A stretch of DNA of 64,000 nucleotides from NCBI GenBank assembly GCA_049521895.1, contig JBEKOJ010000001.1, forward strand, positions 290,717 to 354,716. Direction: 5' to 3'. Of this stretch, positions 1 through 64,000 are shown in pieces. How positions within the stretch are numbered: the first letter of the stretch is position 1; every line of letters starts with the position of its first letter. The translations under genes and the position numbers were made by a program. The DNA is from Candidatus Saccharimonadales bacterium. Lineage in GTDB: Bacteria; Patescibacteriota; Saccharimonadia; Saccharimonadales; UBA10212. Under the pieces are notes generated by a model, which did not search any database, was not told the DNA's origin, and saw only the letters and a program-made list of their open reading frames with translations.

Positions 1-63
1 GTCAAATCCTAGCAGCCTATGACTTAACCTAAGTCCTTAATTGTTTAAGTCCTTGGGTTGAGT

Positions 64-89
64 GCCCAACCCGGTTTCCCGGGTTGGGC
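64..89 (-). terminator. GC-rich hairpin downstream of ORF 97..495
   Basis: Perfect 11-bp stem GCCCAACCCGG/CCGGGTTGGGC with a 4-nt loop, 8 nt past the stop. No clear T-tract. Confidence 0.4.
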
Positions 90-96
90 TACCCAC

Positions 97-495
97 CTAC
101 TGCTGCGTCTCTTCTGCGGCGATCGTGCCGCCGCTGGTGTGCTTGTTGCCGCATGCGTGGCAGGGTCCCGCCGGACCGCTCTCACGAGTCCAGCCGGGAC
201 CGTGGTTGTGCCGCCCGATCTCGTCGTACGTGAGCGGGTCGTAGTGGTAGATGCGAGAGCCGTCGGGCATCTCCCAGTACCAACAGCACGCTCCGCAGCT
301 GGTCACGAATTGCACCTGCTGTCCGGCACGCCGCGCGATGGTCACCTCGCTTGGGATGAAGCGGGCACCGCGACTCATGTCCTCGGCGTCGGAACGAGGG
401 AACGTAGCCCCAACGTCCTCGCCGCCGTCGAACAGCGCGTTCTCAAGTAGACCGAAGGCAGCGCTTTCGGTCATGTATTCGTACCTTTCCGGCAT
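97..495 (-). CDS. Hypothetical protein, GC-rich cassette ORF (Cys/His/Trp-containing, no family recognised)
   Basis: 132-aa ORF with GGAG 5 nt upstream of the ATG. Its amino-acid composition is balanced, whereas the overlapping plus-strand ORFs are Arg/Ala/Val-rich shadows. The sampled line 121-180 is 43/60 G+C. Confidence 0.55.
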   Translation of the reverse strand: MPERYEYMTESAAFGLLENALFDGGEDVGATFPRSDAEDMSRGARFIPSEVTIARRAGQQVQFVTSCGACCWYWEMPDGSRIYHYDPLTYDEIGRHNHGPGWTRESGPAGPCHACGNKHTSGGTIAAEETQQ

Positions 496-647
496 CAGAG
501 CTCCTATCTGAGTAGGTGGGGTTCTGGTATCGCTCGCGCGATCACCTTGTTGTCACATCTTCTATGACAGGTTTAACTATAACATAATAGAATAAAATAA
601 TCAATATTGGGTAATCCGGCTGAGAACCTGGCCGAACCCGTCGAAGA

Positions 648-670
648 CTAACCGGCCGCCCCTTTTGAGC
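648..670 (+). repeat. Cassette-junction repeat R1
   Basis: CTAACCGGCCGCCCCTTTTGAGC, with the following base A instead of G. Confidence 0.9.
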
Positions 671-672
671 AG

Positions 673-1041
673 TTATTTAACTGGGTGCCAGAAACATAGC
701 TTATAGCCATCCGAATCTTTGACTATAAATTCCCTGTTGCCCCAGTCCCAACTTTTTGGCTTAGTTGCTGGTGCTATACCGATATTTACTAATTCATCAT
801 ATTTTTCATCAACGTCATCAACACGTATATAGACATACATGCCTTTGCCCTTTTCAGCCGATAAAGAGTCTCTGGCAAATTTTTCTTCGTCCCTCATATT
901 GATTAGCCATATCTCAAAGCCGTCTAAGCTAACAACTGAATGGTTGTCGTCCGAGCGGACGATGTCAAAGCCGAGTTTCTTGTAGAACTTTTCGCTCAGC
1001 TTGTTTTCTTGAACCCAAAACAAAAGGTTTGTTATCTTCAT
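673..1041 (-). CDS. VOC family protein (glyoxalase/bleomycin-resistance-like)
   Basis: 122 aa, with VOC-like size and sequence (FYKKLGFDIV..., ...DSDGYKLCFWHP). The stop codon lies 2 nt from R1. Confidence 0.75.
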   Translation of the reverse strand: MKITNLLFWVQENKLSEKFYKKLGFDIVRSDDNHSVVSLDGFEIWLINMRDEEKFARDSLSAEKGKGMYVYIRVDDVDEKYDELVNIGIAPATKPKSWDWGNREFIVKDSDGYKLCFWHPVK

Positions 1042-1092
1042 GGCTTAAATTTCGCACCACTCCTATCTGACTTCAAGGTCAGATTTACAACA

Positions 1093-1116
1093 CTAATCGG
1101 CCGCCCCTTTTGAGCG
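1093..1116 (+). repeat. Cassette-junction repeat R2
   Basis: CTAATCGGCCGCCCCTTTTGAGCG (one C>T relative to the other copies). Confidence 0.9.
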
Positions 1117-1122
1117 TAGTGG

Positions 1123-1151
1123 TTGCATTATCAACGTTATTATTGTAAAAT
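1123..1151 (+). promoter_or_regulatory. Putative sigma70-type promoter of cassette ORF 1189..2016
   Basis: TTGCAT (1123-1128), a 17-nt spacer, then TAAAAT (1146-1151). AAGGAG at 1174-1179 lies 9 nt before the ATG at 1189. Confidence 0.5.
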
Positions 1152-1188
1152 ATCTTCGACGTTTCCGACGAGCAAGGAGTGACACCCA

Positions 1189-2016
1189 ATGCCGTTGCTT
1201 ACGTGGTACCGCATTATGCGCACCCTACCGGGTGTGGTGTTCGGATTTATCTTCCTCGGCGCCGGCACTTACATTGCCCTCGCCCCTGTCTCCTACCGGA
1301 ACCCCAACAACCCCAAGCTGGTCGCCTACGCCAACAGCATGCACCCAGTCGTAATTGCGATCGGCGTGATTGCCGTGCTGGCAGGACTGGGCTTCTTGTA
1401 CTTCGGAGTTACCAGGTACTTCCGGATGCCGGAATACCTTCGGGAGTTCACATACGAGCAGCTTCGGCTGGGCCGGGCTCTAGCCCGTGAGATTGTCCGG
1501 CTAACATCGGAGAAAGATTTCCACCATCGCTCCGTCAAGTACGACGATGGCTCGGAGGTTAGTCTCTCCGCCTACAGCTACTACGAACGTGGCAGGATGT
1601 CCTGGAGCCGGTCTCTGTTCTACGGATTCGGGGAGACAGTCTCGTTCACTCATGCAAAGCCGCCCACCGAAGTCGATGGAGTACTACACGTACCGGAAGT
1701 CAGGTTCCACATCGACACATTCTCGGGCAAGGGCAGCCGTCACGAATCGGTCGAGCAGTACGAGATCCGGGAGGAGCCCCCAGTCCTCGAAGGTGAGGCC
1801 GCTGAGTTCCTGAAGTTCGCAATCAGGGAAACCGGTACAAGTGAGGAGTGGGAGGAAGAGCTGGAGTCGCTCACAGAGCCCCGATTCACAACCGTCCGTC
1901 TCGATCGCGAAGTCGATGATCCCGGCGCGTACTACAGGTTCATGAGGCAGATGGGGCTGGACAAGCCCTCAGCCGAAGAACTTCGGCTGGCGCTCGATGA
2001 GCTCAAAGGATGGTGA
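1189..2016 (+). CDS. Hypothetical protein with two N-terminal TM helices and an acidic C-terminal domain; GC-rich cassette ORF
   Basis: 275-aa ORF with a strong SD. Hydrophobic stretches VVFGFIFLGAGTYIALA and VVIAIGVIAVLAGLGFLYF. No family recognised. Confidence 0.7.
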   Translation: MPLLTWYRIMRTLPGVVFGFIFLGAGTYIALAPVSYRNPNNPKLVAYANSMHPVVIAIGVIAVLAGLGFLYFGVTRYFRMPEYLREFTYEQLRLGRALAREIVRLTSEKDFHHRSVKYDDGSEVSLSAYSYYERGRMSWSRSLFYGFGETVSFTHAKPPTEVDGVLHVPEVRFHIDTFSGKGSRHESVEQYEIREEPPVLEGEAAEFLKFAIRETGTSEEWEEELESLTEPRFTTVRLDREVDDPGAYYRFMRQMGLDKPSAEELRLALDELKGW

Positions 2017-2023
2017 CGTCACA

Positions 2024-2068
2024 GCCCCGCAAGCGTTTTAATGAAGACGCTCCGCGGGGCGTCTTCAT
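2024..2068 (+). terminator. Hairpin region after cassette ORF (two mutually exclusive stems)
   Basis: One fold pairs GCCCCGC..AGCGT with ACGCT..GCGGGGC. The alternative is a perfect 10-bp stem ATGAAGACGC/GCGTCTTCAT (2041-2050 with 2059-2068) followed by ATATAT. Confidence 0.45.
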
Positions 2069-2088
2069 ATATGGCCACAGGAATTCAT

Positions 2089-2112
2089 CTAACCGGCCGC
2101 CCCTTTTGAGCG
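2089..2112 (+). repeat. Cassette-junction repeat R3
   Basis: CTAACCGGCCGCCCCTTTTGAGCG. Confidence 0.9.
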
Positions 2113-2118
2113 GATGTT

Positions 2119-2847
2119 TTGATATATAATTCGGACATGACCAAAGGTGAGGTCGAGGCGTTGGCTAAAGATGTGCTCGAAAAGATATTCAGAAATAACG
2201 AGCGCAAAGGTCTGATGGCTGTCTATCTCTGGGGTTCGATTATTACCCCAGAGTTTGATCCCGAAAACAGTGACGTAGATGCAGTTGGTATCCTCTCAGA
2301 TGAAGCCATCTTTGCGGAGTTTAATGAAATGCGTAACTGGCTCCCCTCCATCGAGCCAGGATTGAAGCGTTTGCAAATAAATTTTTTCTACTTGAGTGAG
2401 CTTATAGGCGGCCCAGTTCGCAGCAACCTAGCTCGTTTAGCAAGTCCTGAGCAAGCGGTATTTGATTTCCCATACTGGAAGCATGTCTGTGGCAAGAAAA
2501 TTGCAAGCTCGGATTTACCAAAGGTTACTGCCAAGCAAGCTCTTAAAGATCAGGTGGGGCTTACTAAGATGAGAATGGGCTGGGTAAAAGACGGTGCTTA
2601 CGGCGACATGGGTTTGGAATATTTTTGCAAGAGCCTTGTTTGGCTTTGTTATAACATCCACAAATTATCTTCGCCGCCTGAGCGTTTTTCCTGGAAGAGT
2701 CTCGATTCTGAAACGACTGACGAGACCAAAGGGATGGTAGAGGTTTTACTCGATCTCAAATCGAAGCACTGGGCTAAAGAGACTATTCGAGAACAACTTC
2801 CTTGGCTTGAACGAACCGCAAAAACTCTGATCGCAAAGTACTCCTAA
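2119..2847 (+). CDS. Nucleotidyltransferase-domain protein (ANT/AadA-like architecture)
   Basis: Minimal NTase signature G-S-x(n)-D-x-D in LWGSIITPEFDPENSDVDAVGIL. The TAA stop (2845-2847) lies inside repeat R4. The ATG at 2137 is an alternative start. Confidence 0.7.
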   Translation: MIYNSDMTKGEVEALAKDVLEKIFRNNERKGLMAVYLWGSIITPEFDPENSDVDAVGILSDEAIFAEFNEMRNWLPSIEPGLKRLQINFFYLSELIGGPVRSNLARLASPEQAVFDFPYWKHVCGKKIASSDLPKVTAKQALKDQVGLTKMRMGWVKDGAYGDMGLEYFCKSLVWLCYNIHKLSSPPERFSWKSLDSETTDETKGMVEVLLDLKSKHWAKETIREQLPWLERTAKTLIAKYS

Positions 2848-2867
2848 CCGGCCGCCCCTTTTGAGCG
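2844..2867 (+). repeat. Cassette-junction repeat R4
   Basis: CTAACCGGCCGCCCCTTTTGAGCG. Its TAA is the stop codon of the upstream ORF. Confidence 0.9.
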
Positions 2868-2911
2868 TGCTTATGCTTGCAATTTGTGGCACTCAACCAT
2901 AGTGTATTTTT

Positions 2912-3457
2912 ATGGCTAACCCAGAAAAATCTGAACTTATTGTAGAAAGATTACAAACATACACATCCAAAGACGCCGAACAGCTAGGTCTTTTAAGAAA
3001 CGCTCTTAGCTCGGACCGGTCGAGCGATGCGCTTAGCCCTAGAAGAATAGCTTTATTTACAGAGCATGAAGAACGCGCTTTGATTGCCGCAAGAGTGGCG
3101 GATTCTGGAAGAATTGTCGCCTGCGAGACTATAGCGGGCACCCCTGTATTAGAGGCAAGAGAGGAAGACTCGGATATGTTCGGCTGGTTAGGTTTTGTAT
3201 CTACCCTACCGGAAGATCGCAACCTTGGAATTGGCAAGCAAGTTGCAATCGCAGGCATGCGGTGGTGCCAAGACCTTGATATCCGAGAATTAAAATTTAC
3301 ATCCAACTCACATAACACCGAACGGGCAATAGCCAGAGCGACGTATCTAAAATATGGTGCCGTAATCGTTGCCAAGGGCGTTGGCCCAAAAGACACCGAC
3401 ATGTTCAACTGGAGCGTCCAGACTGGCCTAGAAAAACTTACAGCCGGCATTAGCTAA
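2912..3457 (+). CDS. GNAT family N-acetyltransferase
   Basis: 181 aa with an acetyl-CoA motif A-like segment (VSTLPEDRNLGIGKQVAIAGMRW). The TAA stop (3455-3457) lies inside R5. Confidence 0.7.
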   Translation: MANPEKSELIVERLQTYTSKDAEQLGLLRNALSSDRSSDALSPRRIALFTEHEERALIAARVADSGRIVACETIAGTPVLEAREEDSDMFGWLGFVSTLPEDRNLGIGKQVAIAGMRWCQDLDIRELKFTSNSHNTERAIARATYLKYGAVIVAKGVGPKDTDMFNWSVQTGLEKLTAGIS

Positions 3458-3477
3458 CCGGCCGCCCCTTTTGAGCG
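3454..3477 (+). repeat. Cassette-junction repeat R5
   Basis: CTAACCGGCCGCCCCTTTTGAGCG, immediately followed by TATAAT (3478-3483). Confidence 0.9.
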
Positions 3478-3490
3478 TATAATCCGTTTA

Positions 3491-4096
3491 GTGAGAAAGT
3501 TGAATATTCTTATCGACGAAAGTGTGACTCAGGTGGATAAAAAGTCGATAAGAGTTAGTGTATGTTGTGTTGAGTATCTAGACGATGCTATAAAAGACGA
3601 TTTACAAAAATTACAAGACTCTTTTGAAAAAGATGAAGTCAGATACCCAAAAACTGGCAAAAAGATCCACTTCAGTGAGTTAAACATTGTCCAGCAGTCT
3701 GATATTACGGAAATAATCTCTAAATCCGATATCACAGCCAAGGTCTACGTTTACTACTTCTTGGGCATGGATGAAGCGAGAGCAAAGGTCGCTGCGGTTG
3801 AGGCAACTATACACCATGTACAACTTTTACACCGAACCAGAGACATAGACATATCACTAGAGACAGCTCAAGAATATAAAAGCTCGTCCATCTCAAAATA
3901 CTTATCTGCCGAGAAAACACTCTTTATATTTCCCGATGCCATACTTAGCATCTTTTGTAACTTTCTCGGTAATCAAGACCCTAGAAAAACCGCAGTAAGT
4001 TTGCGGCTATATACGCTCATCAGAGAAAAAATTCGCTTGCAGGTTTTTCGATCGTACCCAAAGATAGAATATAATACTAGACTTCGCCGCCTCTAG
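3491..4096 (+). CDS. DUF3800-like protein, candidate retron effector
   Basis: 201-aa ORF directly upstream of the RT. N-terminal NILIDES and later KKIHFSEL resemble the DES(G) and H-x-x-E signatures I associate with DUF3800 (PF12686). This is from memory, not a search. Confidence 0.45.
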   Translation: MRKLNILIDESVTQVDKKSIRVSVCCVEYLDDAIKDDLQKLQDSFEKDEVRYPKTGKKIHFSELNIVQQSDITEIISKSDITAKVYVYYFLGMDEARAKVAAVEATIHHVQLLHRTRDIDISLETAQEYKSSSISKYLSAEKTLFIFPDAILSIFCNFLGNQDPRKTAVSLRLYTLIREKIRLQVFRSYPKIEYNTRLRRL

Positions 4097-4197
4097 ATTT
4101 GTTATACTTCCATTGCGGGGTTGTTGTTCTGCATCAGAATAACATTGTCGACCTCCAGTAAGAATATTTTTCTAGTGCAACCTCGCACTATGTTTCG

Positions 4198-5145
4198 ATG
4201 ATTCATGATTATATCGCCGTCAAGAAAGACGACTTTGATAGCTTTATCGCCAGGCCTGAAGGTTTTTTCGTACGACAAGGTAAGTTAACAAAACATAAGA
4301 ATAGATTTTCCCAAGATTCTATTTCTGTTAAATTTGACAAATTTATTTATAGTCTCTTGAGAGAATATTTAGCTGCAAAGAGACCTGATCAAGGTGCATT
4401 TGCTAGTAAATCAATTTTTCAGCTCGTACAGCCACATAAAAATTATAAGTACATACTCTGTACCGACATAAGAAATTATTTCGACAGAGTTACGTTCGAT
4501 TTAGTAAAAGAAATAATAGGTAGCAAAGAAAGTGTGTCGCGCTGCTTCCCAGAAATTCAAAAAATTTATTTTGATACTGGTCTCAGAAGGGGGCTAATCG
4601 CCTCCCCGTTATTATCCGAGGTTGTAGGACTTAAAATTGATGGTTTAATTTATCAGTTAGTAGGCGGGGTGGGACGCTCTGACTTCCACTATGCTCGATA
4701 CTATGACGATATCAGTATTTCCTCTAACGATAAGAAAAAATTAGAGCAATTATTAGCACAGTTAAGATCCCGGCTACTAAAAGAATTTGCCATGGAGCTT
4801 AAGGACAAAAAAACTTTCATAAAATTTACTCATGGGTCTAAGGTTTTGGGTCTCACTATTCACAAGGGCAACGTGGTCGTACCGGGGAAATTTAAAAACC
4901 GCTTGCGAGCCATAATGGCGGCTTATGAAACTTTACCTGAAGACGACCTTGATAGCACTTGGGATAAACTGTCTGCAGTTGGGACAATAATTGCCTCGCA
5001 TCATTACATCATCAATAACTCAGATAAAGAAACATCCGAGAAATATAGAGCTTCTATCAGTGATTACTACACCGAGCTGACGAGGTTAGAAGAATTAAAA
5101 GATCGCTTTATCCAACAAGAAGCTGGCGAGAACGCACGGCTTTAA
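4198..5145 (+). CDS. Retron-type reverse transcriptase
   Basis: 315 aa. Matches to RT motifs are LCTDIRNYFDRV (cf. xDIxxFFxSI), LRRGLIASPLLSE (cf. LPQGxxxSPxLxN) and the YxDD box YARYYDDISISS. KKTFIKFTHGSKVLGLTI corresponds to the retron VTG region. Confidence 0.85.
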   Translation: MIHDYIAVKKDDFDSFIARPEGFFVRQGKLTKHKNRFSQDSISVKFDKFIYSLLREYLAAKRPDQGAFASKSIFQLVQPHKNYKYILCTDIRNYFDRVTFDLVKEIIGSKESVSRCFPEIQKIYFDTGLRRGLIASPLLSEVVGLKIDGLIYQLVGGVGRSDFHYARYYDDISISSNDKKKLEQLLAQLRSRLLKEFAMELKDKKTFIKFTHGSKVLGLTIHKGNVVVPGKFKNRLRAIMAAYETLPEDDLDSTWDKLSAVGTIIASHHYIINNSDKETSEKYRASISDYYTELTRLEELKDRFIQQEAGENARL

Positions 5146-5178
5146 ATATCTGTGGGTTTGATTATCGAATTTTGATTT

Positions 5179-5392
5179 GCTGCTTTCATCCTAGATTCGG
5201 GCTCGAGCAAACAGATGAATTTTTGTGCTTTATCTTCGGCATCTTTTGAGCCCTGATTTGATGTTGTCAAAATCAGGCGGCCTTGGGCGCTAAAGCATGT
5301 CCGAAGCAAGGCAAAAAGTTGGGGACTTTTTGCCTTGCAAGATCTTTAGCGAGCCTGATTGTGACAACAGCGTGTCACGGCGAGAAAGCAGC
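5179..5392 (+). ncRNA. Candidate retron msr/msd-like structured RNA (strand uncertain)
   Basis: A 9-bp inverted repeat GCTGCTTTC (5179-5187) / GAAAGCAGC (5384-5392) encloses a 108-nt three-tier hairpin at 5262-5369. The tiers are a 17-bp stem with 1 mismatch, an 8-bp stem, and a perfect 14-bp stem with a 5-nt loop. Confidence 0.3.
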
Positions 5393-5404
5393 CGAGAGTT
5401 TGGC

Positions 5405-5428
5405 GACACCTTTTCGGTAAAAGGTGTC
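5405..5428. other. Perfect 10-bp hairpin
   Basis: GACACCTTTT-cggt-AAAAGGTGTC, flanked on both sides by AGTTTGG. Confidence 0.6.
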
Positions 5429-5490
5429 AAAAGTTTGGTACTTTCCAAAGTAGACCTAAGATTTCTGAAAGAAATCCAGATTTTTCAATT

Positions 5491-5517
5491 CTTCCGGCCC
5501 CGCACCTTTTGCAGGCG
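5491..5517 (+). repeat. Degenerate terminal copy of the cassette-junction repeat (R6)
   Basis: cttCCGGCCccGCaCCTTTTGcAGgCG aligns to CTAACCGGCCGCCCCTTTTGAGCG with about 19 matched positions and 4 inserted nt. Confidence 0.45.
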
Positions 5518-5584
5518 CTTTCGCAATCTGATTACTTACTGCTACCGCCCTGAAAAGAAGCGGGACAAGCATAAATCCTTTGGG

Positions 5585-6778
5585 CTAAGTAAAGAAATCT
5601 ATATCTTTGATCTCTGAGGGCAGGAAACCCTCCGGGTGGCGGAAGCCGGCTTCCCATTTGGTGCCTTTACCATACCCCAAATCCTTCATTAGCTTGGTTG
5701 GGGCATTGCGCAGCTGCAGCGGCACGGGCAGGTCGGGATATTCACGGGCAGCGGCTTGGGCCTTGCCCCAGGCGTTATAAGACTCGCGAGATTTTGGCGC
5801 ACGAGCCAGCACCGTCACGCAGTGCGACAAGTTAATTTGGCATTCCGGCATACCAATCCGCTCTACGGCTAGGAACGTAGAAACCGCCAGGTTGAGCGCG
5901 GCCGGGGCAGCCATGCCTATATCTTCAGACGCAAAAACCACCATGCGCCGGGCCACAAACTTTGGATCTTCCCCGGCTTGCAGCATGCGGGCCATGTAAT
6001 ACAGCGCGGCGGATGGTTGGCTGCCGCGCATGGATTTTATGAAGGCGCTGATGATGTTGTAGTGGTTCTCGCCGGCTTTGTCGTAACCCGGCACCCGTTT
6101 TTGCGCGGCCGCCTGCACGACCTCCGCGGTGATCGCGCCCTTAGTCAGTTGCAACGCTAGTTCAAGATTACTAAGTGCTATACGGGCGTCGCCACCGGAA
6201 ATCTCGGCCAACATATCAATGCCCGCCGCCGGCAGGCGTTTAGCGCTGAGCTTTTCGGCCTTGGCTGCCCGTTTAATAATTTTAATGATCTCTTTCTTGG
6301 TCAGCGGCTCTAGGACCACTACCCGGCTGCGACTTAGTAGCGGCGTAATCACCTCAAAACTCGGATTTTCGGTAGTCGCGCCGATTAAGGTAATCAAGCC
6401 TGACTCGACATGGGGCAAAAAAGCGTCCTGTTGAGCCTTGTTAAACCGATGGATCTCGTCCACGAAAAGAATCGTGCGCTGCGGCCCAGCGGTAGTGTTT
6501 CCCTGCTCGTTGGCCCGCGCCCGCTCCACAGTCCGTGTCACGTCAGCTTTGCCGGTATTAACGGCAGAAATCTCAATAAAATCGGCTTTTAGCTCATTGG
6601 CGATAATCCGTGCCAGCGTGGTTTTGCCGCTGCCCGGAGGCCCCCAAAAAATGAGACTGAACGGCTGGCCGGCTTTGACCAGCTGCTGGATCATTTTGCC
6701 CTCGCCCAGGATGTGCTTCTGGCCGACCACCTCTGACAGTTTACGCGGACGCATGCGGTCCGCCAGTGGATGCTCCAT
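5585..6778 (-). CDS. rarA: Replication-associated recombination protein A (AAA+ ATPase)
   Basis: Walker [26 protein letters not shown], and an MgsA-type C-terminal domain. Confidence 0.9.
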
Positions 6779-6822
6779 GATTCTCTTATTATAGTCCCGA
6801 TCTGAACCAGGCGCATCTTAAA

Positions 6823-6846
6823 AAATACTTAACAAGTCAAGTATTT
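6823..6846. promoter_or_regulatory. 24-bp palindrome, family site A
   Basis: AAATACTTAAC-AA-GTCAAGTATTT (1 mismatch), 45 bp upstream of the rarA start. Confidence 0.4.
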
Positions 6847-7068
6847 TGACGGGGGCCGCGAGCACCGTAGTTCGAAAAAGTTAACCGAGCCCCTAACTTT
6901 TATCCAGACTCGAGGCGAGCCTGAGCAGATGATGTGAAAAAGAGGCGCCCTTGGGTGCGAGGAATGTCTGACGAAGCTAGATTGTCGGGTGGCAATCTAG
7001 CGAGGAGTTCCGCAGCAAGCCTGTTTCTGACATCAGATGCGTCAAGTTAGCCGAATGTCTGGGAAAAG

Positions 7069-7977
7069 TCAGGGGCGAGGGTTTAAATCGTGGCCGCCGA
7101 ATTTGTTGCGCATGGCGGCAAGCAGTTTGGTGGCGAAGGTCACCTGCCCTTTTTGGCTGGCTAGCCGGACATCGAATGACTGGCGGATGGCTGGCGTGTC
7201 GATGCCGTACTGTTCGGCGACTTCCAGTGTCCAGCAGGCCTCGCCGGATTCAGCCACCCGACCGTCTATCCCCTGAAGTTCTGGGTTTTCGGCAAGAGCT
7301 TGACGTGACAGTTCGTTAAGCCAAGATGTGACCACGCTGCCGTGCTGCCAAACTTCGCCGGCGGCCGCCAAATCTAGCTCCTTATACGGGCCTTCTTTAA
7401 GCACCCGGTAGCCTTCGGCCAAGCTTTCCATCATGCCGTACTCGATAGCGTTGTGGACCATCTTGACGAAATGCCCGGCCCCGCTGCCGCCAAAATATTG
7501 GTAGGCGCCGCTGGGCTGGGCCAAGGTTTTAAGGGCCGGCTCTAACTGCTTGAACGATGCCTCATCGCCGCCAGCCATCATCGAAAAGCCATTCTTATAA
7601 CCCCACACGCCGCCGCTGGTGCCAACATCCATGAAACTACTGCCGGCGGCTTTGACCCGCTCGGCGCGGGCTTTGTCATGCCGAAAGTCCGAGTTGCCGC
7701 CATCAATTATTAAGCTGCCTTTGGGAACGAGTTTTAGCCACTCGTCCAGCTGGGCATCAATAATTTCCGCCGGCAGCATGATCCAAAGCACTACCAGCCG
7801 ACCGTCAAAGGCTGCAACAACGTCCTCTTTTTTATAAGCGGCCTTGGCTCCGTGCTTGACTGCTTCGTCAATCGGCTCAGGGCTGCGGTTATTGGCAATT
7901 ACTTCGTGCCCGCCCTCGGCCAGTTTTTGAGCAATCTGTCCGCCCATCCGCCCCAGTCCACTGATAGCTATTTTCAT
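7069..7977 (-). CDS. gnd: 6-phosphogluconate dehydrogenase, decarboxylating (short ~300-aa form)
   Basis: N-terminal Rossmann motif GLGRMGGQIA and a 6PGDH-like core (HFVKMVHNAIEYG). Confidence 0.85.
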   Translation of the reverse strand: MKIAISGLGRMGGQIAQKLAEGGHEVIANNRSPEPIDEAVKHGAKAAYKKEDVVAAFDGRLVVLWIMLPAEIIDAQLDEWLKLVPKGSLIIDGGNSDFRHDKARAERVKAAGSSFMDVGTSGGVWGYKNGFSMMAGGDEASFKQLEPALKTLAQPSGAYQYFGGSGAGHFVKMVHNAIEYGMMESLAEGYRVLKEGPYKELDLAAAGEVWQHGSVVTSWLNELSRQALAENPELQGIDGRVAESGEACWTLEVAEQYGIDTPAIRQSFDVRLASQKGQVTFATKLLAAMRNKFGGHDLNPRP

Positions 7978-8255
7978 CCCGTTAGAGCCAGGAAACGCTT
8001 GTTCCTATTTTTTAGGTAGCGTTTACCCGTTCCTGTCTTTAGATACTTTTCTCTTGCGAAGGCGTCATTCGAGTTCATACAAGCTTCATAATATATCAGC
8101 TCGTATGGACCTCGAAATTTGGTGTAAGTGGACTTTCCTGATTGATGCTGGCTTAAGCGTTTCCGTAGGTCAGACGCGCATCCCGTGTATAGCCTGCCGT
8201 TTTCGGGATTGCGAAGAACATAAACGTAAGTCATACTGGCTCTAACGGGATTCAC
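7974..8255 (-). CDS. GIY-YIG nuclease-domain protein
   Basis: YVYVLRN...GRLYTGCASDLRKRLSQH matches the GIY-YIG/UPF0213 pattern. It has 4-nt overlaps with both neighbouring genes. Confidence 0.75.
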   Translation of the reverse strand: MNPVRASMTYVYVLRNPENGRLYTGCASDLRKRLSQHQSGKSTYTKFRGPYELIYYEACMNSNDAFAREKYLKTGTGKRYLKNRNKRFLALTG

Positions 8256-8914
8256 TTGATGTCTCCTTTATAGTCAGTAAAGATTATAACCTTTTTGAGT
8301 TGCTTTAAGAGCTGAGCCGGCTGTTTATCAGCGCTGACGTTTGTTTTGAGTAGATCAAATTGCGGCCATTTTTCCCGGCCTACTGCGTAAACTGTAACTT
8401 CGTCCAGTTGTTTGATGAGCTTGATGGTGGGGGTTATGCGGATGTAATCATGCCATTGGTAGCCCAGCATATCCTCACCGCCAACCACGGCCGGGCTGCC
8501 CGGTTTAATGCCAAAAATATGGCCGTCGGAGCCCATACCGGCCAGCGCTAAAGAGTAATCAGCGGCTTTGAGGCCAGTCCGGAGAACCGTACTATATTCT
8601 TTGACCGTTTGGCTGAGGCTTTTGCCTTGTAGAACGGGTTGCAGGCTAGCTCCGTCCAAGCGAAATCCAGCTTCAAGCAACTGTTGCCAATTGGAATCTT
8701 TGTGGCCTATCGGCCCGTAACGCTCATCGGTCAAGGTTACTGTAAGGCCACGTAGCGGCGGCCGCAACCGCTTACTGACCTCAACGGCAATTTTGATAGC
8801 CGAACCGCCGGCAACCAACCATAGAACTTTTTGCCCCGCTGCTAGTTTGGTATCAATAAGCCTAGCCAGATATTCGGCAGCCTTGTCGGGATTAGCTTGC
8901 TTAACTATTTCCAC
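8252..8914 (-). CDS. pgl: 6-phosphogluconolactonase
   Basis: LAGGSAIK and GMGSDGHIFGIKPGSP motifs. Sits between zwf and gnd. Confidence 0.8.
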   Translation of the reverse strand: MEIVKQANPDKAAEYLARLIDTKLAAGQKVLWLVAGGSAIKIAVEVSKRLRPPLRGLTVTLTDERYGPIGHKDSNWQQLLEAGFRLDGASLQPVLQGKSLSQTVKEYSTVLRTGLKAADYSLALAGMGSDGHIFGIKPGSPAVVGGEDMLGYQWHDYIRITPTIKLIKQLDEVTVYAVGREKWPQFDLLKTNVSADKQPAQLLKQLKKVIIFTDYKGDIK

Positions 8915-10239
8915 ACCTCTTCTCCGCCAAGTATTTTGGCGACCGAGCTACCCGGCTCGTAAAACTGTAGGTCGCTAGGGTCCTGCTGCCAGTAGTCCAA
9001 AATCGGTTGCAGGATTTTCCAGCTGGCTAACACTTCCTGATTGCTGGTAAACAGGCTTTTGTCGGAGCGTATGGCATCCACTAGCACTTGCTCGTAGGCA
9101 TTTGGCAGGTGGTCGAAGTTTTGGGCAAAAGAAAAACTTAAGGTTTTTTTCTCCAGCTCTTTGTCATACCCCGGCCGCTTGACCCACAGATCCAGCTCGA
9201 TGCCTTCACGCGGCTGCAGGCGGATGACTAGCGTATTGGAGTGGCTGGCACTGGTTTTTTTAAAATTAATCCGTATCTGGGTGAGTTTTTGGTCCAATTT
9301 CTTGCCGGTAGCCAGATATATCGGAACATTCCGCCAGCGTGGAGCTTTAGAGTGCAGCTGTAAAGCCACAAAAGTTTCAGTGACGGAGTTTGGGCTGGCA
9401 ATTTCCTGTTTGTAGGTTTTATATTGCGCACGGAAAACGGTTGCGGACAATTTGGACCGCGGCGGAGCAGTCAAAGACCGCAAAGCTTCCAGCCGGCGCT
9501 TGGGCAGCTCGCTAAAATCAAACTGGTCCGGGCACGGCTCCATAAGAGTCAGCGCCGCCAGCTGCAGCAGGTGGCTTTGGACAATATCACGCAGGGCGCC
9601 AGTTTTTTCGTAAAAATTCCCCCGCCCTTCCAAACCAATGGCTTCGGCGGCCACAATTTCGATATAGTCGATAAATTCCCTATCCCAGATTTTTCTAAAC
9701 AGTACATTGCTACCCAAAAAAATGCTAATGTTTTGGGCGACTTCTTTGGCGACGTAGTGGTCTATGCGGTAGACCTGGCTTTCTTTGAAAAACTTGGCAG
9801 TTTGTTTGACGAGCTTCTGGGCGGAAGATAAATCGGTGCCGAAAGGTTTTTCTAGCAGCAGCTTAACGCCCGGGCCGTCCAGTCCGGCTACGCCTAAGCG
9901 GCTAATTATCGCCGGCGTGGCATCCGGCGGTACGGCAAAATAAAAAATTATCTCGAGGCGCGAGCCGCCGGCAAGTTTTTTCAGCCGCAGCTTTAGTTTG
10001 TGGTAATCAGCAGCCCGGCTAAAATCCATCTGTAGAAATTCGGTAATCGCAGACAGTGTTCTAGTGCTACCGCTATAAACATCCTTGGGGGCAAGCTGGC
10101 GGCGGCTGATACCCAAAACTTTAAAATCCGGCGGCAGTTGCCGGGCTTTTTTAATCTCAGCCAATGCCGGCAATAAGTAGCGGTGACTAAGGTCGCCACT
10201 GATGCCCAAAACCACCAAAACTATCGGCTGGTTTTTCAT
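8905..10239 (-). CDS. zwf: Glucose-6-phosphate 1-dehydrogenase
   Basis: GISGDLSHRYLLPAL, EKPFG and RIDHYVAKE signatures. Confidence 0.9.
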   Translation of the reverse strand: MKNQPIVLVVLGISGDLSHRYLLPALAEIKKARQLPPDFKVLGISRRQLAPKDVYSGSTRTLSAITEFLQMDFSRAADYHKLKLRLKKLAGGSRLEIIFYFAVPPDATPAIISRLGVAGLDGPGVKLLLEKPFGTDLSSAQKLVKQTAKFFKESQVYRIDHYVAKEVAQNISIFLGSNVLFRKIWDREFIDYIEIVAAEAIGLEGRGNFYEKTGALRDIVQSHLLQLAALTLMEPCPDQFDFSELPKRRLEALRSLTAPPRSKLSATVFRAQYKTYKQEIASPNSVTETFVALQLHSKAPRWRNVPIYLATGKKLDQKLTQIRINFKKTSASHSNTLVIRLQPREGIELDLWVKRPGYDKELEKKTLSFSFAQNFDHLPNAYEQVLVDAIRSDKSLFTSNQEVLASWKILQPILDYWQQDPSDLQFYEPGSSVAKILGGEEVWK

Positions 10240-10260
10240 ATATATAAGTATATAGGCTGG

Positions 10261-10378
10261 GGGCGGATTTCACCCATCACGCGCGAGACTAGGCTTGCCT
10301 AGTAGTGAGCTTTTGATATTATCCCGACAGTGTCGGGATATAAATCCGCCCTTAGGCGGGTGAATCGAAAGTCTACTA
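10261..10378. repeat. Structured intergenic element E1 (terminator plus AAAGTCTACTA motif)
   Basis: GGGCGGATTT (10261-10270) pairs with AAATCCGCCC (10342-10351). Internal perfect hairpins at 10288-10303 and 10320-10340. TCGAAAGTCTACTA at 10365-10378 is shared with E2-E4. Confidence 0.5.
10344..10361 (-). terminator. Putative intrinsic terminator of the ABC operon
   Basis: On the minus strand, CCGCC-taag-GGCGG is followed by ATTTATAT, about 20 nt past the permease stop. Confidence 0.4.
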
Positions 10379-11125
10379 TTAGGCTTGGATGCGGTTGAAG
10401 CGGTTAACGGCAAAAGCCACGCAAACTACGAGCATGATAGTGATTACAACCAGGTCTTTGGCTAAGCCAAAGTGCGATTGGTGGATCATGGTATAACGCA
10501 AAGCATCAACACAATATGTCAATGGATTAACCTCAGACATAACGCGCAGAAACGTCGGCACATTGGTCAAGGGGTACAATGCGCCAGATAGAAAATATAG
10601 CGGGAAAATAATAAAGTTGTTGATGCCCTGAAACCCCTGAAAATCTTCCACGATACTAGCCAAGCCGGCGCCAAAACTAGTCAGCGCCAGGCAAAGCGCC
10701 AACATTACCAGGAAACTTACCGGAAAATAGACCCAGTTATATGGCCGAAAACCCAGGGCAATCGAAATTACCAGTACGAAAAGGCCTTGGAGCAACGAGA
10801 TTGTGGCGCCGCCTAGGGCATTACCCAGCAAGACACGCAAGCGTGAGACCGGCGCCACCAGCATCTCTTTTAAGAAGCCGAAGCGTTTATCGAATAGGAT
10901 TTGGATGCCCCAGAAGACACCAGAGAATAATATGGTTTGCACGATGATGCCCGGTACCAAAAATTGCAGGTAGTTTCCCTCTCCGGCTTTTTTATAAACC
11001 GAGCCCAAGCCGTAGCCCAGAGCCAGCAAGAACAGGATTGGCTGGCCGATGGCGCCCAACACCCGTGAACGGCTGCGTACGTAGCGCTTCATCTGCCGCA
11101 GCCAAAGAATGTAAACAGCATCCAC
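10379..11125 (-). CDS. ABC-2 type transporter permease
   Basis: 248 aa, about 6 TM. ABC-2 family layout, start/stop-coupled to the ATPase gene. Confidence 0.8.
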   Translation of the reverse strand: MDAVYILWLRQMKRYVRSRSRVLGAIGQPILFLLALGYGLGSVYKKAGEGNYLQFLVPGIIVQTILFSGVFWGIQILFDKRFGFLKEMLVAPVSRLRVLLGNALGGATISLLQGLFVLVISIALGFRPYNWVYFPVSFLVMLALCLALTSFGAGLASIVEDFQGFQGINNFIIFPLYFLSGALYPLTNVPTFLRVMSEVNPLTYCVDALRYTMIHQSHFGLAKDLVVITIMLVVCVAFAVNRFNRIQA

Positions 11126-11931
11126 TAGCGGAGCCTTTCATTTCTGCGGGCTGTACGGACATTTAAGCCATTGTTGCTCAGACTGGTTTCATCGCGGACT
11201 TCTCTACCGGTAAGCTCCAGATAGGCCTCTTCCAGACTTTTGGTTTTGGTCTGCTTGGCCAGCTGTTCTACCGTACCGGTAGCGACAATTTGTCCATGGT
11301 CGATAATGGCGATGCGGTCGGCTACGGCTTCAGCCTCATCTAAATAATGCGTAGTAAAGAATATGGTTGTACCTTTGGTATCGTTAAGTTTTTTCACGTA
11401 ATCCCACAATAGGTTGCGGGTCTGGGTATCTAGCCCCAACGTCGGCTCATCCAAAAATAAAATTTCCGGATGGTGCAGCAGGCCGCGGGCAATTTCCAGC
11501 CGGCGGCGCATACCGCCCGAAAAAGTTTTTACATACGAATCCTTGCGTCCCCAAAGATCTACTAATCTAAGCAGCTCTTCTATACTGGCTTTTTGCTGCG
11601 GTTTGGGAACGTGGTATAAAACGGCGTGGATCTGCATGTTTTCGTAAGCTGTTAGCTCTTCTTCCAGCGCCGGATCCTGAAAAACTATTCCAAAAGCTTT
11701 GCGGGCTGAATCCTGTTCGTGGGTCACATCGTGTCCGTTCAGCAAAAGCGTGCCGCTGGTTGGCCTAAGCATGGTGGTCAGCATGCTAATGGTAGTACTT
11801 TTGCCAGCGCCGTTAGGCCCGAGGAACGCAAAAATTTCCCCGGATTCCACCTCAAAGCTGATTCCTCTGACGGCTTTGATATCACCGAAGTTCTTCACCG
11901 CATTGCGGGCCACAATGACCGATTTTGACAC
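11125..11931 (-). CDS. ABC transporter ATP-binding protein (DrrA-like)
   Basis: Walker A GPNGAGKST, signature FSGGMRRRLEIA, Walker B ILFLDEPT. Confidence 0.9.
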   Translation of the reverse strand: MSKSVIVARNAVKNFGDIKAVRGISFEVESGEIFAFLGPNGAGKSTTISMLTTMLRPTSGTLLLNGHDVTHEQDSARKAFGIVFQDPALEEELTAYENMQIHAVLYHVPKPQQKASIEELLRLVDLWGRKDSYVKTFSGGMRRRLEIARGLLHHPEILFLDEPTLGLDTQTRNLLWDYVKKLNDTKGTTIFFTTHYLDEAEAVADRIAIIDHGQIVATGTVEQLAKQTKTKSLEEAYLELTGREVRDETSLSNNGLNVRTARRNERLR

Positions 11932-12124
11932 TACTTAGCTATTATAAACTACCAACCAGCGGCTTTTTAAGTACGGACTAGCGATTAACACTGGCCGGTT
12001 AATTGACTCTTGGCGACAAGGGTTAAAACTGTTAGACTAATAAGCAAATGGCTTGTGGGAAAATCCAAACGACCAGTAAAAGATCGCTGCCAGCTGTTAG
12101 CCTAACCGCGGGTGGGGTTTTTTA

Positions 12125-12958
12125 ATGTTGGCCCTACCTGCTTTTGGCTTAAACATAGAGCCGTTAGCTGCCCAAAAGTTATTCAGCATCGGGCCGTTGC
12201 CTGTCACCAATGCTATGTTCTTTGGCACAATCACTGCTGTTTTTACGGTTCTACTGCTTTTAGCCGCGGTACGCTCAACCCAGTTGCAGCCGCGCTCGCG
12301 CCTGGCCTACTACACGGAACTTTTAATCGGGGGGATTTGGGGTGTGGCGGTTGATACTTTTGGTGATCGTAAAAAAGCCCTCAAGCACCTGCCTCTGCTG
12401 GCAACATTGTTTACCTTTATCCTGATTGGCAATCTGTCGGGCTCAGGCATATTGCCGGGCGTAGGCACCATTACTGCTCACAGCGGCGGTCAAATCACAC
12501 CTCTACTGCGGCCTTTCACAACCGACCTTAATGCCACCCTGTCCATGGCCTTACTGACCATCGGCCTGGTGCAGTTTTATGCCTTGCGCCAACTCGGACT
12601 AAGCAAGCATTTTCGCCATTATTTTGCCCGACCGTTGTGGAATCCCTTGAACATCTTCATGGGGCTAAATGAAATATTCAGTGAGCTGCTGAGAATTGTC
12701 ACGTTGTCCATGCGGTTGTTTGGAGTGATTTATGCTGGCGAGGTACTGATCAGCGCTGTTGGGCAACTAGCCGGTAATTTTGCCTGGATAGCTACAGTGC
12801 CAGTCGTTTTGCTGGAAATTTTCTTTTCCCTTATCCAGGCCTACGTTTTCATGATGCTGAGCGCTACCTATATAGCAGTTGCTACAGAGGATAGCGAGAA
12901 GCGCAGTAATTCCGTTCAAGAACACGGCAACGAGCAAAGGTTACAAGAAGTAAGTTAA
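12125..12958 (+). CDS. atpB: F0F1 ATP synthase subunit a
   Basis: Polytopic protein with the conserved Arg region (LSMRLFGVIYAGEVL). First gene of the atp operon. Start uncertain. Confidence 0.8.
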   Translation: MLALPAFGLNIEPLAAQKLFSIGPLPVTNAMFFGTITAVFTVLLLLAAVRSTQLQPRSRLAYYTELLIGGIWGVAVDTFGDRKKALKHLPLLATLFTFILIGNLSGSGILPGVGTITAHSGGQITPLLRPFTTDLNATLSMALLTIGLVQFYALRQLGLSKHFRHYFARPLWNPLNIFMGLNEIFSELLRIVTLSMRLFGVIYAGEVLISAVGQLAGNFAWIATVPVVLLEIFFSLIQAYVFMMLSATYIAVATEDSEKRSNSVQEHGNEQRLQEVS

Positions 12959-12973
12959 GTAAAAGGAGCAGGT

Positions 12974-13192
12974 ATGAACCACGTAGATCCATCATTAATC
13001 AAAGGTTTAGCCATCGGCTTTGGTGCTATTGGCCCGGCTATCGGCGTAGGGCTTATCGGCGCTTCAGCCGTCGGCGCCATTGGCCGTAATCCGGAAATGC
13101 AAGGGCGGATATTATCGACCGCATTTGTTATGGCCGGTTTGGTCGACGCCGTTTTGGCCTTCGTACTACTAATCGTATTTACAACTAGTTAG
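12974..13192 (+). CDS. atpE: F0F1 ATP synthase subunit c
   Basis: 72-aa hairpin proteolipid: GRNPE loop and a carboxylate in helix 2 (GLVDAV). Confidence 0.85.
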   Translation: MNHVDPSLIKGLAIGFGAIGPAIGVGLIGASAVGAIGRNPEMQGRILSTAFVMAGLVDAVLAFVLLIVFTTS

Positions 13193-13317
13193 CAAGGACT
13201 CGCACATATGGCACATTCCTGCGTTAAAAACTGCGCTTCGCATTCACTGTATGTCAAATACAGTTCTTTTGCGGTGCTCGCTTTTTCCTTGGACTATGCT
13301 CACATGTGCGAGTCTTG
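13193..13317. repeat. Structured insert between atpE and atpF
   Basis: An 11-bp perfect long-range pairing, GACTCGCACAT (13197-13207) with ATGTGCGAGTC (13304-13314), encloses about 95 nt. ACAACTAGT occurs at 13181-13189 and 13341-13349. Confidence 0.4.
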
Positions 13318-13335
13318 CGGATGGGAGTGGCGTAG

Positions 13336-13866
13336 TTGATACAACTAGTGTCTCAATTTAGTAGCAGCTCCAGTGGAATTTCCAGCTTGGGACTTAACTT
13401 AAAGTCATTCATATTCCAGCTGATTACTTTCCTGATAGTCCTTTTAATTTTAAGTCGCTGGGTTTTCCCCAGATTGGTAGCTACACTCGAAAAAAGGCGC
13501 GAGGCGCTAGAACGTAGTTTGGAGCAAGCCAAAGCGACCGAAGAGACGCTAAAAGCTGCGGAAGAAAAAGCCGATAAACTACTCCATAGGGCCCGCGAAC
13601 AGGCCGACGTTTCGTTAACTGACGCTAGCAAAAAAGCCAAGGCTGTGATTACCGATGCCGAGTCCGCCGCCGGTGAAAAAGCTGGCCGGATTATCAAGGA
13701 CGCCCAAGCCCACCTGGCACAGGAGCACGAGCGGCTGCACCAGGAATTAAGAAGCGAGCTGGCAGATTTAGTAATCCGTACCACCGAAAGGGTAGTCCGT
13801 CAAAAACTTGACAAAGAAACCGATAAGCAGCTGGTGGAAACCGCCATCAAGGAGCTCAAATCATGA
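13336..13866 (+). CDS. atpF: F0F1 ATP synthase subunit b
   Basis: N-terminal TM helix followed by a long charged coiled coil. Operon position. Confidence 0.8.
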   Translation: MIQLVSQFSSSSSGISSLGLNLKSFIFQLITFLIVLLILSRWVFPRLVATLEKRREALERSLEQAKATEETLKAAEEKADKLLHRAREQADVSLTDASKKAKAVITDAESAAGEKAGRIIKDAQAHLAQEHERLHQELRSELADLVIRTTERVVRQKLDKETDKQLVETAIKELKS

Positions 13867-14255
13867 TTTCACTGTCGCGCAGGCATTTAGCCCGTTATGG
13901 CGCTGCCCAGTTAATCGCCGGCCAGCCGGTCGTGATAGTTGCCCGTGAGCTTGGCTCCGTACTGCTCGAAAGTAAGCGTGCCAAAGAAGCCGACATGCTG
14001 GTTGCCGATATCGCCTGGGAGCTAGAAAGCCGCGGCAAAGTCGCCAACGTTAAAGTAACCAGTGCTTTTCCGCTGACCCTATCGCTAAAACGCGATATCC
14101 AAAAGTTCGTTAAAGACGCGGCTAAAGTCGATAACGTGATATTAGATGAGCTGACAGATAAGAAAGTGCTTGGGGGCATGCGGATAGAAACTGCTGCCCA
14201 TGCTTGGGATAAAACCGTCGCCCGGGCATTGTCTGACATACGGGAGGAGTTCTAG
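13863..14255 (+). CDS. atpH: F0F1 ATP synthase subunit delta (short, 130 aa)
   Basis: Operon position between b and alpha. C-terminal GGMRIE...WD resembles the OSCP/delta C-terminus. Confidence 0.65.
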   Translation: MISLSRRHLARYGAAQLIAGQPVVIVARELGSVLLESKRAKEADMLVADIAWELESRGKVANVKVTSAFPLTLSLKRDIQKFVKDAAKVDNVILDELTDKKVLGGMRIETAAHAWDKTVARALSDIREEF

Positions 14256-15817
14256 ATGCCAAAAACGGCATTTGATGCCAAGTCGTTAAGCGAGGAAGTC
14301 AAAAAAGCCATTACTGATTTGCGTGCCAGCGGCCAGGAGCAGACCAGCGGCGTGGTTACCCGAATCGGCGACGGCATAGCCTGGATTTACGGCCTGCGCA
14401 GTTGCGGCTACTCCGAGATGCTAGAGATCGAGGGGCTTGATGGCCAGAAGGTTACAGCCTTCGTCCTGAACTTGCTGGAAGATGAAATTGGTGCCGTACT
14501 GCTTGGCGATGACCGGATGGTAGAAGCTGGTGCCCGGGTAGCTTTAAGCGGCGAGGTGCTTTCAGTGCCAGTTGGACCAGAGCTTATCGGCCGGGTTGTG
14601 GATCCGCTGGGCAGGCCACTAGACGGCAAGGGTGAAATCAAGACCAAAGAACAGGGCTTGGTAGAAAACACCGCTCCGGGCGTCATTGACCGCAGAAGCG
14701 TACACGAACCGGTGCTTACCGGCATTACCGCTATCGATTCAATGATACCCATCGGCCGGGGGCAGCGCGAACTTATAATCGGTGATCGTCAGACCGGTAA
14801 AACGGCTTTGGCTGTAGACACCATGATAAATCAAAGCCGGCGGAGCAGCGATATTATAAATATTTATGTCGCCATCGGCCAAAAGAACGCCACTGTCGCC
14901 CGCTTGATTGAGCGGCTCAAGCGCGAAGGCACCATGGACCAGACTATCGTCGTAGCGACCTCGGCGGCTGATGCCGCCAGCCTGCAATACCTTGCACCTT
15001 ACGCCGGTTGCGCCATTGGCGAGTGGTTCCGCAATAACCAGCGTCATGCTTTGATTATTTATGATGACCTTTCCAAACACGCCGTGGCTTACCGCCAAAT
15101 GTCATTACTGCTTAGACGCCCACCCGGACGGGAAGCTTATCCCGGTGATGTTTTTTACCTGCACTCACGCCTGTTGGAGCGAGCCGCAAAACTTTCCGAC
15201 AAGCTCGGCGGCGGTAGTCTTACAGCCCTACCTATAGTAGAAACCCAAGCCGGTGATGTCAGTGCCTACATTTCAACTAATATCATATCCATAACTGACG
15301 GCCAGATTTATCTGGAAACCGACTTGTTCTATCAGGGCATACGGCCGGCTATCTCCGTCGGTCTGTCCGTATCACGCGTTGGTGGGGCTGCCCAACCCAG
15401 AGCTATGCGCGACGTGGCTGGTACGCTACGTTTAGATTTAGCGCAGTACCGTGAGTTGGCAGCTTTTGCCCAGTTTTCTTCCGACCTGGATGCCGAGACC
15501 CAAGCACGCCTGTCGCGCGGACAGTTGCTGACTGAGATTTTAAAACAGCCGCAGTACACAACCCTGCATGTCTGGCAGCAGGTAGTTAGTATTCTGGCCG
15601 CTACCGAAGGAACGTTTGACAACATACATATAGAAAAGGTTAAAGCCGCCCAAAGCGCGCTGCTAACCGAACTGGAACAGCACCACAAAAAAATAATCGA
15701 GCAGATAGATAAGGGCACCCCGCCAAGCGATGCCGATAAAGCTATTATTCTGCGCGCCGCGCGTCAAGTAGCCGGAGGTTATAAAGTTAGTGAGACTAAA
15801 GTGGAGGCGAGCACATA

Positions 15818-15818
<1 letters not shown>
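14256..15818 (+). CDS. atpA: F0F1 ATP synthase subunit alpha
   Basis: [10 protein letters not shown]-loop with full-length alpha homology. Confidence 0.95.
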
Positions 15819-18575
<2,757 letters not shown>

Positions 18576-18577
18576 GT

Positions 18578-18886
18578 CTAAAAACTGGCTTGGCTGTTCA
18601 ATTGTGTTACATCGGCAGCGTTATCGTCAGGATTATCGCTGTTAAGTGTTTGTGAAGCCTGGTTTAAGTCGCTGGTAGAACCAATGCTGGACGGAACACC
18701 GCTGGTGCTTGACGAAGTAGATTTTGGCACGGCAACTTGTTGTGCAGCACTTTGTTCGTTGAGTTTGTTGGTATTGTTTCTGTCTTTGTAGATCTTGTAT
18801 CCAGTAAAGGCGATTATAGCTGCCAGCACTAGTATCAATAGCGCTTCCAGAGCCGCAAAGCCGTAAGTATTTTTAACTCTGCTCAT
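18578..18886 (-). CDS. Type IV pilin-like (prepilin-type N-terminal domain) protein
   Basis: Class III signal: YG|FAALEALLILVLAAIIAF, with Gly at -1 and Glu at +5. Confidence 0.65.
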   Translation of the reverse strand: MSRVKNTYGFAALEALLILVLAAIIAFTGYKIYKDRNNTNKLNEQSAAQQVAVPKSTSSSTSGVPSSIGSTSDLNQASQTLNSDNPDDNAADVTQLNSQASF

Positions 18887-19438
18887 TTATTGGCTCCCCC
18901 CGCTGGTGCTAGTGGTTGTTGCCACAGATTTAACTCCGGTTATCAGACCTTGTACCGACGACTTGTAGGCTTGCAATGCCGTGACTTCGCCGTTGACATC
19001 ATCTTTAAATTGCTGGAGCGTGCCCAGTGGGTCAGTGCCGGAACAACTAAAGCTGGTGCTGTCGGTCTTGACCTGGTTAACCGCGCTCTGGGCGGCAGTT
19101 TTGTCGGTATTTACCATGGTCACCAGCGCGTTGTAGTTACTTAAGGTCTTGCCGCTTTTAGTGTAAAAGTTCTCAACCTTTGTAGCGACATCTGTGATGA
19201 GCGCCAGATGGCGGTTGCCGCGGTTGGTAATTCTGGTCAAAATTCCATCTATAACGCTCTGGCGGGCCGTACATACTTTTAACTTAGCTGCGTCCAGCCT
19301 GGCGCTAGCCGCTGCCTGGGCCGTCGAACTGGTCGTCGCCAGAGCAAACGCCGGCGCTAGCACTGCCATCGGAGCGCCGGCGATGACCAGTGTGCCACCG
19401 GCCACGATTAGCGCTGATCGAAGTTTCACTTTTCGCAT
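18887..19438 (-). CDS. Secreted hypothetical protein
   Basis: N-terminal signal-like MRKVKLRSALIVAGGTLVIAGAPMAVLAPAFA. Adjacent to the pilin-like gene. Confidence 0.6.
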   Translation of the reverse strand: MRKVKLRSALIVAGGTLVIAGAPMAVLAPAFALATTSSTAQAAASARLDAAKLKVCTARQSVIDGILTRITNRGNRHLALITDVATKVENFYTKSGKTLSNYNALVTMVNTDKTAAQSAVNQVKTDSTSFSCSGTDPLGTLQQFKDDVNGEVTALQAYKSSVQGLITGVKSVATTTSTSGGSQ

Positions 19439-19510
19439 AAAATCCTTCCCTCTTAGCTTAATTTATTAGCAGTACCATCTAGCTTATGTTAGCCGCGTTT
19501 GGCAGTCAAC

Positions 19511-20062
19511 CTAGTCCGTGTCACCCTCGCCCAAGTCGTTGAGCATAGCTATCAATTTGTCTTTTTCAATGGTAGAGCAGTCTATCTTCTGTTCGTTAGC
19601 GATAATATAGCCCTGCAGCAACCTTTGCAGTCTAATCGCATCTTGCCGCCATAAAAAGTTTACAGAGTACGGGTTGGTAACAAAGTATCTGGAGGCGGTA
19701 TGTACCGAGCCAAAAAACGGCCCGACATCGGCTTCAACACTTAGGATATCGCGAATCGGCACGCTGGTTATTTTGGCGACTCTAAAAAAGATCCGGTGGG
19801 CTATGGTCAGCTTTTCGCGGTCAACGGTAACAGTGTCCGGGAAAATATTAAAGGGAAAAACGGTGTTGGTTTTAAAGAGTACATCATGAGAGCTAAGGGC
19901 AATCCCCTTCAGTTCTCTGGGTCTAAGGATTCTTGGCAACCGGAGCTTGGCTACGGGTTTGTGCCGCACGAAGCCGCGTCGAATCAAGGCCCGTTTTATC
20001 GCCTCAAAGACATCAAGCAGCGAATCGGGGGAATTTTCGGAGAAATTTTTCCTTCTCGCCAT
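19511..20062 (-). CDS. Hypothetical protein (possibly bacterial PH-domain-like)
   Basis: 183-aa ORF. VDREKLTIAHRIFFRVAKITSVPIRDILSVEA loosely resembles bPH/DUF304 repeats. Weak call. Confidence 0.4.
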   Translation of the reverse strand: MARRKNFSENSPDSLLDVFEAIKRALIRRGFVRHKPVAKLRLPRILRPRELKGIALSSHDVLFKTNTVFPFNIFPDTVTVDREKLTIAHRIFFRVAKITSVPIRDILSVEADVGPFFGSVHTASRYFVTNPYSVNFLWRQDAIRLQRLLQGYIIANEQKIDCSTIEKDKLIAMLNDLGEGDTD

Positions 20063-20154
20063 CTCGCCCTCCGTATCTACATTATATGCCCGGAGATACT
20101 CGTAAATCTACTGACCGAACTCGTCGATCGTGGCTAATGTTCTGGCTTGCTGGT

Positions 20155-20832
20155 TTACCACTCGCGTTTTTGGCCAAAGTGCCAAAAATAACCAGATTCA
20201 TTAACTTTCGCTGCGATACGGTAAATTTCTTCGGCTACTTCTTCCGGTTCTTTATCCGGATGGTTTATACCAGTAGCTGCTACCATACCCATGTCAGTTT
20301 TCACCCAACCCGGATCTAGCGACGAAACCTTAATATTTTTATCTTTAAGATAAAAATCCAGGATGCGCGTATACATATTAAGTGCTGCTTTGGCCAGTCG
20401 GTAACCAACATGGGTTTTATCGTCAATTGGGAAGGATTGCGCGCCGTAATTAGAGTCAATATTGATAACATGGGATCCGGCAGCCATCAGCGGCAAAAGT
20501 TTTTGCGTTAGGTCAATTAGTGCGAACAGGTCAACTTCAAAAGTCTGGCGGATTTTATCAACGTCAATATTTTCATCGCGCCCGTCCAGAACGATACCGG
20601 CGTTATTAACCAAAATATCTACAGTTTTAACTTGTTTTTTAATCTGTTCTGCGATATGGTTAACTTCTTTCGGAGAAGCTAAATCCAGTCTAACTGCAGC
20701 TAGTTTATCGTTCTTAATTGGTATATCTGTCTTATTAAATGTCCCGATTACCTGCCAACCATTCTCCAAAAAAAGCTTAGCTGTAGCTAAACCAATCCCA
20801 CGGCTTGCTCCTGTTATAACAGCGGTTTTCAT
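20155..20832 (-). CDS. SDR family oxidoreductase
   Basis: TGASRGIGLA cofactor motif and YRLAK catalytic YxxxK. Confidence 0.85.
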   Translation of the reverse strand: MKTAVITGASRGIGLATAKLFLENGWQVIGTFNKTDIPIKNDKLAAVRLDLASPKEVNHIAEQIKKQVKTVDILVNNAGIVLDGRDENIDVDKIRQTFEVDLFALIDLTQKLLPLMAAGSHVINIDSNYGAQSFPIDDKTHVGYRLAKAALNMYTRILDFYLKDKNIKVSSLDPGWVKTDMGMVAATGINHPDKEPEEVAEEIYRIAAKVNESGYFWHFGQKREW

Positions 20833-20877
20833 GAACTAATCATAGCAAACCGACAAAAACCCCTGGAAATAACCGTT

Positions 20878-21294
20878 TTAGCGCTTTTGTTTGGCTCGGT
20901 CGGAGGCTTCCCAAAAATCATCAATTTTGGTGGCGTCGTGGCGGTCCAATTGGCGTGAGATGGCCCACATATCAACCGGCTCATCGCCTTCGTTGCGGTG
21001 CGAGCGGGGTGTTTTGGGCGCCACCCGCACCACCGAACCGGCGGAAACTTTTTTGATATCGTCGCCAAAGCGCATCGTTAGCGTACCCTTTGTAATAATA
21101 TAAATTTCTTCTATCTCCTCGTGGAAGTGGCCGGTACCCTGCTCAAAATCGCAGTGGGGTGGCACGCGGATTAAGGTTACCGCCAGTTGCTCGGCCCCTA
21201 GCGCCTCGGTCAGCCGGCGGAACTCGCCGGGCACATCAGTCCCGGCATAATGGTTTTTGGTATCATCGGCATTAACAATCGTGTAGTCGCTCAT
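20878..21294 (-). CDS. Cupin domain protein
   Basis: 138 aa. HFHEEIEEIYIITKG and VVRVAP resemble cupin motifs 1 and 2. Confidence 0.65.
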   Translation of the reverse strand: MSDYTIVNADDTKNHYAGTDVPGEFRRLTEALGAEQLAVTLIRVPPHCDFEQGTGHFHEEIEEIYIITKGTLTMRFGDDIKKVSAGSVVRVAPKTPRSHRNEGDEPVDMWAISRQLDRHDATKIDDFWEASDRAKQKR

Positions 21295-21311
21295 CTACAT
21301 TAATTTTAGCG

Positions 21312-22103
21312 CTAAGCTACGGCACGCTGATATTGTCTGATGGCTAAAGGTATAAATACAACCAGCAGGCCGATACACCAAAGCAGAATCTTCCAGGTTG
21401 CCCCGCCATCAGGAACCCCAAGCGCCAAATGCCTGGCAGAATTGGCCACGAATGTAACGGGTTGGTTGCGCACAAAAACCTGCAGCCAGCTAGGCATCGT
21501 TTGCACCGGTATAAAGGCGGCGCTGGCAAAGGTCAGCGGAAAGATGAATACGAAACTAGCCAGTTGGGCCGTTTCCGGGTCGTGGACGGCCATGCCGACC
21601 AGCGCGAAAACCCAGGAAAGCGCGTAGCCAAACAAGACCGCCACGCCAACCATGCCAACTGCGTCAACTGGGCCGCTGTGGAAGTGAAAACCTATCAAAT
21701 AGCCGACAGCGATCATAATCAATACCACGACCACGTTACGGACCGCGTCGGCAAGAGTCCGGCCAGCCACTACCGCCAGACGGCTCATTGGCAGCGACCT
21801 GAACCTGTCAACTATGCCCTTGCTCATATCATCAGCCAGTCCGATGCCAGTTTGTACGCCGCCGAACATTACCATCTGCACCAAAATACCCGGCAGCAAA
21901 TAGTCAATATACTTACCGCCCGGAACATGTATACTGCTGGCGAGCGCGCCGCCAAAGACATAGTTAAAAAGCAACAAAAACATTACCGGCTGGATCGACG
22001 AAAAGAATAGCAGGCGGGGTAGGCGGACATAGCGCATAAGGTTACGCCGGGTAATTATTCCCGTATCACGTAAAACTTTATAAAGACTTTTAAACAAGCC
22101 CAT
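21312..22103 (-). CDS. ABC-2 type transporter permease
   Basis: 263 aa, polytopic, start/stop-coupled to the ATPase. Confidence 0.8.
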   Translation of the reverse strand: MGLFKSLYKVLRDTGIITRRNLMRYVRLPRLLFFSSIQPVMFLLLFNYVFGGALASSIHVPGGKYIDYLLPGILVQMVMFGGVQTGIGLADDMSKGIVDRFRSLPMSRLAVVAGRTLADAVRNVVVVLIMIAVGYLIGFHFHSGPVDAVGMVGVAVLFGYALSWVFALVGMAVHDPETAQLASFVFIFPLTFASAAFIPVQTMPSWLQVFVRNQPVTFVANSARHLALGVPDGGATWKILLWCIGLLVVFIPLAIRQYQRAVA

Positions 22104-23080
22104 CAGAACGGTCTCCTGTTGGCAGTGGATGCGGACTTTGGCTGCTCGGTTTTGTCGCCTGTCAAGGCCAAGAAGACATCATCGAGCGAAGGCCGGTGTA
22201 GCGACAGTGTTGAAATTTTTAAGTTCGCGTTGCTCACGGCACCGGCGATTTCCGCCAGGCTTTTAGCGCCGTGTGCGACCGGTACAGCTAGTTGCAAAGT
22301 TGTCTCGTTAAAGCTGGGCGCCGCTTTGGAAAATTTATGCGCTACCTCCATGGCCCGGGCTTGGTCGCCGGCATTCTCCAGCCCGAATTCTACGATGTCA
22401 CCGCCAAGCTGGGTTTTAAGCTCATCGCTTGTGCCCTCGGCGATAACTTTCCCCTTGTTGATGATAGCAATTTGATCGGCCAGTTCGTCCGCTTCCTCCA
22501 GGTATTGCGTGGTCAAAAGTATAGACGTGCCAGCTTGCACCAACTCCCTAATGATCTGCCATATATCCAGACGCGATTTTGGATCGAGGCCTGATGTAGG
22601 CTCATCTAAAAATAGCACTTTGGGCCGGCCGACTAGGCTGGCACCAACATCTAAGCGCCGGCGCATACCACCAGAATACGTTCGAACTGGACGGTTTGCA
22701 GCCTCTTTTAAATCCAGTCGCTCCAGCAGTTCATCAGTCCGCTTTTTAGCCTCGGCCCGGCCTAATCCATATAAGCGGCCGGTCATGTAAACATTTTCAT
22801 AGCCGGTTTGGAACTCATCAACGGCTGCATATTGTCCAGCTAGTCCAATCGCTTCCCGAACTTTTTGCGGTTCTTCCACTACGTCAAAACCCAGTACTTG
22901 GGCTGAACCTTTGTCAGGCACATGCAGCGTACTTAAGACCTTGATTATAGTTGTTTTACCGGCGCCATTGGGACCAAGCAGGCCAAAAATTTTGTTTTCT
23001 GGCGCGATCAACGTAACATCATCTACGGCTTTTAACTCGCCGAAGCGTTTTAGCAAATGTTTTGTCTCAAACGCATTCAT
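22103..23080 (-). CDS. ABC transporter ATP-binding protein (DrrA-like, with C-terminal extension)
   Basis: GPNGAGKTT, YSGGMRRRLDV, VLFLDEPTSGLD. Confidence 0.9.
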   Translation of the reverse strand: MNAFETKHLLKRFGELKAVDDVTLIAPENKIFGLLGPNGAGKTTIIKVLSTLHVPDKGSAQVLGFDVVEEPQKVREAIGLAGQYAAVDEFQTGYENVYMTGRLYGLGRAEAKKRTDELLERLDLKEAANRPVRTYSGGMRRRLDVGASLVGRPKVLFLDEPTSGLDPKSRLDIWQIIRELVQAGTSILLTTQYLEEADELADQIAIINKGKVIAEGTSDELKTQLGGDIVEFGLENAGDQARAMEVAHKFSKAAPSFNETTLQLAVPVAHGAKSLAEIAGAVSNANLKISTLSLHRPSLDDVFLALTGDKTEQPKSASTANRRPF

Positions 23081-23165
23081 AGCTACCAGAGTAACACAGA
23101 CTGTTCCCCTAAATAACAGCCCAGATACAAAAAAAGCCTTCTAGGACGTATTCTATACTTAGAAC

Positions 23166-23732
23166 ATGGCTAATAAAGTTGTCCGCTATCTTGTCTTAAG
23201 CCAGTTGAGTTTGTTTATTTTTCTAGGCACTTGCATCGCGCTTTTGCCCAGGTTCCTTTTTGAGCGTAACGAAGGCGGTGTAAGCAATTACGGGGTCCAC
23301 GCGGCAACGATAGTGCCCTACTCTCTTGCGTTTTTACTTTGCGGTGTGTTTATTTTGCAAGCGGCCCGCTATATTCCACGCACCACGCAATCACTCAACT
23401 GTTTACGTTACGCACTATACGCTCTTGCGGGCTTGCTTTTTTTAGTCTTAGCCACAACTTACCCGTATAAAATTAATTCGACGCTAAGAATCATTCATAT
23501 AATTTCGGGCGTCATGATATTTTGTTTTGAAATGGTTATGGCTGTCTGGTTGGTGATGGTCTTAGTGAAAGACAGGGTCAATATCTCGTTGTTAGCCGCG
23601 CAACTTGTAGGTTTTTTTATAGCTTTTTTTACCCTTATCGGGGCCGCGCATCTTTTGTTTGTCGCGCAATCAATTACCGGCATGGCTTTTGGCGCCTTGC
23701 TCATACGCATTGGCAGCCAACTCTGCATGTAA
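23166..23732 (+). CDS. Polytopic membrane protein, unknown function
   Basis: 188 aa with 5-6 hydrophobic helices. Confidence 0.6.
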   Translation: MANKVVRYLVLSQLSLFIFLGTCIALLPRFLFERNEGGVSNYGVHAATIVPYSLAFLLCGVFILQAARYIPRTTQSLNCLRYALYALAGLLFLVLATTYPYKINSTLRIIHIISGVMIFCFEMVMAVWLVMVLVKDRVNISLLAAQLVGFFIAFFTLIGAAHLLFVAQSITGMAFGALLIRIGSQLCM

Positions 23733-23838
23733 GGCTTGGTGTCTTTCAAAAAGGTTGGCTTCAAACCTATGGCTGAGCACACCAAGCTGAAATTCTTTGG
23801 TTGTATTATCGGCCATAATACATATAAGATGGGTGCTA

Positions 23839-24825
23839 ATGGCACAACCGGTTGTACTCACAAAAAACCTAAAAAAGTTTTTTCCTAGTAAAAAAGGCGT
23901 GATCAAGGCCGTTAATGGAATTAACTTGTCAGTTGAAAGCGGCGAGGTATTTGGGTTTTTGGGGCCAAATGGCGCCGGTAAAACCACAACCCTGCGGATG
24001 CTGGCAACACTTATGACTCCGGACGGTGGTTTAGCTACCGTCGCTGGCTTCGATGTGGTAAAACAACCCGGCGAGGTACGCCGGCACATTGGCTACGTAG
24101 GGCAAAGCGGCGGCTCAGACCGGCCGGCAACCGGGTTGGAAAATCTGGTTCTCCAGGGCCGTTTGTACGGCATGTCATATCAGGAAGCAAAAAAACGAGC
24201 CAATGAGCTTGTTAAATTACTTCAGCTGAGTGACTTTGCCCAACGGATTGTCTATACATATTCCGGCGGCCAACGCCGGCGGCTGGATGTCGCCCTTGGT
24301 ATCATGCACCGGCCCGATGTGCTGTTTCTTGATGAACCGACAACTGGCCTTGACCCGCAAAACCGCGCTAACCTGTGGGTTCAGATCCAAAAACTTAGAG
24401 ACAGCGGTGTCACGATTTTCTTAACCACCCATTATCTTGAAGAAGCTGACGCCTTGTCTGACCGTTTGGCAATTATAGACCAAGGTAAAATTGTCGCCGA
24501 AGGAACCCCTCAGGTTTTGAAAGAAGAAGTAGGCCAAGATTGTATTACGATTGGCCTTGAAAACCAGAAAGAAAAAGCCCAAAAGTTAGTGGCGCTACTC
24601 AAAGAAAAAAGCTTTATCCGAAGTATTACCGAGCAGCCGGAGCATTTAAACCTGTACGTTAAAAAGGCGGCAGGCTCGCTACCCCAGATTTTGCAGATGA
24701 TGGGACAACAAAACATCAAGCTCCAAGCGATAACGATTACCAAGCCGACGCTTGACGATGTATTTTTGCAAAAAACCGGCTATTCACTGCGGGACAAAGA
24801 CGCTGATGAGGAACTACAAAAATGA
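23839..24825 (+). CDS. ABC transporter ATP-binding protein (DrrA-like)
   Basis: GPNGAGKTT, YSGGQRRRLDV, VLFLDEPTTGLD. The ORF track starts at 23797; the ATG at 23839 (MAQPVV...) seems more likely. Confidence 0.9.
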   Translation: MAQPVVLTKNLKKFFPSKKGVIKAVNGINLSVESGEVFGFLGPNGAGKTTTLRMLATLMTPDGGLATVAGFDVVKQPGEVRRHIGYVGQSGGSDRPATGLENLVLQGRLYGMSYQEAKKRANELVKLLQLSDFAQRIVYTYSGGQRRRLDVALGIMHRPDVLFLDEPTTGLDPQNRANLWVQIQKLRDSGVTIFLTTHYLEEADALSDRLAIIDQGKIVAEGTPQVLKEEVGQDCITIGLENQKEKAQKLVALLKEKSFIRSITEQPEHLNLYVKKAAGSLPQILQMMGQQNIKLQAITITKPTLDDVFLQKTGYSLRDKDADEELQK

Positions 24826-25583
24826 AAACTTTACATGATATCAGGTTGCTTTTCTGGCGCAAGATGATGGAAACACTCCGCAACCCTATTTTTATTATTA
24901 TCAGTATGTCAACGCCGATTATTTATCTGGTGCTTTTTTCGCCGCTTTTGAAAAAACTTACCGGCGTGCCCAGTTTTAGCTCAGGCAACGTCCTTAATAC
25001 CTTTATCCCCGGGCTTCTGGTAATCGTGGCGTTCTTGAGCGGCCTTTTTGTCGGCTATACCATGATTGACGAAGTCAAGACCGGCGTGGTTGAACGCTTT
25101 CGCGTAACGCCCGTAAGCCGGTTTGCCCTGCTGGCTGGCCGGGTTTTAAGGGACCTGGTTAATACGCTGGTCGTTATCATATTCTTTGCCCTTATCGCCA
25201 TTCCTTTTGGATTTCATATCCACCTGCTTGGTTTTCTTGTTTTGCTGGTCTTGCTGTCTTTGTTACTCATCACTACTTCGTCTTTCGGCAACGCGCTAGG
25301 CTTGATCTTAAAAGACGAGGACAGGTTGTCACCGATAGTCCAAGGCATTAACTTACCTGTTCTTTTGCTATCCGGCATGCTCCTGCCGATGTCGCTGGCA
25401 CCGACGTGGCTGCAAGTCATCGCCCACTTTAACCCTGCTTATTACGCAGTGGAGGCCGGAAGATTATTGGCAGCAGGACATATTTTTGAGGCCAAGGTCG
25501 GGGAAGCTTTCTTATTTATGGTGCCTCTGACTATCATTGTCGTAGTTTGGGCTACCAAGGCATTTAATAACGCTGTGTCTTAA
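24822..25583 (+). CDS. ABC-2 type transporter permease
   Basis: 253 aa, polytopic, with a 4-nt overlap with the ATPase gene. Confidence 0.8.
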   Translation: MKTLHDIRLLFWRKMMETLRNPIFIIISMSTPIIYLVLFSPLLKKLTGVPSFSSGNVLNTFIPGLLVIVAFLSGLFVGYTMIDEVKTGVVERFRVTPVSRFALLAGRVLRDLVNTLVVIIFFALIAIPFGFHIHLLGFLVLLVLLSLLLITTSSFGNALGLILKDEDRLSPIVQGINLPVLLLSGMLLPMSLAPTWLQVIAHFNPAYYAVEAGRLLAAGHIFEAKVGEAFLFMVPLTIIVVVWATKAFNNAVS

Positions 25584-25625
25584 AGTTTTTAGTTAGCGCG
25601 GCGATTGGCGCCAGATTGATTATCC

Positions 25626-26264
25626 TTATCCATTTACTTTATCAGCAAAAACTACGAGCCGGTTAGAGTAACTCTGCAGAGTCTCATTCCAAGTCCCTTC
25701 GCAAGTAATAAGAACGAGGTGTGCCTTTCCATCACTTGCACGAAAGACGTCTGAAGCGTCCTCACTACTACCATACGTCTGGACTTCGCGTACTATAAAA
25801 GTAGTAGTCGCCCCTTTGTCGTCCACAACGTATACGTTGTCCCCGTTTTGCAATTCATGCAGATTATCAAATACTGCTGGTATGTTATCTTCCCAGCCGT
25901 AGTGTCCATCAATGACTGCGTCCCCTTGTTCGCCGGGGCGCGGCCCCCCGTCGTACCAAGCGGCGTCGGCGGGACCTTTTGGTACACCTAGTGCACCCTG
26001 GGGTGTGAGGCCCACATAGTCTAGGGCGGCATCAACATTAATTTCTGGGATCTTGAGACGCACCGGAAACCCGGCAGTTGGTTCTGGTTGTTTGGATGGG
26101 GCAGTAGTCTTGGCGGCAAGCGTTGCCGATGCATTCTGGACCTTGCTTTTACTGCGGGTTGAGCTTATTAAAACAAGACAAAGAATAATTACAAGAGCAA
26201 GCGCCAACCCTATAGAAACTACTACTAATGGTGTTCGCTTTAATAAGGTTTTCGGTAAACCCAT
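25626..26264 (-). CDS. Sortase family transpeptidase
   Basis: N-terminal TM anchor, catalytic-region pattern GH...LVLITCEG...R (TLxTC-like). Confidence 0.8.
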   Translation of the reverse strand: MGLPKTLLKRTPLVVVSIGLALALVIILCLVLISSTRSKSKVQNASATLAAKTTAPSKQPEPTAGFPVRLKIPEINVDAALDYVGLTPQGALGVPKGPADAAWYDGGPRPGEQGDAVIDGHYGWEDNIPAVFDNLHELQNGDNVYVVDDKGATTTFIVREVQTYGSSEDASDVFRASDGKAHLVLITCEGTWNETLQSYSNRLVVFADKVNG

Positions 26265-26288
26265 ACGTAACTCTTCTGAATGCTTTGG

Positions 26289-27203
26289 CTAAATCGCTCG
26301 TCTTTTTCGAGCTATGAGCAGCGAGGCTAGGGCGACAACAAATCCGGCTGGAATGATGATGCTCCATAAGCTGCTATTGTCATTCTTGGGAGCAAGTCCG
26401 GTATTCGGCAATGTTGGCGAAGTGGTAGTGGTGCCAGTAGTAGTTGTCGCGCAAGTTGATACTTTAACGGTAGTCATGTTCAATGTAACCGCGCCATTTC
26501 TTGCCAGCAGTCTTCCGCTAACGTTCGAGCTGCCGTTATCGGCGATGGATGTTAAGGCCATGATGGTTCCTACAAAGGTAGAGCCCGTACCAAGTGTCGC
26601 GGAGCTGGTGACTTGCCAAAAGACATTGCAAGCCTGAGCACCATTAACAAGCCGTACAACGCTAGCCGATGCCGTGACGAGAGTGGAACTGGCCTGGAAA
26701 ATGAAAACTGCAGACGAGTTGCCCTGGCCATCGAGTGTCAGAGGGCTCGCAGCGGTCAGGTTAGCAGTTGAAGCGCCACCGAACGAATAAATACCAGCGG
26801 TTAGGGTTTGCCCGCCAAGCTGGTTGTCAGAACCACTAAGTACAGTAGCTGGTGTTCGTCCAGCAGCATCTAGATAAGCGGTTGTCAGGTCGTTTTTAGC
26901 TGTAGTCAGTAAGGCGGGATTGTCTACGGAACCTGTAGGACCGAAGGCATCTACGGCATATATCGTGCCCGTTACCTGGGCTGTCGTTAAGCCGATACCG
27001 GCGCCAGTTGCTGGACTCAGCCCAACATCTCCGGTAATAACAGAAGTGGGAACATTCGTAATGTTGGGGGTACCAGCTAAAACCGCGAAGCTGTTAGCTG
27101 TACCGAGACTTACCGTAGTCAGGGCCATGACTTGCCCGGTGAGACCAAGCACGAATGTAACGACCAGCCCAATTGCTATTGAATGCTTATTAAATATTTT
27201 CAT
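26289..27203 (-). CDS. Ice-binding-like (DUF3494) surface protein with LPNTG sorting signal
   Basis: FAVLAGTPNITNVPTSVITGDVGLSP is DUF3494-like. The C-terminus has LPNTG, a hydrophobic segment and an RKRR tail. Confidence 0.75.
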   Translation of the reverse strand: MKIFNKHSIAIGLVVTFVLGLTGQVMALTTVSLGTANSFAVLAGTPNITNVPTSVITGDVGLSPATGAGIGLTTAQVTGTIYAVDAFGPTGSVDNPALLTTAKNDLTTAYLDAAGRTPATVLSGSDNQLGGQTLTAGIYSFGGASTANLTAASPLTLDGQGNSSAVFIFQASSTLVTASASVVRLVNGAQACNVFWQVTSSATLGTGSTFVGTIMALTSIADNGSSNVSGRLLARNGAVTLNMTTVKVSTCATTTTGTTTTSPTLPNTGLAPKNDNSSLWSIIIPAGFVVALASLLIARKRRAI

Positions 27204-27373
27204 TTATTGATTTACTCGCTCGTTAATTTACTTTTACTCTATCTTTCTTGATTATGCTTGTCAATGGCCCACCGATGGCCAGAAACCTCCACGCCTAATT
27301 ATAACAGGGGGGGTTGGTTCTGTCACATGTTGCGACGTCCTTTTACCCATCGTACAAAGCGCATCTAGTGATG

Positions 27374-27392
27374 GGGCATACCGGTCTGGAAC
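27374..27392 (+). repeat. Junction-like motif M1
   Basis: GGGCATACCGGTCTGGAAC, 82 nt upstream of 27474..27767. Consensus G(A/G)GCATAC.GGTCTGGAAC. Confidence 0.45.
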
Positions 27393-27473
27393 TTTTTTAG
27401 AGTTAAATCAAGGCTTATAAAAAAGCTCCGGAGCATTTACAATGATGGATGATAGATAAAATAGGAGATTGTA

Positions 27474-27767
27474 ATGACAAGTGTTCTTATCTTAGGGTTT
27501 ATCGCCGGGCTTTTGGGCGGCAATGGCCTGCCCCACTTCGTTAAAGGTATTACTGGCCAAAAATACCACTCGCCTTTTGGCAAGGAATCATCAGCTGCGG
27601 TAAACGTCATATGGGGCTGGATCAACTTTGTGGTTGCTGTCCTGGTTTGGCACATAGCACCTATGCGCCAGCATCCGCGGGCAGCTTTCCTAGCGGTATC
27701 ATTGGGCGTACTAGCCATCGGCTTGATACTGGCTAACACTCGGTCCAAACATCAGCACAATAAATAA
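27474..27767 (+). CDS. Small membrane protein
   Basis: 97 aa, 3 hydrophobic helices, GGAG upstream. Preferred over the antisense ORF 27437..27748. Confidence 0.6.
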   Translation: MTSVLILGFIAGLLGGNGLPHFVKGITGQKYHSPFGKESSAAVNVIWGWINFVVAVLVWHIAPMRQHPRAAFLAVSLGVLAIGLILANTRSKHQHNK

Positions 27768-27830
27768 AGCTTTTTCTTGACGAAAATCTAATCGGGTATA
27801 TCAACCTGGGTTCTTTTTGTGTTTCGATAC

Positions 27831-29360
27831 CTATTCCCCTTCAACCGAGAACTGCAACTTGGTTGCCGATTGTCGCATGGTCAGAGCCGAGGCGGCGGCC
27901 GCTATCAGCATAATCACACCAGCTAGCCGCAGAGCAATGTCTAGACCGTTGCCAAAAGCCTGATATGTTGCGTCAGTTACTTGTTGCACCAACTGGGGGT
28001 GGCTCAACACTGCTCCAGCCGACACATGACTATTGGCCGGCAAGTTACCACCGTGGGTGATGGCATAAATGACTAATGATTGAAAATCATGAGGCAGCCC
28101 CAACGCCTGGAGTTTTTGTACTAACTGCGATGTCAGCTGGCCGTTGACTATAGTGCCCAGGATAGCTACCCCAAAAACACCGCCAAGTTCCCTGAATGTA
28201 TTGAAAGTTGAGGCTGCCATACCAGAGCGCTCAGCTGGCACAATCGTCAACACCATTGAGGTTGCGGTAACCAGCGTCATGCCAAAACCAAAACCAACAA
28301 TGGCCAGCGGCCAAGCCAGAGTCACAGTACCAACGCTGGGCTTAAGTACAGCATCCACTGCAAATATACCGATACTGGCCACAATACACCCAACTACCAT
28401 AGGCAAAGCCGGCCCGCTTTTAGACACCCATCGCCCTGTAATATACGTGGCCAACATCATAGTGGCGGCCATAGCTATAAAAGCTAGCGCTATGTCATAG
28501 CCCGAGAAACCGACCACGATTGCCAAGTATAGTGCCGTGAAGAAAAAGATGGCGAACACGCCAAAACTAGTGGCTAGAGCCACAAAATTAGCACCAGCAA
28601 AGGCCGGTTTACGAAAAAAGTCTAGTTTGAGTACCGGGTCGCGGCTGCGTGACTCCCATAGTATGAATAAGCCGCCTCCCAGTAGCGACAGGGCGAATAA
28701 CAGATCAATCCACCAAGTACGGTAGCCTGACGATTCACCTTGAATAACCGCAAATGTCACAACCGCTAACGCTGCTGTTCCAATTATTAATCCGCCAATA
28801 TCTAAATGGCGGCCACTAGGATCAGCGCTTTCAGGCAGCATCTTCAGGCCGACAATAAATACCAGAAGGCCAACAACCAGATTAAAGGCAAAAATCCCCC
28901 GCCAGCTGGTAAAACCAGTAATAATACCGCCGATAATCGGGCCGAAAGCCAGTGCGACTCCCGATACCGCTGCCCAGACGCCAAGCGCGCGGGCCCGAGA
29001 CTTTCTCTCCGGATAAATATGGCGGATCATAGATAGTGTCCCGGGCTCCGAGGCTGCGGCGCCTATGCCCATAATGACTCTGCCGATCGTTAATATGCCG
29101 CTTGACGGCGCCAGCATGGCTACGACTGAGCCGGCCGAAAATAAGGCCACGCCACCCAGCATTATTTTTTTGCGGCCGAATATATCACCTAAAGTCCCGC
29201 CTGTGAGCATTAATGCCGCAAAGGCCAGCATATAGCCGTCAACAATCCACTGCAAAGCCTGCACGCCGGCATTAAGATTAGTCTGCACACCGGACAACAC
29301 TACACTTACAATCGTGTTGTCTAAAAATGTTAAGAATAGGATTGTACAGATTATAGCCAA
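27831..29360 (-). CDS. MFS transporter (DHA2/EmrB-QacA-like, 14-TM type)
   Basis: About 14 TM helices with motif GTLGDIFGRKK. AAGGAGG lies about 45 nt upstream of the TTG start, so the true start may be further upstream. Confidence 0.8.
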   Translation of the reverse strand: MAIICTILFLTFLDNTIVSVVLSGVQTNLNAGVQALQWIVDGYMLAFAALMLTGGTLGDIFGRKKIMLGGVALFSAGSVVAMLAPSSGILTIGRVIMGIGAAASEPGTLSMIRHIYPERKSRARALGVWAAVSGVALAFGPIIGGIITGFTSWRGIFAFNLVVGLLVFIVGLKMLPESADPSGRHLDIGGLIIGTAALAVVTFAVIQGESSGYRTWWIDLLFALSLLGGGLFILWESRSRDPVLKLDFFRKPAFAGANFVALATSFGVFAIFFFTALYLAIVVGFSGYDIALAFIAMAATMMLATYITGRWVSKSGPALPMVVGCIVASIGIFAVDAVLKPSVGTVTLAWPLAIVGFGFGMTLVTATSMVLTIVPAERSGMAASTFNTFRELGGVFGVAILGTIVNGQLTSQLVQKLQALGLPHDFQSLVIYAITHGGNLPANSHVSAGAVLSHPQLVQQVTDATYQAFGNGLDIALRLAGVIMLIAAAASALTMRQSATKLQFSVEGE

Positions 29361-29461
29361 AGCCCGGCGGCGTGTCTTTGTTGAGGTGGTTAAAGCTATA
29401 ACGATCCTCCTTCGGGGTTAGATATTACGGCTACCGTGGACGTCGGGGTGCTAAATTGAGT

Positions 29462-29920
29462 CTATTGGCTGCTGCCACCAGGACAGTTCGGCGGTACGCT
29501 GCCAGAAAGCTGCAGTAAGCCACAAAAGGCCGCATCACCCACCTTCCAAGCGCCGTTTACCTTCACGGCTTGGCCTTTTTGGTTGCTTAGTGCCGGCTGT
29601 TTATTAATATCAATGGTATATTGCACGGTCGCACTGCTGCCATTTAGACTGACACTAGAAACAGTTGCAGTTGTAGCCTTGGCTGTCGCTGATTGCGCCT
29701 GAGCCTGGATGACTTGTGCGAACTGCTGGCCGTTTTGCAACAGGTTAATTTTACCTTGGGCTGAAGTTGAGCCGTTAAAAAAGGCGACCCAGTTAGTCTG
29801 AATCTGGCTCTTGGCTGCGTTGTTGTCGGAATTAGTCCTACCGCTAGTGAACCACCAGATGGCAAAACCACCACCCACTATCACTATCAATATCACTAAA
29901 CCAATCCAATATTTTTTCAT
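29462..29920 (-). CDS. Membrane-anchored hypothetical protein
   Basis: N-terminal TM (YWIGLVILIVIVGGGFAIWWF) with a Gln/Ala/Ser-rich ectodomain. GGAGG upstream. Confidence 0.6.
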   Translation of the reverse strand: MKKYWIGLVILIVIVGGGFAIWWFTSGRTNSDNNAAKSQIQTNWVAFFNGSTSAQGKINLLQNGQQFAQVIQAQAQSATAKATTATVSSVSLNGSSATVQYTIDINKQPALSNQKGQAVKVNGAWKVGDAAFCGLLQLSGSVPPNCPGGSSQ

Positions 29921-30003
29921 AACTTCCTCCCCGTTAAGTTTACTATGAGGGCATTATACGCCAGTTTGAAAATCGTCCACATAAATCCCTAATTTAATAG
30001 TGC

Positions 30004-30717
30004 ATGATAATATCGTTTACGTCAGTGATAAATAGTGGATATAGTACTAAAGGTATGTTGACACTGAAATATACTCGGGCGATTTTATGGCTTTGTGTAG
30101 CATCGGCTATACTTTATAACTCCTGGCCCTTGGGCTATGTGCTAAATAATAAAGTTGCACACCATGGTTTAATAAGCGACTTGGGAGCAATTAATCAGCC
30201 GTTTAATTGGCTATTTATCATGACCGACATCTTAACAGGTATTTTCATCTTGGCCGTAGTAATGTTCATGCGGTCGAAAACATTCTCTGGACTGCGTTCC
30301 AATGCCTGGTCTATGGTATCTATAGGACTTCTGCTGTTCGGGCTCTTTACTGCGATTAGTGCCCTATTGCCGCTTAATTGTTATGCTTCTGTAGTGGGTT
30401 GTGGAGCCCATCTTAACCAAGCGTTTGGCCTGCATGATGTTACTGGCGGTATCGCGGCCTTTGGAATATTTATCAGTTTGATGGGTGCCAGTACTCTGGC
30501 CGCACTAAATAAACTTAGTGGGGTATTGAAGCGAATGACATGGACAGCGCTTATCGCTTGGAGTGCAAGCGGTATCTTGTTCGTCATTTTAACCGAAGTG
30601 AACAAGGGGGTTCAGCTTATGCAGCAAATATTCCTTATTCTTTCCGGGTTCGCTGTTATTATTATCGGTTTTATCGTCCACGAAACTGTGCGGCTGGCTC
30701 AACTCAACGATGAATGA
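30004..30717 (+). CDS. Polytopic membrane protein, unknown function
   Basis: 237 aa with about 6-7 TM helices. Confidence 0.6.
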   Translation: MIISFTSVINSGYSTKGMLTLKYTRAILWLCVASAILYNSWPLGYVLNNKVAHHGLISDLGAINQPFNWLFIMTDILTGIFILAVVMFMRSKTFSGLRSNAWSMVSIGLLLFGLFTAISALLPLNCYASVVGCGAHLNQAFGLHDVTGGIAAFGIFISLMGASTLAALNKLSGVLKRMTWTALIAWSASGILFVILTEVNKGVQLMQQIFLILSGFAVIIIGFIVHETVRLAQLNDE

Positions 30718-30736
30718 CCGATAAAAAATACTGGCC

Positions 30737-30755
30737 GGGCGTCTGGGTCTGGTAC
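30737..30755 (+). repeat. Junction-like motif M0 (degenerate)
   Basis: GGGCGTCTGGGTCTGGTAC, matching the consensus at 13 of 18 specified positions. Confidence 0.3.
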
Positions 30756-30759
30756 ATAC

Positions 30760-31059
30760 TTACGAATATATAACTATGCCAACCACAACGCTGGCCTCGA
30801 TGAGCAAATAAAGGACTGAGGTAACGAGCAATGGAATTAGGCGTTTTTTGATCGAATAAATGATCCAGACAAAATTGTCTATTACGAAAAAGCCCCATGT
30901 ATATATGGACACATCTCCCGCACTATGATGAGCATAAATGGTGATGGCTTGTGGTATTTCAAATAGGGGTGTAGCTACAGTGAAAAGGTAGACCAAATAA
31001 TCAAAAGGCGTTTCGGGTCTTTGTATTCCCCAAAAAAGTTTGGCATGTTTTTTACCCAC
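30760..31059 (-). CDS. PQ-loop/SemiSWEET-like small membrane protein
   Basis: 99 aa, 3 TM, PQ motif region EIPQAITIYAHHSAGDVSI. Confidence 0.5.
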   Translation of the reverse strand: MGKKHAKLFWGIQRPETPFDYLVYLFTVATPLFEIPQAITIYAHHSAGDVSIYTWGFFVIDNFVWIIYSIKKRLIPLLVTSVLYLLIEASVVVGIVIYS

Positions 31060-31093
31060 TGCTCCAGTATACCAATCCGGATGTCCTCGGCCG

Positions 31094-31112
31094 GAGCATA
31101 CTGGTCTGACAC
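31094..31112 (+). repeat. Junction-like motif M2
   Basis: GAGCATACTGGTCTGACAC. Confidence 0.45.
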
Positions 31113-31242
31113 CTTATGCTAGAGTTTTTAGCACTGTTTCAGTAATTTGCTATCTCTCAGCGAAATGTAAGCAATATCCTCTATAATGATTATGGTAGAT
31201 GGACGTATTGGCATTACTTATATAAATTAACAAGGAGAAATT

Positions 31243-31572
31243 ATGTTTGATCATAAAGAAATGAGTGAAGAAAAAAAGGCAAAGTTGACTTCAAAACTCA
31301 AAGAGTTGGGTATTGATGAGAAAATGATTGATGAACATCTGATGTGGAAAGTTAAAAAAGCTTCTCATAAGTTAACCAAGTTGCGCTTGATGCTTGACGA
31401 AAAAGGGGCCTCAAAAGAAGACACAAAGAAAATTCTTGATAAATTGGTTGAGGGTTCAATGAAGAAAGATTTAGCCAAAATTAAAGAATGGCAAAAAGAG
31501 CATAAAGAAAAAGAACATTGTGATTGCCCTTGCCACCGTGAGTGCTACTGCGATTGCCATAAAAAGGACTAA
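31243..31572 (+). CDS. Lys/Glu-rich small protein with C-terminal Cys/His cluster
   Basis: 109 aa, GGAGA SD. The tail HCDCPCHRECYCDCHKK suggests metal binding. Confidence 0.6.
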   Translation: MFDHKEMSEEKKAKLTSKLKELGIDEKMIDEHLMWKVKKASHKLTKLRLMLDEKGASKEDTKKILDKLVEGSMKKDLAKIKEWQKEHKEKEHCDCPCHRECYCDCHKKD

Positions 31573-31597
31573 AGCGCTTTAAATAAGCATAAGAATT

Positions 31598-31627
31598 TTG
31601 GCTGAGTATATTGGTCTGGAGCGTTTT
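31598..31627 (+). repeat. Junction-like motif M3 (30-nt version)
   Basis: TTGGCTGAGTATATTGGTCTGGAGCGTTTT, 24/30 identical to M4. Confidence 0.55.
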
Positions 31628-31904
31628 ATCTTTTCTTCCGATGCCGAAAATATAAAACAGCATAAATAAAATAAACTGTGAATGTTAGCGCTATTAGACC
31701 CTGCCCAATAATTAGTGGCGCATCATTTAAACTAACGAACTTGATAAGTATTACGACTATGGCAACGTAACGAATTATCATACCAAGGAGGGAAAGGTCC
31801 TTTGATGATTTAGTTCGATGGATCCGTCTGATTTGAAGAACTACATCAACATTAAGAGCTATGTACGATAGAAGTGTCAGCCAGTCCAGTATTTTCATAG
31901 CCAA
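31626..31904 (-). CDS. PQ-loop-like small membrane protein
   Basis: 92 aa, 3 TM, with VLQIRRIHRTKSSKDLSL resembling a PQ-loop motif. Confidence 0.45.
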   Translation of the reverse strand: MAMKILDWLTLLSYIALNVDVVLQIRRIHRTKSSKDLSLLGMIIRYVAIVVILIKFVSLNDAPLIIGQGLIALTFTVYFIYAVLYFRHRKKR

Positions 31905-31927
31905 AGCATAGCATGAACATAACCAAT

Positions 31928-31957
31928 TTGGCTGAGCATACAGGTCAGGAACCTTTT
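31928..31957 (+). repeat. Junction-like motif M4 (30-nt version)
   Basis: TTGGCTGAGCATACAGGTCAGGAACCTTTT. Confidence 0.55.
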
Positions 31958-31996
31958 CGGTTTTTATGCAGATACTTGTCGGTCTATAATACGGTT

Positions 31997-32176
31997 ATGA
32001 TTAAAAAATACCCGTATTGGATTTATGTTGTTGGTGTTTTTGTAGCCTGGGCAATAGTACTGTTGTTAACGTGGAGGTTAATCAGCGCTAGCAGGTTCCA
32101 TAATGTGCTTATTTTCTGTAGCGGTTTCTTGCTTGGTGTTTTGGCTGCGAGTCTTGCGCGAAAGGTTTTTAAGTAA
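31997..32176 (+). CDS. Small 2-TM membrane protein
   Basis: The ORF track gives 31913..32176. The in-frame ATG at 31997 (MIKKYPYWIYVVG...) avoids overlap with motif M4. Confidence 0.45.
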   Translation: MIKKYPYWIYVVGVFVAWAIVLLLTWRLISASRFHNVLIFCSGFLLGVLAASLARKVFK

Positions 32177-32205
32177 GACGCTTATGCTGGGCTAAGCGTG
32201 TCGGC

Positions 32206-32745
32206 CTAGATTGGCCGCCCTTGTTGCTGCGCGACCCAACCATCTGCGAGTTTCTTAATATTTAGGGTTTCCTTGTGAAGAGGGGCTAGGCCTAGATCTT
32301 TATTAACGAAAGTGTAGGTGTCTGAGGTGGGATCATAATGGCTTATGTAAACAATCCCATTGAAAGCCGCTTTTGGGCCTATATTGTATGTGCCAATGTT
32401 GTCATTGTGGTGCTTATTAACCCATTTTTGAATCTCTGTATCATAATGCTCTAAGTAATTACGAAACTTTCGATTATGAATGACCGAGGACTTTGGAATT
32501 CCAAGAACTTTCCCCATAGTTATTACTTTTGTATAGTTAGAGTACTCTACCCTGTATTCTCCTTTTAGCATTTTTGAGACCATTGCGCAGTGAGACAGAA
32601 ACGAGTGTATGGAAGTAAAAGCTGTGTCAAATTGACTCGCAGATTTTTTATTAATATTCCTGTGTGCGATGTCTGCGAAGTGAGCCTGAGTGCTGATTTC
32701 ACGGATGGATGCTTCCAGCCATGAGTTAACGATATCTATATTCAT
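32206..32745 (-). CDS. Hypothetical protein with HEPN-like R-x4-H motif
   Basis: The ORF track gives 32206..32808, but the ATG at 32745 (MNIDIVNSW...) with GAAGG upstream is more plausible. FRNYLEH fits the HEPN RNxxxH pattern. Weak call. Confidence 0.35.
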   Translation of the reverse strand: MNIDIVNSWLEASIREISTQAHFADIAHRNINKKSASQFDTAFTSIHSFLSHCAMVSKMLKGEYRVEYSNYTKVITMGKVLGIPKSSVIHNRKFRNYLEHYDTEIQKWVNKHHNDNIGTYNIGPKAAFNGIVYISHYDPTSDTYTFVNKDLGLAPLHKETLNIKKLADGWVAQQQGRPI

Positions 32746-32746
32746 A

Positions 32747-32787
32747 ATGGTTACCTTCGGTGCACTACTTGGCTGGGGAGGAGGGAT
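32747..32787. repeat. Direct repeat DR1 (displaced copy of tRNA-Gln 3' end plus flank)
   Basis: 37/41 identical to 34042-34082. Includes tggctggggaGgagggat, which is the tRNA 3' end through the T-loop. Confidence 0.75.
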
Positions 32788-34041
32788 GGTTGCTGTCGCA
32801 ACACGCACTCATCATGCTCGATGCAAGCATCTGTGCGTGACTCCTTGGCGCCCGAACCTTCCATAATATATTACCATCCGATTTTCGGACTCGCCCTATA
32901 CTAGATTACAATTCACCCCCGTCGAAGAAGATTTAAACCAAGAAAAATGCCCCGCGTATCGTCGATACTTTGCGGGACACGCCGGATTGAGTACCGGAGC
33001 TCTTTCAAGCTAGTTGTCGTACCTGTCGAGTTCTTCCTTGACCGCCTCCCTTACTTGTTGTTCCAGCATCAGGCGCTCGCGGATCAGTTGGGTCTCGGAG
33101 CCAATTTCGCGAGCTCGTGCGTTGGCGAGCTCACGGGCGATCTGCTCGTTACTTTCAGCTGCTTCGATGGATGCCTCCACCGAGAGGCTTGACGCCAGCC
33201 GCAAGAGTCCCTTGACTCGCTCGATCTCCTCGTTGACCTCGGGCGTACGGTGGAGCTGCATAAGCTCCAGCAGACGGCCGTTGAGAATCGAGACCTCGTA
33301 AGAGACCTCGGACTTGCGTTCACCCACTCGTAGCTTGGCGAGCTTCTTTTCCGTCCGCTTGCGGCCGGCTTTGCCAACCTTTTTCACGAAGGGCTTGCCC
33401 CCTGCGTTGCGGACGTAGTAGAGAGCCTTGTAGCTCGAGAACTCGCCCCAGCAGTCCGAGACGGTGGTTGCCCCCTCGCCTTCCGCCAGAAACCGGCCGC
33501 TTTCCAGCATCCTTGGCGTAACAAGAGCGCCGCTCTCGATGGCGTGGGAGTAGCGCACCCTGTAGATCTCGATAGTGCCGTCTATCAGGAGAACCATCCC
33601 TGGAGGCACGTGTGCCTTAAGCCCGAGAACTTCCTGCGAGGCGGATGTCAGCAGAGAGGTGTCTACGGGCTCGCTACCAGATGCCTGGCAGGCGCCGCCG
33701 TCGCAGTTGGTGTTTCCGTCGTTGTAGATCCAGACTGAGTTGATGCCTTGGGGGCCACCGAAATGCCTGCGACCATTGCATAGAACGGCATGGGTGATGT
33801 CACCATCCCGTCCGCGCTCAATGTTGAACATGCGGATCTCTTGACCGCTCATCTTACTCCAATCACTAAAGGTACGAAAACTACTCATATTATAGCATAA
33901 GAATAATATTCGGTCAATTTAATCAAGTAGTGTCCAAGCCCGGCCGCCCTGTTGGCATGATTGGGGCAATATTAAAGCAAACCCGAAAATGAACTTGCTT
34001 TAATCCAAAATTGCAGTATTTTGCAGATACAAATTGGCACT
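32788..34041. mobile_element. Small GC-rich islet integrated at tRNA-Gln 3' end (no integrase; remnant or satellite)
   Basis: Bounded by DR1 and DR2. Similarity stops inside the T-loop, the classic tRNA-targeting crossover position. Carries one GC-rich ORF. Confidence 0.5.
33010..33888 (-). CDS. Hypothetical protein, GC-rich, C-terminal coiled coil
   Basis: 292-aa ORF with two shadow ORFs. Composition is visibly more GC-rich than its neighbours. No family recognised. Confidence 0.6.
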   Translation of the reverse strand: MSSFRTFSDWSKMSGQEIRMFNIERGRDGDITHAVLCNGRRHFGGPQGINSVWIYNDGNTNCDGGACQASGSEPVDTSLLTSASQEVLGLKAHVPPGMVLLIDGTIEIYRVRYSHAIESGALVTPRMLESGRFLAEGEGATTVSDCWGEFSSYKALYYVRNAGGKPFVKKVGKAGRKRTEKKLAKLRVGERKSEVSYEVSILNGRLLELMQLHRTPEVNEEIERVKGLLRLASSLSVEASIEAAESNEQIARELANARAREIGSETQLIRERLMLEQQVREAVKEELDRYDN

Positions 34042-34082
34042 ATGGTCACCTTTGGTGCACTGCTTGGCTGGGGAAGAGGGAT
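34042..34082. repeat. Direct repeat DR2 (tRNA-Gln 3' end plus 23-nt flank)
   Basis: Partner of DR1. Confidence 0.75.
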
Positions 34083-34138
34083 TCGAACCCCCGATCCTGG
34101 GACCAGAACCCAGTGCCTTACCACTTGGCCATTCCCCA
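34065..34138 (-). tRNA. tRNA-Gln (anticodon CTG)
   Basis: 74-nt manual cloverleaf: acceptor TGGGGAA/TTCCCCA, D arm GCCAAGTGGTAAGGC, anticodon arm CTGGG-TTCTGGT-CCCAG, T arm GGGGG-TTCGAAT-CCCTC. CCA is encoded. Confidence 0.9.
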
Positions 34139-34279
34139 CTGATAGATAAATTATAGAACTTTAGGGTTCGAATCCCGAGGGCTTTCAACTCACGAATATT
34201 TTTCTGCTGAAAAATTTCGCGAGCCCTCCTCGCCGCCGTCGCGGCTGCGGCCTTGCGAGTTGCCGCCAGGCAACTCTCA

Positions 34280-34331
34280 CCCCGATCTGGGACTCTGAAC
34301 CTCAGTGCGCATGCCGCTTGGCCAACTCCCA
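34280..34331 (-). pseudogene. Truncated tRNA-Gln-like 5' fragment
   Basis: TGGGAGTTGGCCAAGCGGCATGCGCACTGAGGTTCAGAGTCCCAGATCGGGG parallels tRNA-Gln up to the 5' T-stem and then diverges. The anticodon arm is irregular, and no matching T-loop or acceptor 3' half was found. Confidence 0.4.
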
Positions 34332-34411
34332 TTAACCTACACTATTTTACTCTAAAGAGGGGTGATAGTCTTTGCCACTTGGCCACTTTCCAATATGGAA
34401 TATTTAAGTAT

Positions 34412-35683
34412 TTAGCCCATTTTAAAAGGATTGGCGAGCCGCAATGTTTCATCAGCAGATTCTATGCGCATGATTTCATTGTGTTTAGCAGTTCTTTCAC
34501 CCCTTGATAAGCTCCCGGTTTTTATCTGGTCTGCACCGGTGCCAATAGCAAGGTGTGCGATCGTGACATCTTCTGTTTCGCCACTCCTGTGTGAAATAAT
34601 TGTCCGCCAGCCACGACTTTTTGCTAGTCGTAAGGTATGGATTGTTTCAGTGAGCGTCCCAATTTGATTTGGTTTGATAAGAATTGCGTTACCTGCTCGC
34701 CGGTCAATGGCTTGCTGCAATCTGTCCGGGTTTGTCACGAGCAAATCATCGCCGACAAGCTGTAGTTCTCCAAGTCGTTTCGTCAAGTCTTCCCAGGCGC
34801 CCCACTCGTCTTGATCCAGCCCATCTTCAATAGACAACATCGGGTAGCTTTGTGAAATAGTCGTTAAATAATCAATCATTTCCGTGTTATTCAGTCGTCG
34901 ACCTTCTGTTTTCAGGTAGTAGGTGCCGTCTTTATATAATTCCGACGCTGCGGCATCTAATCCGTAACCTACATCAGCGCCTGGCTTGTATCCCGCTGCT
35001 TCAGTTGCCCTGCCTAGTAAATCAAGCATTTCCGTATTGGATTTGACCGGAAAGGTGAAACCGCCTTCGTCACCAACCGCAGTGGATACGCCAACTGATG
35101 CGATTTCGCTCTTCAACGCCTGAAATATCTCAGCACCAACTTGGATTGCCTGGGCATAGCTTTCTGCCTGCCTCGGAATGACCATAAATTCTTGAAAATC
35201 TGAAGAATTAGTAGCGTGCTTACCCCCGTTGAGAAAATTCATCATCGGTAGCGGTAGTGATTTTGGTGGACTGCCAGCAATATCGTTGACATGAAGATAC
35301 AGGGGTATTTGCCGAGTATTCGCGGCCGCATGTGCGCAGGCTAAAGACACCGCCAGGATAGCGTTGGCTCCCAGCCTCGACTTGTTTTGGGTCCCATCGA
35401 GGTCAATCATTTTCTGGTCAATCAGAATCTGATTGTCTGCCGGTACGTTGTGCAAGCAATCAGCAATTTCGCCTTCAATATTAGCGATTGCCCGCAGTAC
35501 ACCTTTGCCGCCAAATGCACTACCGCCGTCTCTTAGTTCATACGCTTCATGCGATCCCGTTGAAGATCCGGAGGGTACAGCTGCCCGACCGAAAATGCCA
35601 CTTTCGAGCCAGACATCAGCCTCGACTGTTGGTACACCTCGTGAATCAAGGATCTGTCTAGCCTTTATGCTCGTGATTTTCAT
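34412..35683 (-). CDS. eno: Enolase
   Basis: Full-length enolase homology (ILDSRGVPTVEA..., SHRSGETED). Confidence 0.95.
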   Translation of the reverse strand: MKITSIKARQILDSRGVPTVEADVWLESGIFGRAAVPSGSSTGSHEAYELRDGGSAFGGKGVLRAIANIEGEIADCLHNVPADNQILIDQKMIDLDGTQNKSRLGANAILAVSLACAHAAANTRQIPLYLHVNDIAGSPPKSLPLPMMNFLNGGKHATNSSDFQEFMVIPRQAESYAQAIQVGAEIFQALKSEIASVGVSTAVGDEGGFTFPVKSNTEMLDLLGRATEAAGYKPGADVGYGLDAAASELYKDGTYYLKTEGRRLNNTEMIDYLTTISQSYPMLSIEDGLDQDEWGAWEDLTKRLGELQLVGDDLLVTNPDRLQQAIDRRAGNAILIKPNQIGTLTETIHTLRLAKSRGWRTIISHRSGETEDVTIAHLAIGTGADQIKTGSLSRGERTAKHNEIMRIESADETLRLANPFKMG

Positions 35684-35725
35684 GGGCTTATTTTCTCATA
35701 GTCCTTATGTATAATAAATATCAAG

Positions 35726-37384
35726 ATGGCACTGGTTTATTTTTATGACGTAACGGAACTGGACAAAAAACAGTTAAGCGCTGCGCTTGATGGGACTGAC
35801 CACCATTATGAATATGTGACAGACAAAATTGTGCCGGCCAATTGTAACCCTGAAACCGAAGCGATATCTGTGTTTGTAAGCAGTAATGTTAGTCGTGAAG
35901 TGATTGAGGCGATGCCAAAACTCAGGCTCATTGCTTGTCGATCAACCGGCTTTAACAACATCGATCTCGCGGCCGCGCAAGAACACGACGTCGCCGTTGT
36001 CAACGTCCCTACGTACGGCGAAGCAACGGTTGCAGAATATGTCTTCACATTGTTGCTGGCCTTGCAGCGCAAATTGCCTGCTGTGCTCGAAACTGAAAAA
36101 GAACAATTCTCGCTTGATGACCTAATGGGTCGTGACCTGCAAGGCAAAGTCTTCGGTGTGATAGGAACAGGCCACATTGGACAGAAAGCTTTGAAAATTG
36201 CTGATGGTTTTTCGATGAAAACTATTGCTTATGATAGTTATCCAAAAGCTGAACTCCAAAATGAATACCATTTCCAGTACGTTGGATTAGATGAATTACT
36301 GGAGCAATCCGACGTAGTGTCACTCCACGTCCCCTACCTCCCTTCGACTCACCACCTGATGAACCGCGACCGGCTTAACAAAATGAAGCGTGGCGCCATT
36401 TTGGTCAATACGGCTCGTGGCGAGCTTGTCGATACAAACGCGCTTATCGAATTACTTGATAAGGGTCAGCTGGGGGGAGCCGCCATAGACGTCATTGAAG
36501 GCGAAGCGCTACTGAGTTATCACGAAGAAATGGCTCTCCTGCGGAGTGACACACTCCCCGAAGAGGTGTTGCGCCACAGTGTCGAAATAACCGTGCTGGA
36601 ACAAATGCCAAATGTTATAATCAGCCCCCATAATGCCTTTAATACGGTCGAGGCAATTGCTCGTATAAATCAAACTACCGCCAAGAATATCATCGATTTT
36701 TGGTCTGGGAATATACCTAACAAAGTTGTGCCGGCGAAACGAGCCTTTGGAAAATTATTGATAGTTCGTCATACCGAATCGGAGTGGAATGCGACCGGAC
36801 GATGGACCGGTATCACCGATGTTCACTTAAGCGAAAAAGGCTTCAAAGAGTCAGCCATGTTGGGACTAGCCCTCAAAAAATCGGATATCCATATCGATCT
36901 TGCTTACTGTTCTGAGCAGATTCGGACACGTGAAACGCTAGAAGCTATGTTGGATACGTCACAGCAATTTGAAGTGGACATCGTCGCCAGTAACGCGCTT
37001 GATGAACGAGACTATGGAGAATATACCGGCCGGAATAAATGGGAGGTAAAAGAACTCATTGGCGAAGAGGCGTTCAATCAGATCCGTCGCGGCTGGGATG
37101 TACCAGTACCTGGCGGCGAAACCCTCAAAATGGTATATGAGCGTGTTGTTCCTTTTTATACTGGAACCGTCCTGCCGCGCTTGCGGGACGGCAAAAACAT
37201 CTTGATTGTGGCTAGCGGCAATAGCCTCAGAGCACTTATGAAATATCTAGAATCTATCAGCGACAAAGACGTCAGCCAACTGGAAATGCTCTTCGATCAA
37301 ATTATTGTGTACGACATCTCAGCCGATGGCTTACGCGCAGGTTCATCGGTTGTCCAAGTTGATAGCACGCCGCCTCACGCCTAG
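35726..37384 (+). CDS. Fusion protein: D-isomer-specific 2-hydroxyacid dehydrogenase (N) + 2,3-BPG-dependent phosphoglycerate mutase / histidine phosphatase (C)
   Basis: The N-terminal part has GVIGTGHIGQKA, NTARGELVD and SPHNAF. From about nt 36750 the sequence LLIVRHTESEWNATGRWTG matches the RHGE(S/T)xWN dPGM signature. Confidence 0.8.
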   Translation: MALVYFYDVTELDKKQLSAALDGTDHHYEYVTDKIVPANCNPETEAISVFVSSNVSREVIEAMPKLRLIACRSTGFNNIDLAAAQEHDVAVVNVPTYGEATVAEYVFTLLLALQRKLPAVLETEKEQFSLDDLMGRDLQGKVFGVIGTGHIGQKALKIADGFSMKTIAYDSYPKAELQNEYHFQYVGLDELLEQSDVVSLHVPYLPSTHHLMNRDRLNKMKRGAILVNTARGELVDTNALIELLDKGQLGGAAIDVIEGEALLSYHEEMALLRSDTLPEEVLRHSVEITVLEQMPNVIISPHNAFNTVEAIARINQTTAKNIIDFWSGNIPNKVVPAKRAFGKLLIVRHTESEWNATGRWTGITDVHLSEKGFKESAMLGLALKKSDIHIDLAYCSEQIRTRETLEAMLDTSQQFEVDIVASNALDERDYGEYTGRNKWEVKELIGEEAFNQIRRGWDVPVPGGETLKMVYERVVPFYTGTVLPRLRDGKNILIVASGNSLRALMKYLESISDKDVSQLEMLFDQIIVYDISADGLRAGSSVVQVDSTPPHA

Positions 37385-37474
37385 CTGAACTTATAACCTA
37401 ATTGCCCGAGAATAAGACTCGTTATGGCCAGATCCGCAAACTGATTTGTCACTGTTTTGGCGAAGCCTTTATGA

Positions 37475-38095
37475 TTATTTTGAAACGTAGCCAAGCAGGC
37501 CTTTTAAAATTTCGTTCGTTACTTTGCTGCGCGATAGTGCCCCGTCAACCTCTATGAGCAAGCCTCTATCACGGTAAAATTCGATGACTGGTATGGTATT
37601 GGTTTGGAACTTTTTCAGCCTGGTTTTCAACACCACGCGGCGGTCATCTGAACGCTTACCACGGTCATGTTGAGCCTCAGCGGTCTCGGCTTCAAAACGC
37701 CGGCAGACCTCTTCCTCGGAAAGATTTAGTAAAATTACAGCTTTAAGAGGGTGTCCAGAGTCGGTCGTGGCTTTCATTATGACGGGTTCTTCACCGTGTG
37801 AGCGTCCCACCGCACTTAGCATCAATGGCTTTCCTTTAAGCTCTGGCTGCGACAAATAAGGAAGTACCATACCTAAGTAAAAATCAGATGGGACAATGCC
37901 ACCGTTAGCCATTACCTGCTTAATCTTTTCCGGATCATGGTGGCTGCGTAAAATGTCGCCGCCAGCAATGAGTACCCCGCCAAATAAATCTGCCAGTATG
38001 CGGCCCTGTGTGTTTTTGCCTGAAAACGGGCAGCCAAAAATGTTGACGGAGCCCGTACCAAGCCAATTAGCGATTATTTTTATTTCATCATTCAT
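37475..38095 (-). CDS. Adenylate kinase-family protein (divergent P-loop)
   Basis: GCPFSGKNTQ in place of GxPGxGKGTQ. GGDILRS and lid/core similarity to Adk. Confidence 0.55.
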   Translation of the reverse strand: MNDEIKIIANWLGTGSVNIFGCPFSGKNTQGRILADLFGGVLIAGGDILRSHHDPEKIKQVMANGGIVPSDFYLGMVLPYLSQPELKGKPLMLSAVGRSHGEEPVIMKATTDSGHPLKAVILLNLSEEEVCRRFEAETAEAQHDRGKRSDDRRVVLKTRLKKFQTNTIPVIEFYRDRGLLIEVDGALSRSKVTNEILKGLLGYVSK

Positions 38096-38249
38096 AAAGC
38101 CAATTATAACAGCTTAATTATGGAGGACGGGGTGTTAGCCAAGTTTTCATTTAATTTATAACTTACCAGCTAGGCTGAATGAAAAGTGCTAATGGTAAGA
38201 TAAATTGATATAATATCACCTGAAAAAGGTAACCGGATAAAAACAAAAC

Positions 38250-40610
38250 ATGTATAAATACCTTAGGCTCTTTAAAGAAATATCTATTACTGATGTGCCG
38301 CAGGTTGGCGGTAAAAACGCCTCGCTCGGCGAGATGTACCGATACCTGGCGCCCAAAGGTGTTAACCTACCAAACGGCTTTGCCACTACTGCTCAAAGTT
38401 ATTATTATTTTCTTGACCAAGCCGGTATTCGTAAGGATATCGAAAAGATTTTAGAGGGTCTAGATATCAGCAATGTAAAGGATCTAGAAAAAAGAGGCGC
38501 CAAAATCAGATCATTGATTGTGAGAGCCAAACTACCAAGAGATTTTGAACAGGAAATTAGACGGGGTTATCAAGAACTAAGCCAAACTTGTGGTAGCAGC
38601 AAATTAGTGGTGGCGGTGCGGTCATCGGCAACTGCCGAAGATTTGCCGAATGCCTCCTTTGCCGGCCAGCAAGAAACTTATCTAAATATTAAGGGTGAAA
38701 AAAATATTCTGCGCGCAACCAAGAAATGTATTGCGTCACTTTTCACCGATCGAGCCATTGTCTATCGCGTCGAGAATCACTTTGAGCATATGAAAGTAGC
38801 GCTGTCGGTTGGTATCCAACAAATGGTGGCCGTACACGCTAAAGCAGCAGGCATAATGTTCACCATTGATACCGAGTCCGGATTTAGGAACGCGGTGATC
38901 ATCAGTTCCATCTACGGATTGGGCGAGAACATCGTGCAGGGTCGGGTGAACCCCGATGAGTTCATTGTCTTCAAACCTACATTGGCAATCCTAGAAAAGA
39001 AGGTCGGAACCAAAAAAGAGAGAATGGTCTCTGTCCGCGGCAGTAAGACCAAAAATATTACCGTTACTAAAAAGGATCAGGTAAGATTTTCTATCACGGA
39101 TGAGCAGGTCAAGACCCTGGCTCGATGGGGCATGGAGATTGAGAAGCATTATGGCAAACCGATGGATATCGAATGGGCGCTTGATGAAGATGACGGCAGG
39201 TTATACATCGTACAGGCCCGGTCCGAGACCGTTCAGTCCCGGAAGGACACGAACATCATTGAGGAATACCGGATGCTTGAAAGCGGAACTATTATTGCTA
39301 GAGGGGCGAGTGTGGGTAATAAGATCGGTGTCGGCCGAGCCAACAAGATCATGAGTATCAAAAATATAAACTTGTTCAAGGCTGGCGACGTACTGGTGAC
39401 GGATATGACAGACCCGGACTGGGAGCCGATCATGAAGATAGCCAGTGCTATCGTGACCAACAAAGGCGGCCGCACCTGCCATGCCGCCATAGTCTCCCGT
39501 GAGCTTGGTATCCCTTGCGTAGTCGGTACTGGGAATGCCTCCCAAAATATCACGGACAACAGTCCTATAACCGTCAGCTGCGTCAAGGAGGACGAAGGTA
39601 TCGTTTATGAAGGGGAGCTTAAGTTCGAAATCAACCGGACCAGTGTAAAAAACCTGAAACGGCCAAAAACCAAAATCATGATGAATGTCGGCTCTCCGGA
39701 CTATGCGTTCGAGTATTCGATGATTCCGAACGACGGGGTAGGACTGGCCCGGGAGGAATTTATCATCAACTCCAGTATCAAGATCCATCCGCTGGCCTTG
39801 TTGCGATTTGATGAGGTCAAAGACAAAAAGGCTCGCGTGCAGATTTCCGACCTCACGGCCGGATATGACGACAAAGCCCAGTACTTTATCGACAAGCTGG
39901 CGGAAGGCATTGGCATTATCGGCGCTGCCTTCTATCCGAAAGATGTCATTATCCGATTTAGCGATTTCAAGACTAACGAGTATGCCGACCTTATTGGCGG
40001 CGTGCAGTTTGAACCCAAAGAAGATAACCCGATGATTGGCTGGCGGGGTGCCAGCCGCTATTACTCCGACGGATACCGGGATGCGTTTGTGCTAGAATGC
40101 AAAGCGTTCAAAAAAGCCCGGGATGGCATGGGGCTGACGAATATTAAAGGTATGGTGCCGTTCTGCCGCGATCTGACCGAAGCCAAAAAAGTCCTCGATA
40201 TCATGGAAAAGAATGGATTGAAACGGGGTGAAAATGGTTTTGAAGCCTACGTTATGATTGAAATCCCCTCAAATGTCATTTTGGCGGAGCAGTTTGCCGA
40301 GCTCTTTGACGGATTTTCTATCGGTTCAAATGATTTGACGCAGCTTACACTTGGAGTCGATAGGGATAATCGTACCGTTGCCCATATTTACGATGAAAAT
40401 AACGCGGCGGTCGAGGAGCTTATCCGGCGGGTGATTAAAGTTGCCAAAGCCAAGCATGTAAAGATTGGCCTCTGCGGCCAAGCGCCGTCAGATTATCCTC
40501 AATTTGCGCGTTTTTTGGTTGAAGCCGGCATCGACAGCATGTCACTAGCGCCGGACACGGTCGTAAAAACCACGATCGATATCAATAAAACCGAAGAAAA
40601 ACTCGGCTAG
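38250..40610 (+). CDS. ppsA: Phosphoenolpyruvate synthase (pyruvate, water dikinase)
   Basis: 786 aa. GGRTCHAAIVSRELGIPCVVG phosphohistidine region and a PEP-utilising C-terminal domain. Confidence 0.9.
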   Translation: MYKYLRLFKEISITDVPQVGGKNASLGEMYRYLAPKGVNLPNGFATTAQSYYYFLDQAGIRKDIEKILEGLDISNVKDLEKRGAKIRSLIVRAKLPRDFEQEIRRGYQELSQTCGSSKLVVAVRSSATAEDLPNASFAGQQETYLNIKGEKNILRATKKCIASLFTDRAIVYRVENHFEHMKVALSVGIQQMVAVHAKAAGIMFTIDTESGFRNAVIISSIYGLGENIVQGRVNPDEFIVFKPTLAILEKKVGTKKERMVSVRGSKTKNITVTKKDQVRFSITDEQVKTLARWGMEIEKHYGKPMDIEWALDEDDGRLYIVQARSETVQSRKDTNIIEEYRMLESGTIIARGASVGNKIGVGRANKIMSIKNINLFKAGDVLVTDMTDPDWEPIMKIASAIVTNKGGRTCHAAIVSRELGIPCVVGTGNASQNITDNSPITVSCVKEDEGIVYEGELKFEINRTSVKNLKRPKTKIMMNVGSPDYAFEYSMIPNDGVGLAREEFIINSSIKIHPLALLRFDEVKDKKARVQISDLTAGYDDKAQYFIDKLAEGIGIIGAAFYPKDVIIRFSDFKTNEYADLIGGVQFEPKEDNPMIGWRGASRYYSDGYRDAFVLECKAFKKARDGMGLTNIKGMVPFCRDLTEAKKVLDIMEKNGLKRGENGFEAYVMIEIPSNVILAEQFAELFDGFSIGSNDLTQLTLGVDRDNRTVAHIYDENNAAVEELIRRVIKVAKAKHVKIGLCGQAPSDYPQFARFLVEAGIDSMSLAPDTVVKTTIDINKTEEKLG

Positions 40611-40618
40611 TAAGACCC

Positions 40619-41410
40619 CTAGGACAGTAGAACTCCGCCGTCTACGACTATTTGTTCTCCTGTCATATAACTGGACATATCGCTAGCGAGGAAGAGGGCT
40701 ACCATACCGATTTCGTCGGGCTCACCCATGCGGTGCATCGGGATTTTGGCCATAAAAGCTTGGGTTTGTGCCGCCATCTGGTCAGCTGAAGCACCTTGGC
40801 TCATAGCAGCTGCACCAGGGGTAGCAATACCGCCTGGGGCAATAGCATTAACCCAGATTTTGTGTTCGGCCAGCTCCAGCGCCGAGTTCTTAGTAAAACC
40901 CCAGACACCGTGTTTAGAGGCGTCGTAGTGAGCCAAGCCAATCATGGAGGGGTGAAGCGCATCAACTGAGCTGATATTAATAATCTTTCCGCCACCCTTT
41001 TGCTTCATTATCTCGGCCGCATATTTCGTGGTCAAGAATACACTTCGCAGATTCACCTGTATGACTTTATCGAACTGGTCCGCTGTCATTTGGGCTACCG
41101 GGATAGACGGATAAATACCGGCGTTGTTCACTAAAATGTCTACTGAGCCAAACTTTTCTTTACATATGTTAATCATTTGCTTGACGTCTTCTTCGCTGGA
41201 AACGTCAACTTTAAGGGCTTCGGTAAACCAGCCTTTGTCTGTCAATTCTTGAGAGGCTTTTTGGGCAGCTGCGTCATCCATATCAGCAATCATCACCCTA
41301 GCTCCTGCCTCGGCTAAGCGGTAGCTTATCCCATAACCGATGCCCCTAGCACCACCGGTTACGATCGCAATTTTATCTTTTAGATTTAATAGATCTTGTA
41401 TACTTTTCAT
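40619..41410 (-). CDS. SDR family oxidoreductase (FabG/glucose-1-dehydrogenase-like)
   Basis: TGGARGIGYG, NNAG, YDASKHG. Confidence 0.85.
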   Translation of the reverse strand: MKSIQDLLNLKDKIAIVTGGARGIGYGISYRLAEAGARVMIADMDDAAAQKASQELTDKGWFTEALKVDVSSEEDVKQMINICKEKFGSVDILVNNAGIYPSIPVAQMTADQFDKVIQVNLRSVFLTTKYAAEIMKQKGGGKIINISSVDALHPSMIGLAHYDASKHGVWGFTKNSALELAEHKIWVNAIAPGGIATPGAAAMSQGASADQMAAQTQAFMAKIPMHRMGEPDEIGMVALFLASDMSSYMTGEQIVVDGGVLLS

Positions 41411-41524
41411 ATTTTCTCCCGAATTTATTCTACTTCAAATTGACCTAGTGGACTAGAACCGTATTTTAATACCGTGAAGGAGCAGCGGAGTTTCTGACGC
41501 TGCGCTGCGCCGAAAGCATTAGCG

Positions 41525-42241
41525 GTGCAACCGGCTCGGCCGGTTGGCAGGCTAGTGCGGTGCGGCTATTTCTGCGTTATACTTATGCTTATGAGCTTAA
41601 ATCAGGAGGCCTTTAGGCGGCGCGAGATGGTCTACGCCCAGACCGCCCTGCTGATAGCCATAGCCTTGGGGCTCAGTCTGGACAAAAGCCTAGTGGTCGG
41701 CCCCAAGTACATCATCGCCGTGCTGGAACTATTTTTAGTATTTGGTATTGGCATTACTGCTCCTCTCAAGCACAGCTTGGGCGCTATCTTGCGCCGTAAT
41801 TTTTCACTTCTTTTGATAGCCCTTATATCGTTAGCCAACGGCGCTTCGATGATTTTAGTGGCCAATGATCTAATTAAAGGCTCGAGTATTCAGGGCCGGC
41901 AGCTAATTTTTGCCGCCTTTGCCATCTTTGTAACCAACATTATTATCTTTAGCCTGTGGTACTGGGAAATTGACAGTCCCGGCTTAACCGGCATAAGAAA
42001 GCATGATGACGACCCCAAGTTCCAGTTCCCGCAAATGGCAATCAATATTCCCGAAACCAAAGACTGGGAACCCAGTTATTTTGACTATTTGTACTTATCG
42101 ACTACGAATGCTTCCGCTTTCAGCCCAACCGACGCTCTGCCGATGACTCATGGCGCCAAACTGCTGATGGGCCTGCAGGCATTTATCTCGCTGCTAACAG
42201 TAGTCTTAGTTACTGCCCGCGCCGTCAATATCCTTGGCTAG
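41525..42241 (+). CDS. Polytopic membrane protein, unknown function
   Basis: About 5 TM helices. Start uncertain (several in-frame Met). Confidence 0.55.
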   Translation: MQPARPVGRLVRCGYFCVILMLMSLNQEAFRRREMVYAQTALLIAIALGLSLDKSLVVGPKYIIAVLELFLVFGIGITAPLKHSLGAILRRNFSLLLIALISLANGASMILVANDLIKGSSIQGRQLIFAAFAIFVTNIIIFSLWYWEIDSPGLTGIRKHDDDPKFQFPQMAINIPETKDWEPSYFDYLYLSTTNASAFSPTDALPMTHGAKLLMGLQAFISLLTVVLVTARAVNILG

Positions 42242-42265
42242 AAATACTTAACAAGTTAAGTATTT
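42242..42265. promoter_or_regulatory. 24-bp palindrome, family site B
   Basis: Perfect AAATACTTAAC-AA-GTTAAGTATTT between convergent genes, overlapping the sodA stop codon. Confidence 0.45.
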
Positions 42266-42855
42266 AGGCGAGGGGCGACGATGTCCCAATTCACTACCTG
42301 CCACCAGTTTTCTATATATTCAGGGCGACGGTTTTGATATTTCAGATAGTAAGCGTGTTCCCAGACATCCAACCCCAAAATCGGTGTTTTCCCTTCCGTG
42401 ATCGGACTATCTTGGTTGGCCGTTGAATAAACCTCCAGTTTATCGCCGTTTTTGACCAGCCAGGCCCAACCGGAACCGAAGCGGGTCGTACCGGCCTCGG
42501 CCAGCTTGGCCTTAAAATCGTTAAAGCTACTAAATGTGCTGTTAATGGCTTCGGCTAGCTTACCTGTCGGCTCTTTGGCGCCGCCCGGCTTCATAGTCTC
42601 CCAAAACATCGTGTGATTGGCGTGGCCGCCGCCGTTGTTACGAACAGCTGTACGGATATCTTCGGGCACATCATTCAAGCTGGCGAGTATTTCCTCTATA
42701 GTATCGTTTTGCAAGTCTCCATGACCCTCCAGTGCGGCGTTTAATTTTTCGACGTAAGTTCCGTGATGTTTATCATGATGGGTCTCCATAGTTTTGGCAT
42801 CAATGTACGGTTCTAGCGCACTGTAGGCGTAACCTAAATCGGGTAATTTAAACAA
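42256..42855 (-). CDS. sodA: Superoxide dismutase (Fe/Mn family)
   Basis: HHDKHH, and [16 protein letters not shown]. Confidence 0.95.
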
Positions 42856-42891
42856 GATATTCTCCTCCGTTAATGTATATCTATAATAACA

Positions 42892-43569
42892 CTAAGCTTT
42901 TTTAGATTTCTGTTCACGCCAGCGAGTAATTTTAGCGTGATTGCCGCTTAGCAGCACTTTCGGCACCTCCGTTCCCCGGAACTCTTCCGGCCTGGTGTAC
43001 TGAGGATGCTCCACGGTTTTGCCATCGCTAAAGCTTTCCAGTTCGGCGCTCGTTTTGCCACCTAGCACCCCAGGAATCAAACGCGTGACAGCATCTACTA
43101 TCACCATTGCCGGCAATTCGCCGCCGGTAAGCACATAGTCACCGATGGATATTTGCTGGTCGACGAATTCAACAATCCGTTCGTCGTAACCTTCATAGCG
43201 CCCGCAAACTAATATTAAATCCTCCAGTTTCGACAGCTCCTGAGCTTTGGCCTGCGTGAACTTCTGGCCCCTAGGGGTCATTAAAATAACACTTGTTTCC
43301 TGTTTCTTGTTTCCTGTTTCTTGTTTTGCGTATTCAATTGCAGCAGCCAAGGGTTCAACACGCAATACCATACCATCGCCACCGCCATAAGGAGTGTCAT
43401 CAACAGTTTTACGTGGGCCAAGGCCAAAATCCCGTAGGTTGATTAGCTTGTACTCAACCAGTTTTTTGTCCTGGGCTTTCCACAGCATGCTGGAGTTCAG
43501 CACACCGTCAAACATCTCCGGGAAAAGGGTTATAACTTGAATTATCATCTCTTTAAACTTATCATACAA
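42892..43569 (-). CDS. trmD: tRNA (guanine37-N1)-methyltransferase
   Basis: ITLFPEMF, DDTPYGGGDGMV, and a C-terminal SGNHAKI. Confidence 0.9.
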   Translation of the reverse strand: MYDKFKEMIIQVITLFPEMFDGVLNSSMLWKAQDKKLVEYKLINLRDFGLGPRKTVDDTPYGGGDGMVLRVEPLAAAIEYAKQETGNKKQETSVILMTPRGQKFTQAKAQELSKLEDLILVCGRYEGYDERIVEFVDQQISIGDYVLTGGELPAMVIVDAVTRLIPGVLGGKTSAELESFSDGKTVEHPQYTRPEEFRGTEVPKVLLSGNHAKITRWREQKSKKA

Positions 43570-43590
43570 ATAACTTAACGGGGAGATGCG

Positions 43591-43956
43591 ATGCAGCTAG
43601 ATAAAGAGAAGGGTACTGTTACTTTGGAGACTTCGGAAGAGCATAGTACCGCCTGGGACGTAGTTGATGAAATGAGCGAAGGCGTATCGGAAGTAGGACG
43701 ATCAGAGGTTCTCGATACTTTTAATTTTTTGGATGATCATTCGCAAGAATTGCCTCTTAAACTCAATGCTAGATTATCGACGGTAGTATTAATGGGTTTG
43801 GAAAAAGCAGTCCGCGACAACCAATACTGGGATAGAGAAATAAGGTTTACGGCTCTGGAGATGCTGCATGGTGTTGGTTTGGCTCAAGATGTAGCATTAG
43901 CACCAACAATCGCTCGAAATCGAAAAAAACTTATTGCCAGATTCAGGAAAAATTAA
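43591..43956 (+). CDS. Hypothetical acidic protein
   Basis: 121-aa ORF with GGGGAG upstream, in opposite orientation within the rpsP-trmD cluster. Confidence 0.5.
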   Translation: MQLDKEKGTVTLETSEEHSTAWDVVDEMSEGVSEVGRSEVLDTFNFLDDHSQELPLKLNARLSTVVLMGLEKAVRDNQYWDREIRFTALEMLHGVGLAQDVALAPTIARNRKKLIARFRKN

Positions 43957-43960
43957 TACT

Positions 43961-44476
43961 CTAGACGTCTAAATCGTCGAGTTCGGCCAGCTCTTTGCGT
44001 GTTTTATCTATCACGCTGGAGTGGTCGGTGTCGCTGCTAGGAGTTTCTGGCAGTTCGTCATCTGCCATGTCAATATCGTCGGCTTTCTTGGAATCGTCCG
44101 GCTGGGAATCATCGGCTGGCTTGTCATCGCTTTTTGAATCGGCCACTGGCGGCTCGTCGACGACTGGCGCATCTTGGCTATCATCGCTGCTTGTTGGTTG
44201 GCTAGCGCCGTGGTCGCGAACTGGCGGCGGGCCGACATCAACAATTTTAAGGTTGTAACGGGCATCATTCTTAGTACCAAGCGCTCGAAGCAAGGTACGT
44301 AAACTTTGGGCAGTAGCACCACGTTTACCGATCACCCGGCCAAGATCTTCTTGGTCCACGGTTAGTTCCAGCAAGACGCCTTTTTCATCAATACGGCGGT
44401 CTATCTTGACGGCCTCGGGCTTGTTGACTAGTGATTTTATGATGTATTCAATGAATTGTTGGTCGATACTGCTCAT
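43961..44476 (-). CDS. KH-domain RNA-binding protein (YlqC-like) with long acidic C-terminal tail
   Basis: LGRVIGKRGATAQSLRTLL (GxxG KH loop). About 90-aa Asp/Pro/Ser-rich tail. Confidence 0.8.
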   Translation of the reverse strand: MSSIDQQFIEYIIKSLVNKPEAVKIDRRIDEKGVLLELTVDQEDLGRVIGKRGATAQSLRTLLRALGTKNDARYNLKIVDVGPPPVRDHGASQPTSSDDSQDAPVVDEPPVADSKSDDKPADDSQPDDSKKADDIDMADDELPETPSSDTDHSSVIDKTRKELAELDDLDV

Positions 44477-44521
44477 CTGGGGTCTCTCCTTATTTTCAGT
44501 ATGTTGCTAATAGTTATTATA

Positions 44522-44608
44522 CCCTGTAGTAGACTTTCCAGTCTATCTACCCTAGGGTGGATAAAAAGCCCGCCTTAGGCGGGCTCATCTGGAAAGCCCA
44601 CTACGGGG
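44522..44608. repeat. TIR hairpin element E2
   Basis: Arms CCCTGTAGTAGACTTTCCAG and CTGGAAAGCCCACTACGGGG (3 mismatches) enclose the rpsP terminator hairpin. Confidence 0.55.
44562..44585 (-). terminator. Intrinsic terminator of rpsP
   Basis: On the minus strand, AGCCCGCC-taa-GGCGGGCT (8-bp GC stem) is followed by TTTTTAT. Confidence 0.65.
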
Positions 44609-44624
44609 TTATAGCAGCCGTTTC

Positions 44625-45206
44625 CTAGGCATTATCGGCGGGTTTGGGCTCGGAGTCTTCGGCTGACTGTTCGGCTGTTATTTCTGGTTCGGGTTTTTCC
44701 TCTGGTGTCTCTTCGGCTGGTGCTTCAGCAGCTGGCTCGGCTACTGGCTCTTCAGCGGGAGTCTCGGGCTCTGCGGGAACTTCCCCGGCGGCTGGCGCAG
44801 GAGTTTCTGGTTCCACACTGGCGGCTTTAACTTGCTCGTTTGCCGGCTCCTCCGTGGGCGCTGCCGCTACCGGTTCGAGTGCCGGCGTGCCAGCTGGACG
44901 GTTACGGCGCAGCTTTTCAGGATGTCTGACAGTCCGCTTTTGCGGTTCACTTGATTTGACCCAGCCGGGCAGTTTAATACCTTCTTTTTTAAGCAATTGG
45001 GCTACACGCTCGGATGGTTGGGCACCACTAGCTAAATATTGGCCGATCTTTTCGCTATCCAGCTTGGCAGTTTTGACGTGCGGGTCATAGTTGCCCACAT
45101 AGGCTACCACCCGACCGCTTTTGGGGCTAAACCGGTCGTCTTGAACAATTACCCTAAATTGGGCGTGCCCGGACCGGCCGGTTCTTTGCAGACGGATAGC
45201 TAGCAT
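44625..45206 (-). CDS. rpsP: 30S ribosomal protein S16 with Ala/Pro/Glu-rich C-terminal extension
   Basis: MLAIRLQRTGRSGHAQFRVIV... is an S16 N-domain, followed by about 100 aa of low-complexity tail. Confidence 0.9.
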   Translation of the reverse strand: MLAIRLQRTGRSGHAQFRVIVQDDRFSPKSGRVVAYVGNYDPHVKTAKLDSEKIGQYLASGAQPSERVAQLLKKEGIKLPGWVKSSEPQKRTVRHPEKLRRNRPAGTPALEPVAAAPTEEPANEQVKAASVEPETPAPAAGEVPAEPETPAEEPVAEPAAEAPAEETPEEKPEPEITAEQSAEDSEPKPADNA

Positions 45207-45375
45207 GTCCCGGCTATTCTACAGATAAACAACAGATTAGTCAATCTGTAAATCCTAAATCCGAATATCTAAATCCTAAACGATGTCCAAATTTCAGTTT
45301 CTCAAAAGTTTGATAATTAGTTTTTGGTGCTTGTAATTTATTTAGTGTTTCGTGCTTTGAATTTAGAATTTAGAG

Positions 45376-46065
45376 TTATCGATAGTCCTTCAAGGCGGCG
45401 ATGGCGGCGGCGACCTGGGCGGCTTGTTTGCTGGAGCCTGTGCCTTCGCCCTTAGACTGGTTATCAACAAAAACGCCCACCACAAACGTTTTGTCATGAT
45501 CCGGACCATCTTCGCTCAAGACCTTATAGACTGGCGTAAAACCGTCGCGGCTCTGCGCCATTTCTTGTAGCTGCGACTTGGGGTCTAACCATGAGCCGCT
45601 GTGCAGAATGTAGTCTAGACTTGGCAGCAAGGTTTTCTCAATAAAACTCTTTGCGGCGTCGTAGCCTTTATCTAGATATAAAGCCCCGACGACCGCCTCG
45701 TAGCAATTGGCCAAAATTTGCTGGCGGGCGCGCTCGGAGCCGCGTTTTTCGCCACGTGATAGCCTGAGCAAAGACTCAAAACCCTCTTTGGCCGCAGCCT
45801 CGCTAATACTTTCAGTGCGAACTAGGGCGCTGCGCCAGTTGGTCAAAATGCCTTCCGGCTCTTTAAAATTACTGTAAAGGTTTTCAGTAACTACCAGCTC
45901 AAGCACCGCGTCGCCCAAAAATTCCAAGCGCTCGTTATGCTCAGCTGCTGTTTTACGGTGTTCGTTGAGGTATGAGCGATGAGTAAAAGCAGTGATTAAA
46001 AGCTCGATGTCGGAAAATCCGCCGAAATGTGTGTCCGCAAAATTTTTATATATTGAAGTATCCAT
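45376..46065 (-). CDS. rnc: Ribonuclease III
   Basis: NERLEFLGDAVLE signature with a C-terminal dsRBD. Confidence 0.9.
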   Translation of the reverse strand: MDTSIYKNFADTHFGGFSDIELLITAFTHRSYLNEHRKTAAEHNERLEFLGDAVLELVVTENLYSNFKEPEGILTNWRSALVRTESISEAAAKEGFESLLRLSRGEKRGSERARQQILANCYEAVVGALYLDKGYDAAKSFIEKTLLPSLDYILHSGSWLDPKSQLQEMAQSRDGFTPVYKVLSEDGPDHDKTFVVGVFVDNQSKGEGTGSSKQAAQVAAAIAALKDYR

Positions 46066-46086
46066 GTTCTTTTAAATTATCTCCTG

Positions 46087-46584
46087 TTACAGATTATGTT
46101 TCCTGATTTTCTTTAGGCCCAGCAATATCAATTTGCCTATGTCCTCATACTCGATTTTTTCCAGGGCTTCATTGGCTGGCAGCCATTCCAAACCTTTCAT
46201 CCATTTTTCGGGCCTGACTTTATCGGTATTGCCAAGTGCCTGCACCAGAAAGATCTCGGTGGTCATTAGCACCAGGCTACTGTCGCGGCGGTAGCGAAAA
46301 TTAATTTTACCCAACCAGTCCAAGACTTTCATCTCCTGCAGACCAACTTCTTCTCGAATCTCCCGCTGGGCGGTCTCACTGGCTTTTTCAGTCTCTTCTA
46401 TGTGGCCCTTGGGTATGGTCCAGCGACCCCGGGAATCCTGGATTAATAGAATATCAATAGTCGGACTACCCGCTGCCCGGCGAAAAATTATACCACCGGC
46501 GGTAGGCTCGCGCACAACTTCGTTGATGGCCGGCCGGCGGTGGACAAATTTACGAAACCCTTTGATGGGATTAGGCCGTTTCAT
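46087..46584 (-). CDS. NUDIX hydrolase
   Basis: Nudix box GHIEETEKASETAQREIREEVGL. Confidence 0.85.
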   Translation of the reverse strand: MKRPNPIKGFRKFVHRRPAINEVVREPTAGGIIFRRAAGSPTIDILLIQDSRGRWTIPKGHIEETEKASETAQREIREEVGLQEMKVLDWLGKINFRYRRDSSLVLMTTEIFLVQALGNTDKVRPEKWMKGLEWLPANEALEKIEYEDIGKLILLGLKKIRKHNL

Positions 46585-46595
46585 ATATTAAAGAG

Positions 46596-47078
46596 TTATT
46601 CCTTCTTGGCTTTGGTTGGTTTTCTAGTAGTTTTTTTGGTCTTTTTGGCAGCAGCTTCGAGGTTGCGCAACACCGTACCGAGCACACCGTTAACAAACTT
46701 AGATGAGTTATCACCGCCAAAAGCTTTGGCCAGTTCGACCGCCTCATTAATCACCACCTTTGGCGGCACACCGCGCTCAAATGTCAGCTCATAAACGCCT
46801 ATACGCAAGATTATGCGGTCCATGCGGGCGATTTGCTCAATCGGCCACTCTGGAGCTACCGGGCGTATGATGTCATCCAAGCTTTTCTGGTGAGCTTCAA
46901 CGCCGTGCACCAACTTCTCAATAAAGGTCTTGTCGTCGATGGTCTCGCTGTAGCGCCCGATGTTGCGCGCCAGCACTTCATCAAGTACCAGATCTTTATC
47001 TTCGCACTCACGGCGGAAATCTTGCTCATACAGGGTCTGTAGAGCGACTATTCTACCAAGGTGACGGTTAGCACTCAT
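46596..47078 (-). CDS. nusB: Transcription antitermination factor NusB
   Basis: NusB-like helical protein (ALQTLYE..., INEAVELAK) with a basic C-terminal tail. Confidence 0.85.
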   Translation of the reverse strand: MSANRHLGRIVALQTLYEQDFRRECEDKDLVLDEVLARNIGRYSETIDDKTFIEKLVHGVEAHQKSLDDIIRPVAPEWPIEQIARMDRIILRIGVYELTFERGVPPKVVINEAVELAKAFGGDNSSKFVNGVLGTVLRNLEAAAKKTKKTTRKPTKAKKE

Positions 47079-47168
47079 ATTGTTAAGTCTTCCTTTTTAT
47101 GATGGAGGCCTTAAGCTTTATTATAGCTTACTAAAAGTCTACTTAAGCCCACGGCCCCTGATAAAAAG

Positions 47169-47324
47169 TTATTTTTTGTCCGCGAGTTCACGATCCAGCT
47201 CGCTGCGTTTAGCGTAAACCCGCACCGGGCTTTTAGCGTTGACCCGCCTGGCCAATTTGAGCAATTGGTGGCTGCGCCGGTTACCGGTGCGCCTAGAGCT
47301 CGTACGTTTTTTGGGCTTGCCCAT
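47169..47324 (-). CDS. rpmF: 50S ribosomal protein L32
   Basis: Not in the ORF track (51 aa). Manual translation: MGKPKKRTSSRRTGNRRSHQLLKLARRVNAKSPVRVYAKRSELDRELADKK. AAGGAAAG SD upstream. Confidence 0.8.
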   Translation of the reverse strand: MGKPKKRTSSRRTGNRRSHQLLKLARRVNAKSPVRVYAKRSELDRELADKK

Positions 47325-47370
47325 ACAAAGCTTTCCTTATCTGCTCAAATATTAATTGTGGCTTGCGGCC

Positions 47371-47399
47371 ATTATATCTGTTAGGTAGGATGATTACAA
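47371..47399 (-). promoter_or_regulatory. Putative rpmF promoter
   Basis: On the minus strand: TTGTAA, a 17-nt spacer, then TATAAT. It directly abuts element E3. Confidence 0.5.
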
Positions 47400-47558
47400 G
47401 CCCGGTAGTAGACTTTCGAGTCAACTCGTCACAGCATGAAATATTTATTCGACAACGTGAGCATAACTTGGCCGACAATCTTTCAACTACTGATAGACAG
47501 TCTGACGAGCTGAGGCTCTCGGGGTATGTCGAATAATCTCGAAAGTCTACTACCGGGC
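47400..47558. repeat. TIR hairpin element E3 (159 bp)
   Basis: Perfect 21-bp terminal inverted repeat GCCCGGTAGTAGACTTTCGAG / CTCGAAAGTCTACTACCGGGC. Homologous to E4. Confidence 0.7.
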
Positions 47559-47563
47559 AAGAA

Positions 47564-50476
47564 TTAACTTACAACTAGGCTAATTAGGCGGCCAGGCACA
47601 TAAATGGCTTTTTTGATAGTTCTGCCCTTTAGATATTCGGCCGCTTTCTCATCTGTTCTAGCGGCTTCTATGGCCGATTTTTCATCGATATCGGCCGGTA
47701 CCATAATCTCGGTGCGGACTTTGCCGTTGATCTGCACGGCTAAGGTTAGCGTCTCTTCTTTAACTAAAGATTCATCCCAATGCGGCCAATTGCTTATATG
47801 AACTGACTCCTCGTGACCTAAGTCCCGCCACATCTCTTCGGCGATGTGCGGCGCGAATGGTGCCAGCAGTTGCACCAAATTATTAATAACAAAAACCCAG
47901 GCCGGAGTTTTACTTACCCCCGGCTCACCCTTAAGTCGATAAAGCTCGTTTACGCCTGCCATCATGGCGGCAATCGCGGTATTGAAATCCAGTTTTTCTA
48001 GATCGTTGGTGACTTTTTTGATCATCCGGTGGGTAGCCGCGATTAATGCTACCTCGTCGATATCAGCCCGGGGCTCAGTCTTGGCTGCTGTGTATTCGTC
48101 AACCAGAGTCCACACACGCTCCAAAAAGCGCCGGGTACCGGCAATACCGCCCATGCTGTATGGCCCGCCTTGGTCGTAGGGGCCCATAAACATCAGATAT
48201 AGCCGCAAGCTGTCGGCGCCGTAACTTTTGACCTGTTCGTCCGGACTGACCACATTGCCGCGGGATTTGCTCATTTTTTGGCCATCCAGACCCAAAATTA
48301 TTCCCTGGTTGGTCAGTTTCTTGAACGGCTCGTCAAATGCCAGGCCGTAATTATCGTGCAAGAATTTGGTCACAAAACGGGCGTATAACAGATGCAGAAT
48401 AGCGTGTTCGATGCCGCCGATGTAGTGGTCAACTGGCGCCCACTTGTTAATGATGTCTTCGTCAAAAGGTGCTTTGTTGTTCTGATTGTCCAGGTAGCGC
48501 AAAAAATACCAGCTGCTGCACACAAAAGTATCCATGGTATCAGTCTCGCGCTTGGCCGGCTTGCCGCACTTAGGGCACTTGGTATTTACAAAATCTTTTC
48601 GGCTCTGCAGCGGTGATTGGCCGGAAAGTTCAAACTCCACGTCCTCGGGCAAGATTACCGGCAAATCCTCTTCTGGAACAGGTACGGTGCCGCAACCATC
48701 GCAATAAATAATTGGAATCGGCGTACCCCAGTAGCGCTGGCGGCTGATTAGCCAGTCTCGCAGCCGGTAGTTGGTTTGCTCTTTGGCGATTCCCTCTTTA
48801 ACCAGATTAGTAACGATTTTTTCGCGCGCTTCACTGCTGTTCAGTCCATCGTATTGGCCCGAATTTACCAGGACACCCTCGCCAACATAAGCTCCGGCTT
48901 CATACAGCTGACCATGTTTATAGGCTACTGCCGCGGCTTTAGCACGGTTGCACATCTCCAGCCAGTGGTTCACGCCTCCGCCTAGACGGATTATGCCTTC
49001 GCGTATCTTGCCCATCGACTGCCATTCAGGGTGGAATTTTTCATGGGCTTCAAGCTTCGTTGCTACCCCCGGGATAGCTTTTGCTACCGCTAAATAGCCT
49101 TGGCCGAATGATTTGCGGTTAATTTTTTTGAGGTCATTAAAATAATGTGAGTAGACCGGATCACCAAGCGGAATTAGTGCTTCAATATCTGTGATACCAG
49201 TTTCTTCAGCCAGCTCCCGCCGGGCGCACTGTTCCATCGTCTCATTTTTTGCACGGCCACCGCCCACTAAGCCTGTGCCTTTAGTCCAGCCGCTCAAACC
49301 AAGATATAAACCGGTCTTTGGATCATATGGAATAACAACCGCCCCTTCCACGTATTGCTCATCCAGCAGGGACTCGCCAAAATCTTGGGCGATAACCATT
49401 TTGATGGGCAGATCGAACTTTTTAGCAAACTGCCGGTCGCGTTCATCGTGGGCGGGCACGGCCATAATGGCCCCCGTGCCGTAGCCCATCAGCACATAAT
49501 CGGCTACCCAAATAGGGACTTTCTCTTTAGTGCCCGGGTTAATCGCGTAGGCGCCGGTGAATACTCCGGTTTTGTCCTTTTCACCCTCTTTGCGTTCCAG
49601 CTCGGTCTTAAAACTGGCTTTTTTGATGTAATCAACAACCTGGCTTTTCTGTTCTGGCGTTGCCAATTTTTCAGCCAGTGGATGCTCCGGAGCCAGCACT
49701 ATATAAGTTGCGCCAAATAGCGTATCCGGACGGGTAGTAAACACCTGGATCTTGTGCTTTTTGTCCTCGGTGGCAAAATCAATCAGCACGCCGCGGCTTC
49801 CGCCGATCCAGTTAATCTGCATGGTTTTGACGCGGGTCGGCCAATCGACTTTTTCTAAGTCTGTTAGCAGCCGTTTGGTATAGTCGGTGATCTTAAAAAA
49901 CCATTGCTCCATTTCTTTTTGGATGACTGGCGTACCGCAACGTTCACAACGGTTTTCATCGCCAACAACCTGTTCATTAGCCAATACTGTTTGGTCTTTG
50001 GGGCACCAGTTAACGACCGCTTTCGCCCGGTAAGTCAGTTTGTGCTTGTAAAGCTGCAAGAACAGCCACTGGTTCCAGTGGTAATAACCCGGGTCACAAG
50101 TTGATAGGGTGCGCGACCAATCGTAGCTGGCGCCAATTTGGCCTATTTGTTTGGTCATAGTAGCAATGTTCTGGTGAGTCCACTTGGCGGGCTGGATGCC
50201 GCGTTCTATAGCGGCATTCTCTGCCGGTAGCCCAAAAGCATCAAAGCCGATAGTCTGCAGCACATTCTGGCCTAACATTCGTCTAAATCGAGCGACTGTA
50301 TCGGTGGGCGCAAAGTTGTACCAATGGCCAACATGCAAATCGCCCGACGGATAGGGCAGCATTGGAATAATATAAAATTTGTCGGCCGTGCGGCCCATAT
50401 CAACCTTATATAAATTAGACTCTGCCCAAATCTTCTGCCACTTGGGCTCAATTTCCTGCGGATTATAACGCCTCAT
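47564..50476 (-). CDS. leuS: Leucine--tRNA ligase with embedded Nudix domain
   Basis: HVGH (HIGH-type) and KMSKS motifs plus a CP1 editing domain. An extra ~170 aa (aa ~363-532) contains a perfect Nudix box. Confidence 0.95.
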   Translation of the reverse strand: MRRYNPQEIEPKWQKIWAESNLYKVDMGRTADKFYIIPMLPYPSGDLHVGHWYNFAPTDTVARFRRMLGQNVLQTIGFDAFGLPAENAAIERGIQPAKWTHQNIATMTKQIGQIGASYDWSRTLSTCDPGYYHWNQWLFLQLYKHKLTYRAKAVVNWCPKDQTVLANEQVVGDENRCERCGTPVIQKEMEQWFFKITDYTKRLLTDLEKVDWPTRVKTMQINWIGGSRGVLIDFATEDKKHKIQVFTTRPDTLFGATYIVLAPEHPLAEKLATPEQKSQVVDYIKKASFKTELERKEGEKDKTGVFTGAYAINPGTKEKVPIWVADYVLMGYGTGAIMAVPAHDERDRQFAKKFDLPIKMVIAQDFGESLLDEQYVEGAVVIPYDPKTGLYLGLSGWTKGTGLVGGGRAKNETMEQCARRELAEETGITDIEALIPLGDPVYSHYFNDLKKINRKSFGQGYLAVAKAIPGVATKLEAHEKFHPEWQSMGKIREGIIRLGGGVNHWLEMCNRAKAAAVAYKHGQLYEAGAYVGEGVLVNSGQYDGLNSSEAREKIVTNLVKEGIAKEQTNYRLRDWLISRQRYWGTPIPIIYCDGCGTVPVPEEDLPVILPEDVEFELSGQSPLQSRKDFVNTKCPKCGKPAKRETDTMDTFVCSSWYFLRYLDNQNNKAPFDEDIINKWAPVDHYIGGIEHAILHLLYARFVTKFLHDNYGLAFDEPFKKLTNQGIILGLDGQKMSKSRGNVVSPDEQVKSYGADSLRLYLMFMGPYDQGGPYSMGGIAGTRRFLERVWTLVDEYTAAKTEPRADIDEVALIAATHRMIKKVTNDLEKLDFNTAIAAMMAGVNELYRLKGEPGVSKTPAWVFVINNLVQLLAPFAPHIAEEMWRDLGHEESVHISNWPHWDESLVKEETLTLAVQINGKVRTEIMVPADIDEKSAIEAARTDEKAAEYLKGRTIKKAIYVPGRLISLVVS

Positions 50477-50510
50477 CCTGCCTCTATTTTAACAGAGATG
50501 TGTGTAGTTT

Positions 50511-51680
50511 TTAGAACTGTTTTAGAAAGTTGGTACTAAAGGTGGTGTTGAGTTTTTGCTGGCTTGCCCAGCGTTCTTCGGCCAGATTAACCAGCCTGGT
50601 CACCAGATCAACATTGGAGATACCGGCCCTGGCCCAGTTGTGGGCATACAGGCTACCCGGCAAGGGGTTAACTTCGTTAAAGTAGACCTTTTCGGTTTTG
50701 GAATCGATTAGCAAATCTACGCGGGCAATACCACTGCAGCCCAATACTTTATAAACACTTATCCCTAGATTTTCGGCTTTTTTATAGAGGTCTTCTGGCA
50801 GTTTGGCTGGCAGTTCACTGTAACCCTGAGATCCTCTTTTGCCGCCCATCTTCTTGCCGCCCATTTTTTTACCATTCCCGAGATATTTGGTATCAAAGTC
50901 AAAGAAATCTTCAGGGCTGGTTAGGGGATGTTCTAACAGAGCTGGCGTAGGCTCTTCGTTGCCAATAATGGGCAGGGTCACCTCGATCAGGTTTTGAACG
51001 CTTTCTTCAACGATCACTTTATCGTCATAGTGGCTGGCTACTTCCAGAGCGTTGGCCAGCTCGGTTTCTTTTTCAACCTTGGATATACCGATGCTTGATC
51101 CGAGGTGCGCCGGCTTCACAAACAGCGGATATTTAAGTTTCTTAATAGACTCGAGGACTTGTTTATGGGTAGCAGATAGATCTCGGCTATAGAACCACAG
51201 CCAGGCGTTGCTTTCTATGCCCGAGGCTTCGGCCACCTGTTTGGCCAGTGCTTTGTCCATAGCCACAGCGCTGGAAGCCATATCGCAACCGACAAACGGC
51301 ACGTTGGCCATCTGGAGTAGGCCCATCAGTTCGCCATCCTCGCCGTGAGTACCATGCATCGCCGGAAAAACTACGTCAATCTTGCGGTACATCTTGCGGC
51401 CGGCAAACTGGCTGGATTTTACTAAAGTTAGACCGTTATCAAACAACAGATGAATTTTGGGCGCCTTGCGCATAAATTCATCAATTTCACCGGATTGGTA
51501 GAGGGCAATGTCTTTGAGCTTATCATCCCAGTACCAGCTGCCATCTTTAGCTATATAGACCGCTTCTACCCTGTATTGTTTAGTAAGTTCCAGCGGTTTA
51601 ATGATACTGGCCAGTGCCGTTATGATCGAAACATCGTGCTCAGTTGAACGCCCGCCGAAGATGACCGCAATAGTTTTCAT
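50511..51680 (-). CDS. ddl: D-alanine--D-alanine ligase
   Basis: IAVIFGGRSTEHDVSI and an ATP-grasp core. Contains a GGKKMGGKKMGGKRG insert. Confidence 0.9.
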   Translation of the reverse strand: MKTIAVIFGGRSTEHDVSIITALASIIKPLELTKQYRVEAVYIAKDGSWYWDDKLKDIALYQSGEIDEFMRKAPKIHLLFDNGLTLVKSSQFAGRKMYRKIDVVFPAMHGTHGEDGELMGLLQMANVPFVGCDMASSAVAMDKALAKQVAEASGIESNAWLWFYSRDLSATHKQVLESIKKLKYPLFVKPAHLGSSIGISKVEKETELANALEVASHYDDKVIVEESVQNLIEVTLPIIGNEEPTPALLEHPLTSPEDFFDFDTKYLGNGKKMGGKKMGGKRGSQGYSELPAKLPEDLYKKAENLGISVYKVLGCSGIARVDLLIDSKTEKVYFNEVNPLPGSLYAHNWARAGISNVDLVTRLVNLAEERWASQQKLNTTFSTNFLKQF

Positions 51681-51741
51681 AAGCTTGATGATACGCCTCC
51701 CCGAGCGCTTGTCAACAATTTATACATACAATTAACGTATC

Positions 51742-53184
51742 CTATTTGTAATTATCCGGCCAATCGTTTTGCATTAGTAGCAAATCACCGGCTGCTACTA
51801 ATTTATCAAGATTGGTATAAAAATTAAGGGGGTCATCCTCTATAACCACTTGCCCTTTAAAATCGCCTAAGCCCTCTACGATGTCATCTGTCACGGAGTG
51901 TTTCATCAACACCACTAGATCTGGGGCGGCTTTGGCTATTTCGCTACCCAACTCCCGGTGAATTTTGCCGCTCTCTGCCCCCTGGTCAACCAGACCCGGC
52001 GTAACATAGATTTTACGCTTGGCGGGCAGGTTTTTAAGGAGTTCCAGACCGGCTTTCATGCCCTCGATGTTGCCGTTGTATGTGTCGTCGATTATCCAAG
52101 CGCCGGAGAGTTGGTAAGGCTTCATGCGGTGCTCAAATGCCGGCACCTTAGTAACACCCTTTTCAATCTGCCTTTCGCTTAGTCCAAGTCTGTCGGCCAG
52201 CACCGCCGCCATTGCCAAAGGCGCAACCTGGTGCTTGCCCAGCAGCCGGCTTTTTATCTGTAGCACTTTATCGCCTTTTTGTATCTTAAAACTTAGGCCA
52301 TCTAAGCTAACTTTGATGCCCTCTACGGTCCAATCTCCAGCTTTTTGGGAATTAAATAACAGATACCCAGGCTTAATAAATGATTTGACCCCGTCGGCCT
52401 CGGTATTTACATAAACATTTTTGCCACCAAGATAATCAGCCAAAGAAAAAATATCCTCACCGGCTTTTTGCAAAGTCTTGTATTTATCAAGGTGCGCCGG
52501 AGCCAAACCGGTAATAATGCCAATGTCGGGCTGGGTGATTTTTGTAAATCTTTTAATATCGCCGGGGGCGCCCTCGCCATATTCAATAATCAAAACGTCT
52601 TCATCGCCGCTCAGGCTCCTGGCAAAATTAGCGTGGCTAATGGCTACGTTTTTGTTGGCTGGGGTGGCCGCGACTTTTTTGCCTTCCGACAAAACCGCCA
52701 GCAATATCTCCTTCATGGTGGTTTTGCCGTAGCTGCCGGCAACCGCGATCTTAACAGCTTGGTGGCCAGCAAAGCCCTTCTTGGAGGCACGCACTCGGAC
52801 CAAGTGGTACGGTCTAATAATCAGCCAACGCCCAAGCACCAAGGGCACAACTACCAAATTAGCCCAAACTACTGGCGCGGATAGCACGAACAGCACCAAA
52901 AATATCAACTCAATAACCGCCATATGGATATTTCTCTGGAAGAGGTAGGCCGCAAAAACTAGTTGGGCCAGCATGCCTAGGCGCATGAAGGCCAAGAGCA
53001 GCCCTGCGGGCTTTGTAACAACCAGCTGTTTTCTATGCATTACGCGGCTAAAGTCATCTGTCCGTAACAGCCAATTCAGGTATGCCGCGACATCATATTC
53101 GCTGGCTTGCAGCATATAAACAACAGTTCGGCTAAAGCGCGGGCTGTATAGACTAAGTACACCTTTCATCCTCTTAGCCCTCAA
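51742..53184 (-). CDS. murF: Mur ligase family protein (MurF-like) with N-terminal TM segment
   Basis: AVAGSYGKTTMKE P-loop with Mur ligase middle and C domains. Adjacent to ddl. Confidence 0.75.
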   Translation of the reverse strand: MRAKRMKGVLSLYSPRFSRTVVYMLQASEYDVAAYLNWLLRTDDFSRVMHRKQLVVTKPAGLLLAFMRLGMLAQLVFAAYLFQRNIHMAVIELIFLVLFVLSAPVVWANLVVVPLVLGRWLIIRPYHLVRVRASKKGFAGHQAVKIAVAGSYGKTTMKEILLAVLSEGKKVAATPANKNVAISHANFARSLSGDEDVLIIEYGEGAPGDIKRFTKITQPDIGIITGLAPAHLDKYKTLQKAGEDIFSLADYLGGKNVYVNTEADGVKSFIKPGYLLFNSQKAGDWTVEGIKVSLDGLSFKIQKGDKVLQIKSRLLGKHQVAPLAMAAVLADRLGLSERQIEKGVTKVPAFEHRMKPYQLSGAWIIDDTYNGNIEGMKAGLELLKNLPAKRKIYVTPGLVDQGAESGKIHRELGSEIAKAAPDLVVLMKHSVTDDIVEGLGDFKGQVVIEDDPLNFYTNLDKLVAAGDLLLMQNDWPDNYK

Positions 53185-53995
53185 CTATAAAATCGGTTAT
53201 GAGCTCGGCTATTTGATGGGGCTGCTCGTGGTGTACAAAGTGTCCGGCGCCGGCAATCGGCACAAGCTCGGAATTAACGATAGCGGTGGCCAGCAGTTCG
53301 CCGTAGCTTGGCGGTGTCATTTTGTCAGAGCTGCCGTAAATTAGCAGCGTATGTTGCTTTAATTTGGCGGCATCGGCCTGTACGTCCTCGCCCACTACTT
53401 TGCGAAAAGTTTCTTCCAGCTGAGGCAAAAGCGTAGCATCAGAGCCAATAGATTTATAAAACCGCCCCTTGATTTTATTTCTAGCGCTACTTGGCAGAAA
53501 AAACGTCGCGGCTTTGCCGCTTTTTGCCGCTACGCTTAACAGTTTCTTTCGGGTTTGGCGCCGGTCGCGCACCCCAGCTGAAGCAATCAACACTAATTTT
53601 TCGGCCTTTAGCTTACCGCTGCTTAGGCCTTTGATAGCTATTGAGCCGCCGTTGGAATGGGCAATAATAGCACCGACCTTATCAACCCCGATTTTTTTCA
53701 GCCACGCGGCTATAAAATTGGCATAATCGTCCAGCCCCCACGCCGTATCTGGCGCCTGGGTGCCACCAAAACCCGGTAAGTCTAAGGTCAGAACTTCGTA
53801 TTTCCTCGGGATAATGTCAATTAACGGATCAAAGGTATCCCCTTTGTCGCCCCAGCCATGCAAAAACAATAAAACTTTACCCTCGCCGGTTTTTTGGTAG
53901 TTAGTCATCAGGCTGTTAACAACTACGTTCATGCTTAAAGTATAGCAAGATAAGGGGTTTGAGGGGTTCTTTTCCAAAGAACCAAATGTTTTCAC
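53174..53995 (-). CDS. Alpha/beta hydrolase
   Basis: LLFLHGWGD and nucleophile elbow AHSNGG. Confidence 0.75.
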   Translation of the reverse strand: MKTFGSLEKNPSNPLSCYTLSMNVVVNSLMTNYQKTGEGKVLLFLHGWGDKGDTFDPLIDIIPRKYEVLTLDLPGFGGTQAPDTAWGLDDYANFIAAWLKKIGVDKVGAIIAHSNGGSIAIKGLSSGKLKAEKLVLIASAGVRDRRQTRKKLLSVAAKSGKAATFFLPSSARNKIKGRFYKSIGSDATLLPQLEETFRKVVGEDVQADAAKLKQHTLLIYGSSDKMTPPSYGELLATAIVNSELVPIAGAGHFVHHEQPHQIAELITDFIVEG

Positions 53996-54179
53996 ACTTT
54001 ATAGCGTAAAGGTGTGACCAAAGCGCCGGGCTGCGTTTTTTCTTGATAAACTCACTGGTCAACAAGAACAACAGCCTCAGGAACTCGGTCCGTTGGTCCC
54101 TCAGACAGCCTTCGGGCTTAAAAGTTGTTTTGTTGACGTGAAGTTATCAGGAAAAAGCCGATGCCCGGACCCTTATAAA

Positions 54180-54203
54180 AAATACTTAACTTGTTAAGTA
54201 TTT
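54180..54203. promoter_or_regulatory. 24-bp palindrome, family site C
   Basis: Perfect AAATACTTAAC-TT-GTTAAGTATTT at the left edge of the GC-rich pyrF segment. Confidence 0.45.
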
Positions 54204-54223
54204 CTGTAGTTGGGCATGAAGAA

Positions 54224-54243
54224 GGCGGAGCTTTCGCTCCGCC
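54224..54243 (-). terminator. GC-rich hairpin downstream of pyrF
   Basis: GGCGGAGC-tttc-GCTCCGCC. On the minus strand it is followed by TTCTTCAT. Confidence 0.35.
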
Positions 54244-54414
54244 CTTGCCGGGTGTTTCCCGGGCTTTTGTCCGTTCTGACCGACGGACATCGGTTGGTGT
54301 TCTTTGATCACCCCTCTCGCCGTTCGACGTGCAATTTGCACTTCCACCCGGGCACCAGCCGGATGTGGATGCTCACAGTTGTACCTCGGATCTTAAAAGT
54401 CACTCTGTCTCCTC

Positions 54415-55320
54415 TCAGATCGTCGCGAGGACGGCCGTGATGTCATCATGCATCTTCTGGGTTGCAACGCGCGCCGTTTCTGCGAAGTTCGCTTCAGCCG
54501 AGGCGAAGATGATGCCGCGCGAGTTGTTAATGATCATGCCCCGCTTCTTGCTGTCGGCACCCGCCTTGACGGTTGCTTCCAGCTCGCCGCCCTGAGCCCC
54601 GTAACCGGGGATCAGGATGGGCATGTCGCCAACGATCTTGCGACCTTCCGCCAGCTCTTCGACGTACGTCGCTCCGAACACGACGGCGCAGTTGCCGTTG
54701 TAGTTCCAAGTCGTAGCGACGCGATGCGCGACGATCTGATAGAGCCGCTTGACCTTGATGCCCTCTCTGGCCTCGATGGACTTGATCATCTCCTCGCGAG
54801 TCCAGTCCGAGTGCTCGCAAAGCAAATCTTGGAACTCGCCCGCACCGGGATTGCTCGTTCGGACGAGCACGATGACGCCTTTGTCCTTCTGGTCGAGGAA
54901 CGGCTTCATCGCTTCCATGCCGAGGTACGGGTGCACCGTCACGGCGTCGGCGCCGAAGAACGTGAAATCCTCCAGCACATAGCCGTTGTTCGTGTTCCCG
55001 ATGTCGGCTTGCTTGGCATCGAGGATCACTGGGATCTCGGGGTAGTGCTCGTTGAGAAACGCGATCGTCTGCCGAAGCATCTCGAAGCCGTACGAACTGC
55101 TGTAGAACGCCAGGTTCGGCTTGTAGGCGCAAACCAGGTTGTGGGTCGCGTCGATGATCCGTTCGTTGAACTCGAGTTGCGCATCTCTGTGCGATGCGAC
55201 TGACTTCGGCAGCTTTGTGACATCGCTGTCGAGGCCGACGCAGACGAACTTGCCCTCGTCCCAGCGGGCATGGAGCAACTGCATGAAGTTGCGCTCCATC
55301 TCATCAACTCCTTGTCTCAT
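54415..55320 (-). CDS. pyrF: Orotidine 5'-phosphate decarboxylase, type 2
   Basis: About 300-aa type-2 layout: VCVGLD, ILDAKQADIGNT, DAVTVHPYLG. Strongly GC-rich, with several long shadow ORFs. Confidence 0.8.
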   Translation of the reverse strand: MRQGVDEMERNFMQLLHARWDEGKFVCVGLDSDVTKLPKSVASHRDAQLEFNERIIDATHNLVCAYKPNLAFYSSSYGFEMLRQTIAFLNEHYPEIPVILDAKQADIGNTNNGYVLEDFTFFGADAVTVHPYLGMEAMKPFLDQKDKGVIVLVRTSNPGAGEFQDLLCEHSDWTREEMIKSIEAREGIKVKRLYQIVAHRVATTWNYNGNCAVVFGATYVEELAEGRKIVGDMPILIPGYGAQGGELEATVKAGADSKKRGMIINNSRGIIFASAEANFAETARVATQKMHDDITAVLATI

Positions 55321-55497
55321 GGTCTAGCTTGTCCAGACCGGATTACTACTTGCCACCAAAAGCACTAACCCAGCCTGGGCAAATTGTTAAAGAACACCTG
55401 CAACGACTCCCGTTGCTTGCGCACATTATAAAAAAGTTTCCTAATAAATGAAAGTGGTAGTGATGAATTTGGGGCGGAATTCAAGCCCCGAGCTGGC

Positions 55498-56061
55498 TTA
55501 GCTTAATTCGAGTTTTTGTTGAATAACCGATATTAGCTCAGGAAATTCGAGTTTTTCCCTGGCTCCACCACCATAATGTCCTTCAGTGGTTGATTCCGTG
55601 TACTCTGTATTTAACTTCTTATGAACATATCTCGCCTCTTCAACGGGAATGTAAGGGTCATTGGTTGAGTGGAATTGGACTATCCATTTTTGATTGGCCT
55701 TAATCTTGTCCCATTGCCACGGGCGGTTGTAGTATCCACTTTTCTTTTCGTCTTCGTCATCCAGGTCTGTATGGCAGGCACCAACCAGTACAGAACCGTA
55801 GATTTTATTTTTTTCGGCGTAACGCATGGTTGCTACCGCTCCCGAGGAATGACCAATTAAAATAGTATTTTCATCAGCATGCAAAGTATCTTTCAGAAAA
55901 GGAATCCAATATTTTTCCCGAGCAAGAACATTGTCCGGCATCGTTTCAGCAATAACTACTAGCCCTTTTTGTTCGAGTGTGTGTTTGACGGAAGGAAACC
56001 AATGATCTGTGCCGGTTGCACCGCCATTGCCATGAATGATAATAATTTTAGGCTTCACCAC
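55498..56061 (-). CDS. Serine hydrolase family protein (YdeN/RBBP9-like alpha/beta hydrolase)
   Basis: IIIIHGNGG and GHSSGA. 187 aa. Confidence 0.65.
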   Translation of the reverse strand: MVKPKIIIIHGNGGATGTDHWFPSVKHTLEQKGLVVIAETMPDNVLAREKYWIPFLKDTLHADENTILIGHSSGAVATMRYAEKNKIYGSVLVGACHTDLDDEDEKKSGYYNRPWQWDKIKANQKWIVQFHSTNDPYIPVEEARYVHKKLNTEYTESTTEGHYGGGAREKLEFPELISVIQQKLELS

Positions 56062-56144
56062 AGCTATATGATAACAAAACAGCCAGAAATTCTGGTTTTG
56101 CCGCCGCGACGGAATTCAGGTCCTGGGTTGATATACTCAAATAA

Positions 56145-57260
56145 ATGGCTAGTCCAAAAGATACCGTCGCGCACCTGCTCTCATTTGCGGATATAAAAAT
56201 AAACGGTAGCCGTCCATTTGATATTCAGGTAAAAAATGAGCGTCTCTATAGGCGTGTTTTAGGCAATCCTCAGCTGGGGCTTGGCGAATCTTACATGGAT
56301 GGCTGGTGGGACGTGCAGCGGCTGGACCAATTGGCGGCAAAGTTATTTTCGGCTGACATCCAATCAAAGGTGCGTACCAGCCCAGGTATCATTAAAACAG
56401 TTGTTATCTCTAGCCTTTTGAACCGCCAGACAATTCGACGGGCTAAAAATAACGCCTCTAGGCATTACGATATCGGCAATGATCTTTATGAGCGCATGTT
56501 GGACAAGAATATGATATATAGCTGTGCTTATTGGAAAAATGCCACAAATCTGGACGATGCCCAGGATGCAAAACTAGAGTTAATCTGCCAGAAGCTCTAT
56601 CTTAAAAAGGGCATGTCTCTACTGGACGTTGGCTGCGGCTGGGGCGGTTTTGCTGTCTATGCTGCTAAAAATTACGGTGTCAAAGTCACTGGCATTACGC
56701 CAGCGAAAGAGCAAGTCAAGTTAGCAAGGGAACGGACTAAAAGCCTGCCGGTCACAATCCTGCAAAAAGATTACCGTGAAATAGATGGAAAGTTTGACCG
56801 CATCGTGTCTATAGGGATGCTCGAACATGTTGGCCCCAAAAACTACAAAGTCTTCTTTGAGCACTGCGAAAAAATGCTGAATGACAGTGGTATTATGCTG
56901 CACCACACTATCGGCAATAATCACTCGGCGAACAAAACAGATCCTTGGATCGACAAATACATATTTCCCGGCGGGGTTATACCTTCATTAGCGCAAATTA
57001 CCCGGGCGATAGAAGACAAACTAGTCATTGAGGATATTCACAATTTTGGCCCTTATTACGACAAAACCCTAATGGCCTGGCACAAAAACTTTGTTAAAAG
57101 CTACCCACAGCTCAAAGATAAGTACGACGCGCGTTTTTATCGCATGTGGAATTTTTATCTACTAACTTGTGCGGGGTTATTCAGGATACGCCGTATGCAG
57201 TTATGGCAAATAGTCATGCGTAAGATCGAAACCTCAGATACTTACAAAACCTTTCGATAA
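56145..57260 (+). CDS. cfa: Cyclopropane-fatty-acyl-phospholipid synthase family methyltransferase
   Basis: HYDIGNDLY, SAM motif LLDVGCGWGG, and the CFA synthase C-terminus. Confidence 0.85.
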   Translation: MASPKDTVAHLLSFADIKINGSRPFDIQVKNERLYRRVLGNPQLGLGESYMDGWWDVQRLDQLAAKLFSADIQSKVRTSPGIIKTVVISSLLNRQTIRRAKNNASRHYDIGNDLYERMLDKNMIYSCAYWKNATNLDDAQDAKLELICQKLYLKKGMSLLDVGCGWGGFAVYAAKNYGVKVTGITPAKEQVKLARERTKSLPVTILQKDYREIDGKFDRIVSIGMLEHVGPKNYKVFFEHCEKMLNDSGIMLHHTIGNNHSANKTDPWIDKYIFPGGVIPSLAQITRAIEDKLVIEDIHNFGPYYDKTLMAWHKNFVKSYPQLKDKYDARFYRMWNFYLLTCAGLFRIRRMQLWQIVMRKIETSDTYKTFR

Positions 57261-57308
57261 AACTTGGGGGCGGGATTCAGGGGTCGGAGGGCATGAGATA
57301 ATAGAAGA

Positions 57309-57770
57309 ATGCAAAAAGCACCGGATTTTAACCTGCTGGACCAAAACGGCAAAGCGCACACGCTGGGTGATTATAGCGGCAAGTGGCTGGTGCTTTATTT
57401 TTATCCCAAGGATGATACACCTGGCTGCACAACCGAAGCCTGCAGTTTTCGTGACGAGCGCGAACTGATAGCCCAGCTTGGCAACGCGGAAATTGTTGGT
57501 ATTAGCAAAGATTCCGTTGAATCCCACAAGAAATTCGCCGATAAATACAATCTGAACTTTCCTATCTTAAGCGACCCGGAGCATAAAACTATTGAAGCCT
57601 ACGATTCGTGGGGACCCAAGAAATTGGCGGGCCATGAATACCTGGGCACCAAGCGCAATACTTTTATCATTGACCCCGGTGGAAGCATTGCGAAGCAGTA
57701 CAAGGGTGTTGACCCAAAAACCCACGCCGCCGAAATTATCAACGACCTGAAAACCCTGCAGACTTCCTAA
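57309..57770 (+). CDS. bcp: Thiol peroxidase / peroxiredoxin Bcp
   Basis: FYPKDDTPGCTTEAC peroxidatic Cys motif. Confidence 0.9.
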   Translation: MQKAPDFNLLDQNGKAHTLGDYSGKWLVLYFYPKDDTPGCTTEACSFRDERELIAQLGNAEIVGISKDSVESHKKFADKYNLNFPILSDPEHKTIEAYDSWGPKKLAGHEYLGTKRNTFIIDPGGSIAKQYKGVDPKTHAAEIINDLKTLQTS

Positions 57771-58447
57771 TTTTTTAGGCCGTTGATTTCCGCGAGGGTG
57801 AGGTCGCGCCACTGGCCGGGTTTTAGGCTTTCTACGCCCAGTTTTCCGTATCTCGAACGATGGAGCCGGCGCGTATCCAGGCCGACGGCTTCCAGCATGC
57901 GTTTGACTTGGTGATTGCGGCCTTCGTGGATTGTCAGCTCAATTTTATTCTCGCTAAGCTTGCGGGTTTTAGCTGGAGCTGTCTTGCCATCTTCCAGCTC
58001 TACGCCATTACTTAACGTGTTAAGTATTTTTGAAGTTATTGTCCCCTGCACTTTTGCTTCATAGGTCTTGTCTACCTCAAAGCTGGGGTGCATCAGTTTA
58101 TGGGCCAGTTCGCCGTCGTTGGTCAGCAGCAACACCCCTGTTGTATCAAAGTCCAGACGCCCCACCGGTACTACCCGCTCAGGAATATCAATTAGATCAG
58201 TGACTTTGGGCCGATCCTGCGGATCGCTCAAGGTGGTTATGGTGCGATCTGGTTTATTGAGCAAAATATAACGCAGTCTTTGCGATTGTATTTTTCTGCC
58301 ATCTAGCTCAATAAGGTCATTTTCTGAAACCTCATCATTAAGCTGGCCGGGTTTGCCGTTAACTTTAACCCGTTCGGCTTGAATGAGCTTATCGGCTCCT
58401 CGCCTAGAGCTCACTCCCGCTCTAGCAAGATATGCGTTAAGTCTCAT
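57767..58447 (-). CDS. Pseudouridine synthase (RsuA/RluB family) with S4 domain
   Basis: N-terminal S4 (RLNAYLARAGVSSRR) and catalytic GRLDFDTTGVLLLTNDG. Confidence 0.85.
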   Translation of the reverse strand: MRLNAYLARAGVSSRRGADKLIQAERVKVNGKPGQLNDEVSENDLIELDGRKIQSQRLRYILLNKPDRTITTLSDPQDRPKVTDLIDIPERVVPVGRLDFDTTGVLLLTNDGELAHKLMHPSFEVDKTYEAKVQGTITSKILNTLSNGVELEDGKTAPAKTRKLSENKIELTIHEGRNHQVKRMLEAVGLDTRRLHRSRYGKLGVESLKPGQWRDLTLAEINGLKN

Positions 58448-58512
58448 TTATCTAGAATACATCCTTGACTGGAATTAACAGAGAGAATTATGTATAATCA
58501 CTCTGTTGTTGC

Positions 58513-58589
58513 GGGGCATTGGCGCAGTTGGCTAGCGCGCTTCCATGGCATGGAAGAGGTCAAGGGTTCGAATCCCTTATGCTCCACCA
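58513..58589 (+). tRNA. tRNA-Ala (anticodon GGC)
   Basis: 77-nt manual cloverleaf with the G3:U70 pair, anticodon arm CTTCC-ATGGCAT-GGAAG and T arm AAGGG-TTCGAAT-CCCTT. CCA is encoded. Confidence 0.9.
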
Positions 58590-58615
58590 TAAATAACCCG
58601 TTTGTTGGGTTATTT

Positions 58616-59038
58616 TTAGTGATGGCTGTGGGCGCCGCGGGCAATTACCAGCCGGTTGACTGGCACGGTGAGAAGAAAAGCGACCGATAGCGACAGGGCC
58701 TCGCTCCACCAGAACAGAATATTATGCAGTTGGGCGTTGATGGCGCCGGGGATAAGCCACTCCAAGGTGTTATCTATAAATACCATCGTGGTAATTGAGA
58801 TGGTGTCTACCGCAAGCGCCAGCTTAACGGCATCTCTCGGGGTGATGCCCTTTCTGCGCGCGCCAGAGAAAGTCAGTAAGTAGCCAAAAAGGAATGCCAG
58901 TAAGACACCCAAAGCGGTTTGCAATATGTTGGACCAGTTTTGGCCAATTGCCATACCCAGCACCTCGCCGATAGCACAGCCGGTCAGGCAATGCCGGGTA
59001 TGGGTGATGGCTTGCCGGGTTAGTGCGCTAAAGACCAT
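58616..59038 (-). CDS. DUF4396-like membrane protein
   Basis: 140 aa, 4 TM. HCLTGCAIGEVLG resembles the DUF4396 signature as I recall it. Confidence 0.55.
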   Translation of the reverse strand: MVFSALTRQAITHTRHCLTGCAIGEVLGMAIGQNWSNILQTALGVLLAFLFGYLLTFSGARRKGITPRDAVKLALAVDTISITTMVFIDNTLEWLIPGAINAQLHNILFWWSEALSLSVAFLLTVPVNRLVIARGAHSHH

Positions 59039-59066
59039 AGTTATATAGTATATTAGTGGTCGGTTT

Positions 59067-59142
59067 GGGGATGTAGCTCACCTGGTAGAGCGCGGCATTC
59101 GCATTGCCGAGGTAGGGAGTTCGAGTCTCCCCATCTCCACCA
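59067..59142 (+). tRNA. tRNA-Ala (anticodon CGC)
   Basis: 76-nt manual cloverleaf: GGGGATG/CATCTCC acceptor with G3:U70, anticodon arm CGGCA-TTCGCAT-TGCCG and T arm GGGAG-TTCGAGT-CTCCC. CCA is encoded. Confidence 0.9.
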
Positions 59143-59144
59143 CT

Positions 59145-59175
59145 AAAAATATCCGTCACGTCGACGGATATTTTT
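59145..59175 (+). terminator. Hairpin terminator after tRNA-Ala (bidirectional shape)
   Basis: 13-bp stem AAAAATATCCGTC / GACGGATATTTTT with a 5-nt loop. Confidence 0.55.
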
Positions 59176-59179
59176 AGTA

Positions 59180-59315
59180 CTTCGCGCAGCCCACCCTTGC
59201 CCCGCACTTAAACCTGAGCGGAGTAGTTTGTAATCAGATTATGAAGCTTCAAGTTTAAGTGCGGGGCGTGGCCACATTTATTTAATTTTTTGTTTTTGCA
59301 GCCGTGTGCGCGAAG
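59180..59315. other. Nested long hairpin of unknown function
   Basis: The outer 9-bp pair is CTTCGCGCA / TGCGCGAAG. The inner perfect 15-bp pair is GCCCCGCACTTAAAC (59199-59213) with GTTTAAGTGCGGGGC (59253-59267). Confidence 0.45.
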
Positions 59316-59352
59316 CTGCCCTTATTACACGCTTGAGCTTACTTTTTGTCAA

Positions 59353-59507
59353 CCCAGCAGTAGACTTTCGAGTCAGCTCGTCGTCCGGCGAGCCATTTAT
59401 TTGACATTAAGTCTTGCTAACTTTGACGAGCTCCTGTTTTTGTAGACGTACCAACGAGCTGAATAGCTGAAAGGCAAGTCAAATGATCTCGAAAGCTCAC
59501 TGCTGGG
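59353..59507. repeat. TIR hairpin element E4 (155 bp)
   Basis: Arms CCCAGCAGTAGACTTTCGAG and CTCGAAAGCTCACTGCTGGG. The interior is homologous to E3. It abuts the ligA stop codon. Confidence 0.65.
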
Positions 59508-62455
<2,948 letters not shown>

Positions 62456-62475
62456 AATTATATCGGAAATCGGGG

Positions 62476-63351
62476 CTAGAGTTTCATTTCGCGCAGGGCT
62501 TTGATGCGGGCTTCTATTGGAGGGTGGGTGCTAAAAAGATTTAGTAGGCTGTGGCCTTTTAGCGGATTGACAAAAAACATGTGCGCGGTTGAGGTGTTTT
62601 GCTTCATGGTCGCACTGCCAGTTTGCTCGATTTTTTCCAGCGCGTCGGCCAGGCCTTCCGGATAACGGGTAGTCAAAGCCCCTTGGGCATCAGCTAGATA
62701 CTCTCGGCGGCGACTAATGGATAATTGCAATAAAGTCGCAGCTATAGGTGCTAAAATCGCTGCAAAAATAGCCAGAAATATAGTTATTTGGTTGTTGTTG
62801 TCCCGTTCGTTACGCAGGCCGCCAAAGAAGGCGAAGCGCAGAAAGAAATCGGCTATCAGCGAGATTACGCCCACCAGAGCAAAAGCCAGAGTGTTAACCC
62901 TGATATCATAGTCTTTGACGTGGCCAAGCTCGTGGGCTATTACACCCTCCAACTCGGTGTCGTTCATGATCTGCAGTAAACCCGAGGTGGCGCAGACTAC
63001 CGAGTGGTCAGGGTCACGGCCGGTAGAAAACGCGTTTGGCGCCGGATCATCCATGATATAAACCTTGGGCATCGGCAGGCCATCAGCAATAGATAGGTTC
63101 TCGACAATCCGCCACAGGCGCGGGTCATCGCTTTTTTGAATTTCCTGGGCGCCGTTTACCGCAAGGGCCATTTTACTACCGGCAAAATAACTAAAAATCG
63201 CGTAGCTTAGCGCAAAAATGCCGATGATAAATAAAAGATCCGGTTGCACCAGAGCCTTACTTATCACGAAAGCTATTCCCCACAGTAGGGCCAAAAATAC
63301 CACCATCAGCACTACCGTTCGGCGCTTATTTGAAGAAATTTGCTCGTACAT
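62476..63351 (-). CDS. htpX: Zinc metalloprotease HtpX
   Basis: HELGHVKDYD (HExxH) with the 4-TM M48 layout. Confidence 0.9.
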   Translation of the reverse strand: MYEQISSNKRRTVVLMVVFLALLWGIAFVISKALVQPDLLFIIGIFALSYAIFSYFAGSKMALAVNGAQEIQKSDDPRLWRIVENLSIADGLPMPKVYIMDDPAPNAFSTGRDPDHSVVCATSGLLQIMNDTELEGVIAHELGHVKDYDIRVNTLAFALVGVISLIADFFLRFAFFGGLRNERDNNNQITIFLAIFAAILAPIAATLLQLSISRRREYLADAQGALTTRYPEGLADALEKIEQTGSATMKQNTSTAHMFFVNPLKGHSLLNLFSTHPPIEARIKALREMKL

Positions 63352-63460
63352 AGTTGCGGCTTCGCCTTATGAGGACAAACCTACGGTTTTTCCTCATCGC
63401 ACCGGACACGGAATGAATCCGATGCTCGGGCTGCTCTTTTTCCCTTCAAGACTCCATAAA

Positions 63461-64000
63461 TTATTTCTTGTTGCCGCCGGAGAAATCTACTTTGACTGGT
63501 TCTTCCACAGCCGCGGCCTCGCTCTCATCAACCCCGAAGAATTCGCGGTTTTTAATGCCCATGACGCCGGCAAAAAAGTTAGTCGGGAAAACTTGGATCT
63601 TGGTGTTGAGGTCGCGGACGGCGCCATTATAAAAACGGCGGGAGGCTTGGATTTTATCCTCAGTGTCGGTGACTTCGTCTTGCAGCTTCTGGAAGTTTTC
63701 ACTGGCGCGCAGTTGCGGGTAGTTCTCGGCGACAGCAAACAGGCTTTTTAGCGCGCCCTGGAATTGGTTATCAGCCTTGGAGGCTTCACCGACAGTTGTA
63801 GCGCTGAGCGCTTGGGTCCGTACTTCGGCTACCTTCTCAAAAACTTCTTTTTCGTGACTGGCGTAACCTTTTACAGTTTCAACCAGGTTGGGAATCAGGT
63901 CATAACGTCGCTTTAGCTGAACGGTTATGTCGCTCCAGGCCTCGTCGGTACGTACCTTAAGCCGGATTAAGCTGTTATACAAATAGACCGCAAACAGAAG
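63461..64000 (-). CDS. lemA: LemA family protein (N-terminus beyond window end)
   Basis: YNSLIRLKVRTDEAWSDI...YPQLRASENF... matches the LemA pattern. The reading frame stays open to the window edge. Confidence 0.8.
   Translation of the reverse strand, partial: LLFAVYLYNSLIRLKVRTDEAWSDITVQLKRRYDLIPNLVETVKGYASHEKEVFEKVAEVRTQALSATTVGEASKADNQFQGALKSLFAVAENYPQLRASENFQKLQDEVTDTEDKIQASRRFYNGAVRDLNTKIQVFPTNFFAGVMGIKNREFFGVDESEAAAVEEPVKVDFSGGNKK

Follow-up and report, generated by a model that had tools for sequence, protein, structure and literature searches.

Anatomy of the locus

The window, the whole 64,000-nt stretch of DNA that was analyzed, comes from a 0.78-Mb MAG of Candidatus Saccharimonadales. 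Saccharibacteria are very small parasitic bacteria. The left end of the window carries a gene-cassette array of mostly single, unrelated genes, placed between FMN_bind/ApbE on the left and rarA on the right, a fixed chromosomal site in a clade of Candidatus Saccharimonadales. The following features were located:

1–647: right-hand 647 nt of cassette 1, which starts 72 nt left of the window, following junction R0
97–495 (−): ORF of cassette 1, 132 aa, GC-rich (GC 0.57)
648–671 (+): junction R1, CTAACCGGCCGCCCCTTTTGAGCA; profile HMM E = 1e-8
673–1041 (−): cassette 2, VOC/glyoxalase (bleomycin-resistance-like) protein, 122 aa; Pfam Glyoxalase, 1.8e-8
1093–1116 (+): junction R2, CTAATCGGCCGCCCCTTTTGAGCG; sequence match and profile HMM
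1117–2088 (+): cassette 3, complete transcription unit with promoter, SD, ORF and terminator
1189–2016 (+): ORF of cassette 3, 275 aa, membrane-anchored
2089–2112 (+): junction R3; sequence match and profile HMM
2119–2847 (+): cassette 4, nucleotidyltransferase-like ORF; weak Pfam Polbeta match; NCBI call of 236 aa
2844–2867 (+): junction R4, then a type-B promoter segment, GTGCTTATGCTTGCAA
2912–3457 (+): cassette 5, GNAT acetyltransferase-like ORF, 181 aa, named GNAT by JGI; stop codon is the R5 TAA
3454–3477 (+): junction R5; profile HMM E = 6e-11; then GTATAAT and a GTG start 6 nt on
3491–4096 (+): last cassette, first gene, 201-aa protein, conserved partner of the reverse transcriptase (RT)
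4198–5145 (+): retron-type RT, 315 aa, YYDD motif; RVT_1, 5e-16
5229–5252 (+): junction-like motif TTTATCTTCGGCATCTTTTGAGCC, possible degenerate right-hand site; 65% match
5236–5395: near-perfect hairpin of about 160 nt, with 43-nt arms and an inner 14-bp hairpin
5468–5584: conserved 115-nt element, beginning with a rarA 3'-end relic and containing the 5491–5517 motif
5585–6778 (−): rarA/mgsA, right boundary gene, a conserved boundary in all relatives examined

Five exact plus-strand matches to CTAAYCGGCCGCCCCTTTTGAGC started at 648, 1093 (C>T at position 5), 2089, 2844 and 3454, where the initial annotation had placed five same-orientation copies; dinucleotide shuffles gave a chance expectation of 0, and the 64 kb held no further match. 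The start-to-start spacing was 445, 996, 755 and 610 nt. Run over 74 kb, a profile HMM of 31 distinct junctions matched only these five copies and two just left of the window: R0, 56 nt from the edge, where a HAD hydrolase gene has its stop codon, and a degenerate copy upstream of that gene, at the array end. The array as a whole has six exact and one degenerate junction copies in a single orientation, and its left boundary is a positionally conserved degenerate first site adjoining FMN_bind/ApbE. The array had been expected to continue leftward, and it does so by one exact and one degenerate copy, but it stops about 0.7 kb beyond the edge.

As first described, each interval between copies holds one plausible ORF, in either orientation (673–1041, minus; 1189–2016, 2119/2137–2847 and 2912–3457, plus), and the composition is mosaic, with cassette GC values of 0.57, 0.41, 0.57, 0.46, 0.48 and 0.39. 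Cassette 1, whose ORF (97–495) matched no Pfam family, carries a terminator-like hairpin (63–90) and a promoter region (496–647). The VOC ORF stops at 673, 1–2 nt past R1, and a homologous VOC cassette is carried, also on the minus strand, by a sister species. Cassette 3 has signals of its own, as had been proposed: TTGCAT-17-TAAAAT (1123–1151), an AAGGAG SD (1174–1179) and a terminator hairpin (2041–2068). The likely start of cassette 4 is the ATG at 2137, 6 nt past TATAAT (2125–2130), and its stop is the R4 TAA.

The TAA of the repeat serves as the stop codon of the ORFs ending at 2847 and 3457, and TAA occupied positions 2–4 in 30 of 32 distinct junction contexts. A −10 hexamer directly followed the junction in 15 of these 32, with a start codon 4–10 nt later in 14 of the 15. 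Minus-strand cassettes keep the 24-mer without TATAAT; therefore, the 24-mer is not merely a promoter. Similarity had been thought to stop at about 24 nt, but subclasses extend past the 24-mer (GTATAAT, GTGCTTAYGCTTGCAA and a TTGCAT promoter type). The 24-mer core was 100% conserved across species whose rarA genes are about 77% identical in nucleotides, which suggests that a sequence-specific protein may bind it. Junction variants were uniform within an array and specific to a lineage (a 55-mer in L089, a 60-mer in L080, a prefix in L095), resembling in this the attC sites of chromosomal integrons, which are species-specific.

Past the fifth copy come two genes, and one of them is an RT, a DNA-processing gene that had been overlooked at first. 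The RT matched PADLOC RT_II-A/III-A (1e-24) and, under the NCBIfam cutoff, retron_St85_RT (5e-23), and its top PDB matches were retron RTs. The 201-aa partner had no match in Pfam, NCBIfam or PDB; in L015 and L016, the RT homologues are preceded by partners 39–44% identical to it. By sequence, the pair resembles a two-gene, retron-type defense-like module. The RT clusters with retron RTs, and a conserved accessory gene lies directly upstream, as the effector precedes the RT in retron St85/Sen2; the differences from retrons are that an msr/msd ncRNA was looked for here and not found, that the retron score is under the cutoff and that the partner has no known family. The RT is array cargo and not machinery, because the arrays of L051, L063, L078, L089 and L095 lack it; elsewhere, RT and a partner of about 200 aa form a two-gene module in unrelated contexts that do not have the repeat.

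At the right-hand end, the motif TTTATCTTCGGCATCTTTTGAGCC is not statistically significant by itself (profile HMM E = 3.3); it also opens other segments in L045 and L051. The hairpin at 5236–5395 gave z = −8.6 on both strands; its conservation in L051 is 81%, and 2 pairs are compensatory. The degenerate copy previously marked at 5491–5517 gave no hit with the junction profile (E > 10) and falls inside the rarA 3'-end relic, which was translated by hand. The surrounding element (5468–5584) is about 88% identical to L089 17874–17990, and L089 also carries rarA C-terminal relics.

Cassette turnover and the exchange point

In related species, with flanking genes 67–78% identical in nucleotides, locus and junction were the same but the genes between the copies differed. 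In L078, whose RarA is 92% identical, the gene set between HAD and rarA was wholly different, and the HAD gene is itself a variable cassette. One sister population showed at least 4 array haplotypes with shared flanks at least 99% identical, and haplotype homology stopped inside the junction. The 275-aa cassette was bounded by junctions in the window, L043 (84% nucleotide identity), L089 and L095. The same cargo occurred with different junctions in different lineages and with none at all in L097. The site is therefore not just carried along by the cassette. About 20 contigs of the window's own species, from different peat samples, all had the identical array, and thus no ongoing activity was seen in that species.

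Polymorphisms at repeat position 8 onward went with the right (downstream) cassette in 7 of 7 same-left/different-right pairs. Three pairs were same-right/different-left, and in the clearest of them position 1 went with the left (upstream) cassette. This distribution places the exchange point within TAACCG. At the HAD end in L078, CTAACC is followed by AGCC, with divergence after position 6. A second class of breakpoints fell after position 15 (following CCCC), and single-gene inserts were also flanked by other direct repeats of 16–24 nt (GCGGGCTCTATTCCCC, CCCAAACCCCAGAATTT); neither is predicted by a single fixed cleavage site.

Proposed mechanism and alternatives

Recombinase genes were sought near the array. 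Pfam annotation of the genes called in the 10 kb to each side showed none, a recombinase motif regex over 74 kb gave no match, and none was found among ten further window ORFs or among the array genes of the relatives examined, in line with the first reading, which had seen no recombinase. The junctions also differ from attC, as had been noted, with no dyad symmetry, no hairpin and a folding z of about 0. Dyad symmetry is a feature of the core sites of classical tyrosine and serine recombinases, and its lack in the junction counts against a recombinase of these kinds. The earlier proposal of a gene-capture array distinct from IntI/attC thus stood for the cassette array and its junctions, whereas the dedicated recombinase is a presumption.

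A cassette unit opens with junction positions 8–24 (GCCGCCCCTTTTGAGCG) and closes with nTAACCG; between them lie one ORF, which may face either way, and in most cases a promoter of the unit's own. The promoter of a forward gene is typically GTATAAT with the start codon 6–8 nt on, which would imply leaderless mRNA, and the forward ORF takes its stop from the TAA. In the proposed mechanism, recombination between junction copies would add, remove and re-order cassettes, possibly through circular intermediates, with strand exchange inside the 6-nt TAACCG. The catalyst would be a putative site-specific recombinase acting in trans, encoded elsewhere in the 0.78-Mb genome, which would recognize the conserved right arm in double-stranded form and accept variation in the left arm; Xer recombinases tolerate degenerate XerC arms. 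We hold with about even confidence that the locus is an integron-like cassette array with a new, short, asymmetric site and such an enzyme.

RecA-type short-homology recombination or duplicative insertion could yield the same pattern. The former is a serious rival, although we consider it rather doubtful. The junction would then be a portable homology block of 24–33 nt, retained for its stop codon and promoter, and host RecA or RecA-independent annealing would shuffle the array with no dedicated recombinase, within the chromosome and with DNA from natural transformation. Saccharibacteria are naturally competent, no recombinase lay near any array examined, and arbitrary direct repeats of 16–33 nt flanked single-gene inserts (L078 12697/13297, the GCGGGCTCTATTCCCC pairs, and a 33-nt duplicate in L055 at 12139/12922), as Campbell-type integration through any shared short segment would leave them. 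One haplotype joined a 99.8%-identical left flank to a rarA only 88% identical, which shows large-scale homologous exchange across the locus, and the rarA 3'-end relics indicate repeated recombination at that end. However, spread crossovers should have split some of the position-8-onward polymorphisms, which followed the right cassette in all seven pairs; 24 nt is at the lower limit for RecA-dependent exchange; a perfect 24-mer across species with about 75% identical housekeeping DNA is hard to maintain by second-order selection for recombinability; and the first acquisition of junctions by foreign GC-rich genes is left unexplained.

Duplicative insertion, which we rate as improbable, would copy the target as in CRISPR adaptation or casposons: an integrase would place foreign fragments into a junction, and its staggered cuts at the junction ends would be repaired with duplication of the junction, and every insert would end up flanked by the host's own repeat. 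It fits the invariance of junction copies within an array, the recurrence of one cargo with lineage-specific junctions or with none (L097), the nested inserts with non-canonical direct repeats of similar length, and a two-cassette block in L055 with a 33-nt variant junction duplicated around it. Against this, junction variants co-segregated with the downstream cassette and not on both sides of the insert, cassettes with the same boundaries recurred in different contexts, duplication lengths would need to range from 16 to 33 nt, and a cas1/casposase gene was not found in the 74 kb or in the relatives' flanks.

The two remaining readings were already disfavored. A static, vertically inherited cluster, with the 24-mer as operator, promoter or insulator and species differences due to deletions only, is very improbable: about half of the junctions directly precede a −10 hexamer and start codon, and the array is invariant in the window's own species, but the 24-mer is equally conserved at R0 and R1, where adjacent genes point in the other direction and TATAAT is absent, overlaps upstream stop codons, is confined to this locus within 74 kb, and separates cassettes of GC 0.39 to 0.57 that differ as wholes between populations with 99%-identical flanks. 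Retro-insertion by the neighboring RT, with transcripts copied and cDNAs inserted at the repeat, has the RT gene in the cassette starting at the last full copy, R5, in its favor and is scarcely credible given the five RT-less arrays, the repeat-free RT-partner modules, the retron type of the RT, and cassettes that include promoters and terminators and lie in both orientations.

Comparison with known systems

In CRISPR and casposon arrays, too, unrelated inserts are separated by invariant repeats of about 24 nt, for the most part non-palindromic and all in the same orientation, and one array end is degenerate; here, however, the "spacers" are genes with promoters, of 230–1750 nt, no cas genes are present, and repeat variants track the downstream insert. 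The pdif modules of Acinetobacter plasmids and IMEX at dif are small modules with short (28-bp) sites served by host recombinases in trans, and one site arm is well conserved and the other degenerate, as here. The junction differs in having no 11-6-11 dyad and is unlike the dif consensus sequences familiar to us; pdif modules alternate in orientation, whereas all junctions here are direct.

SCCmec/SCC islands (rlmH, 15-bp direct repeats, Ccr) and tRNA-gene island arrays also have units separated by short non-palindromic direct repeats. As in SCC-type accretion at a gene 3' end, the first full copy here overlaps the HAD stop codon, units without a recombinase would be mobilized in trans, and at the opposite boundary the rarA 3'-end relics follow this logic as well. 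SCC units measure 10–60 kb, whereas those here hold one gene in 0.25–1.8 kb; no unit of any array examined encodes a recombinase, and the HAD gene is itself a variable cassette, absent from L048-type species.

Sedentary chromosomal integrons (the Vibrio superintegron with its VCR repeats) and CALINs share with this locus a fixed array of mostly single-gene cassettes with same-orientation sites, near-identical within a lineage and different between lineages. The first site adjoining the conserved flank is unique in both, and cassette content varies strongly between close relatives. A stop codon lies inside the site, as with RYYYAAC in attC, and the exchange window contains AAC/GTT, the bottom strand (G|GTTAG) being close to GTTRRRY. 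However, attC is 55–140 nt long with an R''/L''-L'/R' palindrome, whereas the junction has 24 nt and neither palindrome nor hairpin; attC follows its gene, whereas most of the conserved site here precedes the gene and belongs to the downstream cassette. No intI lies near the array, the cassettes have their own promoters and no common Pc, and the host is a CPR bacterium.

The cargo (VOC/ble-like proteins, NTase, GNAT, HAD, methyltransferases, isochorismatase, small membrane proteins and the retron-type RT module) resembles that of integrons, comparable classes being VOC/ble, NTase, GNAT, methyltransferases, small unknown proteins and a defense-type module. Because different genes lie between the same tags in related strains, the array looks like a platform for swapping genes, one that works as an integron does but has neither the integron enzyme nor its folded DNA sites.

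Extent and distribution of the junction repeat

The 24-nt junction repeat CTAAYCGGCCGCCCCTTTTGAGC was detected five times on the plus strand of the 64-kb window, at 648, 1093, 2089, 2844 and 3454 (R1 to R5), with starts spaced 445, 996, 755 and 610 nt apart. No further match was found in the window with up to three mismatches, and none of 100 dinucleotide-preserving shuffles contained a match, so the five same-orientation copies of the initial annotation were recovered in full. The array had also been expected to run past the left edge of the window. It does so by a single further exact copy (R0, at -79 to -56 in window coordinates), which supplies the TAA stop codon of a gene for a 199-aa HAD hydrolase, and by a degenerate copy, AGATAAGCCCGCCCCTTTTGAGCGTATAAT, upstream of the HAD gene (E=5e-6 with a profile built on 31 junctions); the left end of the array is 0.7 kb outside the window. 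Ordinary genes follow (FMN_bind, ApbE, an NqrF-like reductase, Fur, Zip, YkuD and RmuC), and the array therefore comprises six exact sites and one boundary site, with rarA (5585-6778) as its right-hand bound. Another degenerate copy, proposed at 5491-5517, was undetected by the junction profile (E>10) and sits in a relic of the rarA 3' end.

Outside the array, neither the motif scan nor the junction profile revealed a copy in the window plus a 10-kb left extension (74 kb in all). A search of 185,579 GTDB species-representative genomes with the 18-nt core returned only 14 single matches, in unrelated phyla and without the flanking TAAC...G context, which are chance matches. True copies (TAAC...GAGCG context) were present in 14 JGI metagenome contigs, several of which hold two to four copies when mismatches are allowed. 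Every true-match contig with flanking genes represented the same locus, with all copies in the same orientation and with flanks whose nucleotide identity to the window was 67-76% (NqrF-like/ApbE/FMN_bind) and 77-78% (rarA). A dispersed repeat of the REP/BIME/MITE type was rejected, since the 74 kb contained none beyond the array itself and the metagenome copies were confined to one locus; the scatter of a REP-like sequence, which the initial annotation had considered, was seen neither there nor in GTDB. A phage or plasmid origin of the junction was rejected as well: the 18-nt core had no match in IMG/VR, four junction patterns had no exact match in that database, and blastn of 1-5600 against PLSDB and INPHARED returned nothing. 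GC skew was uninformative for the position of the locus relative to the terminus.

Junctions were uniform within a lineage and different between lineages, as are attC sites in chromosomal integrons. In the metagenome contig L089 (RarA about 79%), the array spans 13 kb and holds about 18 small genes, and six of its junctions (junction region 10894-15424) consist of (TAA)CCGCCCGCCCC, an invariant 26-mer and CCCCTTTGAGCG. Four junctions of L080 (RarA 82%; 12144-14825) have a 35-nt prefix, CTGTTCCACCCCACGCGCGYGCGTTC..., before a degenerate core, and this prefix contains the palindrome CACGCGCGTG. Three junctions of L095 (250-1910) have a 20-nt prefix and read CTGGGYCAAACCCCAAARAATAAYCCC, the first continuing into TAACCCCGCCCCCTTT. 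A run of four C was observed in all lineage-specific junction modules. No array was found in L084 (RarA 81% identical). A bacterial type IB topoisomerase gene, encoding an enzyme whose chemistry is related to that of tyrosine recombinases, lies near FMN_bind in this contig (18402-19406), with no evidence of a link to the arrays.

Two further observations concern DNA outside the array. The region at 30000-34140 is GC-poor at 30-33 kb (0.37-0.44), followed by a GC-rich 292-aa ORF of no family (33010-33888, minus strand) that adjoins a tRNA-Gln gene (34065-34138, minus strand), and may be another foreign-DNA island. Small stand-alone GIY-YIG ORFs of 93-104 aa (window 7974-8255, minus strand; L017 15836-16150) are wedged among housekeeping genes on both sides of the array.

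Cassette anatomy, cargo and turnover

A cassette begins with junction positions 8-24 (GCCGCCCC...), usually has its own promoter, contains one ORF and ends in nTAACCG. The following cassette ORFs were identified in the window.

97-495, minus strand, cassette ORF
673-1041, minus strand, VOC/glyoxalase ORF
1189-2016, plus strand, cassette ORF (275 aa)
2119/2137-2847, plus strand, cassette ORF whose stop is the TAA of the next repeat
2912-3457, plus strand, cassette ORF whose stop is the TAA of the next repeat

The ORFs per interval, their occurrence in both orientations and the last two stops at the repeat TAA were as first described, and same-orientation sites with about one ORF per interval are a feature shared with integrons. 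The mosaic composition was likewise confirmed, GC alternating by cassette between 0.39 and 0.57 (0.57, 0.41, 0.57, 0.46, 0.48, 0.39). Cassettes are typically 254-1000 nt long. The cargo includes enzymes (HAD, VOC, NTase, GNAT, an LCM-type methyltransferase, isochorismatase, and Erm-like and PCMT methyltransferases), an HTH_17 protein, a GHKL ATPase and many small membrane or unknown proteins.

When 32 distinct junction contexts were compared, positions 2-11 and 16-23 were near-invariant, and TAA occupied positions 2-4 in 30 of them. A -10-like hexamer, typically GTATAAT, directly followed the junction in 15 of the 32 contexts, with a start codon 4-10 nt after the hexamer in 14 of these 15, so that leaderless mRNAs are predicted for such cassettes. 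Other junctions were followed by recurrent promoter segments (GTGCTTAYGCTTGCAA, or the TTGCAT-17-TAAAAT type), and some cassettes have predicted -35/-10 elements and terminators of their own; a simple sigma-70 and terminator scan gave no more sites than in shuffles. Forward ORFs usually end at the TAA of the next junction.

The ORF at 4198-5145, overlooked in the initial annotation, encodes a reverse transcriptase (RT) of the retron type (Pfam RVT_1, 5e-16). Homology assigns it to the retron clade: its best matches were to PADLOC retron RT models (1e-24), its top PDB matches were retron RTs, and it matched NCBIfam retron_St85_RT at 5e-23 with 82 bits, below the cutoff of 235. A 201-aa ORF without known family (3491-4096) precedes it, and the pair recurs at 39-47% identity in two unrelated metagenome contigs, both free of the junction repeat, in one of which it adjoins an MmeI-like type IIG restriction-modification gene. 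The two-gene module is probably an anti-phage defence cassette. For an msr/msd ncRNA, there was no Rfam match and no inverted repeat conserved among the window, L015 and L016. A near-perfect hairpin of ~160 nt at 5236-5395 (z = -8.6 on either strand; no Rfam match) was rejected as the msd because it is also conserved in L051, which has no RT, and is absent from L015 and L016. Its counterpart in L051 (3628-3832) is 81% conserved, with compensatory outer-stem changes and a different inner loop; the left arm of the hairpin begins with the junction-like TTCGGCATCTTTTGAGCC, which also starts other segments in L045 and L051.

L078, the nearest relative obtained (RarA 92% identical), shares the HAD cassette and boundary site with the window, but from HAD to rarA it has a completely different gene set (ORFs of 61, 189 and 149 aa, a 70-aa TM protein and DUF5677). 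At least four array haplotypes were present in a sister-species population (JGI Ga02653xx samples) with shared flanks 99.4-100% identical, and haplotype homology ended inside the junction, L055 (12150) and L056 (12011) parting after CTAACCGGCCGC. Between L055/L051 and L073/L059, the left flank was 99.8% identical and rarA only 88%, indicating a large recombination tract that ends inside the array. The 996-nt cassette with the 275-aa gene was 84% identical in L043 from junction to junction, next to another left neighbour, and recurred, junction-bounded, in L089 and L095; in L097, the same unit lies between nrdR and another gene without any junction. The minus-strand VOC cassette was common to more than one species. 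The comparison of cassettes between strains suggested in the initial annotation thus showed content that varies among relatives at a conserved platform, as in integrons. In the window's own species, the array was identical in all ~20 contigs (peat metagenomes), and no current activity is therefore seen there. Judged from these sequence comparisons, the locus is very probably a mobile-cassette array of some kind.

Comparison with integrons and other known systems

An integron has an adjacent intI gene, encoding a tyrosine recombinase with an IntI-specific insertion, and its cassettes lack promoters and depend for expression on a common Pc beside attI; its attC sites are imperfect palindromes of 55-140 bp (R''-L''...L'-R') that form hairpins as single strands. 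The array differs from an integron in both defining properties, the adjacent IntI and the folded attC. No Phage_integrase family member was present in the Pfam labels of called genes up to 10 kb on either side, and no match to box-II HxLRH or serine-recombinase regexes was found in 74 kb of the 776-kb genome. No recombinase was found among ten further window ORFs, among 16 array ORFs from relatives or, by PDB search, in a 380-aa ORF adjoining rarA in L089. The absence of a recombinase from the window, as first noted, was upheld by the Pfam labels, the regexes and the ten extra ORFs; nor did a recombinase, for which a search to the left of the first repeat had been suggested, appear in the leftward extension. 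The sole DNA-binding candidate among cassette products, a 109-aa protein with an HTH_17 (excisionase/MerR-type) domain encoded in an L075 cassette (window orientation 296-625), is a weak lead for a recombinase hunt.

No inverted repeats were found around the five window junctions, and no GTTRRRY partner was found within 130 nt of junctions. Folds of 131-nt single-stranded DNA from both strands of the five junctions gave z of -0.1 to +0.8, showing no excess stability over shuffles. R2 was the exception, its z of -2 to -3.4 being due to a hairpin in flanking sequence. Rfam yielded no match on 1-7000. The junction was therefore rejected as an attC, in agreement with the initial view that it has no dyad symmetry of that kind. 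Cassettes also appear to carry their own promoters, with no common-Pc pattern, unlike those of integrons. The array nonetheless works like a sedentary chromosomal integron.

A Xer/dif site (pdif, IMEX) is 28 bp long, with two inverted arms of about 11 bp and a central region of 6-8 bp, and such modules require the host's XerC/XerD (or XerS/XerH). In contrast, the junction has no dyad, the only palindrome within the 24-mer being CGGCCG, and its left side is variable coding sequence in which only CTAAC is conserved; no Xer-like gene was found in the 74 kb examined (Pfam labels, regexes). The array resembles SCC-type tandem accretion in that short direct repeats flank the units and the first site overlaps a gene's stop codon (R0, HAD), a gene that is itself variable between species. 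It differs from SCC-type and island arrays in its single-gene units, none of which encodes a recombinase; no recombinase family was found in the cassette ORFs scanned or in precomputed Pfam labels. CRISPR arrays have short uniform spacers of 25-50 nt, whereas the intervals here are 254-1775 nt overall and contain genes, and no cas genes were annotated within 10 kb on either side.

Putative exchange point, competing mechanisms and significance

To locate the exchange point, pairs of junctions with one neighbouring cassette in common were compared. In seven pairs with the same upstream and an unrelated downstream cassette, the repeat polymorphisms (positions 8, 12-15, 19, 21, 23 and 24) all followed the downstream cassette. 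In the clearest of three pairs with the same downstream and a different upstream cassette, position 1 followed the upstream cassette. Where HAD ends in L078, the match to the window runs only as far as CTAACC. These comparisons place the putative exchange window at TAACCG, positions 2-7, with 6-nt resolution. In integrons, strands are exchanged at a conserved G|TT (AAC) triplet on the cassette boundary. The hexamer contains AAC/GTT, and its bottom strand, G/GTTAG, is reminiscent of the integron core GTTRRRY, which we regard as a lead rather than a test.

The interpretation with most support is an integron-like cassette array, with the junctions as recombination sites of a site-specific recombinase, and it has about an even chance of being correct. 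Strand exchange within TAACCG would be the work of an enzyme whose gene lies elsewhere in the genome. The involvement of a sequence-specific protein is favoured by a 24-mer core kept across species whose housekeeping DNA is roughly 75% identical, by strict orientation, by the fixed exchange window and by conservation regardless of the neighbouring gene's orientation.

Several complications were also observed. A second class of breakpoints lies after the C-run (position 15). Here a left half-site, CTAACCGGCCGCCCC, precedes an insert of one gene that is bounded by direct repeats of another kind, 16-24 nt long (GCGGGCTCTATTCCCC and CCCAAACCCCAGAATTT, the latter resembling the L095 prefix). Such inserts may be secondary-site or short-homology insertions. 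Their repeats lie at L078 12697-12720/13297-13320, about 13876 and 13590, and at L048 4343 and 4965, and each insert begins directly after the left half-site CTAACCGSCCGYCCC. In L055, two copies of a 33-nt variant junction enclose a block of two cassettes. Directly downstream of rarA, a conserved 115-nt element (window 5468-5584) starts with an older rarA 3'-end relic (..GPEELKNLDFF and stop), interrupted by about 72 nt, and L089 contains the rarA 3' end three times with genes between (17874-17990, 19378-19416, 20618-20648), which points to the rarA stop codon as a possible second hotspot of insertion.

The second breakpoints, the 33-nt duplicate, the 99.8%/88% haplotype and the rarA relics fit poorly with a single fixed cleavage site and are expected traces of short-homology or duplicative insertion, so both stay live rivals. 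Homologous or short-homology (Campbell-type) recombination, to which the non-canonical direct repeats also point, is rather unlikely as the explanation of the whole array, and duplicative insertion, which would leave the same second breakpoints, duplicated junction and relics, is improbable. A static regulon is more doubtful still; at R0 and R1, where the gene is oppositely directed, the 24-mer is kept and TATAAT is absent, and the 24-mer is thus more than a promoter. Insertion driven by the RT deserves the least credence, and the RT was ruled out as the engine of the array because arrays without it exist.

Beyond a site-specific recombinase acting on the junctions, we tentatively consider that the array is a gene-capture platform of the CPR clade Saccharimonadales' own, unrelated to integrons, with an enzyme that is neither IntI nor encoded at the locus. 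The substrate of this enzyme would be a short and asymmetric junction of double-stranded DNA, made of C-run modules (TAACCGGCCGCCCC / TTTTGAGCG) with lineage-specific additions; by its recombination or duplication, foreign genes would be assembled into a self-expressed, leaderless single-gene cassette array. There is a substantial chance, at odds somewhat below even, that the underlying enzyme makes the array categorically new. With a junction so short, unstructured and asymmetric, recombination probably follows a chemistry other than that of IntI on folded attC, and the enzyme, once identified, could serve as a compact new cassette-insertion tool.

To our knowledge, integrons are the sole well-understood system that stockpiles single genes in arrays, their cassette genesis is still unexplained, and practically none are known from the Candidate Phyla Radiation; the full-text literature searched did not describe such arrays in Saccharibacteria or Patescibacteria. 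If the proposed platform is real, cassette genesis could be read directly from sequence, as the 275-aa-gene unit is bare in L097 and has three lineage-specific junctions elsewhere; a cargo unit with and without its junction is a rare handle on cassette creation. Tools based on attC, such as IntegronFinder, would miss such arrays, so that counts of cassette reservoirs may be too low for CPR-rich environments, for example peat, rhizosphere and groundwater. For Saccharibacteria, which rely on host bacteria and whose genomes measure about 0.8 Mb, a locus dedicated to swapping accessory genes would be a principal means of adaptation; the accessory genes here include those for detoxification enzymes, methyltransferases and small membrane proteins, and a defence module of the retron type.

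Follow-up and report, generated by a model that had tools for sequence, protein, structure and literature searches.

We found that a motif of 19-30 nt, repeated on one strand of the window (the whole stretch of DNA that was analysed, 64,000 nucleotides in length), most likely delimits small gene cassettes which were inserted serially beside a tRNA-Gln gene of a Saccharimonadales (CPR) bacterium. We read the array of motif copies as, most likely, decayed attachment-site junctions stacked on the downstream side of tRNA-Gln(CTG) (34065-34138), and the region from 27.4 to 34.1 kb is most likely an accessory island that arose by serial insertion at this tRNA gene, with small membrane and Cys/His proteins as its cargo. 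More generally, we consider it probable that the motif is the element-side core of the attachment-site junction of small site-specific cassettes, which insert at tRNA 3' ends in Patescibacteria.

The CPR/Patescibacteria have tiny genomes and are usually called poor in mobile DNA, yet even closely related members differ sharply in gene content. If a conserved boundary site can be recognised from sequence alone across Saccharibacteria, Microgenomates and others, it would give a handle on this flexible gene pool. Such a site would help to account for the assembly breaks at these spots and would point to a recombinase and to attachment sites, possible genetic tools where few exist.

Copies of the motif in the window

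The motif GGC(T/C)G(A/G)GCATAC.GGTCTGGAAC occurs five times in the window, in every case on the plus strand, with starts at 27370, 30733 (weak), 31090, 31600 and 31930. A search for the 19-mer GRGCATACNGGTCTGGAAC with up to three mismatches returned 27374 (no mismatch), 31094 (two), 31604 (three) and 31934 (one) and no other place in the window; 0.04 matches are expected by chance, and none of 100 shuffles gave four matches. The copy at 30737 shows five mismatches to the 23-nt consensus, and three of the five copies differ from this consensus at 3-5 positions. With a profile built from the copies of other genomes, E-values of 5e-9 (31930), 2e-6 (27370) and 0.003 (31090) were obtained; the copies at 31604 (E=0.2) and 30737 (E=0.24) are both weak individually. 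All five rank within the top six profile matches of the 64 kb, on one strand throughout. The same-orientation copies reported in the first-pass annotation are therefore real, the two weak ones not being convincing when taken alone.

The outermost copy (GATGGGGCATACCGGTCTGGAAC, 27370..27392, plus strand) is situated between an ice-binding-like gene and a 97-aa ORF. The degenerate copy (GGCCGGGCGTCTGGGTCTGGTAC, 30733..30755, plus strand) is found at the stop of the first PQ-loop-like gene and is recognised mainly by its position and strand. Further towards the tRNA gene follow, again on the plus strand, GCCGGAGCATACTGGTCTGACAC (31090..31112), a copy with an arm-like flank (31583..31634, core 31600-31622, GGCTGAGTATATTGGTCTGGAGC) and the best-kept copy of the array (31913..31964, core 31930-31952, GGCTGAGCATACAGGTCAGGAAC; reverse complement GGTTCCTGACCTGTATGCTCAGCCA). 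The spacings of 357, 510 and 330 bp within the array and the identity of 24 out of 30 positions between 31598-31627 and 31928-31957 had been given correctly before; in the repeat search the stretches 31583-31634 and 31913-31964 pair over 52 nt at 73%. The minus-strand flank of the copy at 31583-31634, AGCCAAAATTCTTATGC, is similar to the sequence with which a MazEF cassette begins in locus L110 (AGCCAAATTCTTATAC).

Single-strand folding of six copies revealed no common hairpin (z-scores from -2.6 to +1.25, with differing structures), and the repeat search found no inverted repeat at the window copies. Rfam, at gathering as well as at permissive thresholds, reported only the three tRNAs in the window, and ARAGORN gave no match at any motif copy; the conserved RNA structure for which a check had been proposed was not borne out. 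Promoter and terminator scans gave nothing consistently placed at the motif, and no T-run terminator. The copies are spaced by 330-3720 bp with genes inside, unlike a CRISPR array with its repeats of 25-40 nt and non-coding spacers of 25-50 nt. Nor, within the window, do they resemble REP/BIME or MITE sequences, which are dispersed in many copies over a genome, are palindromic or end in inverted repeats and are tied to no one locus: there are five copies in the window, four of them within 1.2 kb, on one strand and non-palindromic.

Genes between the motif copies

Each interval of the array contains one small gene, and the strands alternate, in agreement with what had been described. Cassette gene 1 (30760..31059, minus strand; ORF and Pfam) encodes a 99-aa membrane protein, borderline PQ-loop; cassette gene 2 (31243..31572, plus strand), an ORF with no Pfam family, encodes a 109-aa Lys/Glu-rich protein with a Cys/His tail; and cassette gene 3 (31626..31904, minus strand, likely start ATG at 31898) encodes a PQ-loop-like membrane protein of 90-92 aa. 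The PQ-loop naming holds in part: JGI labels the homologues of these genes 'PQ loop repeat', whereas the Pfam scores of the two genes are borderline (E=1.6e-4 with 21.8 bits, just under the cut-off of 22, and E=0.007). Cassette gene 3 has 66 homologues in Patescibacteria, which are 60-76% identical. The surroundings of PQ-loop homologues are mixed, L139 being located beside tRNA-Leu with a tRNA fragment and L137 having no tRNA or motif nearby. Both minus-strand PQ genes are flanked twice by the motif, about 30 nt upstream of the start and again at the stop, which had been overlooked earlier.

The innermost motif-bounded unit (31997..32745) comprises a 59-aa membrane ORF (31997-32176, plus strand) and a 179-aa ORF (32206-32745, minus strand). 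The 59-aa gene has a homologue of 80% nucleotide identity in the recombinase locus L133, the homology being limited to the ORF. At the other end of the array, an outer multi-gene unit (27393..30732) contains the 97-aa ORF (27474-27767, plus strand), an MFS transporter (27831-29300, minus strand), an Mtb12_C-like gene (29462-29920, minus strand) and a DUF998 gene (30004-30717, plus strand); the two bounding motif copies suggest that it may be a single insertion.

The tRNA-Gln gene and its islet

The presence of a tRNA-Gln gene next to the array was confirmed. The tRNA-Gln(CTG) gene is encoded on the minus strand and, together with its X2 flank (34042-34064), forms the presumed integration target (34042..34138). 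It is intact at the proximal boundary, and every unit is situated on its 3' side. A direct repeat (90%) of 41 nt, made up of the last 18 nt of tRNA-Gln and 23 nt of the downstream flank (the X2 arm), is located at 32747..32787 on the minus strand. It forms the distal edge of a tRNA-proximal islet (32788..34041), in which a 292-aa ORF (33010-33888, minus strand) with no Pfam family is found.

The reverse complement of the motif reads as a tRNA 3' end, GGTTCCAGACC.GTATGCTC[A/C]GCCA, and in this tRNA-like reading every copy has the orientation of tRNA-Gln(CTG). On the minus strand the motif would represent a pseudo-tRNA 3' end consisting of a T-loop-like GGTTCCAGACC, an acceptor-like.GTATGCTC and then AGCCA. 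As the T-loop-like TTCCAGA is unlike any tRNA seen here, the term pseudo-tRNA rests on the resemblance and on the junction data. What the motif copies have in common with tRNA-Gln is limited to a T-loop-like GGTTC and the CAGCCA at the end; judged by their sequence, they look like element-borne pseudo-tRNA ends and not like displaced pieces of the tRNA. We had also considered the motif to be a decayed local copy of tRNA-Gln, with which it agrees at 16 of 26 positions. This reading was dropped because the copies follow their own cross-genome consensus and because the acceptor-like part is nearer to the ...TATGCCCAGCC ends of L113 and to tRNA-Ala.

The motif in other Patescibacteria

With one genome scanned per species, 98 genome matches were obtained; about 70 would be expected by chance according to our own estimate. 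At least 18 of the 98 are MAGs labelled as Patescibacteria (Saccharibacteria, Saccharimonadales or others), and the extended match ttGGC(T/G)GAGCATAC.GGTCTGGAACC was found only in the Patescibacteria-labelled matches. Three matches in the IMG/VR viral contigs, none of them with the extended signature, look like chance.

The geometry of the motif relative to tRNA genes is fixed. Of the 12 loci in which the motif occurs near a tRNA gene, 11 have it on the downstream side of that gene and on the opposite strand, L031 being the exception. The conforming loci are linked to tRNA-Gln (the window, L023, L038, L115, L121, L124), tRNA-Ser (L036, L035, L086, L087) and tRNA-Met (L059). The junctions are hybrid: the base before GAGC is a T in all Gln-linked copies, giving ...CTCAGCCA (compare ...CCCAGCCA in tRNA-Gln), whereas the four Ser-linked copies all have a G there and so read ...CTCCGCC (compare tRNA-Ser). 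Repeats of the flanks were observed as well. The 130 nt past the motif in L036 are the same as the 130 nt past tRNA-Ser, and L086 shows the same pattern. The Saccharibacteria arm GTATAGATTCGAAC..AAGTCAA follows either tRNA-Gln (L038, L123, L131) or a motif copy (L023, L119), and L123 contains a repeat of about 85 nt, comprising the tRNA-Gln 3' end, the arm and the motif, at a distance of 2.4 kb.

Multi-copy arrays with 3-4 copies each are present in L024, L023, L053, L118, L119 and L127, and in L111 one gene is enclosed by two motif copies. When the ORFs beside the motif were clustered (about 37 loci), only the small cargo families NUDIX, HIT, MFS and SDR emerged, and no integrase. A protein of 386-400 aa beside the motif in L072 and L031 was considered as a new integrase; having no Pfam match and no obvious recombinase motifs, it was assigned to the cargo.

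Well-kept motif copies bear a conserved AAATGAGACAAATGAGACAC box. In 14 aligned copies the box reads AAATGAGACAAATGrGACAC and is found 15-95 nt inward of the motif; these copies come from Saccharibacteria, Microgenomates and Roizmanbacteria. Where present, the box occurs once per locus, and it adjoins a motif copy in the loci checked. The window was found to lack this accessory box.

Relocation of cassettes and invariance of the window block

Cassettes have changed place in relatives. The same MazEF and RelB/YafQ modules (90-97% nucleotide identity) are found in L110, L111 and L113 after enolase or beside adh_short, and all breakpoints fall within tRNA-Gln-3'-like sequence; L019 and L115 have flank and motif in common and different cargo between them. 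Relocation was thus seen in these relatives and not for the window's own units. With a boundary site tied to tRNA 3' ends and with relocation and replacement of cassettes in relatives, the two suggestions of the first-pass annotation, a second cassette-type array and serial insertions at a preferred site, both fit. The suggested kinship with the 24-bp repeat array at the start of the window found no support, as the sequences are unrelated and the 24-bp repeat was found only in this genome among 140 loci fetched.

The comparison among strains, which had been proposed as a check, gave a divided answer. Among contigs of the same species, eight in number and drawn from at least six samples, the block agrees at 99.97-100% identity with no presence/absence variation, and so there is no sign that these units of the window ever moved; in species with 80-83% identical enolase the block is wholly different. 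Neither an excised circle nor an empty-site allele was seen. Since the window copies are without the box, degenerate and invariant between samples, they are best read as probably inactive scars around intact cargo genes.

Search for a recombinase

No recombinase, and no IntI-type integrase either, turned up in the window genes that were checked; the check consisted of the Pfam annotation of the source contig (window ~1-41.5 kb), Pfam on ten larger ORFs (41.5-64 kb) and a serine-recombinase tBLASTn. Elsewhere, a large serine recombinase is present in three of about 40 motif-bearing loci, within the arrays of L118, L096 and L089, and that of L096 is inside a motif-bounded element. For the recombinase-bearing elements the loci yielded no pair of an empty and an occupied site. 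Homologues were found 0.65-1.7 kb from tRNA-Gln(TTG) in L133 and L134, and the distance between a large serine recombinase gene and a tRNA or tRNA-like end is 0.03-1.2 kb in L118, L089, L133 and L134. SCC-like or prophage-like elements would be expected to encode such an enzyme, with Resolvase, Recombinase and Zn_ribbon_recom domains, next to one att site. The four homologue loci (L133-L136) and L118 each have a tGACCgnGTTCCnTGACCg site, mostly by a tRNA-like end or the recombinase gene, and this site and the motif have a GTTCC(N)GACC core in common. The recombinase family is very common in Patescibacteria. A bulk Pfam scan of 108 large ORFs, read for the 25 commonest of 165 families, showed two serine recombinases; rare tyrosine integrases may fall outside these 25 families. 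On the basis of the co-location in five loci, a large serine recombinase, encoded elsewhere or lost, is the candidate enzyme, with a tyrosine integrase as the alternative.

Proposed mechanism and alternative explanations

According to the proposed mechanism, a circular cassette would bear the box, the motif, the crossover and the X arm as an attP-like site and would recombine with the tRNA-Gln 3' end or with an earlier pseudo-tRNA end. The tRNA would be restored, followed by the X arm and cargo of the cassette, and the motif would land at the far end, joined to the former tRNA-downstream sequence. Every new insertion would shift the older cassettes outward. The order in the window would accordingly read tRNA-Gln(CTG), the islet bounded by the 41-nt tRNA repeat and four to five older units, each of them with a motif copy at its left end, the one away from the tRNA. 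A crossover between GTTCC and GACC of the core was considered; the comparison of L053 with L119 would rather place the switch close to the ...CAGCCA end or right at it. The size of the units (330-510 bp), far below that usual for integrative elements, argues against serial insertion.

The motif could also act in transcription or its regulation, as a promoter element, operator or terminator common to small accessory genes, its link to boundaries reflecting that role. It is always intergenic, and better-kept copies elsewhere precede a direct or inverted repeat box and TATAAT-like hexamers, with the gene pointing away from the motif. In the window, however, the copies are on one strand, where they precede some genes and coincide with the stop of others, and the argument against a promoter or terminator role that had been drawn from this placement is upheld; with neither a common hairpin nor a T-run terminator, and with the fixed tRNA orientation, the terminal base specific for the tRNA type and the duplicated tRNA flanks left unexplained, we regard a regulatory signal as very unlikely. 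Still less probable is a history without mobile DNA, in which a PQ-loop gene and its flanks were tandemly duplicated once or twice in place and left the copies behind. Two units do encode PQ-loop-like proteins, and the copies at 31600 and 31930 are alike over 52 nt, but the two proteins align over 34 residues only, at 26% identity, the intervening unit is unrelated, and the motif is kept with different cargo in many genera and in other Patescibacteria lineages. The spread of the motif across genomes largely refutes a local duplication, which had earlier been named as part of a refuting condition. The least probable explanation, in our view hardly tenable, is that the motif forms part of a structured small RNA, tRNA-like or a pseudogene, with a function as RNA. 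The reverse complement does resemble a T-arm, an acceptor strand and GCCA, and three Microgenomates-type copies change one stem position on both sides (by eye); against this stand the lack of an Rfam or ARAGORN match at any copy, of a 5' acceptor strand and of a shared structure on folding, and a pairing partner of the variable base that is inconsistent over about 20 copies.

Closer to the insertion of cassettes at tRNA ends is a live integron-like platform, where the tRNA end is the primary site and the motifs are still used by a recombinase encoded elsewhere to excise and reshuffle single-gene cassettes. Single-gene units each with their own site, the shuffling of intact-site cassettes between hot spots in relatives, the frequency of the recombinase family in Patescibacteria and the copy at 31930, which is close to the consensus, would suit it. 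The eight contigs without variation, the missing box, the 3-5 mismatches in three of the five copies and the failure to find a recombinase among the window genes checked all speak against it, and we think it unlikely for the window. Somewhat less doubtful, and put forward tentatively, is that Patescibacteria possess a cassette platform with an integron-like working and a different build, in which the tRNA 3' end is primary, the motif, the AAATGAGACAAATGAGACAC box and the short arm are borne by the cassette and a widespread large serine recombinase acts in trans; the window would be a quiescent platform of this kind. The cassettes of such a platform, toxin-antitoxin pairs, NUDIX and HIT enzymes and small membrane proteins, may be shuffled among a few hot spots. 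Decayed attachment-site junctions of serially inserted cassettes remain our preferred reading of the window.

Comparison with known systems

The tycheposons of Prochlorococcus integrate at tRNA genes, where later integrations push older ones outward with partial tRNA copies between them, and degenerate remnants and extra partial tRNAs are scattered in the islands; most tycheposons use tyrosine recombinases and a minority large serine recombinases (Hackl et al., bioRxiv 10.1101/2020.12.28.424599). The array described here is similar in its tRNA-seeded outward stacking, in its streamlined host and in the otherwise few classic mobile elements. It differs in that the repeated site is a distinct pseudo-tRNA motif with its own box, found across Patescibacteria, and not a local tRNA copy, in that the units go down to one gene of 60-110 aa, with no replication or integration module in the window, and in that the candidate enzyme is a serine and not a tyrosine recombinase.

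The SCC and pseudo-SCC elements of staphylococci, which form composite islands, are inserted by CcrAB, a pair of large serine recombinases, at the 3' end of one conserved gene, rlmH (orfX). The tandem arrays of SCC have a short direct repeat of the target 3' end at each junction, and many of the units are without a recombinase. In the array considered here a tRNA end takes the place of the protein-coding target, unit size is far below that of SCC, and the recombinase is linked to the units by co-location. Accretion of ICEs and CIMEs in streptococci likewise leaves tandem att-flanked units that have no recombinase, next to a tRNA or to the 3' terminus of a gene. CIMEs come from site-specific accretion and deletion and derive from conjugative elements of tens of kb, whereas the cargo here consists of single small genes and conjugation genes were seen in no locus.

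Integrons, including CALINs (attC clusters without an integron integrase), share with the array cassettes of mostly one gene, one site at the same end of each and integrase-less arrays. The attC sites are imperfect inverted repeats of 57-141 nt (R''-L''...L'-R') with a GTTRRRY core that fold as single strands, and an integron has an IntI tyrosine recombinase with attI and Pc beside the array; in contrast, the motif is not palindromic and has no fold and no GTTRRRY core. The genes here moreover alternate in strand, no IntI-type integrase was seen among the window genes checked, and the primary site is a tRNA end. We rate the array as a probable case of tRNA-targeted tandem accretion, a known kind of system in a new variant form.

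Motif copies in the window

With up to three mismatches allowed, the 19-mer GRGCATACNGGTCTGGAAC matched the window at 27374, 31094, 31604 and 31934, in all cases on the plus strand. The chance expectation is 0.04 matches, and four matches were reached in none of 100 shuffles. A fifth copy (30733–30755) carries five mismatches to the 23-nt consensus. A profile built from the motif copies of other genomes was run against the 64-kb window and gave E-values of 5e-9, 2e-6, 0.003, 0.2 and 0.24 for the five copies, all of them within the top six matches. Three copies stand alone statistically on solid grounds; the other two (E=0.2 and 0.24) are credible mainly by position and strand. These results confirm the motif array reported in the first-pass annotation, and its spacings, ORFs and strand alternation were all reproduced, as was the match of 24/30 positions in the extended pair.

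Each of the two minus-strand PQ-loop-like genes (30760–31059 and 31626–31904) has a motif copy on either side. The encoded proteins can be aligned over only 34 residues with 26% identity, and therefore the units are not the product of a recent tandem duplication.

The window contains other repeats as well. The 24-bp repeat CTAACCGGCCGCCCCTTTTGAGCG is present in five copies (648–3484) with one gene per interval, and the array directly adjoins a 315-aa reverse transcriptase (Pfam RVT_1, 4198–5145). Its sequence bears no relation to the motif and, among the 140 loci compared, is present in this genome only. The palindrome AAATACTTAACAAGTTAAGTATTT, with four intergenic copies (6823–6846, 42242–42265, 54180–54205 and 58009–58031), looks like an operator or terminator. 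A further repeat family, CCCGGTAGTAGACTTTCGAGTC, has copies on both strands (10361–10387, 44522–44551, 47400–47431, 47527–47558 and 59353–59382) and includes a 32-nt inverted pair with 95 nt in between.

The motif is linked to tRNA ends

Scanning one genome per species yielded 98 motif matches versus about 70 expected by chance according to our own estimate. The labels of at least 18 matches read Saccharibacteria, Saccharimonadales, Microgenomates, Roizmanbacteria, Gottesmanbacteria or 'Patescibacteria group', and the same signature was seen in several MAGs that lack a label. In the Patescibacteria-type loci the match lengthens to ttGGC(T/G)GAGCATAC.GGTCTGGAACC. A 23-mer scan of metagenomes added 17 motif loci.

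The reverse complement of the motif, GGTTCCAGACC.GTATGCTC(A/C)GCCA, looks like a T-loop-like segment followed by an acceptor-like strand, a discriminator G and CCA. tRNA detection found no tRNA at any motif copy. The link to real tRNAs follows from geometry, terminal base, repeated flanks and a shared arm, i.e. the sequence beyond the tRNA or motif end. Twelve loci have a tRNA close to a motif, and in 11 of them the motif is situated downstream of the tRNA in matching orientation. Copies linked to tRNA-Gln end with ...CTCAGCCA and those linked to tRNA-Ser with ...CTCCGCC, each mirroring the end of the respective tRNA. In the comparison locus L036 an identical stretch of 130 nt follows both the motif and tRNA-Ser, and L086 shows the same flank-repeat pattern. 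The Saccharibacteria arm of about 45 nt (GTATAGATTCGAAC..AAGTCAA...) follows tRNA-Gln in L038, L123 and L131/L053, and a motif copy in L023 and L119; in L123 a repeat of about 85 nt comprising tRNA end, arm and motif is found in copies 2.4 kb apart.

Layout of the tRNA-Gln island

In the window the region adjoins the enolase gene, which matches an NCBI protein of a Candidatus Saccharimonadales MAG with 100% identity. The region contains a tRNA-Gln(CTG) on the minus strand (34065–34138). The last 18 nt of this tRNA and 23 nt downstream are repeated at 32747–32787 with 90% identity, a hallmark of insertion at the 3' end of a tRNA. This true tRNA repeat closes the distal end of the tRNA-proximal islet (32788–34041). 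The units 31953–32746, 31623–31929, 31113–31599 and 30756–31089 are each closed by a motif copy on the side far from the tRNA, and a larger outermost unit extends to the copy at 27370. Such a layout is expected from serial insertion at a single tRNA end, with the newest unit nearest to the tRNA. The proposal of a cassette-type array or serial insertions is supported.

The cargo genes of the units are intact. The second PQ-loop-like gene has 66 homologues with 60–76% identity, and the 59-aa gene has a homologue with 80% nucleotide identity in the recombinase locus L133, the homology being limited to the ORF. A second arm type, AGCAGTGCACCAAAGGTGACC, comes after the window tRNA-Gln and is also present after tRNA-Gln(TTG) in L023 and after a motif copy in L124. 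The arm start after the 31600 copy, AGCCAAAATTCTTATGC, resembles the start of the MazEF cassette in L110, AGCCAAATTCTTATAC.

Between enolase and tRNA-Gln (34160–34395) there are additional tRNA-Gln-like pieces, namely two 5' acceptor/D-arm fragments (34312–34334 and 34373–34395) and a segment similar to the anticodon/T region (34280–34301). They suggest older disrupted tRNA copies; the 110-aa ORF annotated here in some assemblies is probably spurious.

Cassettes in related genomes

In relatives the cassettes are mobile. Species whose enolase is 80–83% identical to that of the window have wholly different DNA after this gene. L110, L111 and L113 have MazEF and RelB/YafQ modules in common (90–97% nucleotide identity), which either follow enolase immediately or adjoin adh_short at a distance of 7 kb. 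All homology breakpoints between these loci are within tRNA-Gln-3'-like sequence, e.g. ...GGGTTCGAATCCCTTCGCCCCAGC.... L019 and L115 share flank and motif and differ in the cargo in between. In L023, L024, L053, L111, L118, L119 and L127, two to four motif copies form arrays with intervals of 0.3–2 kb. The cargo at motif loci (NUDIX, HIT, GNAT, MFS, SDR, Ldh_2, toxin–antitoxin pairs) consists of ordinary accessory genes.

Compared with L113, the adh_short-PPDK-ADK-2-Hacid_dh-enolase block of the window (34400–41450) is inverted, with the neighbouring ABC transporter genes unchanged in orientation; its ends fall at the two cassette hot spots of L110 and L111. Contig ends, as in L113, L114 and short contigs with PQ-loop homologues, tend to lie no more than about 100 nt from tRNA-like junctions. 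Most contigs with homologues of the second PQ-loop-like gene are shorter than 5 kb. Both observations suggest that these variable, repeat-bounded spots interrupt assemblies.

Accessory box and candidate recombinase

In 14 well-kept motif copies (L021, L023, L024, L058, L072, L073, L099, L116, L118, L122, L123, L126, L129 and L130) a nearly invariant box, AAATGAGACAAATGrGACAC, is situated 15–95 nt after the motif, often with an inverted GTCTCAT 8–12 nt beyond. Motif and box together make up a composite site. No box-bearing locus has more than one box, and wherever this was checked the box adjoins a motif copy. The 20-nt box looks like a protein-binding site; it is almost invariant between distant Patescibacteria lineages. 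The L021 box is located at the edge of a region encoding a terminase large subunit. In the window the box is absent even with two mismatches allowed.

The 108 large ORFs from motif-bearing loci include two large serine recombinases, and a third locus has a homologue. The L118 recombinase lies inside a 3.5-kb unit reaching from tRNA-3'-like sequence (3354–3377) to motif plus box (6905–6927) and flanked on both sides by single-gene units. The family is very large and well conserved in Patescibacteria: all 8000 candidates scored E≤1e-20, and the best 120 are at least 59% identical. Of four homologues examined, two are 0.65–1.7 kb from tRNA-Gln(TTG) and one is 2.4 kb from tRNA-Met. Large serine recombinase genes (L118, L096, L089, L133–L136) often adjoin tRNA-Gln(TTG). 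A tGACCgnGTTCCnTGACCg site, which has the GTTCC(N)GACC core in common with the motif, is present in each of L133–L136 and L118, mostly beside a tRNA-like end or the recombinase gene. By co-location a large serine recombinase is the candidate enzyme, with a tyrosine integrase as alternative. Precomputed Pfam annotation of the source contig (window about 1–41.5 kb), Pfam searches with ten of the larger ORFs (41.5–64 kb) and tBLASTn with the serine recombinase revealed no recombinase among the window genes that they covered.

Status of the window sites

The window feature appears to be a variant form of tRNA-targeted tandem accretion that is inactive here. With lower probability, the array may be a still-active cassette platform. 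Eight contigs, drawn from at least six samples of peat type, carry the block 27300–34200 (6.9 kb) at 99.97–100% identity; because of this invariance, the missing box, the degenerate copies and the lack of a recombinase among the genes checked, we argue that the motif sites are now scars.

If the motif were a transcription signal, its geometry relative to tRNAs, the terminal base specific to the tRNA type and the duplicated flanks would be left unexplained, and no shared hairpin or T-run was found at the motif. Reading it as a structured RNA receives no support from Rfam or ARAGORN, and consistent pairing was not found. Local duplication is excluded by the cross-lineage distribution of the motif together with the divergence of the PQ-loop-like proteins.

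Comparison with known systems

Some features of the window array recur in each of SCC and pseudo-SCC arrays, accretion elements of streptococci and integron arrays. A non-exhaustive literature search found no published description of the motif site. Among described systems, tycheposon-seeded islands behave most similarly: repeated tRNA integration displaces the older elements outward, and the remnants are recognisable by partial tRNAs (10.1101/2020.12.28.424599). In contrast to the known systems, a distinct pseudo-tRNA motif forms the site here; it has a conserved box of its own and is common to Patescibacteria lineages. The units are very small, with a minimum of one 60–110-aa gene, and the candidate enzyme is a serine recombinase.

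Follow-up and report, generated by a model that had tools for sequence, protein, structure and literature searches.

A one-gene islet between copies of the tRNA-Gln 3′ end in a Saccharimonadales chromosome, a probable cargo-only remainder of site-specific integration

Introduction

How did a single GC-rich gene come to lie between two copies of the 3′ end of tRNA-Gln in the chromosome of a Saccharimonadales bacterium, and is the unit that carries it a mobile cassette or the trace of a past insertion? To our knowledge, bacteria of the candidate phyla radiation (CPR), whose genomes are very small, have no well-described mobile-element repertoire. We analysed a 64-kb stretch of DNA (the window), which is Saccharimonadales chromosome and not phage, and compared the islet that it contains with related loci (designated L005, L008 and so on) and with described tRNA-targeted elements.

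Results

A 41-nt repeat starts in the T-loop of tRNA-Gln

The boundary of the islet is defined by three features.

34065..34138, minus strand: intact tRNA-Gln(CTG) with encoded CCA and a U1-A72 pair (ARAGORN; Rfam tRNA, 63.3 bits)
34042..34082, minus strand: proximal 41-nt repeat, attL-like (repeat search and sequence comparison)
32747..32787, minus strand: distal 41-nt repeat, attR-like, a displaced tRNA 3′ fragment with trailer (37/41 identity to the proximal copy)

The two repeats are direct, spaced by 1295 nt and identical at 37 of 41 positions (90%), as a preliminary description of this DNA had noted, and the four mismatches are all transitions (4/4). When the 64-kb window was scanned by Hamming distance on either strand, the best unrelated 41-mer match reached only 24/41, and the 18-mer of the tRNA 3′ end occurred twice at ≤3 mismatches versus 0.04 times expected. 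Placement of tRNA-Gln(CTG) by ARAGORN and Rfam means that its last 18 nt fall within the proximal repeat, which thus contains the last two T-loop bases, the 5-nt T-stem 3′ strand, the 7-nt acceptor 3′ strand, the discriminator and CCA, followed by 23 nt of trailer; the division into 18 nt of tRNA and 23 nt of flank proposed earlier therefore holds for this copy. Immediately upstream of the repeat one copy reads GGTTCGA and the other AGCAACC, so that similarity stops abruptly inside the T-loop, again as first described. The T-loop is one of the recognised sublocations of attB within tRNA genes. A regenerated target tRNA with a displaced 3′ fragment at the far border is the signature of tRNA 3′-end integration in the Islander paper (PMC4383910), and the preliminary comparison of the islet with such insertions was sound in that respect.

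The distal repeat stops 1 nt ahead of the ATG of the next gene, which encodes 179 aa, and its AAGGT is positioned as the ribosome-binding site of that gene. BLAST and Hamming scans of the 64-kb window revealed neither downstream tRNA-Gln 3′ fragments nor other copies of the 41-mer, for which the preliminary description had suggested a search, and the repeat search paired the 41-mer with no inverted copy. The difference at 4/41 positions implies either that the insertion is old or that attP and attB were never identical. From this anatomy, the predicted empty attB junction would run from tRNA-Gln through the T-loop and a single 41-mer into TATGAATATAG of the 179-aa gene, and the predicted circular attP junction would read ...GCGACAGCAACC, the 41-mer and AGTGCCAATTTG....

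The islet is a self-contained expression unit

Between the repeats we delineated the following features.

32788..34041, minus strand: islet interior, 1254 bp, 54.5% GC (sequence)
33972..34003, minus strand: perfect 9-bp inverted repeat TTAAAGCAA / TTGCTTTAA with a 14-nt loop, in the 5′ spacer between proximal repeat and promoter (sequence reading)
33889..33917, minus strand: sigma-70-type promoter, TTGACC, 17 nt, TG-TATAAT, 11/12 to consensus (promoter match)
33010..33852, minus strand: gene of a 280-aa protein, treated as cargo (ORF list, homologue alignment)
32979..33002, minus strand: 3′-UTR motif GAGCTCCGGTACTCAATCCGGCGT, a small CCGG/CCGG hairpin, kept after the stop in L009, L015, L020, L112 and L113
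32943..32978, minus strand: terminator-like hairpin, CCCGC...GCGGG with an inner GTATC/GATAC stem, then a T run (sequence reading)

The interior holds a single real ORF, which is GC-rich as initially reported. Its extent had to be revised: the longest ORF, 33010-33888, encodes 292 aa, but 13/13 homologues start at Met13, which is preceded by a GGAG Shine-Dalgarno, and the gene therefore spans 33852-33010 and encodes 280 aa. With its promoter and terminator it forms a self-contained expression unit. The -10 box and the 5′ leader AGTTTTCGTACCTT...GGAG are kept in homologous loci, where an equivalent terminator-like hairpin was also seen.

The composition of the gene is anomalous (59.4% GC versus 49% for the window), and its GC3 of 0.73 is the highest of the 18 genes of the window, the other 17 ranging from 0.37 to 0.65. 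Members of the family are also GC-richer than their neighbours in L012, so we dropped high GC as proof of recent import and take composition as only moderate evidence of it. The suggestion that the islet delivers host-like high-GC DNA lacks support on two counts: it presumes that the window is phage, whereas it is bacterial chromosome, and the high GC is partly intrinsic to the gene family. A foreign origin of the islet is nevertheless likely, given its GC3, its self-contained module, the presence of the family in unrelated contexts and a synteny break at which a relative carries other cargo.

End-to-end annotation detected no recombinase or recombinase fragment in the islet, in agreement with the preliminary description, nor anywhere else in the 64-kb window. 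A phage satellite or prophage remnant was also considered and rejected: hallmark genes are absent, PHROGs gave nothing significant, and no homologue was found in IMG/VR, GenBank phages or plasmids.

The 280-aa protein belongs to a very rare family

The 280-aa protein is composed of an N-terminal β-rich domain in which Cys37, His42, Cys62 and Cys67 are invariant, a basic stretch GRKRTEKKLAKLR and a long C-terminal helix. It matched no family or domain in Pfam, PHROGs, PADLOC or NCBIfam and nothing by PDB sequence profile. AlphaFold models reached a pLDDT of 79 for the whole protein and 91 for the N-domain; searching both models by Foldseek against PDB and BFVD gave a best E of 0.02 with a TM of about 0.1. 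No homologue was detected in GTDB species representatives, IMG/VR, GenBank phages or PLSDB plasmids. The family is very rare and has no domain or fold match among the resources searched, and the islet gene can be regarded as a defined accessory gene, encoding a very rare protein whose fold is confidently predicted yet unmatched.

Members of the family occupy at least six contexts: tRNA-Gln (the window), a tRNA-Met array (L005-L008), pfkB|fba (L009), a site after nrdR (L012, L110, L111), a site upstream of recA (L112) and a repeat-punctuated accessory array (L015). Three genomes hold the gene stably beside nrdR without repeats, at a divergence about equal to that of nrdR. An identical-protein look-up placed the exact 280-aa protein in one genomic context only.

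The islet is fixed at a repeatedly used locus

Two further features flank the islet and its tRNA.

32206..32745, minus strand: 179-aa ORF directly after the distal repeat (ORF list, homology search)
34139..34411, minus strand: spacer between enolase and tRNA-Gln, with tRNA-like debris and a GC-rich structured insert (repeat search; z = -3.84; partly homologous in L021)

The islet was present in all 20+ assemblies having identical flanking proteins, and two haplotypes that are 99.7% identical overall showed 0 SNP within it. Separate JGI and ENA assemblies yielded the identical sequence; the source metagenomes are JGI 3300038418, 3300018004, 3300018005 and 3300038415 and ENA ERZ27250043 and ERZ27250189. 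An empty tRNA-Gln site, which the preliminary description had proposed to look for in relatives, was not found: exact look-ups of the enolase, 280-aa and 179-aa proteins returned filled sites only, conspecific assemblies being all filled, and the next relatives (enolase ≤81% identical, GTDB) have no tRNA-Gln at the locus. The islet is fixed in the sampled population.

The gene order ppdk-adk-serA/gpm-eno is common to all Saccharimonadales relatives and breaks off at enolase. The closest species has mazEF at the same place, with a partial tRNA copy on either side, and the 34139..34411 spacer contains two tRNA-Gln-like 5′ fragments, one of which ends at the T-loop; this debris marks the locus as a repeatedly used site. 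The synteny break, the mazEF cargo and the tRNA-Gln fragments together identify the enolase-tRNA-Gln locus as a hotspot, and a place to seek strain-level gene flux in Saccharimonadales. The 179-aa ORF on the far side (40.6% GC, GC3 0.43; >250 homologues at ≤60% identity; no domain found) probably represents accessory DNA of greater age; in the output of some gene callers it continues across the repeat and reaches 200 aa.

Related genomes contain an active-type island and arrays of one-gene units

Active integration is seen in the same phylum, where a 4.7-kb large-serine-recombinase island occupies the CTACCA end of tRNA-Met at locus L005 and the corresponding site is empty at L008. The recombinase, of about 513 aa, lies on the reverse strand beside attL and belongs to a family widespread in Saccharimonadales. 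Its crossover core is 6 nt at the extreme tRNA 3′ end (CTACCA), versus a 41-nt repeat starting in the T-loop in the window, where the tRNA-proximal junction carries no ~513-aa Resolvase + Recombinase protein. Among the best 120 homologues of the L005 recombinase, none could be assigned to the genome of the window, and profile comparison showed the 280-aa protein to be unrelated to the genes of the L005 island.

At L005/L008, the 4.4 kb downstream of tRNA-Met contain five related 45-nt repeats, all oriented alike and each preceded by a single gene; the remainder of the 16.8 kb has none. One of the five forms the right end of the serine-recombinase island. Two copies have 23 identical nt in common beside unrelated genes, which suggests that the sites are under constraint and have undergone more than decay. 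The L015 array contains a C-rich 35-nt repeat in five copies, and the one-gene units between them have GC3 values of 0.80, 0.47, 0.71 and 0.53. The 280-aa family is present within both arrays, whose repeats also flank the unrelated genes glnA, NTP_transf_6 and DUF4386; the repeats thus belong to the arrays and not to the 280-aa protein. The repeats of the window, L005/L008 and L015 are unrelated to one another in sequence, so the three loci are connected by analogy only. Two candidate links were rejected or downgraded: the flank of L113 as a second instance of the window att site was marginal (2/200 shuffles reached its score), and Rfam gave no tRNA signal for the L015 repeat, which had been considered as a demonstrable tRNA fragment.

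Discussion

Origin of the islet

We propose that the islet is probably cargo alone, left behind after an element integrated site-specifically into the tRNA-Gln 3′ end. This element, a circle whose attP carried a copy of the final 18 nt of the tRNA with some 23 nt of trailer, would have recombined with chromosomal tRNA-Gln. The tRNA would have been regenerated at the proximal junction (34042-34082), and the old 3′ end with its trailer, carrying the ribosome-binding site of the 179-aa gene, would have been displaced by 1.3 kb to 32747-32787. The recombinase may then have been deleted or may never have been part of the unit, a tyrosine or large serine recombinase element acting in trans. In its present state the islet acts like a gene fixed in the chromosome: no recombinase lies close by, no polymorphism was found and the repeats have diverged by 10%. 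The integration event and the loss or absence of the recombinase are what we infer from this configuration; the lack of an own recombinase and of any sign of movement makes the islet an ordinary but clean integration scar. The preliminary description had offered a decayed island or a satellite mobilised in trans. A foreign, integrated origin is likely, and both alternatives fit a window in which no recombinase, second copy, circular junction or polymorphism was seen in 64 kb; our best reading is a cargo-only remnant or cis-mobilisable cassette, fixed today, of a known kind.

The same structure could be a still-functional cassette without a recombinase of its own, CIME-like, with an att pair recognised in trans by an enzyme that is specified at another place in the genome or by an incoming element, and with arrays of such cassettes at Saccharimonadales tRNA 3′ ends. 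The L005/L008 repeats, local, in a single orientation and with one gene per repeat, agree with this, as do the coincidence of the island's right end with an array repeat, the 23 nt identical between two copies, the L015 repeats that split one-gene units of mosaic GC3 and the presence of the 280-aa family in both arrays. We nonetheless think it unlikely, as the window has a single unit with just two copies of its repeat, the 64-kb window revealed no helper recombinase, none of the best 120 L005-recombinase homologues could be assigned to its genome, the identical protein shows neither polymorphism nor an alternative context, the repeats of the three loci are unrelated and the likeness of the L113 flank is marginal. 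DNA uptake could also have acted without any site-specific recombinase, through homologous or homology-facilitated illegitimate recombination at the tRNA anchor, or the tRNA 3′ end and trailer could have been duplicated locally. No recombinase lies nearby, no anchor is better conserved between species than tRNA genes, and the tRNA-Gln-like fragments upstream of the tRNA are unexplained by a simple att model. One-sided homology-facilitated insertion, however, yields no 41-bp direct repeat from a canonical attB sublocation, the closest species again has cargo between partial tRNA copies at the same locus, and a related lineage provides a recombinase-driven filled/empty pair (L005/L008), all of which makes this origin distinctly improbable.

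The 280-aa protein itself might be a new type of recombinase and the 1.3-kb unit a minimal autonomous element targeting tRNA T-loops. It is the sole gene of the unit, its family occurs in several contexts without a known fold match, and its predicted metal-binding β domain with invariant Cys/His, its basic stretch and its coiled coil would be compatible with DNA binding. This is very improbable: array repeats flank glnA, NTP_transf_6 and DUF4386 as well, the three genomes with the gene by nrdR keep it without repeats and at about the divergence of nrdR, the identical protein is found in one context, and no similarity to recombinase, transposase or nuclease families was detected. Chance similarity or an assembly artefact, in favour of which we counted nothing, has next to no probability given the match of 37/41 against a background maximum of 24/41 and the identical sequence in independent JGI and ENA assemblies.

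Comparison with known systems

The preferred reading, a cargo-only remainder, places the islet close to Islander-type islands, which mostly encode tyrosine integrases. Both have a regenerated tRNA at one border and a displaced 3′ fragment at the other, with an identity block running from a recognised sublocation, here the T-loop, past the CCA end. In terms of the Islander definition the islet has an intact tRNA, a displaced fragment and deviant composition, but no internal integrase; it measures only 1.25 kb, has one gene and its repeats are 10% diverged. CIMEs, in the ICE/IME literature, likewise keep attL and attR while integration and transfer genes were lost or never present, and they are expected at sites where other elements accrete. 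The likeness, a candidate one drawn from sequence, is limited by the window having no integrase-bearing relative in tandem or elsewhere and by the host, a member of the Saccharimonadales (CPR), for which conjugative elements are not documented.

The ssrA islands of Dehalococcoides, whose large serine recombinase is DsiB, insert in the T-loop, are stacked downstream of the t(m)RNA gene and are bounded by copies of its 3′ end; many lack an integration module and have been proposed to be cis-mobilisable or fixed. The islet has in common with them a small-genome host and T-loop insertion, and L005 shows the same layout, whereas the target in the window is tRNA-Gln and not ssrA, the repeat is 41 bp versus 20 bp, and a single one-gene unit is present without a serine recombinase. 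Tycheposons give a similar picture in the streamlined genome of Prochlorococcus, where their successive integrations leave both partial tRNA copies and cargo that lacks a recombinase within islands anchored at tRNA genes, but the window has no recombinase, primase/helicase or capsid-interference genes and the phylum is unrelated. Integron cassettes resemble the islet in outline only, as one-gene units between recombination sites that, in L005 and L015, form same-orientation stacks. The islet differs in having its own 11/12 promoter, no attC-type imperfect palindrome, no IntI or attI, and a repeat that is part of a tRNA gene.

On sequence grounds, the locus would exemplify the usual route of tRNA-targeted integration in CPR bacteria and suggests that this route can leave single foreign genes with complete expression signals. 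Taken alone, the islet is a routine scar of integration. More valuable are the possible cassette arrays of relatives, and the arrays of one-gene units in two related genomes are our only lead towards something newer. They could reflect a tRNA-anchored gene capture in Saccharimonadales, in which a recombinase from another locus, perhaps of the widespread ~513-aa large serine type, inserts and stacks one-gene cassettes at tRNA 3′ ends; the cassettes would lack a recombinase and would each terminate in a conserved site of 35-50 nt. The window would be the one-cassette case and L005/L008 and L015 the fuller ones. We consider such a system quite unlikely. If true, it would be an integron-like platform that relies on another recombinase and on sites of another kind, and the cassette end site may be tRNA-3′-like in the window and at L005.

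The islet is bounded by a duplicated tRNA-Gln 3' end

The 1254-bp islet and its borders comprise the following features:

34065-34138, minus strand: tRNA-Gln(CTG)
34042-34082: proximal 41-nt repeat, the last 18 nt of tRNA-Gln and 23 nt of trailer
33852-33010: islet ORF, 280 aa
32747-32787: distal 41-nt repeat, 37/41 identical to the proximal copy

The preliminary description had proposed direct repeats made of 18 nt of tRNA-Gln and 23 nt of flank, and we found the same anatomy, the best unrelated 41-mer match on both strands of the 64-kb window being 24/41. The tRNA 3' 18-mer occurred twice with ≤3 mismatches, against 0.04 occurrences expected. The two copies are preceded by GGTTCGA and AGCAACC, which are unrelated; the similarity boundary therefore falls within the T-loop, as had been claimed, and the islet attB begins at a known attB sublocation. 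All four differences between the copies are transitions, one of which would give an A7·C66 acceptor-stem mismatch, as expected for a displaced copy without constraint. The distal repeat stops 1 nt short of the ATG (32745) of the next gene, and its AAGGT is placed as the ribosome-binding site of this 179-aa gene, which apparently adjoined the tRNA directly prior to insertion. The 179-aa family counts >250 homologues at ≤60% identity and contains no known domain. Some gene callers run this ORF (32206-32808) through the distal repeat, yielding a 200-aa protein (cluster P0051); the proximal repeat, within the tRNA, likewise "encodes" its peptide PQPSSAPKVTI, and the extension is an artefact that the duplication creates in annotation.

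The islet carries one expression unit encoding a rare protein family

The interior of the islet is a single expression unit on the same strand as the tRNA, with a promoter matching at 11/12 positions (TTGACC-17-TG-TATAAT), a leader carrying a GGAG Shine-Dalgarno and, 3' of the ORF, a 24-nt motif followed by a terminator hairpin. The single GC-rich ORF described between the repeats was present (59.4% GC, GC3 0.73), its start being set at Met13 of the 292-aa reading, where all homologues begin. GC3 ranged from 0.37 to 0.65 in 17 other window genes and was 0.43 in the adjoining 179-aa gene. The -10 box, leader, 3' motif and terminator are kept in homologous loci of other organisms, and islet sequence outside this block shows no conservation with them; the transferable module therefore measures about 1.0 kb, with unique spacer of some 125-150 nt on either side of it in the window.

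No match to the 280-aa protein was found in Pfam, PHROGs, PADLOC, NCBIfam or PDB sequences. The family is tiny: of 5.8 billion clusters, 14 matched at 49-66% identity, and an exhaustive profile search over 1.84 billion representatives retrieved 37. It was not found in GTDB species representatives, IMG/VR, GenBank phages or plasmids. AlphaFold predicted a confident beta-rich N-domain (pLDDT 91, pTM 0.80) with invariant Cys37, His42, Cys62, Asp63 and Cys67, which leads into a basic stretch and then an approximately 75-residue helix; Foldseek searches with the models gave no match in PDB or BFVD. A nucleic-acid-binding role, suggested by the predicted basic region and coiled coil, is only a guess, and we treated the protein as islet cargo.

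Homologues occupy varied contexts, some within repeat arrays

Genomic contexts of the 280-aa family gene at loci of other genomes
Downstream of tRNA-Met: L005-L008, L016-L019
Between pfkB and fba: L009
Directly after nrdR: L012 7494-8837, L110 1240-2603, L111 1342-2655
Upstream of recA: L112
Inside an accessory array: L015
Short contigs: L020, L113

In the three nrdR-linked genomes, which are divergent, identity is 58-68% between the nrdR proteins and 54-60% between the family proteins, a similar divergence that fits long vertical residence; the gene is thus stably resident in one clade and imported in others. The nrdR neighbourhood is the only conserved one, a possible functional hint.

At the terminal CTACCA of tRNA-Met, L005 (2310-11420) carries a 4.7-kb island that encodes a 514-aa large serine recombinase, and L008 (7003-11420) represents the empty state. 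Five related repeats, each about 45 nt long (7049, 7813, 8976, 10732 and 11376), are found downstream, all tRNA-oriented and nowhere else in 16.8 kb, the first forming the right end of the island and two copies having 23 identical nt in common. A repeat follows each of four single genes: a 125-aa ORF, a 278-aa family member, glnA and a 174-aa ORF. Similarly, in L015 (100-4260) a C-rich 35-nt repeat (TATCCCGCGCCCCAACCCCCGCCGCA...) occurs five times in the same orientation in successive spacers, delimiting one-gene units that differ widely in GC3 (a 326-aa ORF, NTP_transf_6, a 279-aa family member and DUF4386; GC3 0.80, 0.47, 0.71 and 0.53) next to a Type ISP restriction-modification gene. Both arrays look like integrative units that have accreted. 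No sequence relationship links the repeats of either array to the window 41-mer, and the arrays therefore lend support by analogy only; the likeness of the L113 flank to the window repeat is marginal.

The locus downstream of enolase as a probable integration hotspot

There is evidence that the locus 3' of enolase is an integration hotspot. The ppdk-adk-serA/gpm-eno block is syntenic in all Saccharimonadales relatives, synteny stops at the enolase stop codon, and none of these relatives has tRNA-Gln at this position. The corresponding locus of the closest species representative (MAG CAZLLA01, L021) has a degenerate tRNA-like sequence after enolase, then the toxin-antitoxin genes mazEF, then a good tRNA-Gln-like 3' end. 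Copies of an imperfect 23-nt repeat covering the T-arm lie on both sides of mazEF, and ARAGORN found no intact tRNA in this mazE/mazF region (7270-8115). In the window, the 273-nt enolase-to-tRNA-Gln spacer (34139-34411, minus strand) holds two tRNA-Gln-like 5' fragments, at about 34372-34392 and 34280-34332, the second breaking at the T-loop and entering a strongly structured GC-rich insert, whose predicted fold is much more stable than those of shuffled sequences (z = -3.84). The spacer also contains a reversed T-arm-like GGGATTCGAACCC at 34164-34176. These pieces are beyond a simple one-step att model.

Host and sampled population

The window is identical to a stretch of JGI contig Ga0427942_000004 (769,618 bp). 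Its genes include those for ATP synthase, the pentose-phosphate pathway, enolase, PPDK, ligase and murein, and its nearest species representatives, judged by enolase (≤81% identity), are Candidatus Saccharimonadales/Saccharibacteria MAGs. The window is chromosomal DNA of a candidate phyla radiation (CPR) bacterium and not a phage; the suggested delivery of host-like high-GC DNA is therefore inapplicable.

Exact look-ups of the enolase, 280-aa and 179-aa proteins retrieved one arrangement only, in >20 contigs from several samples, and the empty tRNA-Gln site that had been sought was absent from all of them. Comparison of two haplotypes of this species over 21 kb gave 56 differing positions, and the islet and repeats contain none of them. 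Forty-seven of these SNPs lie in two short tracts (35962-36343 and 38047-38960) within serA/gpm and the ppdk start, which suggests recent recombination imports.

Origin of the islet

Pfam annotation, precomputed and fresh, over the whole 64-kb window revealed no tyrosine recombinase, serine recombinase or transposase. The search for a tyrosine integrase was thus negative throughout the window, and the islet lacks an integrase as originally stated. In the accepted model (PMC4383910), an element that splits a tRNA gene on integrating also rebuilds it, and leaves the displaced fragment as the marker of its far end; the islet has the same anatomy of regenerated tRNA and displaced fragment as the tRNA-integrated islands treated there. 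Units with such borders and no recombinase have three known forms: CIMEs (PMC5704250); those Dehalococcoides ssrA islands that have no integration module, these islands likewise being inserted in the T-loop, with a large serine recombinase (PMC3146451); and, in Prochlorococcus islands, degenerate elements and scattered partial tRNAs (10.1101/2020.12.28.424599).

We conclude that the islet is probably a cargo-only remnant of integration into the tRNA 3' end, now fixed, in keeping with the single arrangement sampled. The recombinase may have been lost or may always have acted in trans; that the islet is a cassette which can still be mobilised we consider unlikely. A more far-reaching reading, in which Saccharimonadales possess an integron-like system of cassettes anchored at tRNA genes, as the one-gene arrays bring to mind, seems distinctly improbable. 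Two further explanations are less likely than either remnant or cassette: entry independent of any recombinase, which agrees with the Pfam result and has the att-like T-loop boundary against it, is improbable still, and self-mobilisation by the 280-aa protein, the only product of the islet, is very remote, no link between this protein and recombinases having been found. Elements of this kind are already known, and the novelty lies in the host phylum, the very small size and the 280-aa protein.

The sole mobile-type gene in the window, a reverse transcriptase (4198-5145; 315 aa, RVT_1), is unrelated to the islet locus. It lies in a low-GC patch (38-46%) at 1189-5145, preceded by four ORFs, of which three match no domain and the fourth matches GNAT only weakly, below threshold; this patch may represent an RT island of retron-like or defence-associated type.

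Follow-up and report, generated by a model that had tools for sequence, protein, structure and literature searches.

The stretch of Candidatus Saccharimonadales DNA analyzed here (64,000 nucleotides, hereafter the window) carries a single, strongly GC-rich gene of pyrimidine biosynthesis, pyrF, which raises the question of where this gene came from and of what use it could be on its own. The initial annotation started from the premise that nucleotides are generally not made de novo by Saccharibacteria-type genomes, which stands as a generalization only: some Saccharimonadia have near-complete de novo nucleotide pathways (bioRxiv 10.64898/2026.09.16.751625), and another genome set has 10 of 14 pyrimidine enzymes (PMC7786006). 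Horizontal transfer of nucleotide-metabolism genes has been reported in Patescibacteria (PMC12455944). The isolation of pyrF, as first described, was confirmed within the window. Of the 70 crude ORFs with ~100 aa or more, most (all except five of 102–130 aa) were covered by Pfam scans together with public Pfam calls, which revealed neither another pyr gene nor a PRT gene in the scanned ORFs of the 64 kb, and tblastn of the window with pyrD, pyrC and pyrE from related cassettes gave no match. The elements that bear on the question are as follows, in coordinates of the window:

53933–57766, no strand: variable slot holding AhpC, CMAS, Ser_hydrolase and the pyrF cassette, empty or otherwise filled in relatives.
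54180–54203, no strand: palindrome AAATACTTAAC-TT-GTTAAGTATTT, just beyond the 3′ end of the cassette, from repeat and shuffle counts.
54215–54304, minus strand: conserved 3′ module of the pyr operon, from an 88% match to locus L011 and compensatory changes.
54305–54414, minus strand: GC-rich spacer of 110 nt with small hairpins, from the pyrF stop to the terminator module, at the position of pyrE in relatives.
54415–55299, minus strand: pyrF, type-2 orotidine-5′-phosphate decarboxylase, 294 aa, from TIGR02127 and conserved catalytic columns.
55300–55422, minus strand: conserved structured 5′ leader, from covariance-model matches and covariation.
55425–55453, minus strand: putative promoter-like element, from conservation and position.

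The ORF of the OMP decarboxylase spans 54415–55320 on the minus strand, with the start set at 55299 by the public gene call and by alignment of homologues; the protein begins MERNFMQ. It matches NCBIfam TIGR02127 (pyrF_sub2) over its full length with 210.3 bits (whole-protein HMM; cut-off 110.6) and Pfam PF00215 (OMPdecase) with 89 bits (4e-25; cut-off 27). Residues D24, K60, D94-x-K96-x-x-D99, T148-S149-N150, P231-G232, Q236-G237-G238 and R261 occupy invariant or nearly invariant columns among 20 homologues. As in the type-2 OMP decarboxylases (solved structures 4mjz, 3qw3/3qw4 and 3r89), the protein has the DxKxxD motif, the KPN lysine, TSN and the PGxGAQGG phosphate-binding motif, and alignment with PDB entry 4mjz is consistent with this assignment of catalytic residues. 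Window PyrF is predicted to be catalytically intact, and is probably an active OMP decarboxylase. It differs from the solved enzymes in a variable insert of ~20 residues (roughly 160–185) absent from the PDB relatives, in its membership of a Patescibacteria-specific subclade, and in having neither pyrE nor any other pyr gene within 64 kb. The annotation of a Candidatus Saccharimonadales MAG includes an identical protein, which is encoded on 24 independently assembled contigs (JGI, ENA and Logan) with lengths of up to 777 kb. By itself, pyrF is an ordinary gene gain in a reduced genome; the interesting parts of the locus are a modular cassette, an undescribed leader and a persistent anomaly in third-position GC content (GC3).

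The GC content of pyrF is 0.591 vs 0.490 for the 64-kb window, and its GC3 of 0.811 is the highest among the 70 crude ORFs (mean 0.530, s.d. 0.091). Relative to ORFs with a length of 150 aa or more (56 in all; GC3 0.53 ± 0.08) this corresponds to z = 3.8, which makes pyrF the compositional outlier that the initial annotation had taken it to be. The rise is limited to GC3, with unremarkable GC1 (0.58) and GC2 (0.38), and composition changes sharply at both edges of the pyrF segment. The GC-rich tail downstream of the gene (54205–54414) folds at −89.6 kcal/mol vs −66.3 ± 4.6 kcal/mol for shuffled sequences (z = −5.0), and seven shadow ORFs (251, 201, 93, 88, 77, 76 and 62 aa) lie over the gene or its tail; both the GC-rich tail and the four or more long shadow ORFs described at the outset are real. 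The interval originally delimited, 54205–55330, leaves out the promoter and leader (55300–55453) of the same unit. We also considered a pyrimidine-sparing composition, and ruled it out: third positions hold more C than G, the purine content of 0.50–0.53 equals the background, and purine/pyrimidine bias is absent.

Upstream of pyrF, the promoter-like element is made up of a −35 hexamer TTTCAT (55453–55448), a 17-nt spacer and a −10 hexamer TATAAT (55430–55425), with a predicted transcription start near 55418. A strict consensus promoter scan did not call this element, and a block of the form TTTAC(G/C)/TTTCAT-17-(T)TTTATAAT is found at the same place in seven of nine leader loci. The leader itself is composed of a hairpin P1 (55416–55400), a linker AGGUGUUCUUUAACA (55399–55385; also given as AGGUGUUCUUUrACA), a long 46-nt hairpin P2 (55378–55333) with the loop UUGGUGGC (given as UUGGUGG) and a G·G internal loop, and the SD sequence AAGGAG (55313–55308). 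A possible alternative pairing involves CUAGACC at 55327–55321; five loci have a downstream CYAGACC that the 3′ arm GGUCUGG could take as its partner instead.

Positions 55333–55433 have matches in L011, L015 and L017, in each case ahead of the leading pyr gene. We analyzed the leader using a covariance model trained on four leaders (R1) and a rebuilt model (R2), with five copies lying outside the training set (L127, L128, L130, L131 and L132). The nine loci score 66–109 bits with R1 and 75–105 bits with R2, antisense scores being at most 31 bits, and in all nine the leader stands directly before the first pyr gene, be it pyrD or pyrF. Diverged copies occur in L025, one before pyrF and one before the next gene, and apart from these the rebuilt model found no match in 1.13 Mb, which took in ~0.5 Mb of non-pyr Saccharimonadia control loci as well as distant CPR pyrF loci. 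In an alignment of the nine related sequences, fitted to the model, 95% of cells are paired and ten pairs carry double changes, six of these in P1, which has seven pairs. Shuffled alignments never attained such values, and slid controls gave 24–49% pairing. The G·U pairs, and sense scores far above the antisense scores, favor an RNA element.

Rfam, with the PyrR site RF00515 included, returned nothing relevant at E ≤ 10 for the window region or at E ≤ 1 for four other loci, and we found no literature on pyrF or pyrE in CPR, on the cassette, or on any saccharibacterial RNA associated with pyr genes. The arrangement resembles leader-controlled pyr operons, such as the Bacillus PyrR attenuators (RF00515) and the UTP-sensitive attenuation of E. 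coli pyrBI and pyrE, in that a structured leader extends from the promoter to the first pyr gene, is conserved whichever pyr gene comes first, and has a possible alternative pairing with the 3′ arm of its main hairpin. It differs from these attenuators in that no terminator follows the main hairpin, a leader peptide is not evident, and no PyrR gene was seen. From conservation and position we infer promoter and leader functions for these elements, where the leader would most likely control the operon via a pyrimidine-pathway signal, through an RNA-binding protein or a small ligand. To our knowledge, no riboswitch class has been established for the pyrimidine pathway. The bolder proposal that the leader is a new Patescibacteria-specific pyrimidine-responsive RNA (a riboswitch or the target of a regulator) which travels with a circulating cassette, and that the GC3 of the cassette reflects a gene pool partly decoupled from its hosts, strikes us as rather unlikely.

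Taken as a whole, the explanation that we consider probable is that: (i) the GC-rich segment would be a self-contained pyr-operon cassette with a sigma-70-type promoter; (ii) it would belong to a family with a common leader and a mostly common terminator module, with the content pyrD-pyrC-pyrF-pyrE, pyrD-pyrC-pyrF, pyrD-pyrF-pyrE or pyrF-pyrE, whose members occupy unrelated sites in the chromosomes of Saccharimonadia-like organisms with mid-GC genomes; (iii) in the lineage of the window, a copy would have entered the hypervariable slot that separates RluB from the conserved abH-Mur-Ddl-LeuRS block, after the split from relatives with a Mur ligase ~80% identical; (iv) this copy would have come without pyrE, or lost it later; and (v) the donors would be Patescibacteria, most likely GC-richer Saccharimonadia, and not an actinobacterial host.

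The cassette measures ~1.25 kb (roughly 54215–55453) and consists of promoter, structured leader, pyrF, the 110-nt spacer and a three-hairpin terminator module. The leader, in the same or in diverged form (L025), is found ahead of pyr genes at nine other loci, and all contexts are different. L011, with a PyrF 72% identical to that of the window, has pilM/N/O-like genes followed by pyrF-pyrE, and L015 (PyrF 74% identical) has pyrD-pyrC-pyrF-pyrE. L127 carries pyrD-pyrF-pyrE, and the order pyrF-pyrE recurs in L017, L128, L129, the P0019 contig, L131 and L132, where L129 and the P0019 contig have a common genomic context. At the other end, the 3′ module is arranged as AAGAACACC, a hairpin GUCCGU..ACGGAC (54289–54269), a hairpin CCGGG..CCCGG (54262–54248) and a terminator-like hairpin GGCGGAGC-GAAA-GCUCCGCC (54243–54224) with a U-rich tail. 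Positions 54224–54304 are 88% identical over 83 nt (E 3e-22) to positions 4503–4585 of L011, directly after the pyrE stop; the module also follows pyrE in L127, L128 and L132, and pyrF in L130, and its hairpins carry compensatory changes.

Among the ten closest PyrF relatives examined, eight have pyrE directly downstream of pyrF, and this arrangement is present in L011, L015, L017, L127, L128, L129, the P0019 contig, L131 and L132, with the pyrE position filled by two different OPRT families. In the window this position is taken by the spacer. A search for a pyrE remnant in the spacer or elsewhere between pyrF and abH yielded nothing significant by tblastn, by local DNA alignment compared with shuffles, or with an HMM of 120 pyrE sequences, and an apparent two-part match, with KLH inside the spacer and EKNPxxPLS just ahead of abH, was at chance level in DNA. 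Since the spacer holds no detectable remnant, the loss of pyrE is deduced from comparison alone: the gene is absent from the window cassette, and appears, judging from the relatives, to have been lost from it. An operon of this family without pyrE does exist in L130 (pyrD-pyrC-pyrF), and pyrE may simply lie elsewhere.

What PyrF could do in this setting depends on its substrate. OMP, the sole known substrate of PyrF, comes from OPRT, and the enzyme would be useful only if an unlinked OPRT supplied it, which we consider possible but somewhat less likely than not. That pyrF is a recently orphaned relic that has not yet decayed is, in our judgment, a nearly balanced proposition. A functional orphan, which would receive OMP from an unlinked OPRT, a promiscuous phosphoribosyltransferase or the host and would act as a working salvage step, is a tentative but serious alternative. 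The reading frame is unbroken, has every catalytic motif in place and has kept its promoter, leader and SD. The protein is also identical over the 24 contigs, but since these contigs were retrieved through an exact match to the protein, this sameness is not informative about selection. The operon of L130, which keeps pyrD and pyrC, likewise lacks pyrE, as do about half of the CPR pyrF loci within 10 kb. Against a functional orphan, no other pyr gene and no PRT gene accompanies pyrF among the scanned ORFs of the 64 kb, we know of no OMP importer, and among the best 120 homologues listed for each of the two cassette-type OPRTs none came from a contig of ~770 kb, which is no more than suggestive.

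Returning to the cassette, we analyzed GC3 across the family. All eight leader-bearing pyr cassettes that could be measured against flanking genes are GC3 islands, with GC3 of 0.64–0.85 in host contigs of 0.47–0.54 GC, and the PyrF proteins across these cassettes diverge by 26–40%; in distant CPR lineages, pyrF GC3 follows genome composition. High GC3 in all cassettes at such divergence is not predicted by simple recent transfer and amelioration. No native high-GC context of the family was located among the loci compared, and the persistent GC3 may stem from recurrent transfer out of a pool richer in GC, or from some process by which GC3 stays elevated in a cassette that is often exchanged.

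The palindrome at the left edge does recur, as had been observed. Its 22-nt core is present at 6824, 42243, 54181 and 58007, with none expected (100 shuffles). The copy at 58007 lies inside the coding sequence of RluB and is conserved there in relatives, and may therefore simply encode KILNxLSN. Degenerate copies flank the cassette of L011 on both sides, and others are found at related Saccharimonadia loci without pyr genes. We considered the palindrome as a cassette end and rejected this, since its presence at many non-pyr sites and within RluB marks it as a genome-wide element and not as part of the cassette. The cassette is similar to integron gene cassettes in its small size (one to four genes), variable content, differing places and palindromic border, but it brings a promoter and a leader of its own and lacks an integrase, and the palindrome, which is found genome-wide, is at 22 nt far shorter than attC; the likeness is a resemblance only.

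The slot that holds the cassette is bordered by RluB (57767–58447) and abH (53174–53932). We compared 80 metagenomic loci with relatives of the neighboring Mur ligase (51–85% identity). In all but three, abH is kept immediately upstream of Mur, and those three contigs end at or beside Mur; loci that are long enough also retain Ddl, LeuRS, NusB, NUDIX and RNase III. At the site next to abH, pyrF is present in none of the 80 loci, and RluB adjoins abH directly in four (L048, L059, L060 and L063), with a gap of 25 nt in L048, whose Mur is 80% identical. In L049 (Mur 74%) the slot is filled by CMAS and an unrelated 503-aa secreted protein, and among the loci compared pyrF and Ser_hydrolase occur at the slot only in the species of the window. 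The slot genes have sharply unequal GC3 (SerH 0.39, CMAS 0.49, AhpC 0.56, pyrF 0.81), which points to several separate arrivals. Pfam scans and public gene calls gave no integrase or transposase in the slot, neither an att site nor a mobility gene was found at the cassette, and the nearest tRNA-Ala lies ~750 nt outside the slot. As for a target-site duplication, direct repeats at the slot are only 9–13 nt long, at chance level. From the distribution among relatives we infer that pyrF is an insertion, a gain rather than many losses. The horizontal acquisition that the initial annotation suspected is supported by the empty sites, by the same cassette boundaries in unrelated contexts, and by composition.

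A vertical history, in which ancestral pyr genes were shuffled and lost in most lineages while selection or biased gene conversion held GC3 high, is by comparison improbable. It would account for a PyrF clade that is largely Saccharibacteria-labelled, for the common context of L129 and the P0019 contig, a sign that transmission has been vertical to some extent, for a rise in GC3 without one in GC1 or GC2, and for high GC3 despite the protein divergence, a pattern that amelioration after old transfers does not predict. It is opposed by the absence of pyrF from the site in all 80 syntenic relatives, including L048 with its short RluB-abH junction, by the widely unequal GC3 of neighboring inserts, which marks the slot as a dumping ground, and by the discrete, conserved boundaries of the cassette in otherwise unrelated contexts.

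If the cassette was acquired, the affinities of PyrF bear on the donor. The best 120 homologues listed are 55–100% identical to window PyrF, and those with a named source are all Patescibacteria (mostly Saccharibacteria, with Uhrbacteria, Microgenomates, Minisyncoccia and Paceibacterota) or unassigned ‘bacterium’. Among the representative genomes of GTDB, 31 loci were recovered, the majority labelled Patescibacteria, with a best match of 62% in Saccharimonadales. In a neighbor-joining gene tree, built without bootstrap or other support values and without a species tree beside it, window PyrF groups with L011, L015 and L017, the last of which is a complete Saccharibacteria chromosome; L128, L127 and L016 follow as the next groups out, the whole clade is mostly Saccharibacteria-labelled, and eight GTDB MAGs labelled Gammaproteobacteria or Bdellovibrionales branch among Patescibacteria. 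Close PyrF homologues sit in differing contexts, which would point towards incongruence between gene and species trees. The donor pool is most likely Patescibacteria, and within these other, GC-richer Saccharimonadia. A phage vector was considered and rejected: PyrF relatives on viral contigs are merely 33–37% identical, and the sole 18-mer match to the leader in a viral contig is inside an ORF for a structural protein and does not pass the covariance model.

The suggestion that the gene came from an actinobacterial host lineage did not hold up, and we regard it as very improbable. The type-2 PyrF class is also present in Actinobacteria, and the gene is GC-rich. No actinobacterial name appears, however, among the best 120 homologues (all at least 55% identical) or among the GTDB matches. 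PDB entry 3v75, which we take to be a Streptomyces avermitilis structure, matches window PyrF with 66 bits vs 147 bits for the best PDB match, 4mjz, which is followed by 3qw3/3qw4 and 3r89, and the non-coding leader and terminator are common to other Saccharimonadia-like contigs.

A foreign GC-rich fragment chimerically joined to a Saccharimonadales contig in assembly or binning could explain the abrupt change of composition at both ends, but is excluded for practical purposes by the same junctions on the 24 independently assembled JGI, ENA and Logan contigs, some of 770–777 kb, in which the order CMAS, Ser_hydrolase, pyrF, abH, Mur ligase, Ddl is kept in all 10 places listed.

Like the islets of horizontal transfer in Patescibacteria (PMC12455944), and like the Saccharimonadia that possess nucleotide pathways, the locus represents a nucleotide gene gained by an ultra-small, epibiont-type genome and distributed patchily among relatives. 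It differs from the islets in being a defined mini-cassette with conserved regulatory ends that recurs at nine further loci, and in having only one step of the pathway left. Our explanation would mean that pyrimidine biosynthesis in Saccharimonadia rides on a small modular cassette that is gained, trimmed and relocated between lineages, and the cassette would offer a concrete mechanism for patchy nucleotide autonomy in epibionts. The leader is a defined candidate for a regulatory RNA that can be tested in vitro, and the orphan pyrF of the window may be a snapshot either of pathway erosion or of an unrecognized source of OMP.

The otherwise homologous cassettes that carry relatives of pyrF, the type-2 OMP decarboxylase gene, have the position directly downstream of it (the pyrE slot) filled by two distinct phosphoribosyltransferase families. 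One family is of the ‘KLHEKNPDAPLSPIYLNLR’ type, labeled UMP-synthase-like by JGI, and the other of the ‘HFVYxSGKHGPxYINMD’ type; the division between the families separates loci L127, L129 and L132 from L011, L015, L017, L128 and L131. In the window, pyrF is adjoined by a further gene:

55498-56061, minus strand, Ser_hydrolase gene adjoining pyrF

Its GC3 of 0.39 is the second-lowest among the scanned window genes, and it was found in none of the 80 related metagenomic loci with Mur ligase relatives. In the strain-level contig L008, the Ser_hydrolase gene call (2737-3066) is shortened to only 109 aa.

A 22-nt palindrome, AATACTTAAC-NN-GTTAAGTATT, often lengthened by runs of A and T, has four copies in the window:

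6824-6845, palindrome copy
42243-42264, palindrome copy
54181-54202, palindrome copy
58007-58028, palindrome copy

Outside the window, copies are present in the related Saccharimonadia genomes of L011, L017, L048, L052, L055, L059 and L127. The sites are mostly intergenic or at the 3' ends of genes; one copy lies within RluB, where it encodes the peptide KILNxLSN and is itself kept in relatives. The palindrome may act as an operator, terminate transcription in both directions or mark a hotspot of recombination.

Further features of composition, domain arrangement and gene neighborhood are:

97-495, GC3-rich ORF (GC3 0.79), no Pfam match
1189-2016, GC3-rich ORF (GC3 0.72), no Pfam match
4198-5145, low-GC reverse transcriptase ORF (RVT_1, GC 0.38)
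33010-33888, minus strand, 292-aa ORF (GC3 0.71), composition outlier, no Pfam match
47564-50476, minus strand, leucyl-tRNA synthetase with NUDIX domain insert (residues 378-447)
35726-37384, plus strand, D-2-hydroxyacid dehydrogenase fused to a histidine-phosphatase (PGM-like) domain
26289-27203, minus strand, ice-binding-like surface protein
25626-26264, minus strand, adjoining sortase

Window 1-8000 is a mosaic of GC3-rich and low-GC ORFs side by side, the latter also including a glyoxalase. This region may represent a further group of acquired genes. The 292-aa ORF is adjoined by tRNA-Gln (34065-34138). The NUDIX insert directly follows the editing domain of leucyl-tRNA synthetase, with a match of 35 bits, above the cut-off; a second, standalone NUDIX gene (46087-46584) lies two genes downstream.

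Finally, in the Patescibacteria MAG L025, a diverged hairpin of the leader, the structured RNA conserved ahead of the first pyr gene, occurs at 9920-9964 and 11041-11086 (CAGACCGGAUC...GACCCGGUCUG, then GACUGUGGUC and AGGAGCCCGCC-AUG), upstream of pyrF and also of the next gene, which encodes a hypothetical protein of 138 aa. Control by the leader motif may extend past the pyr genes.
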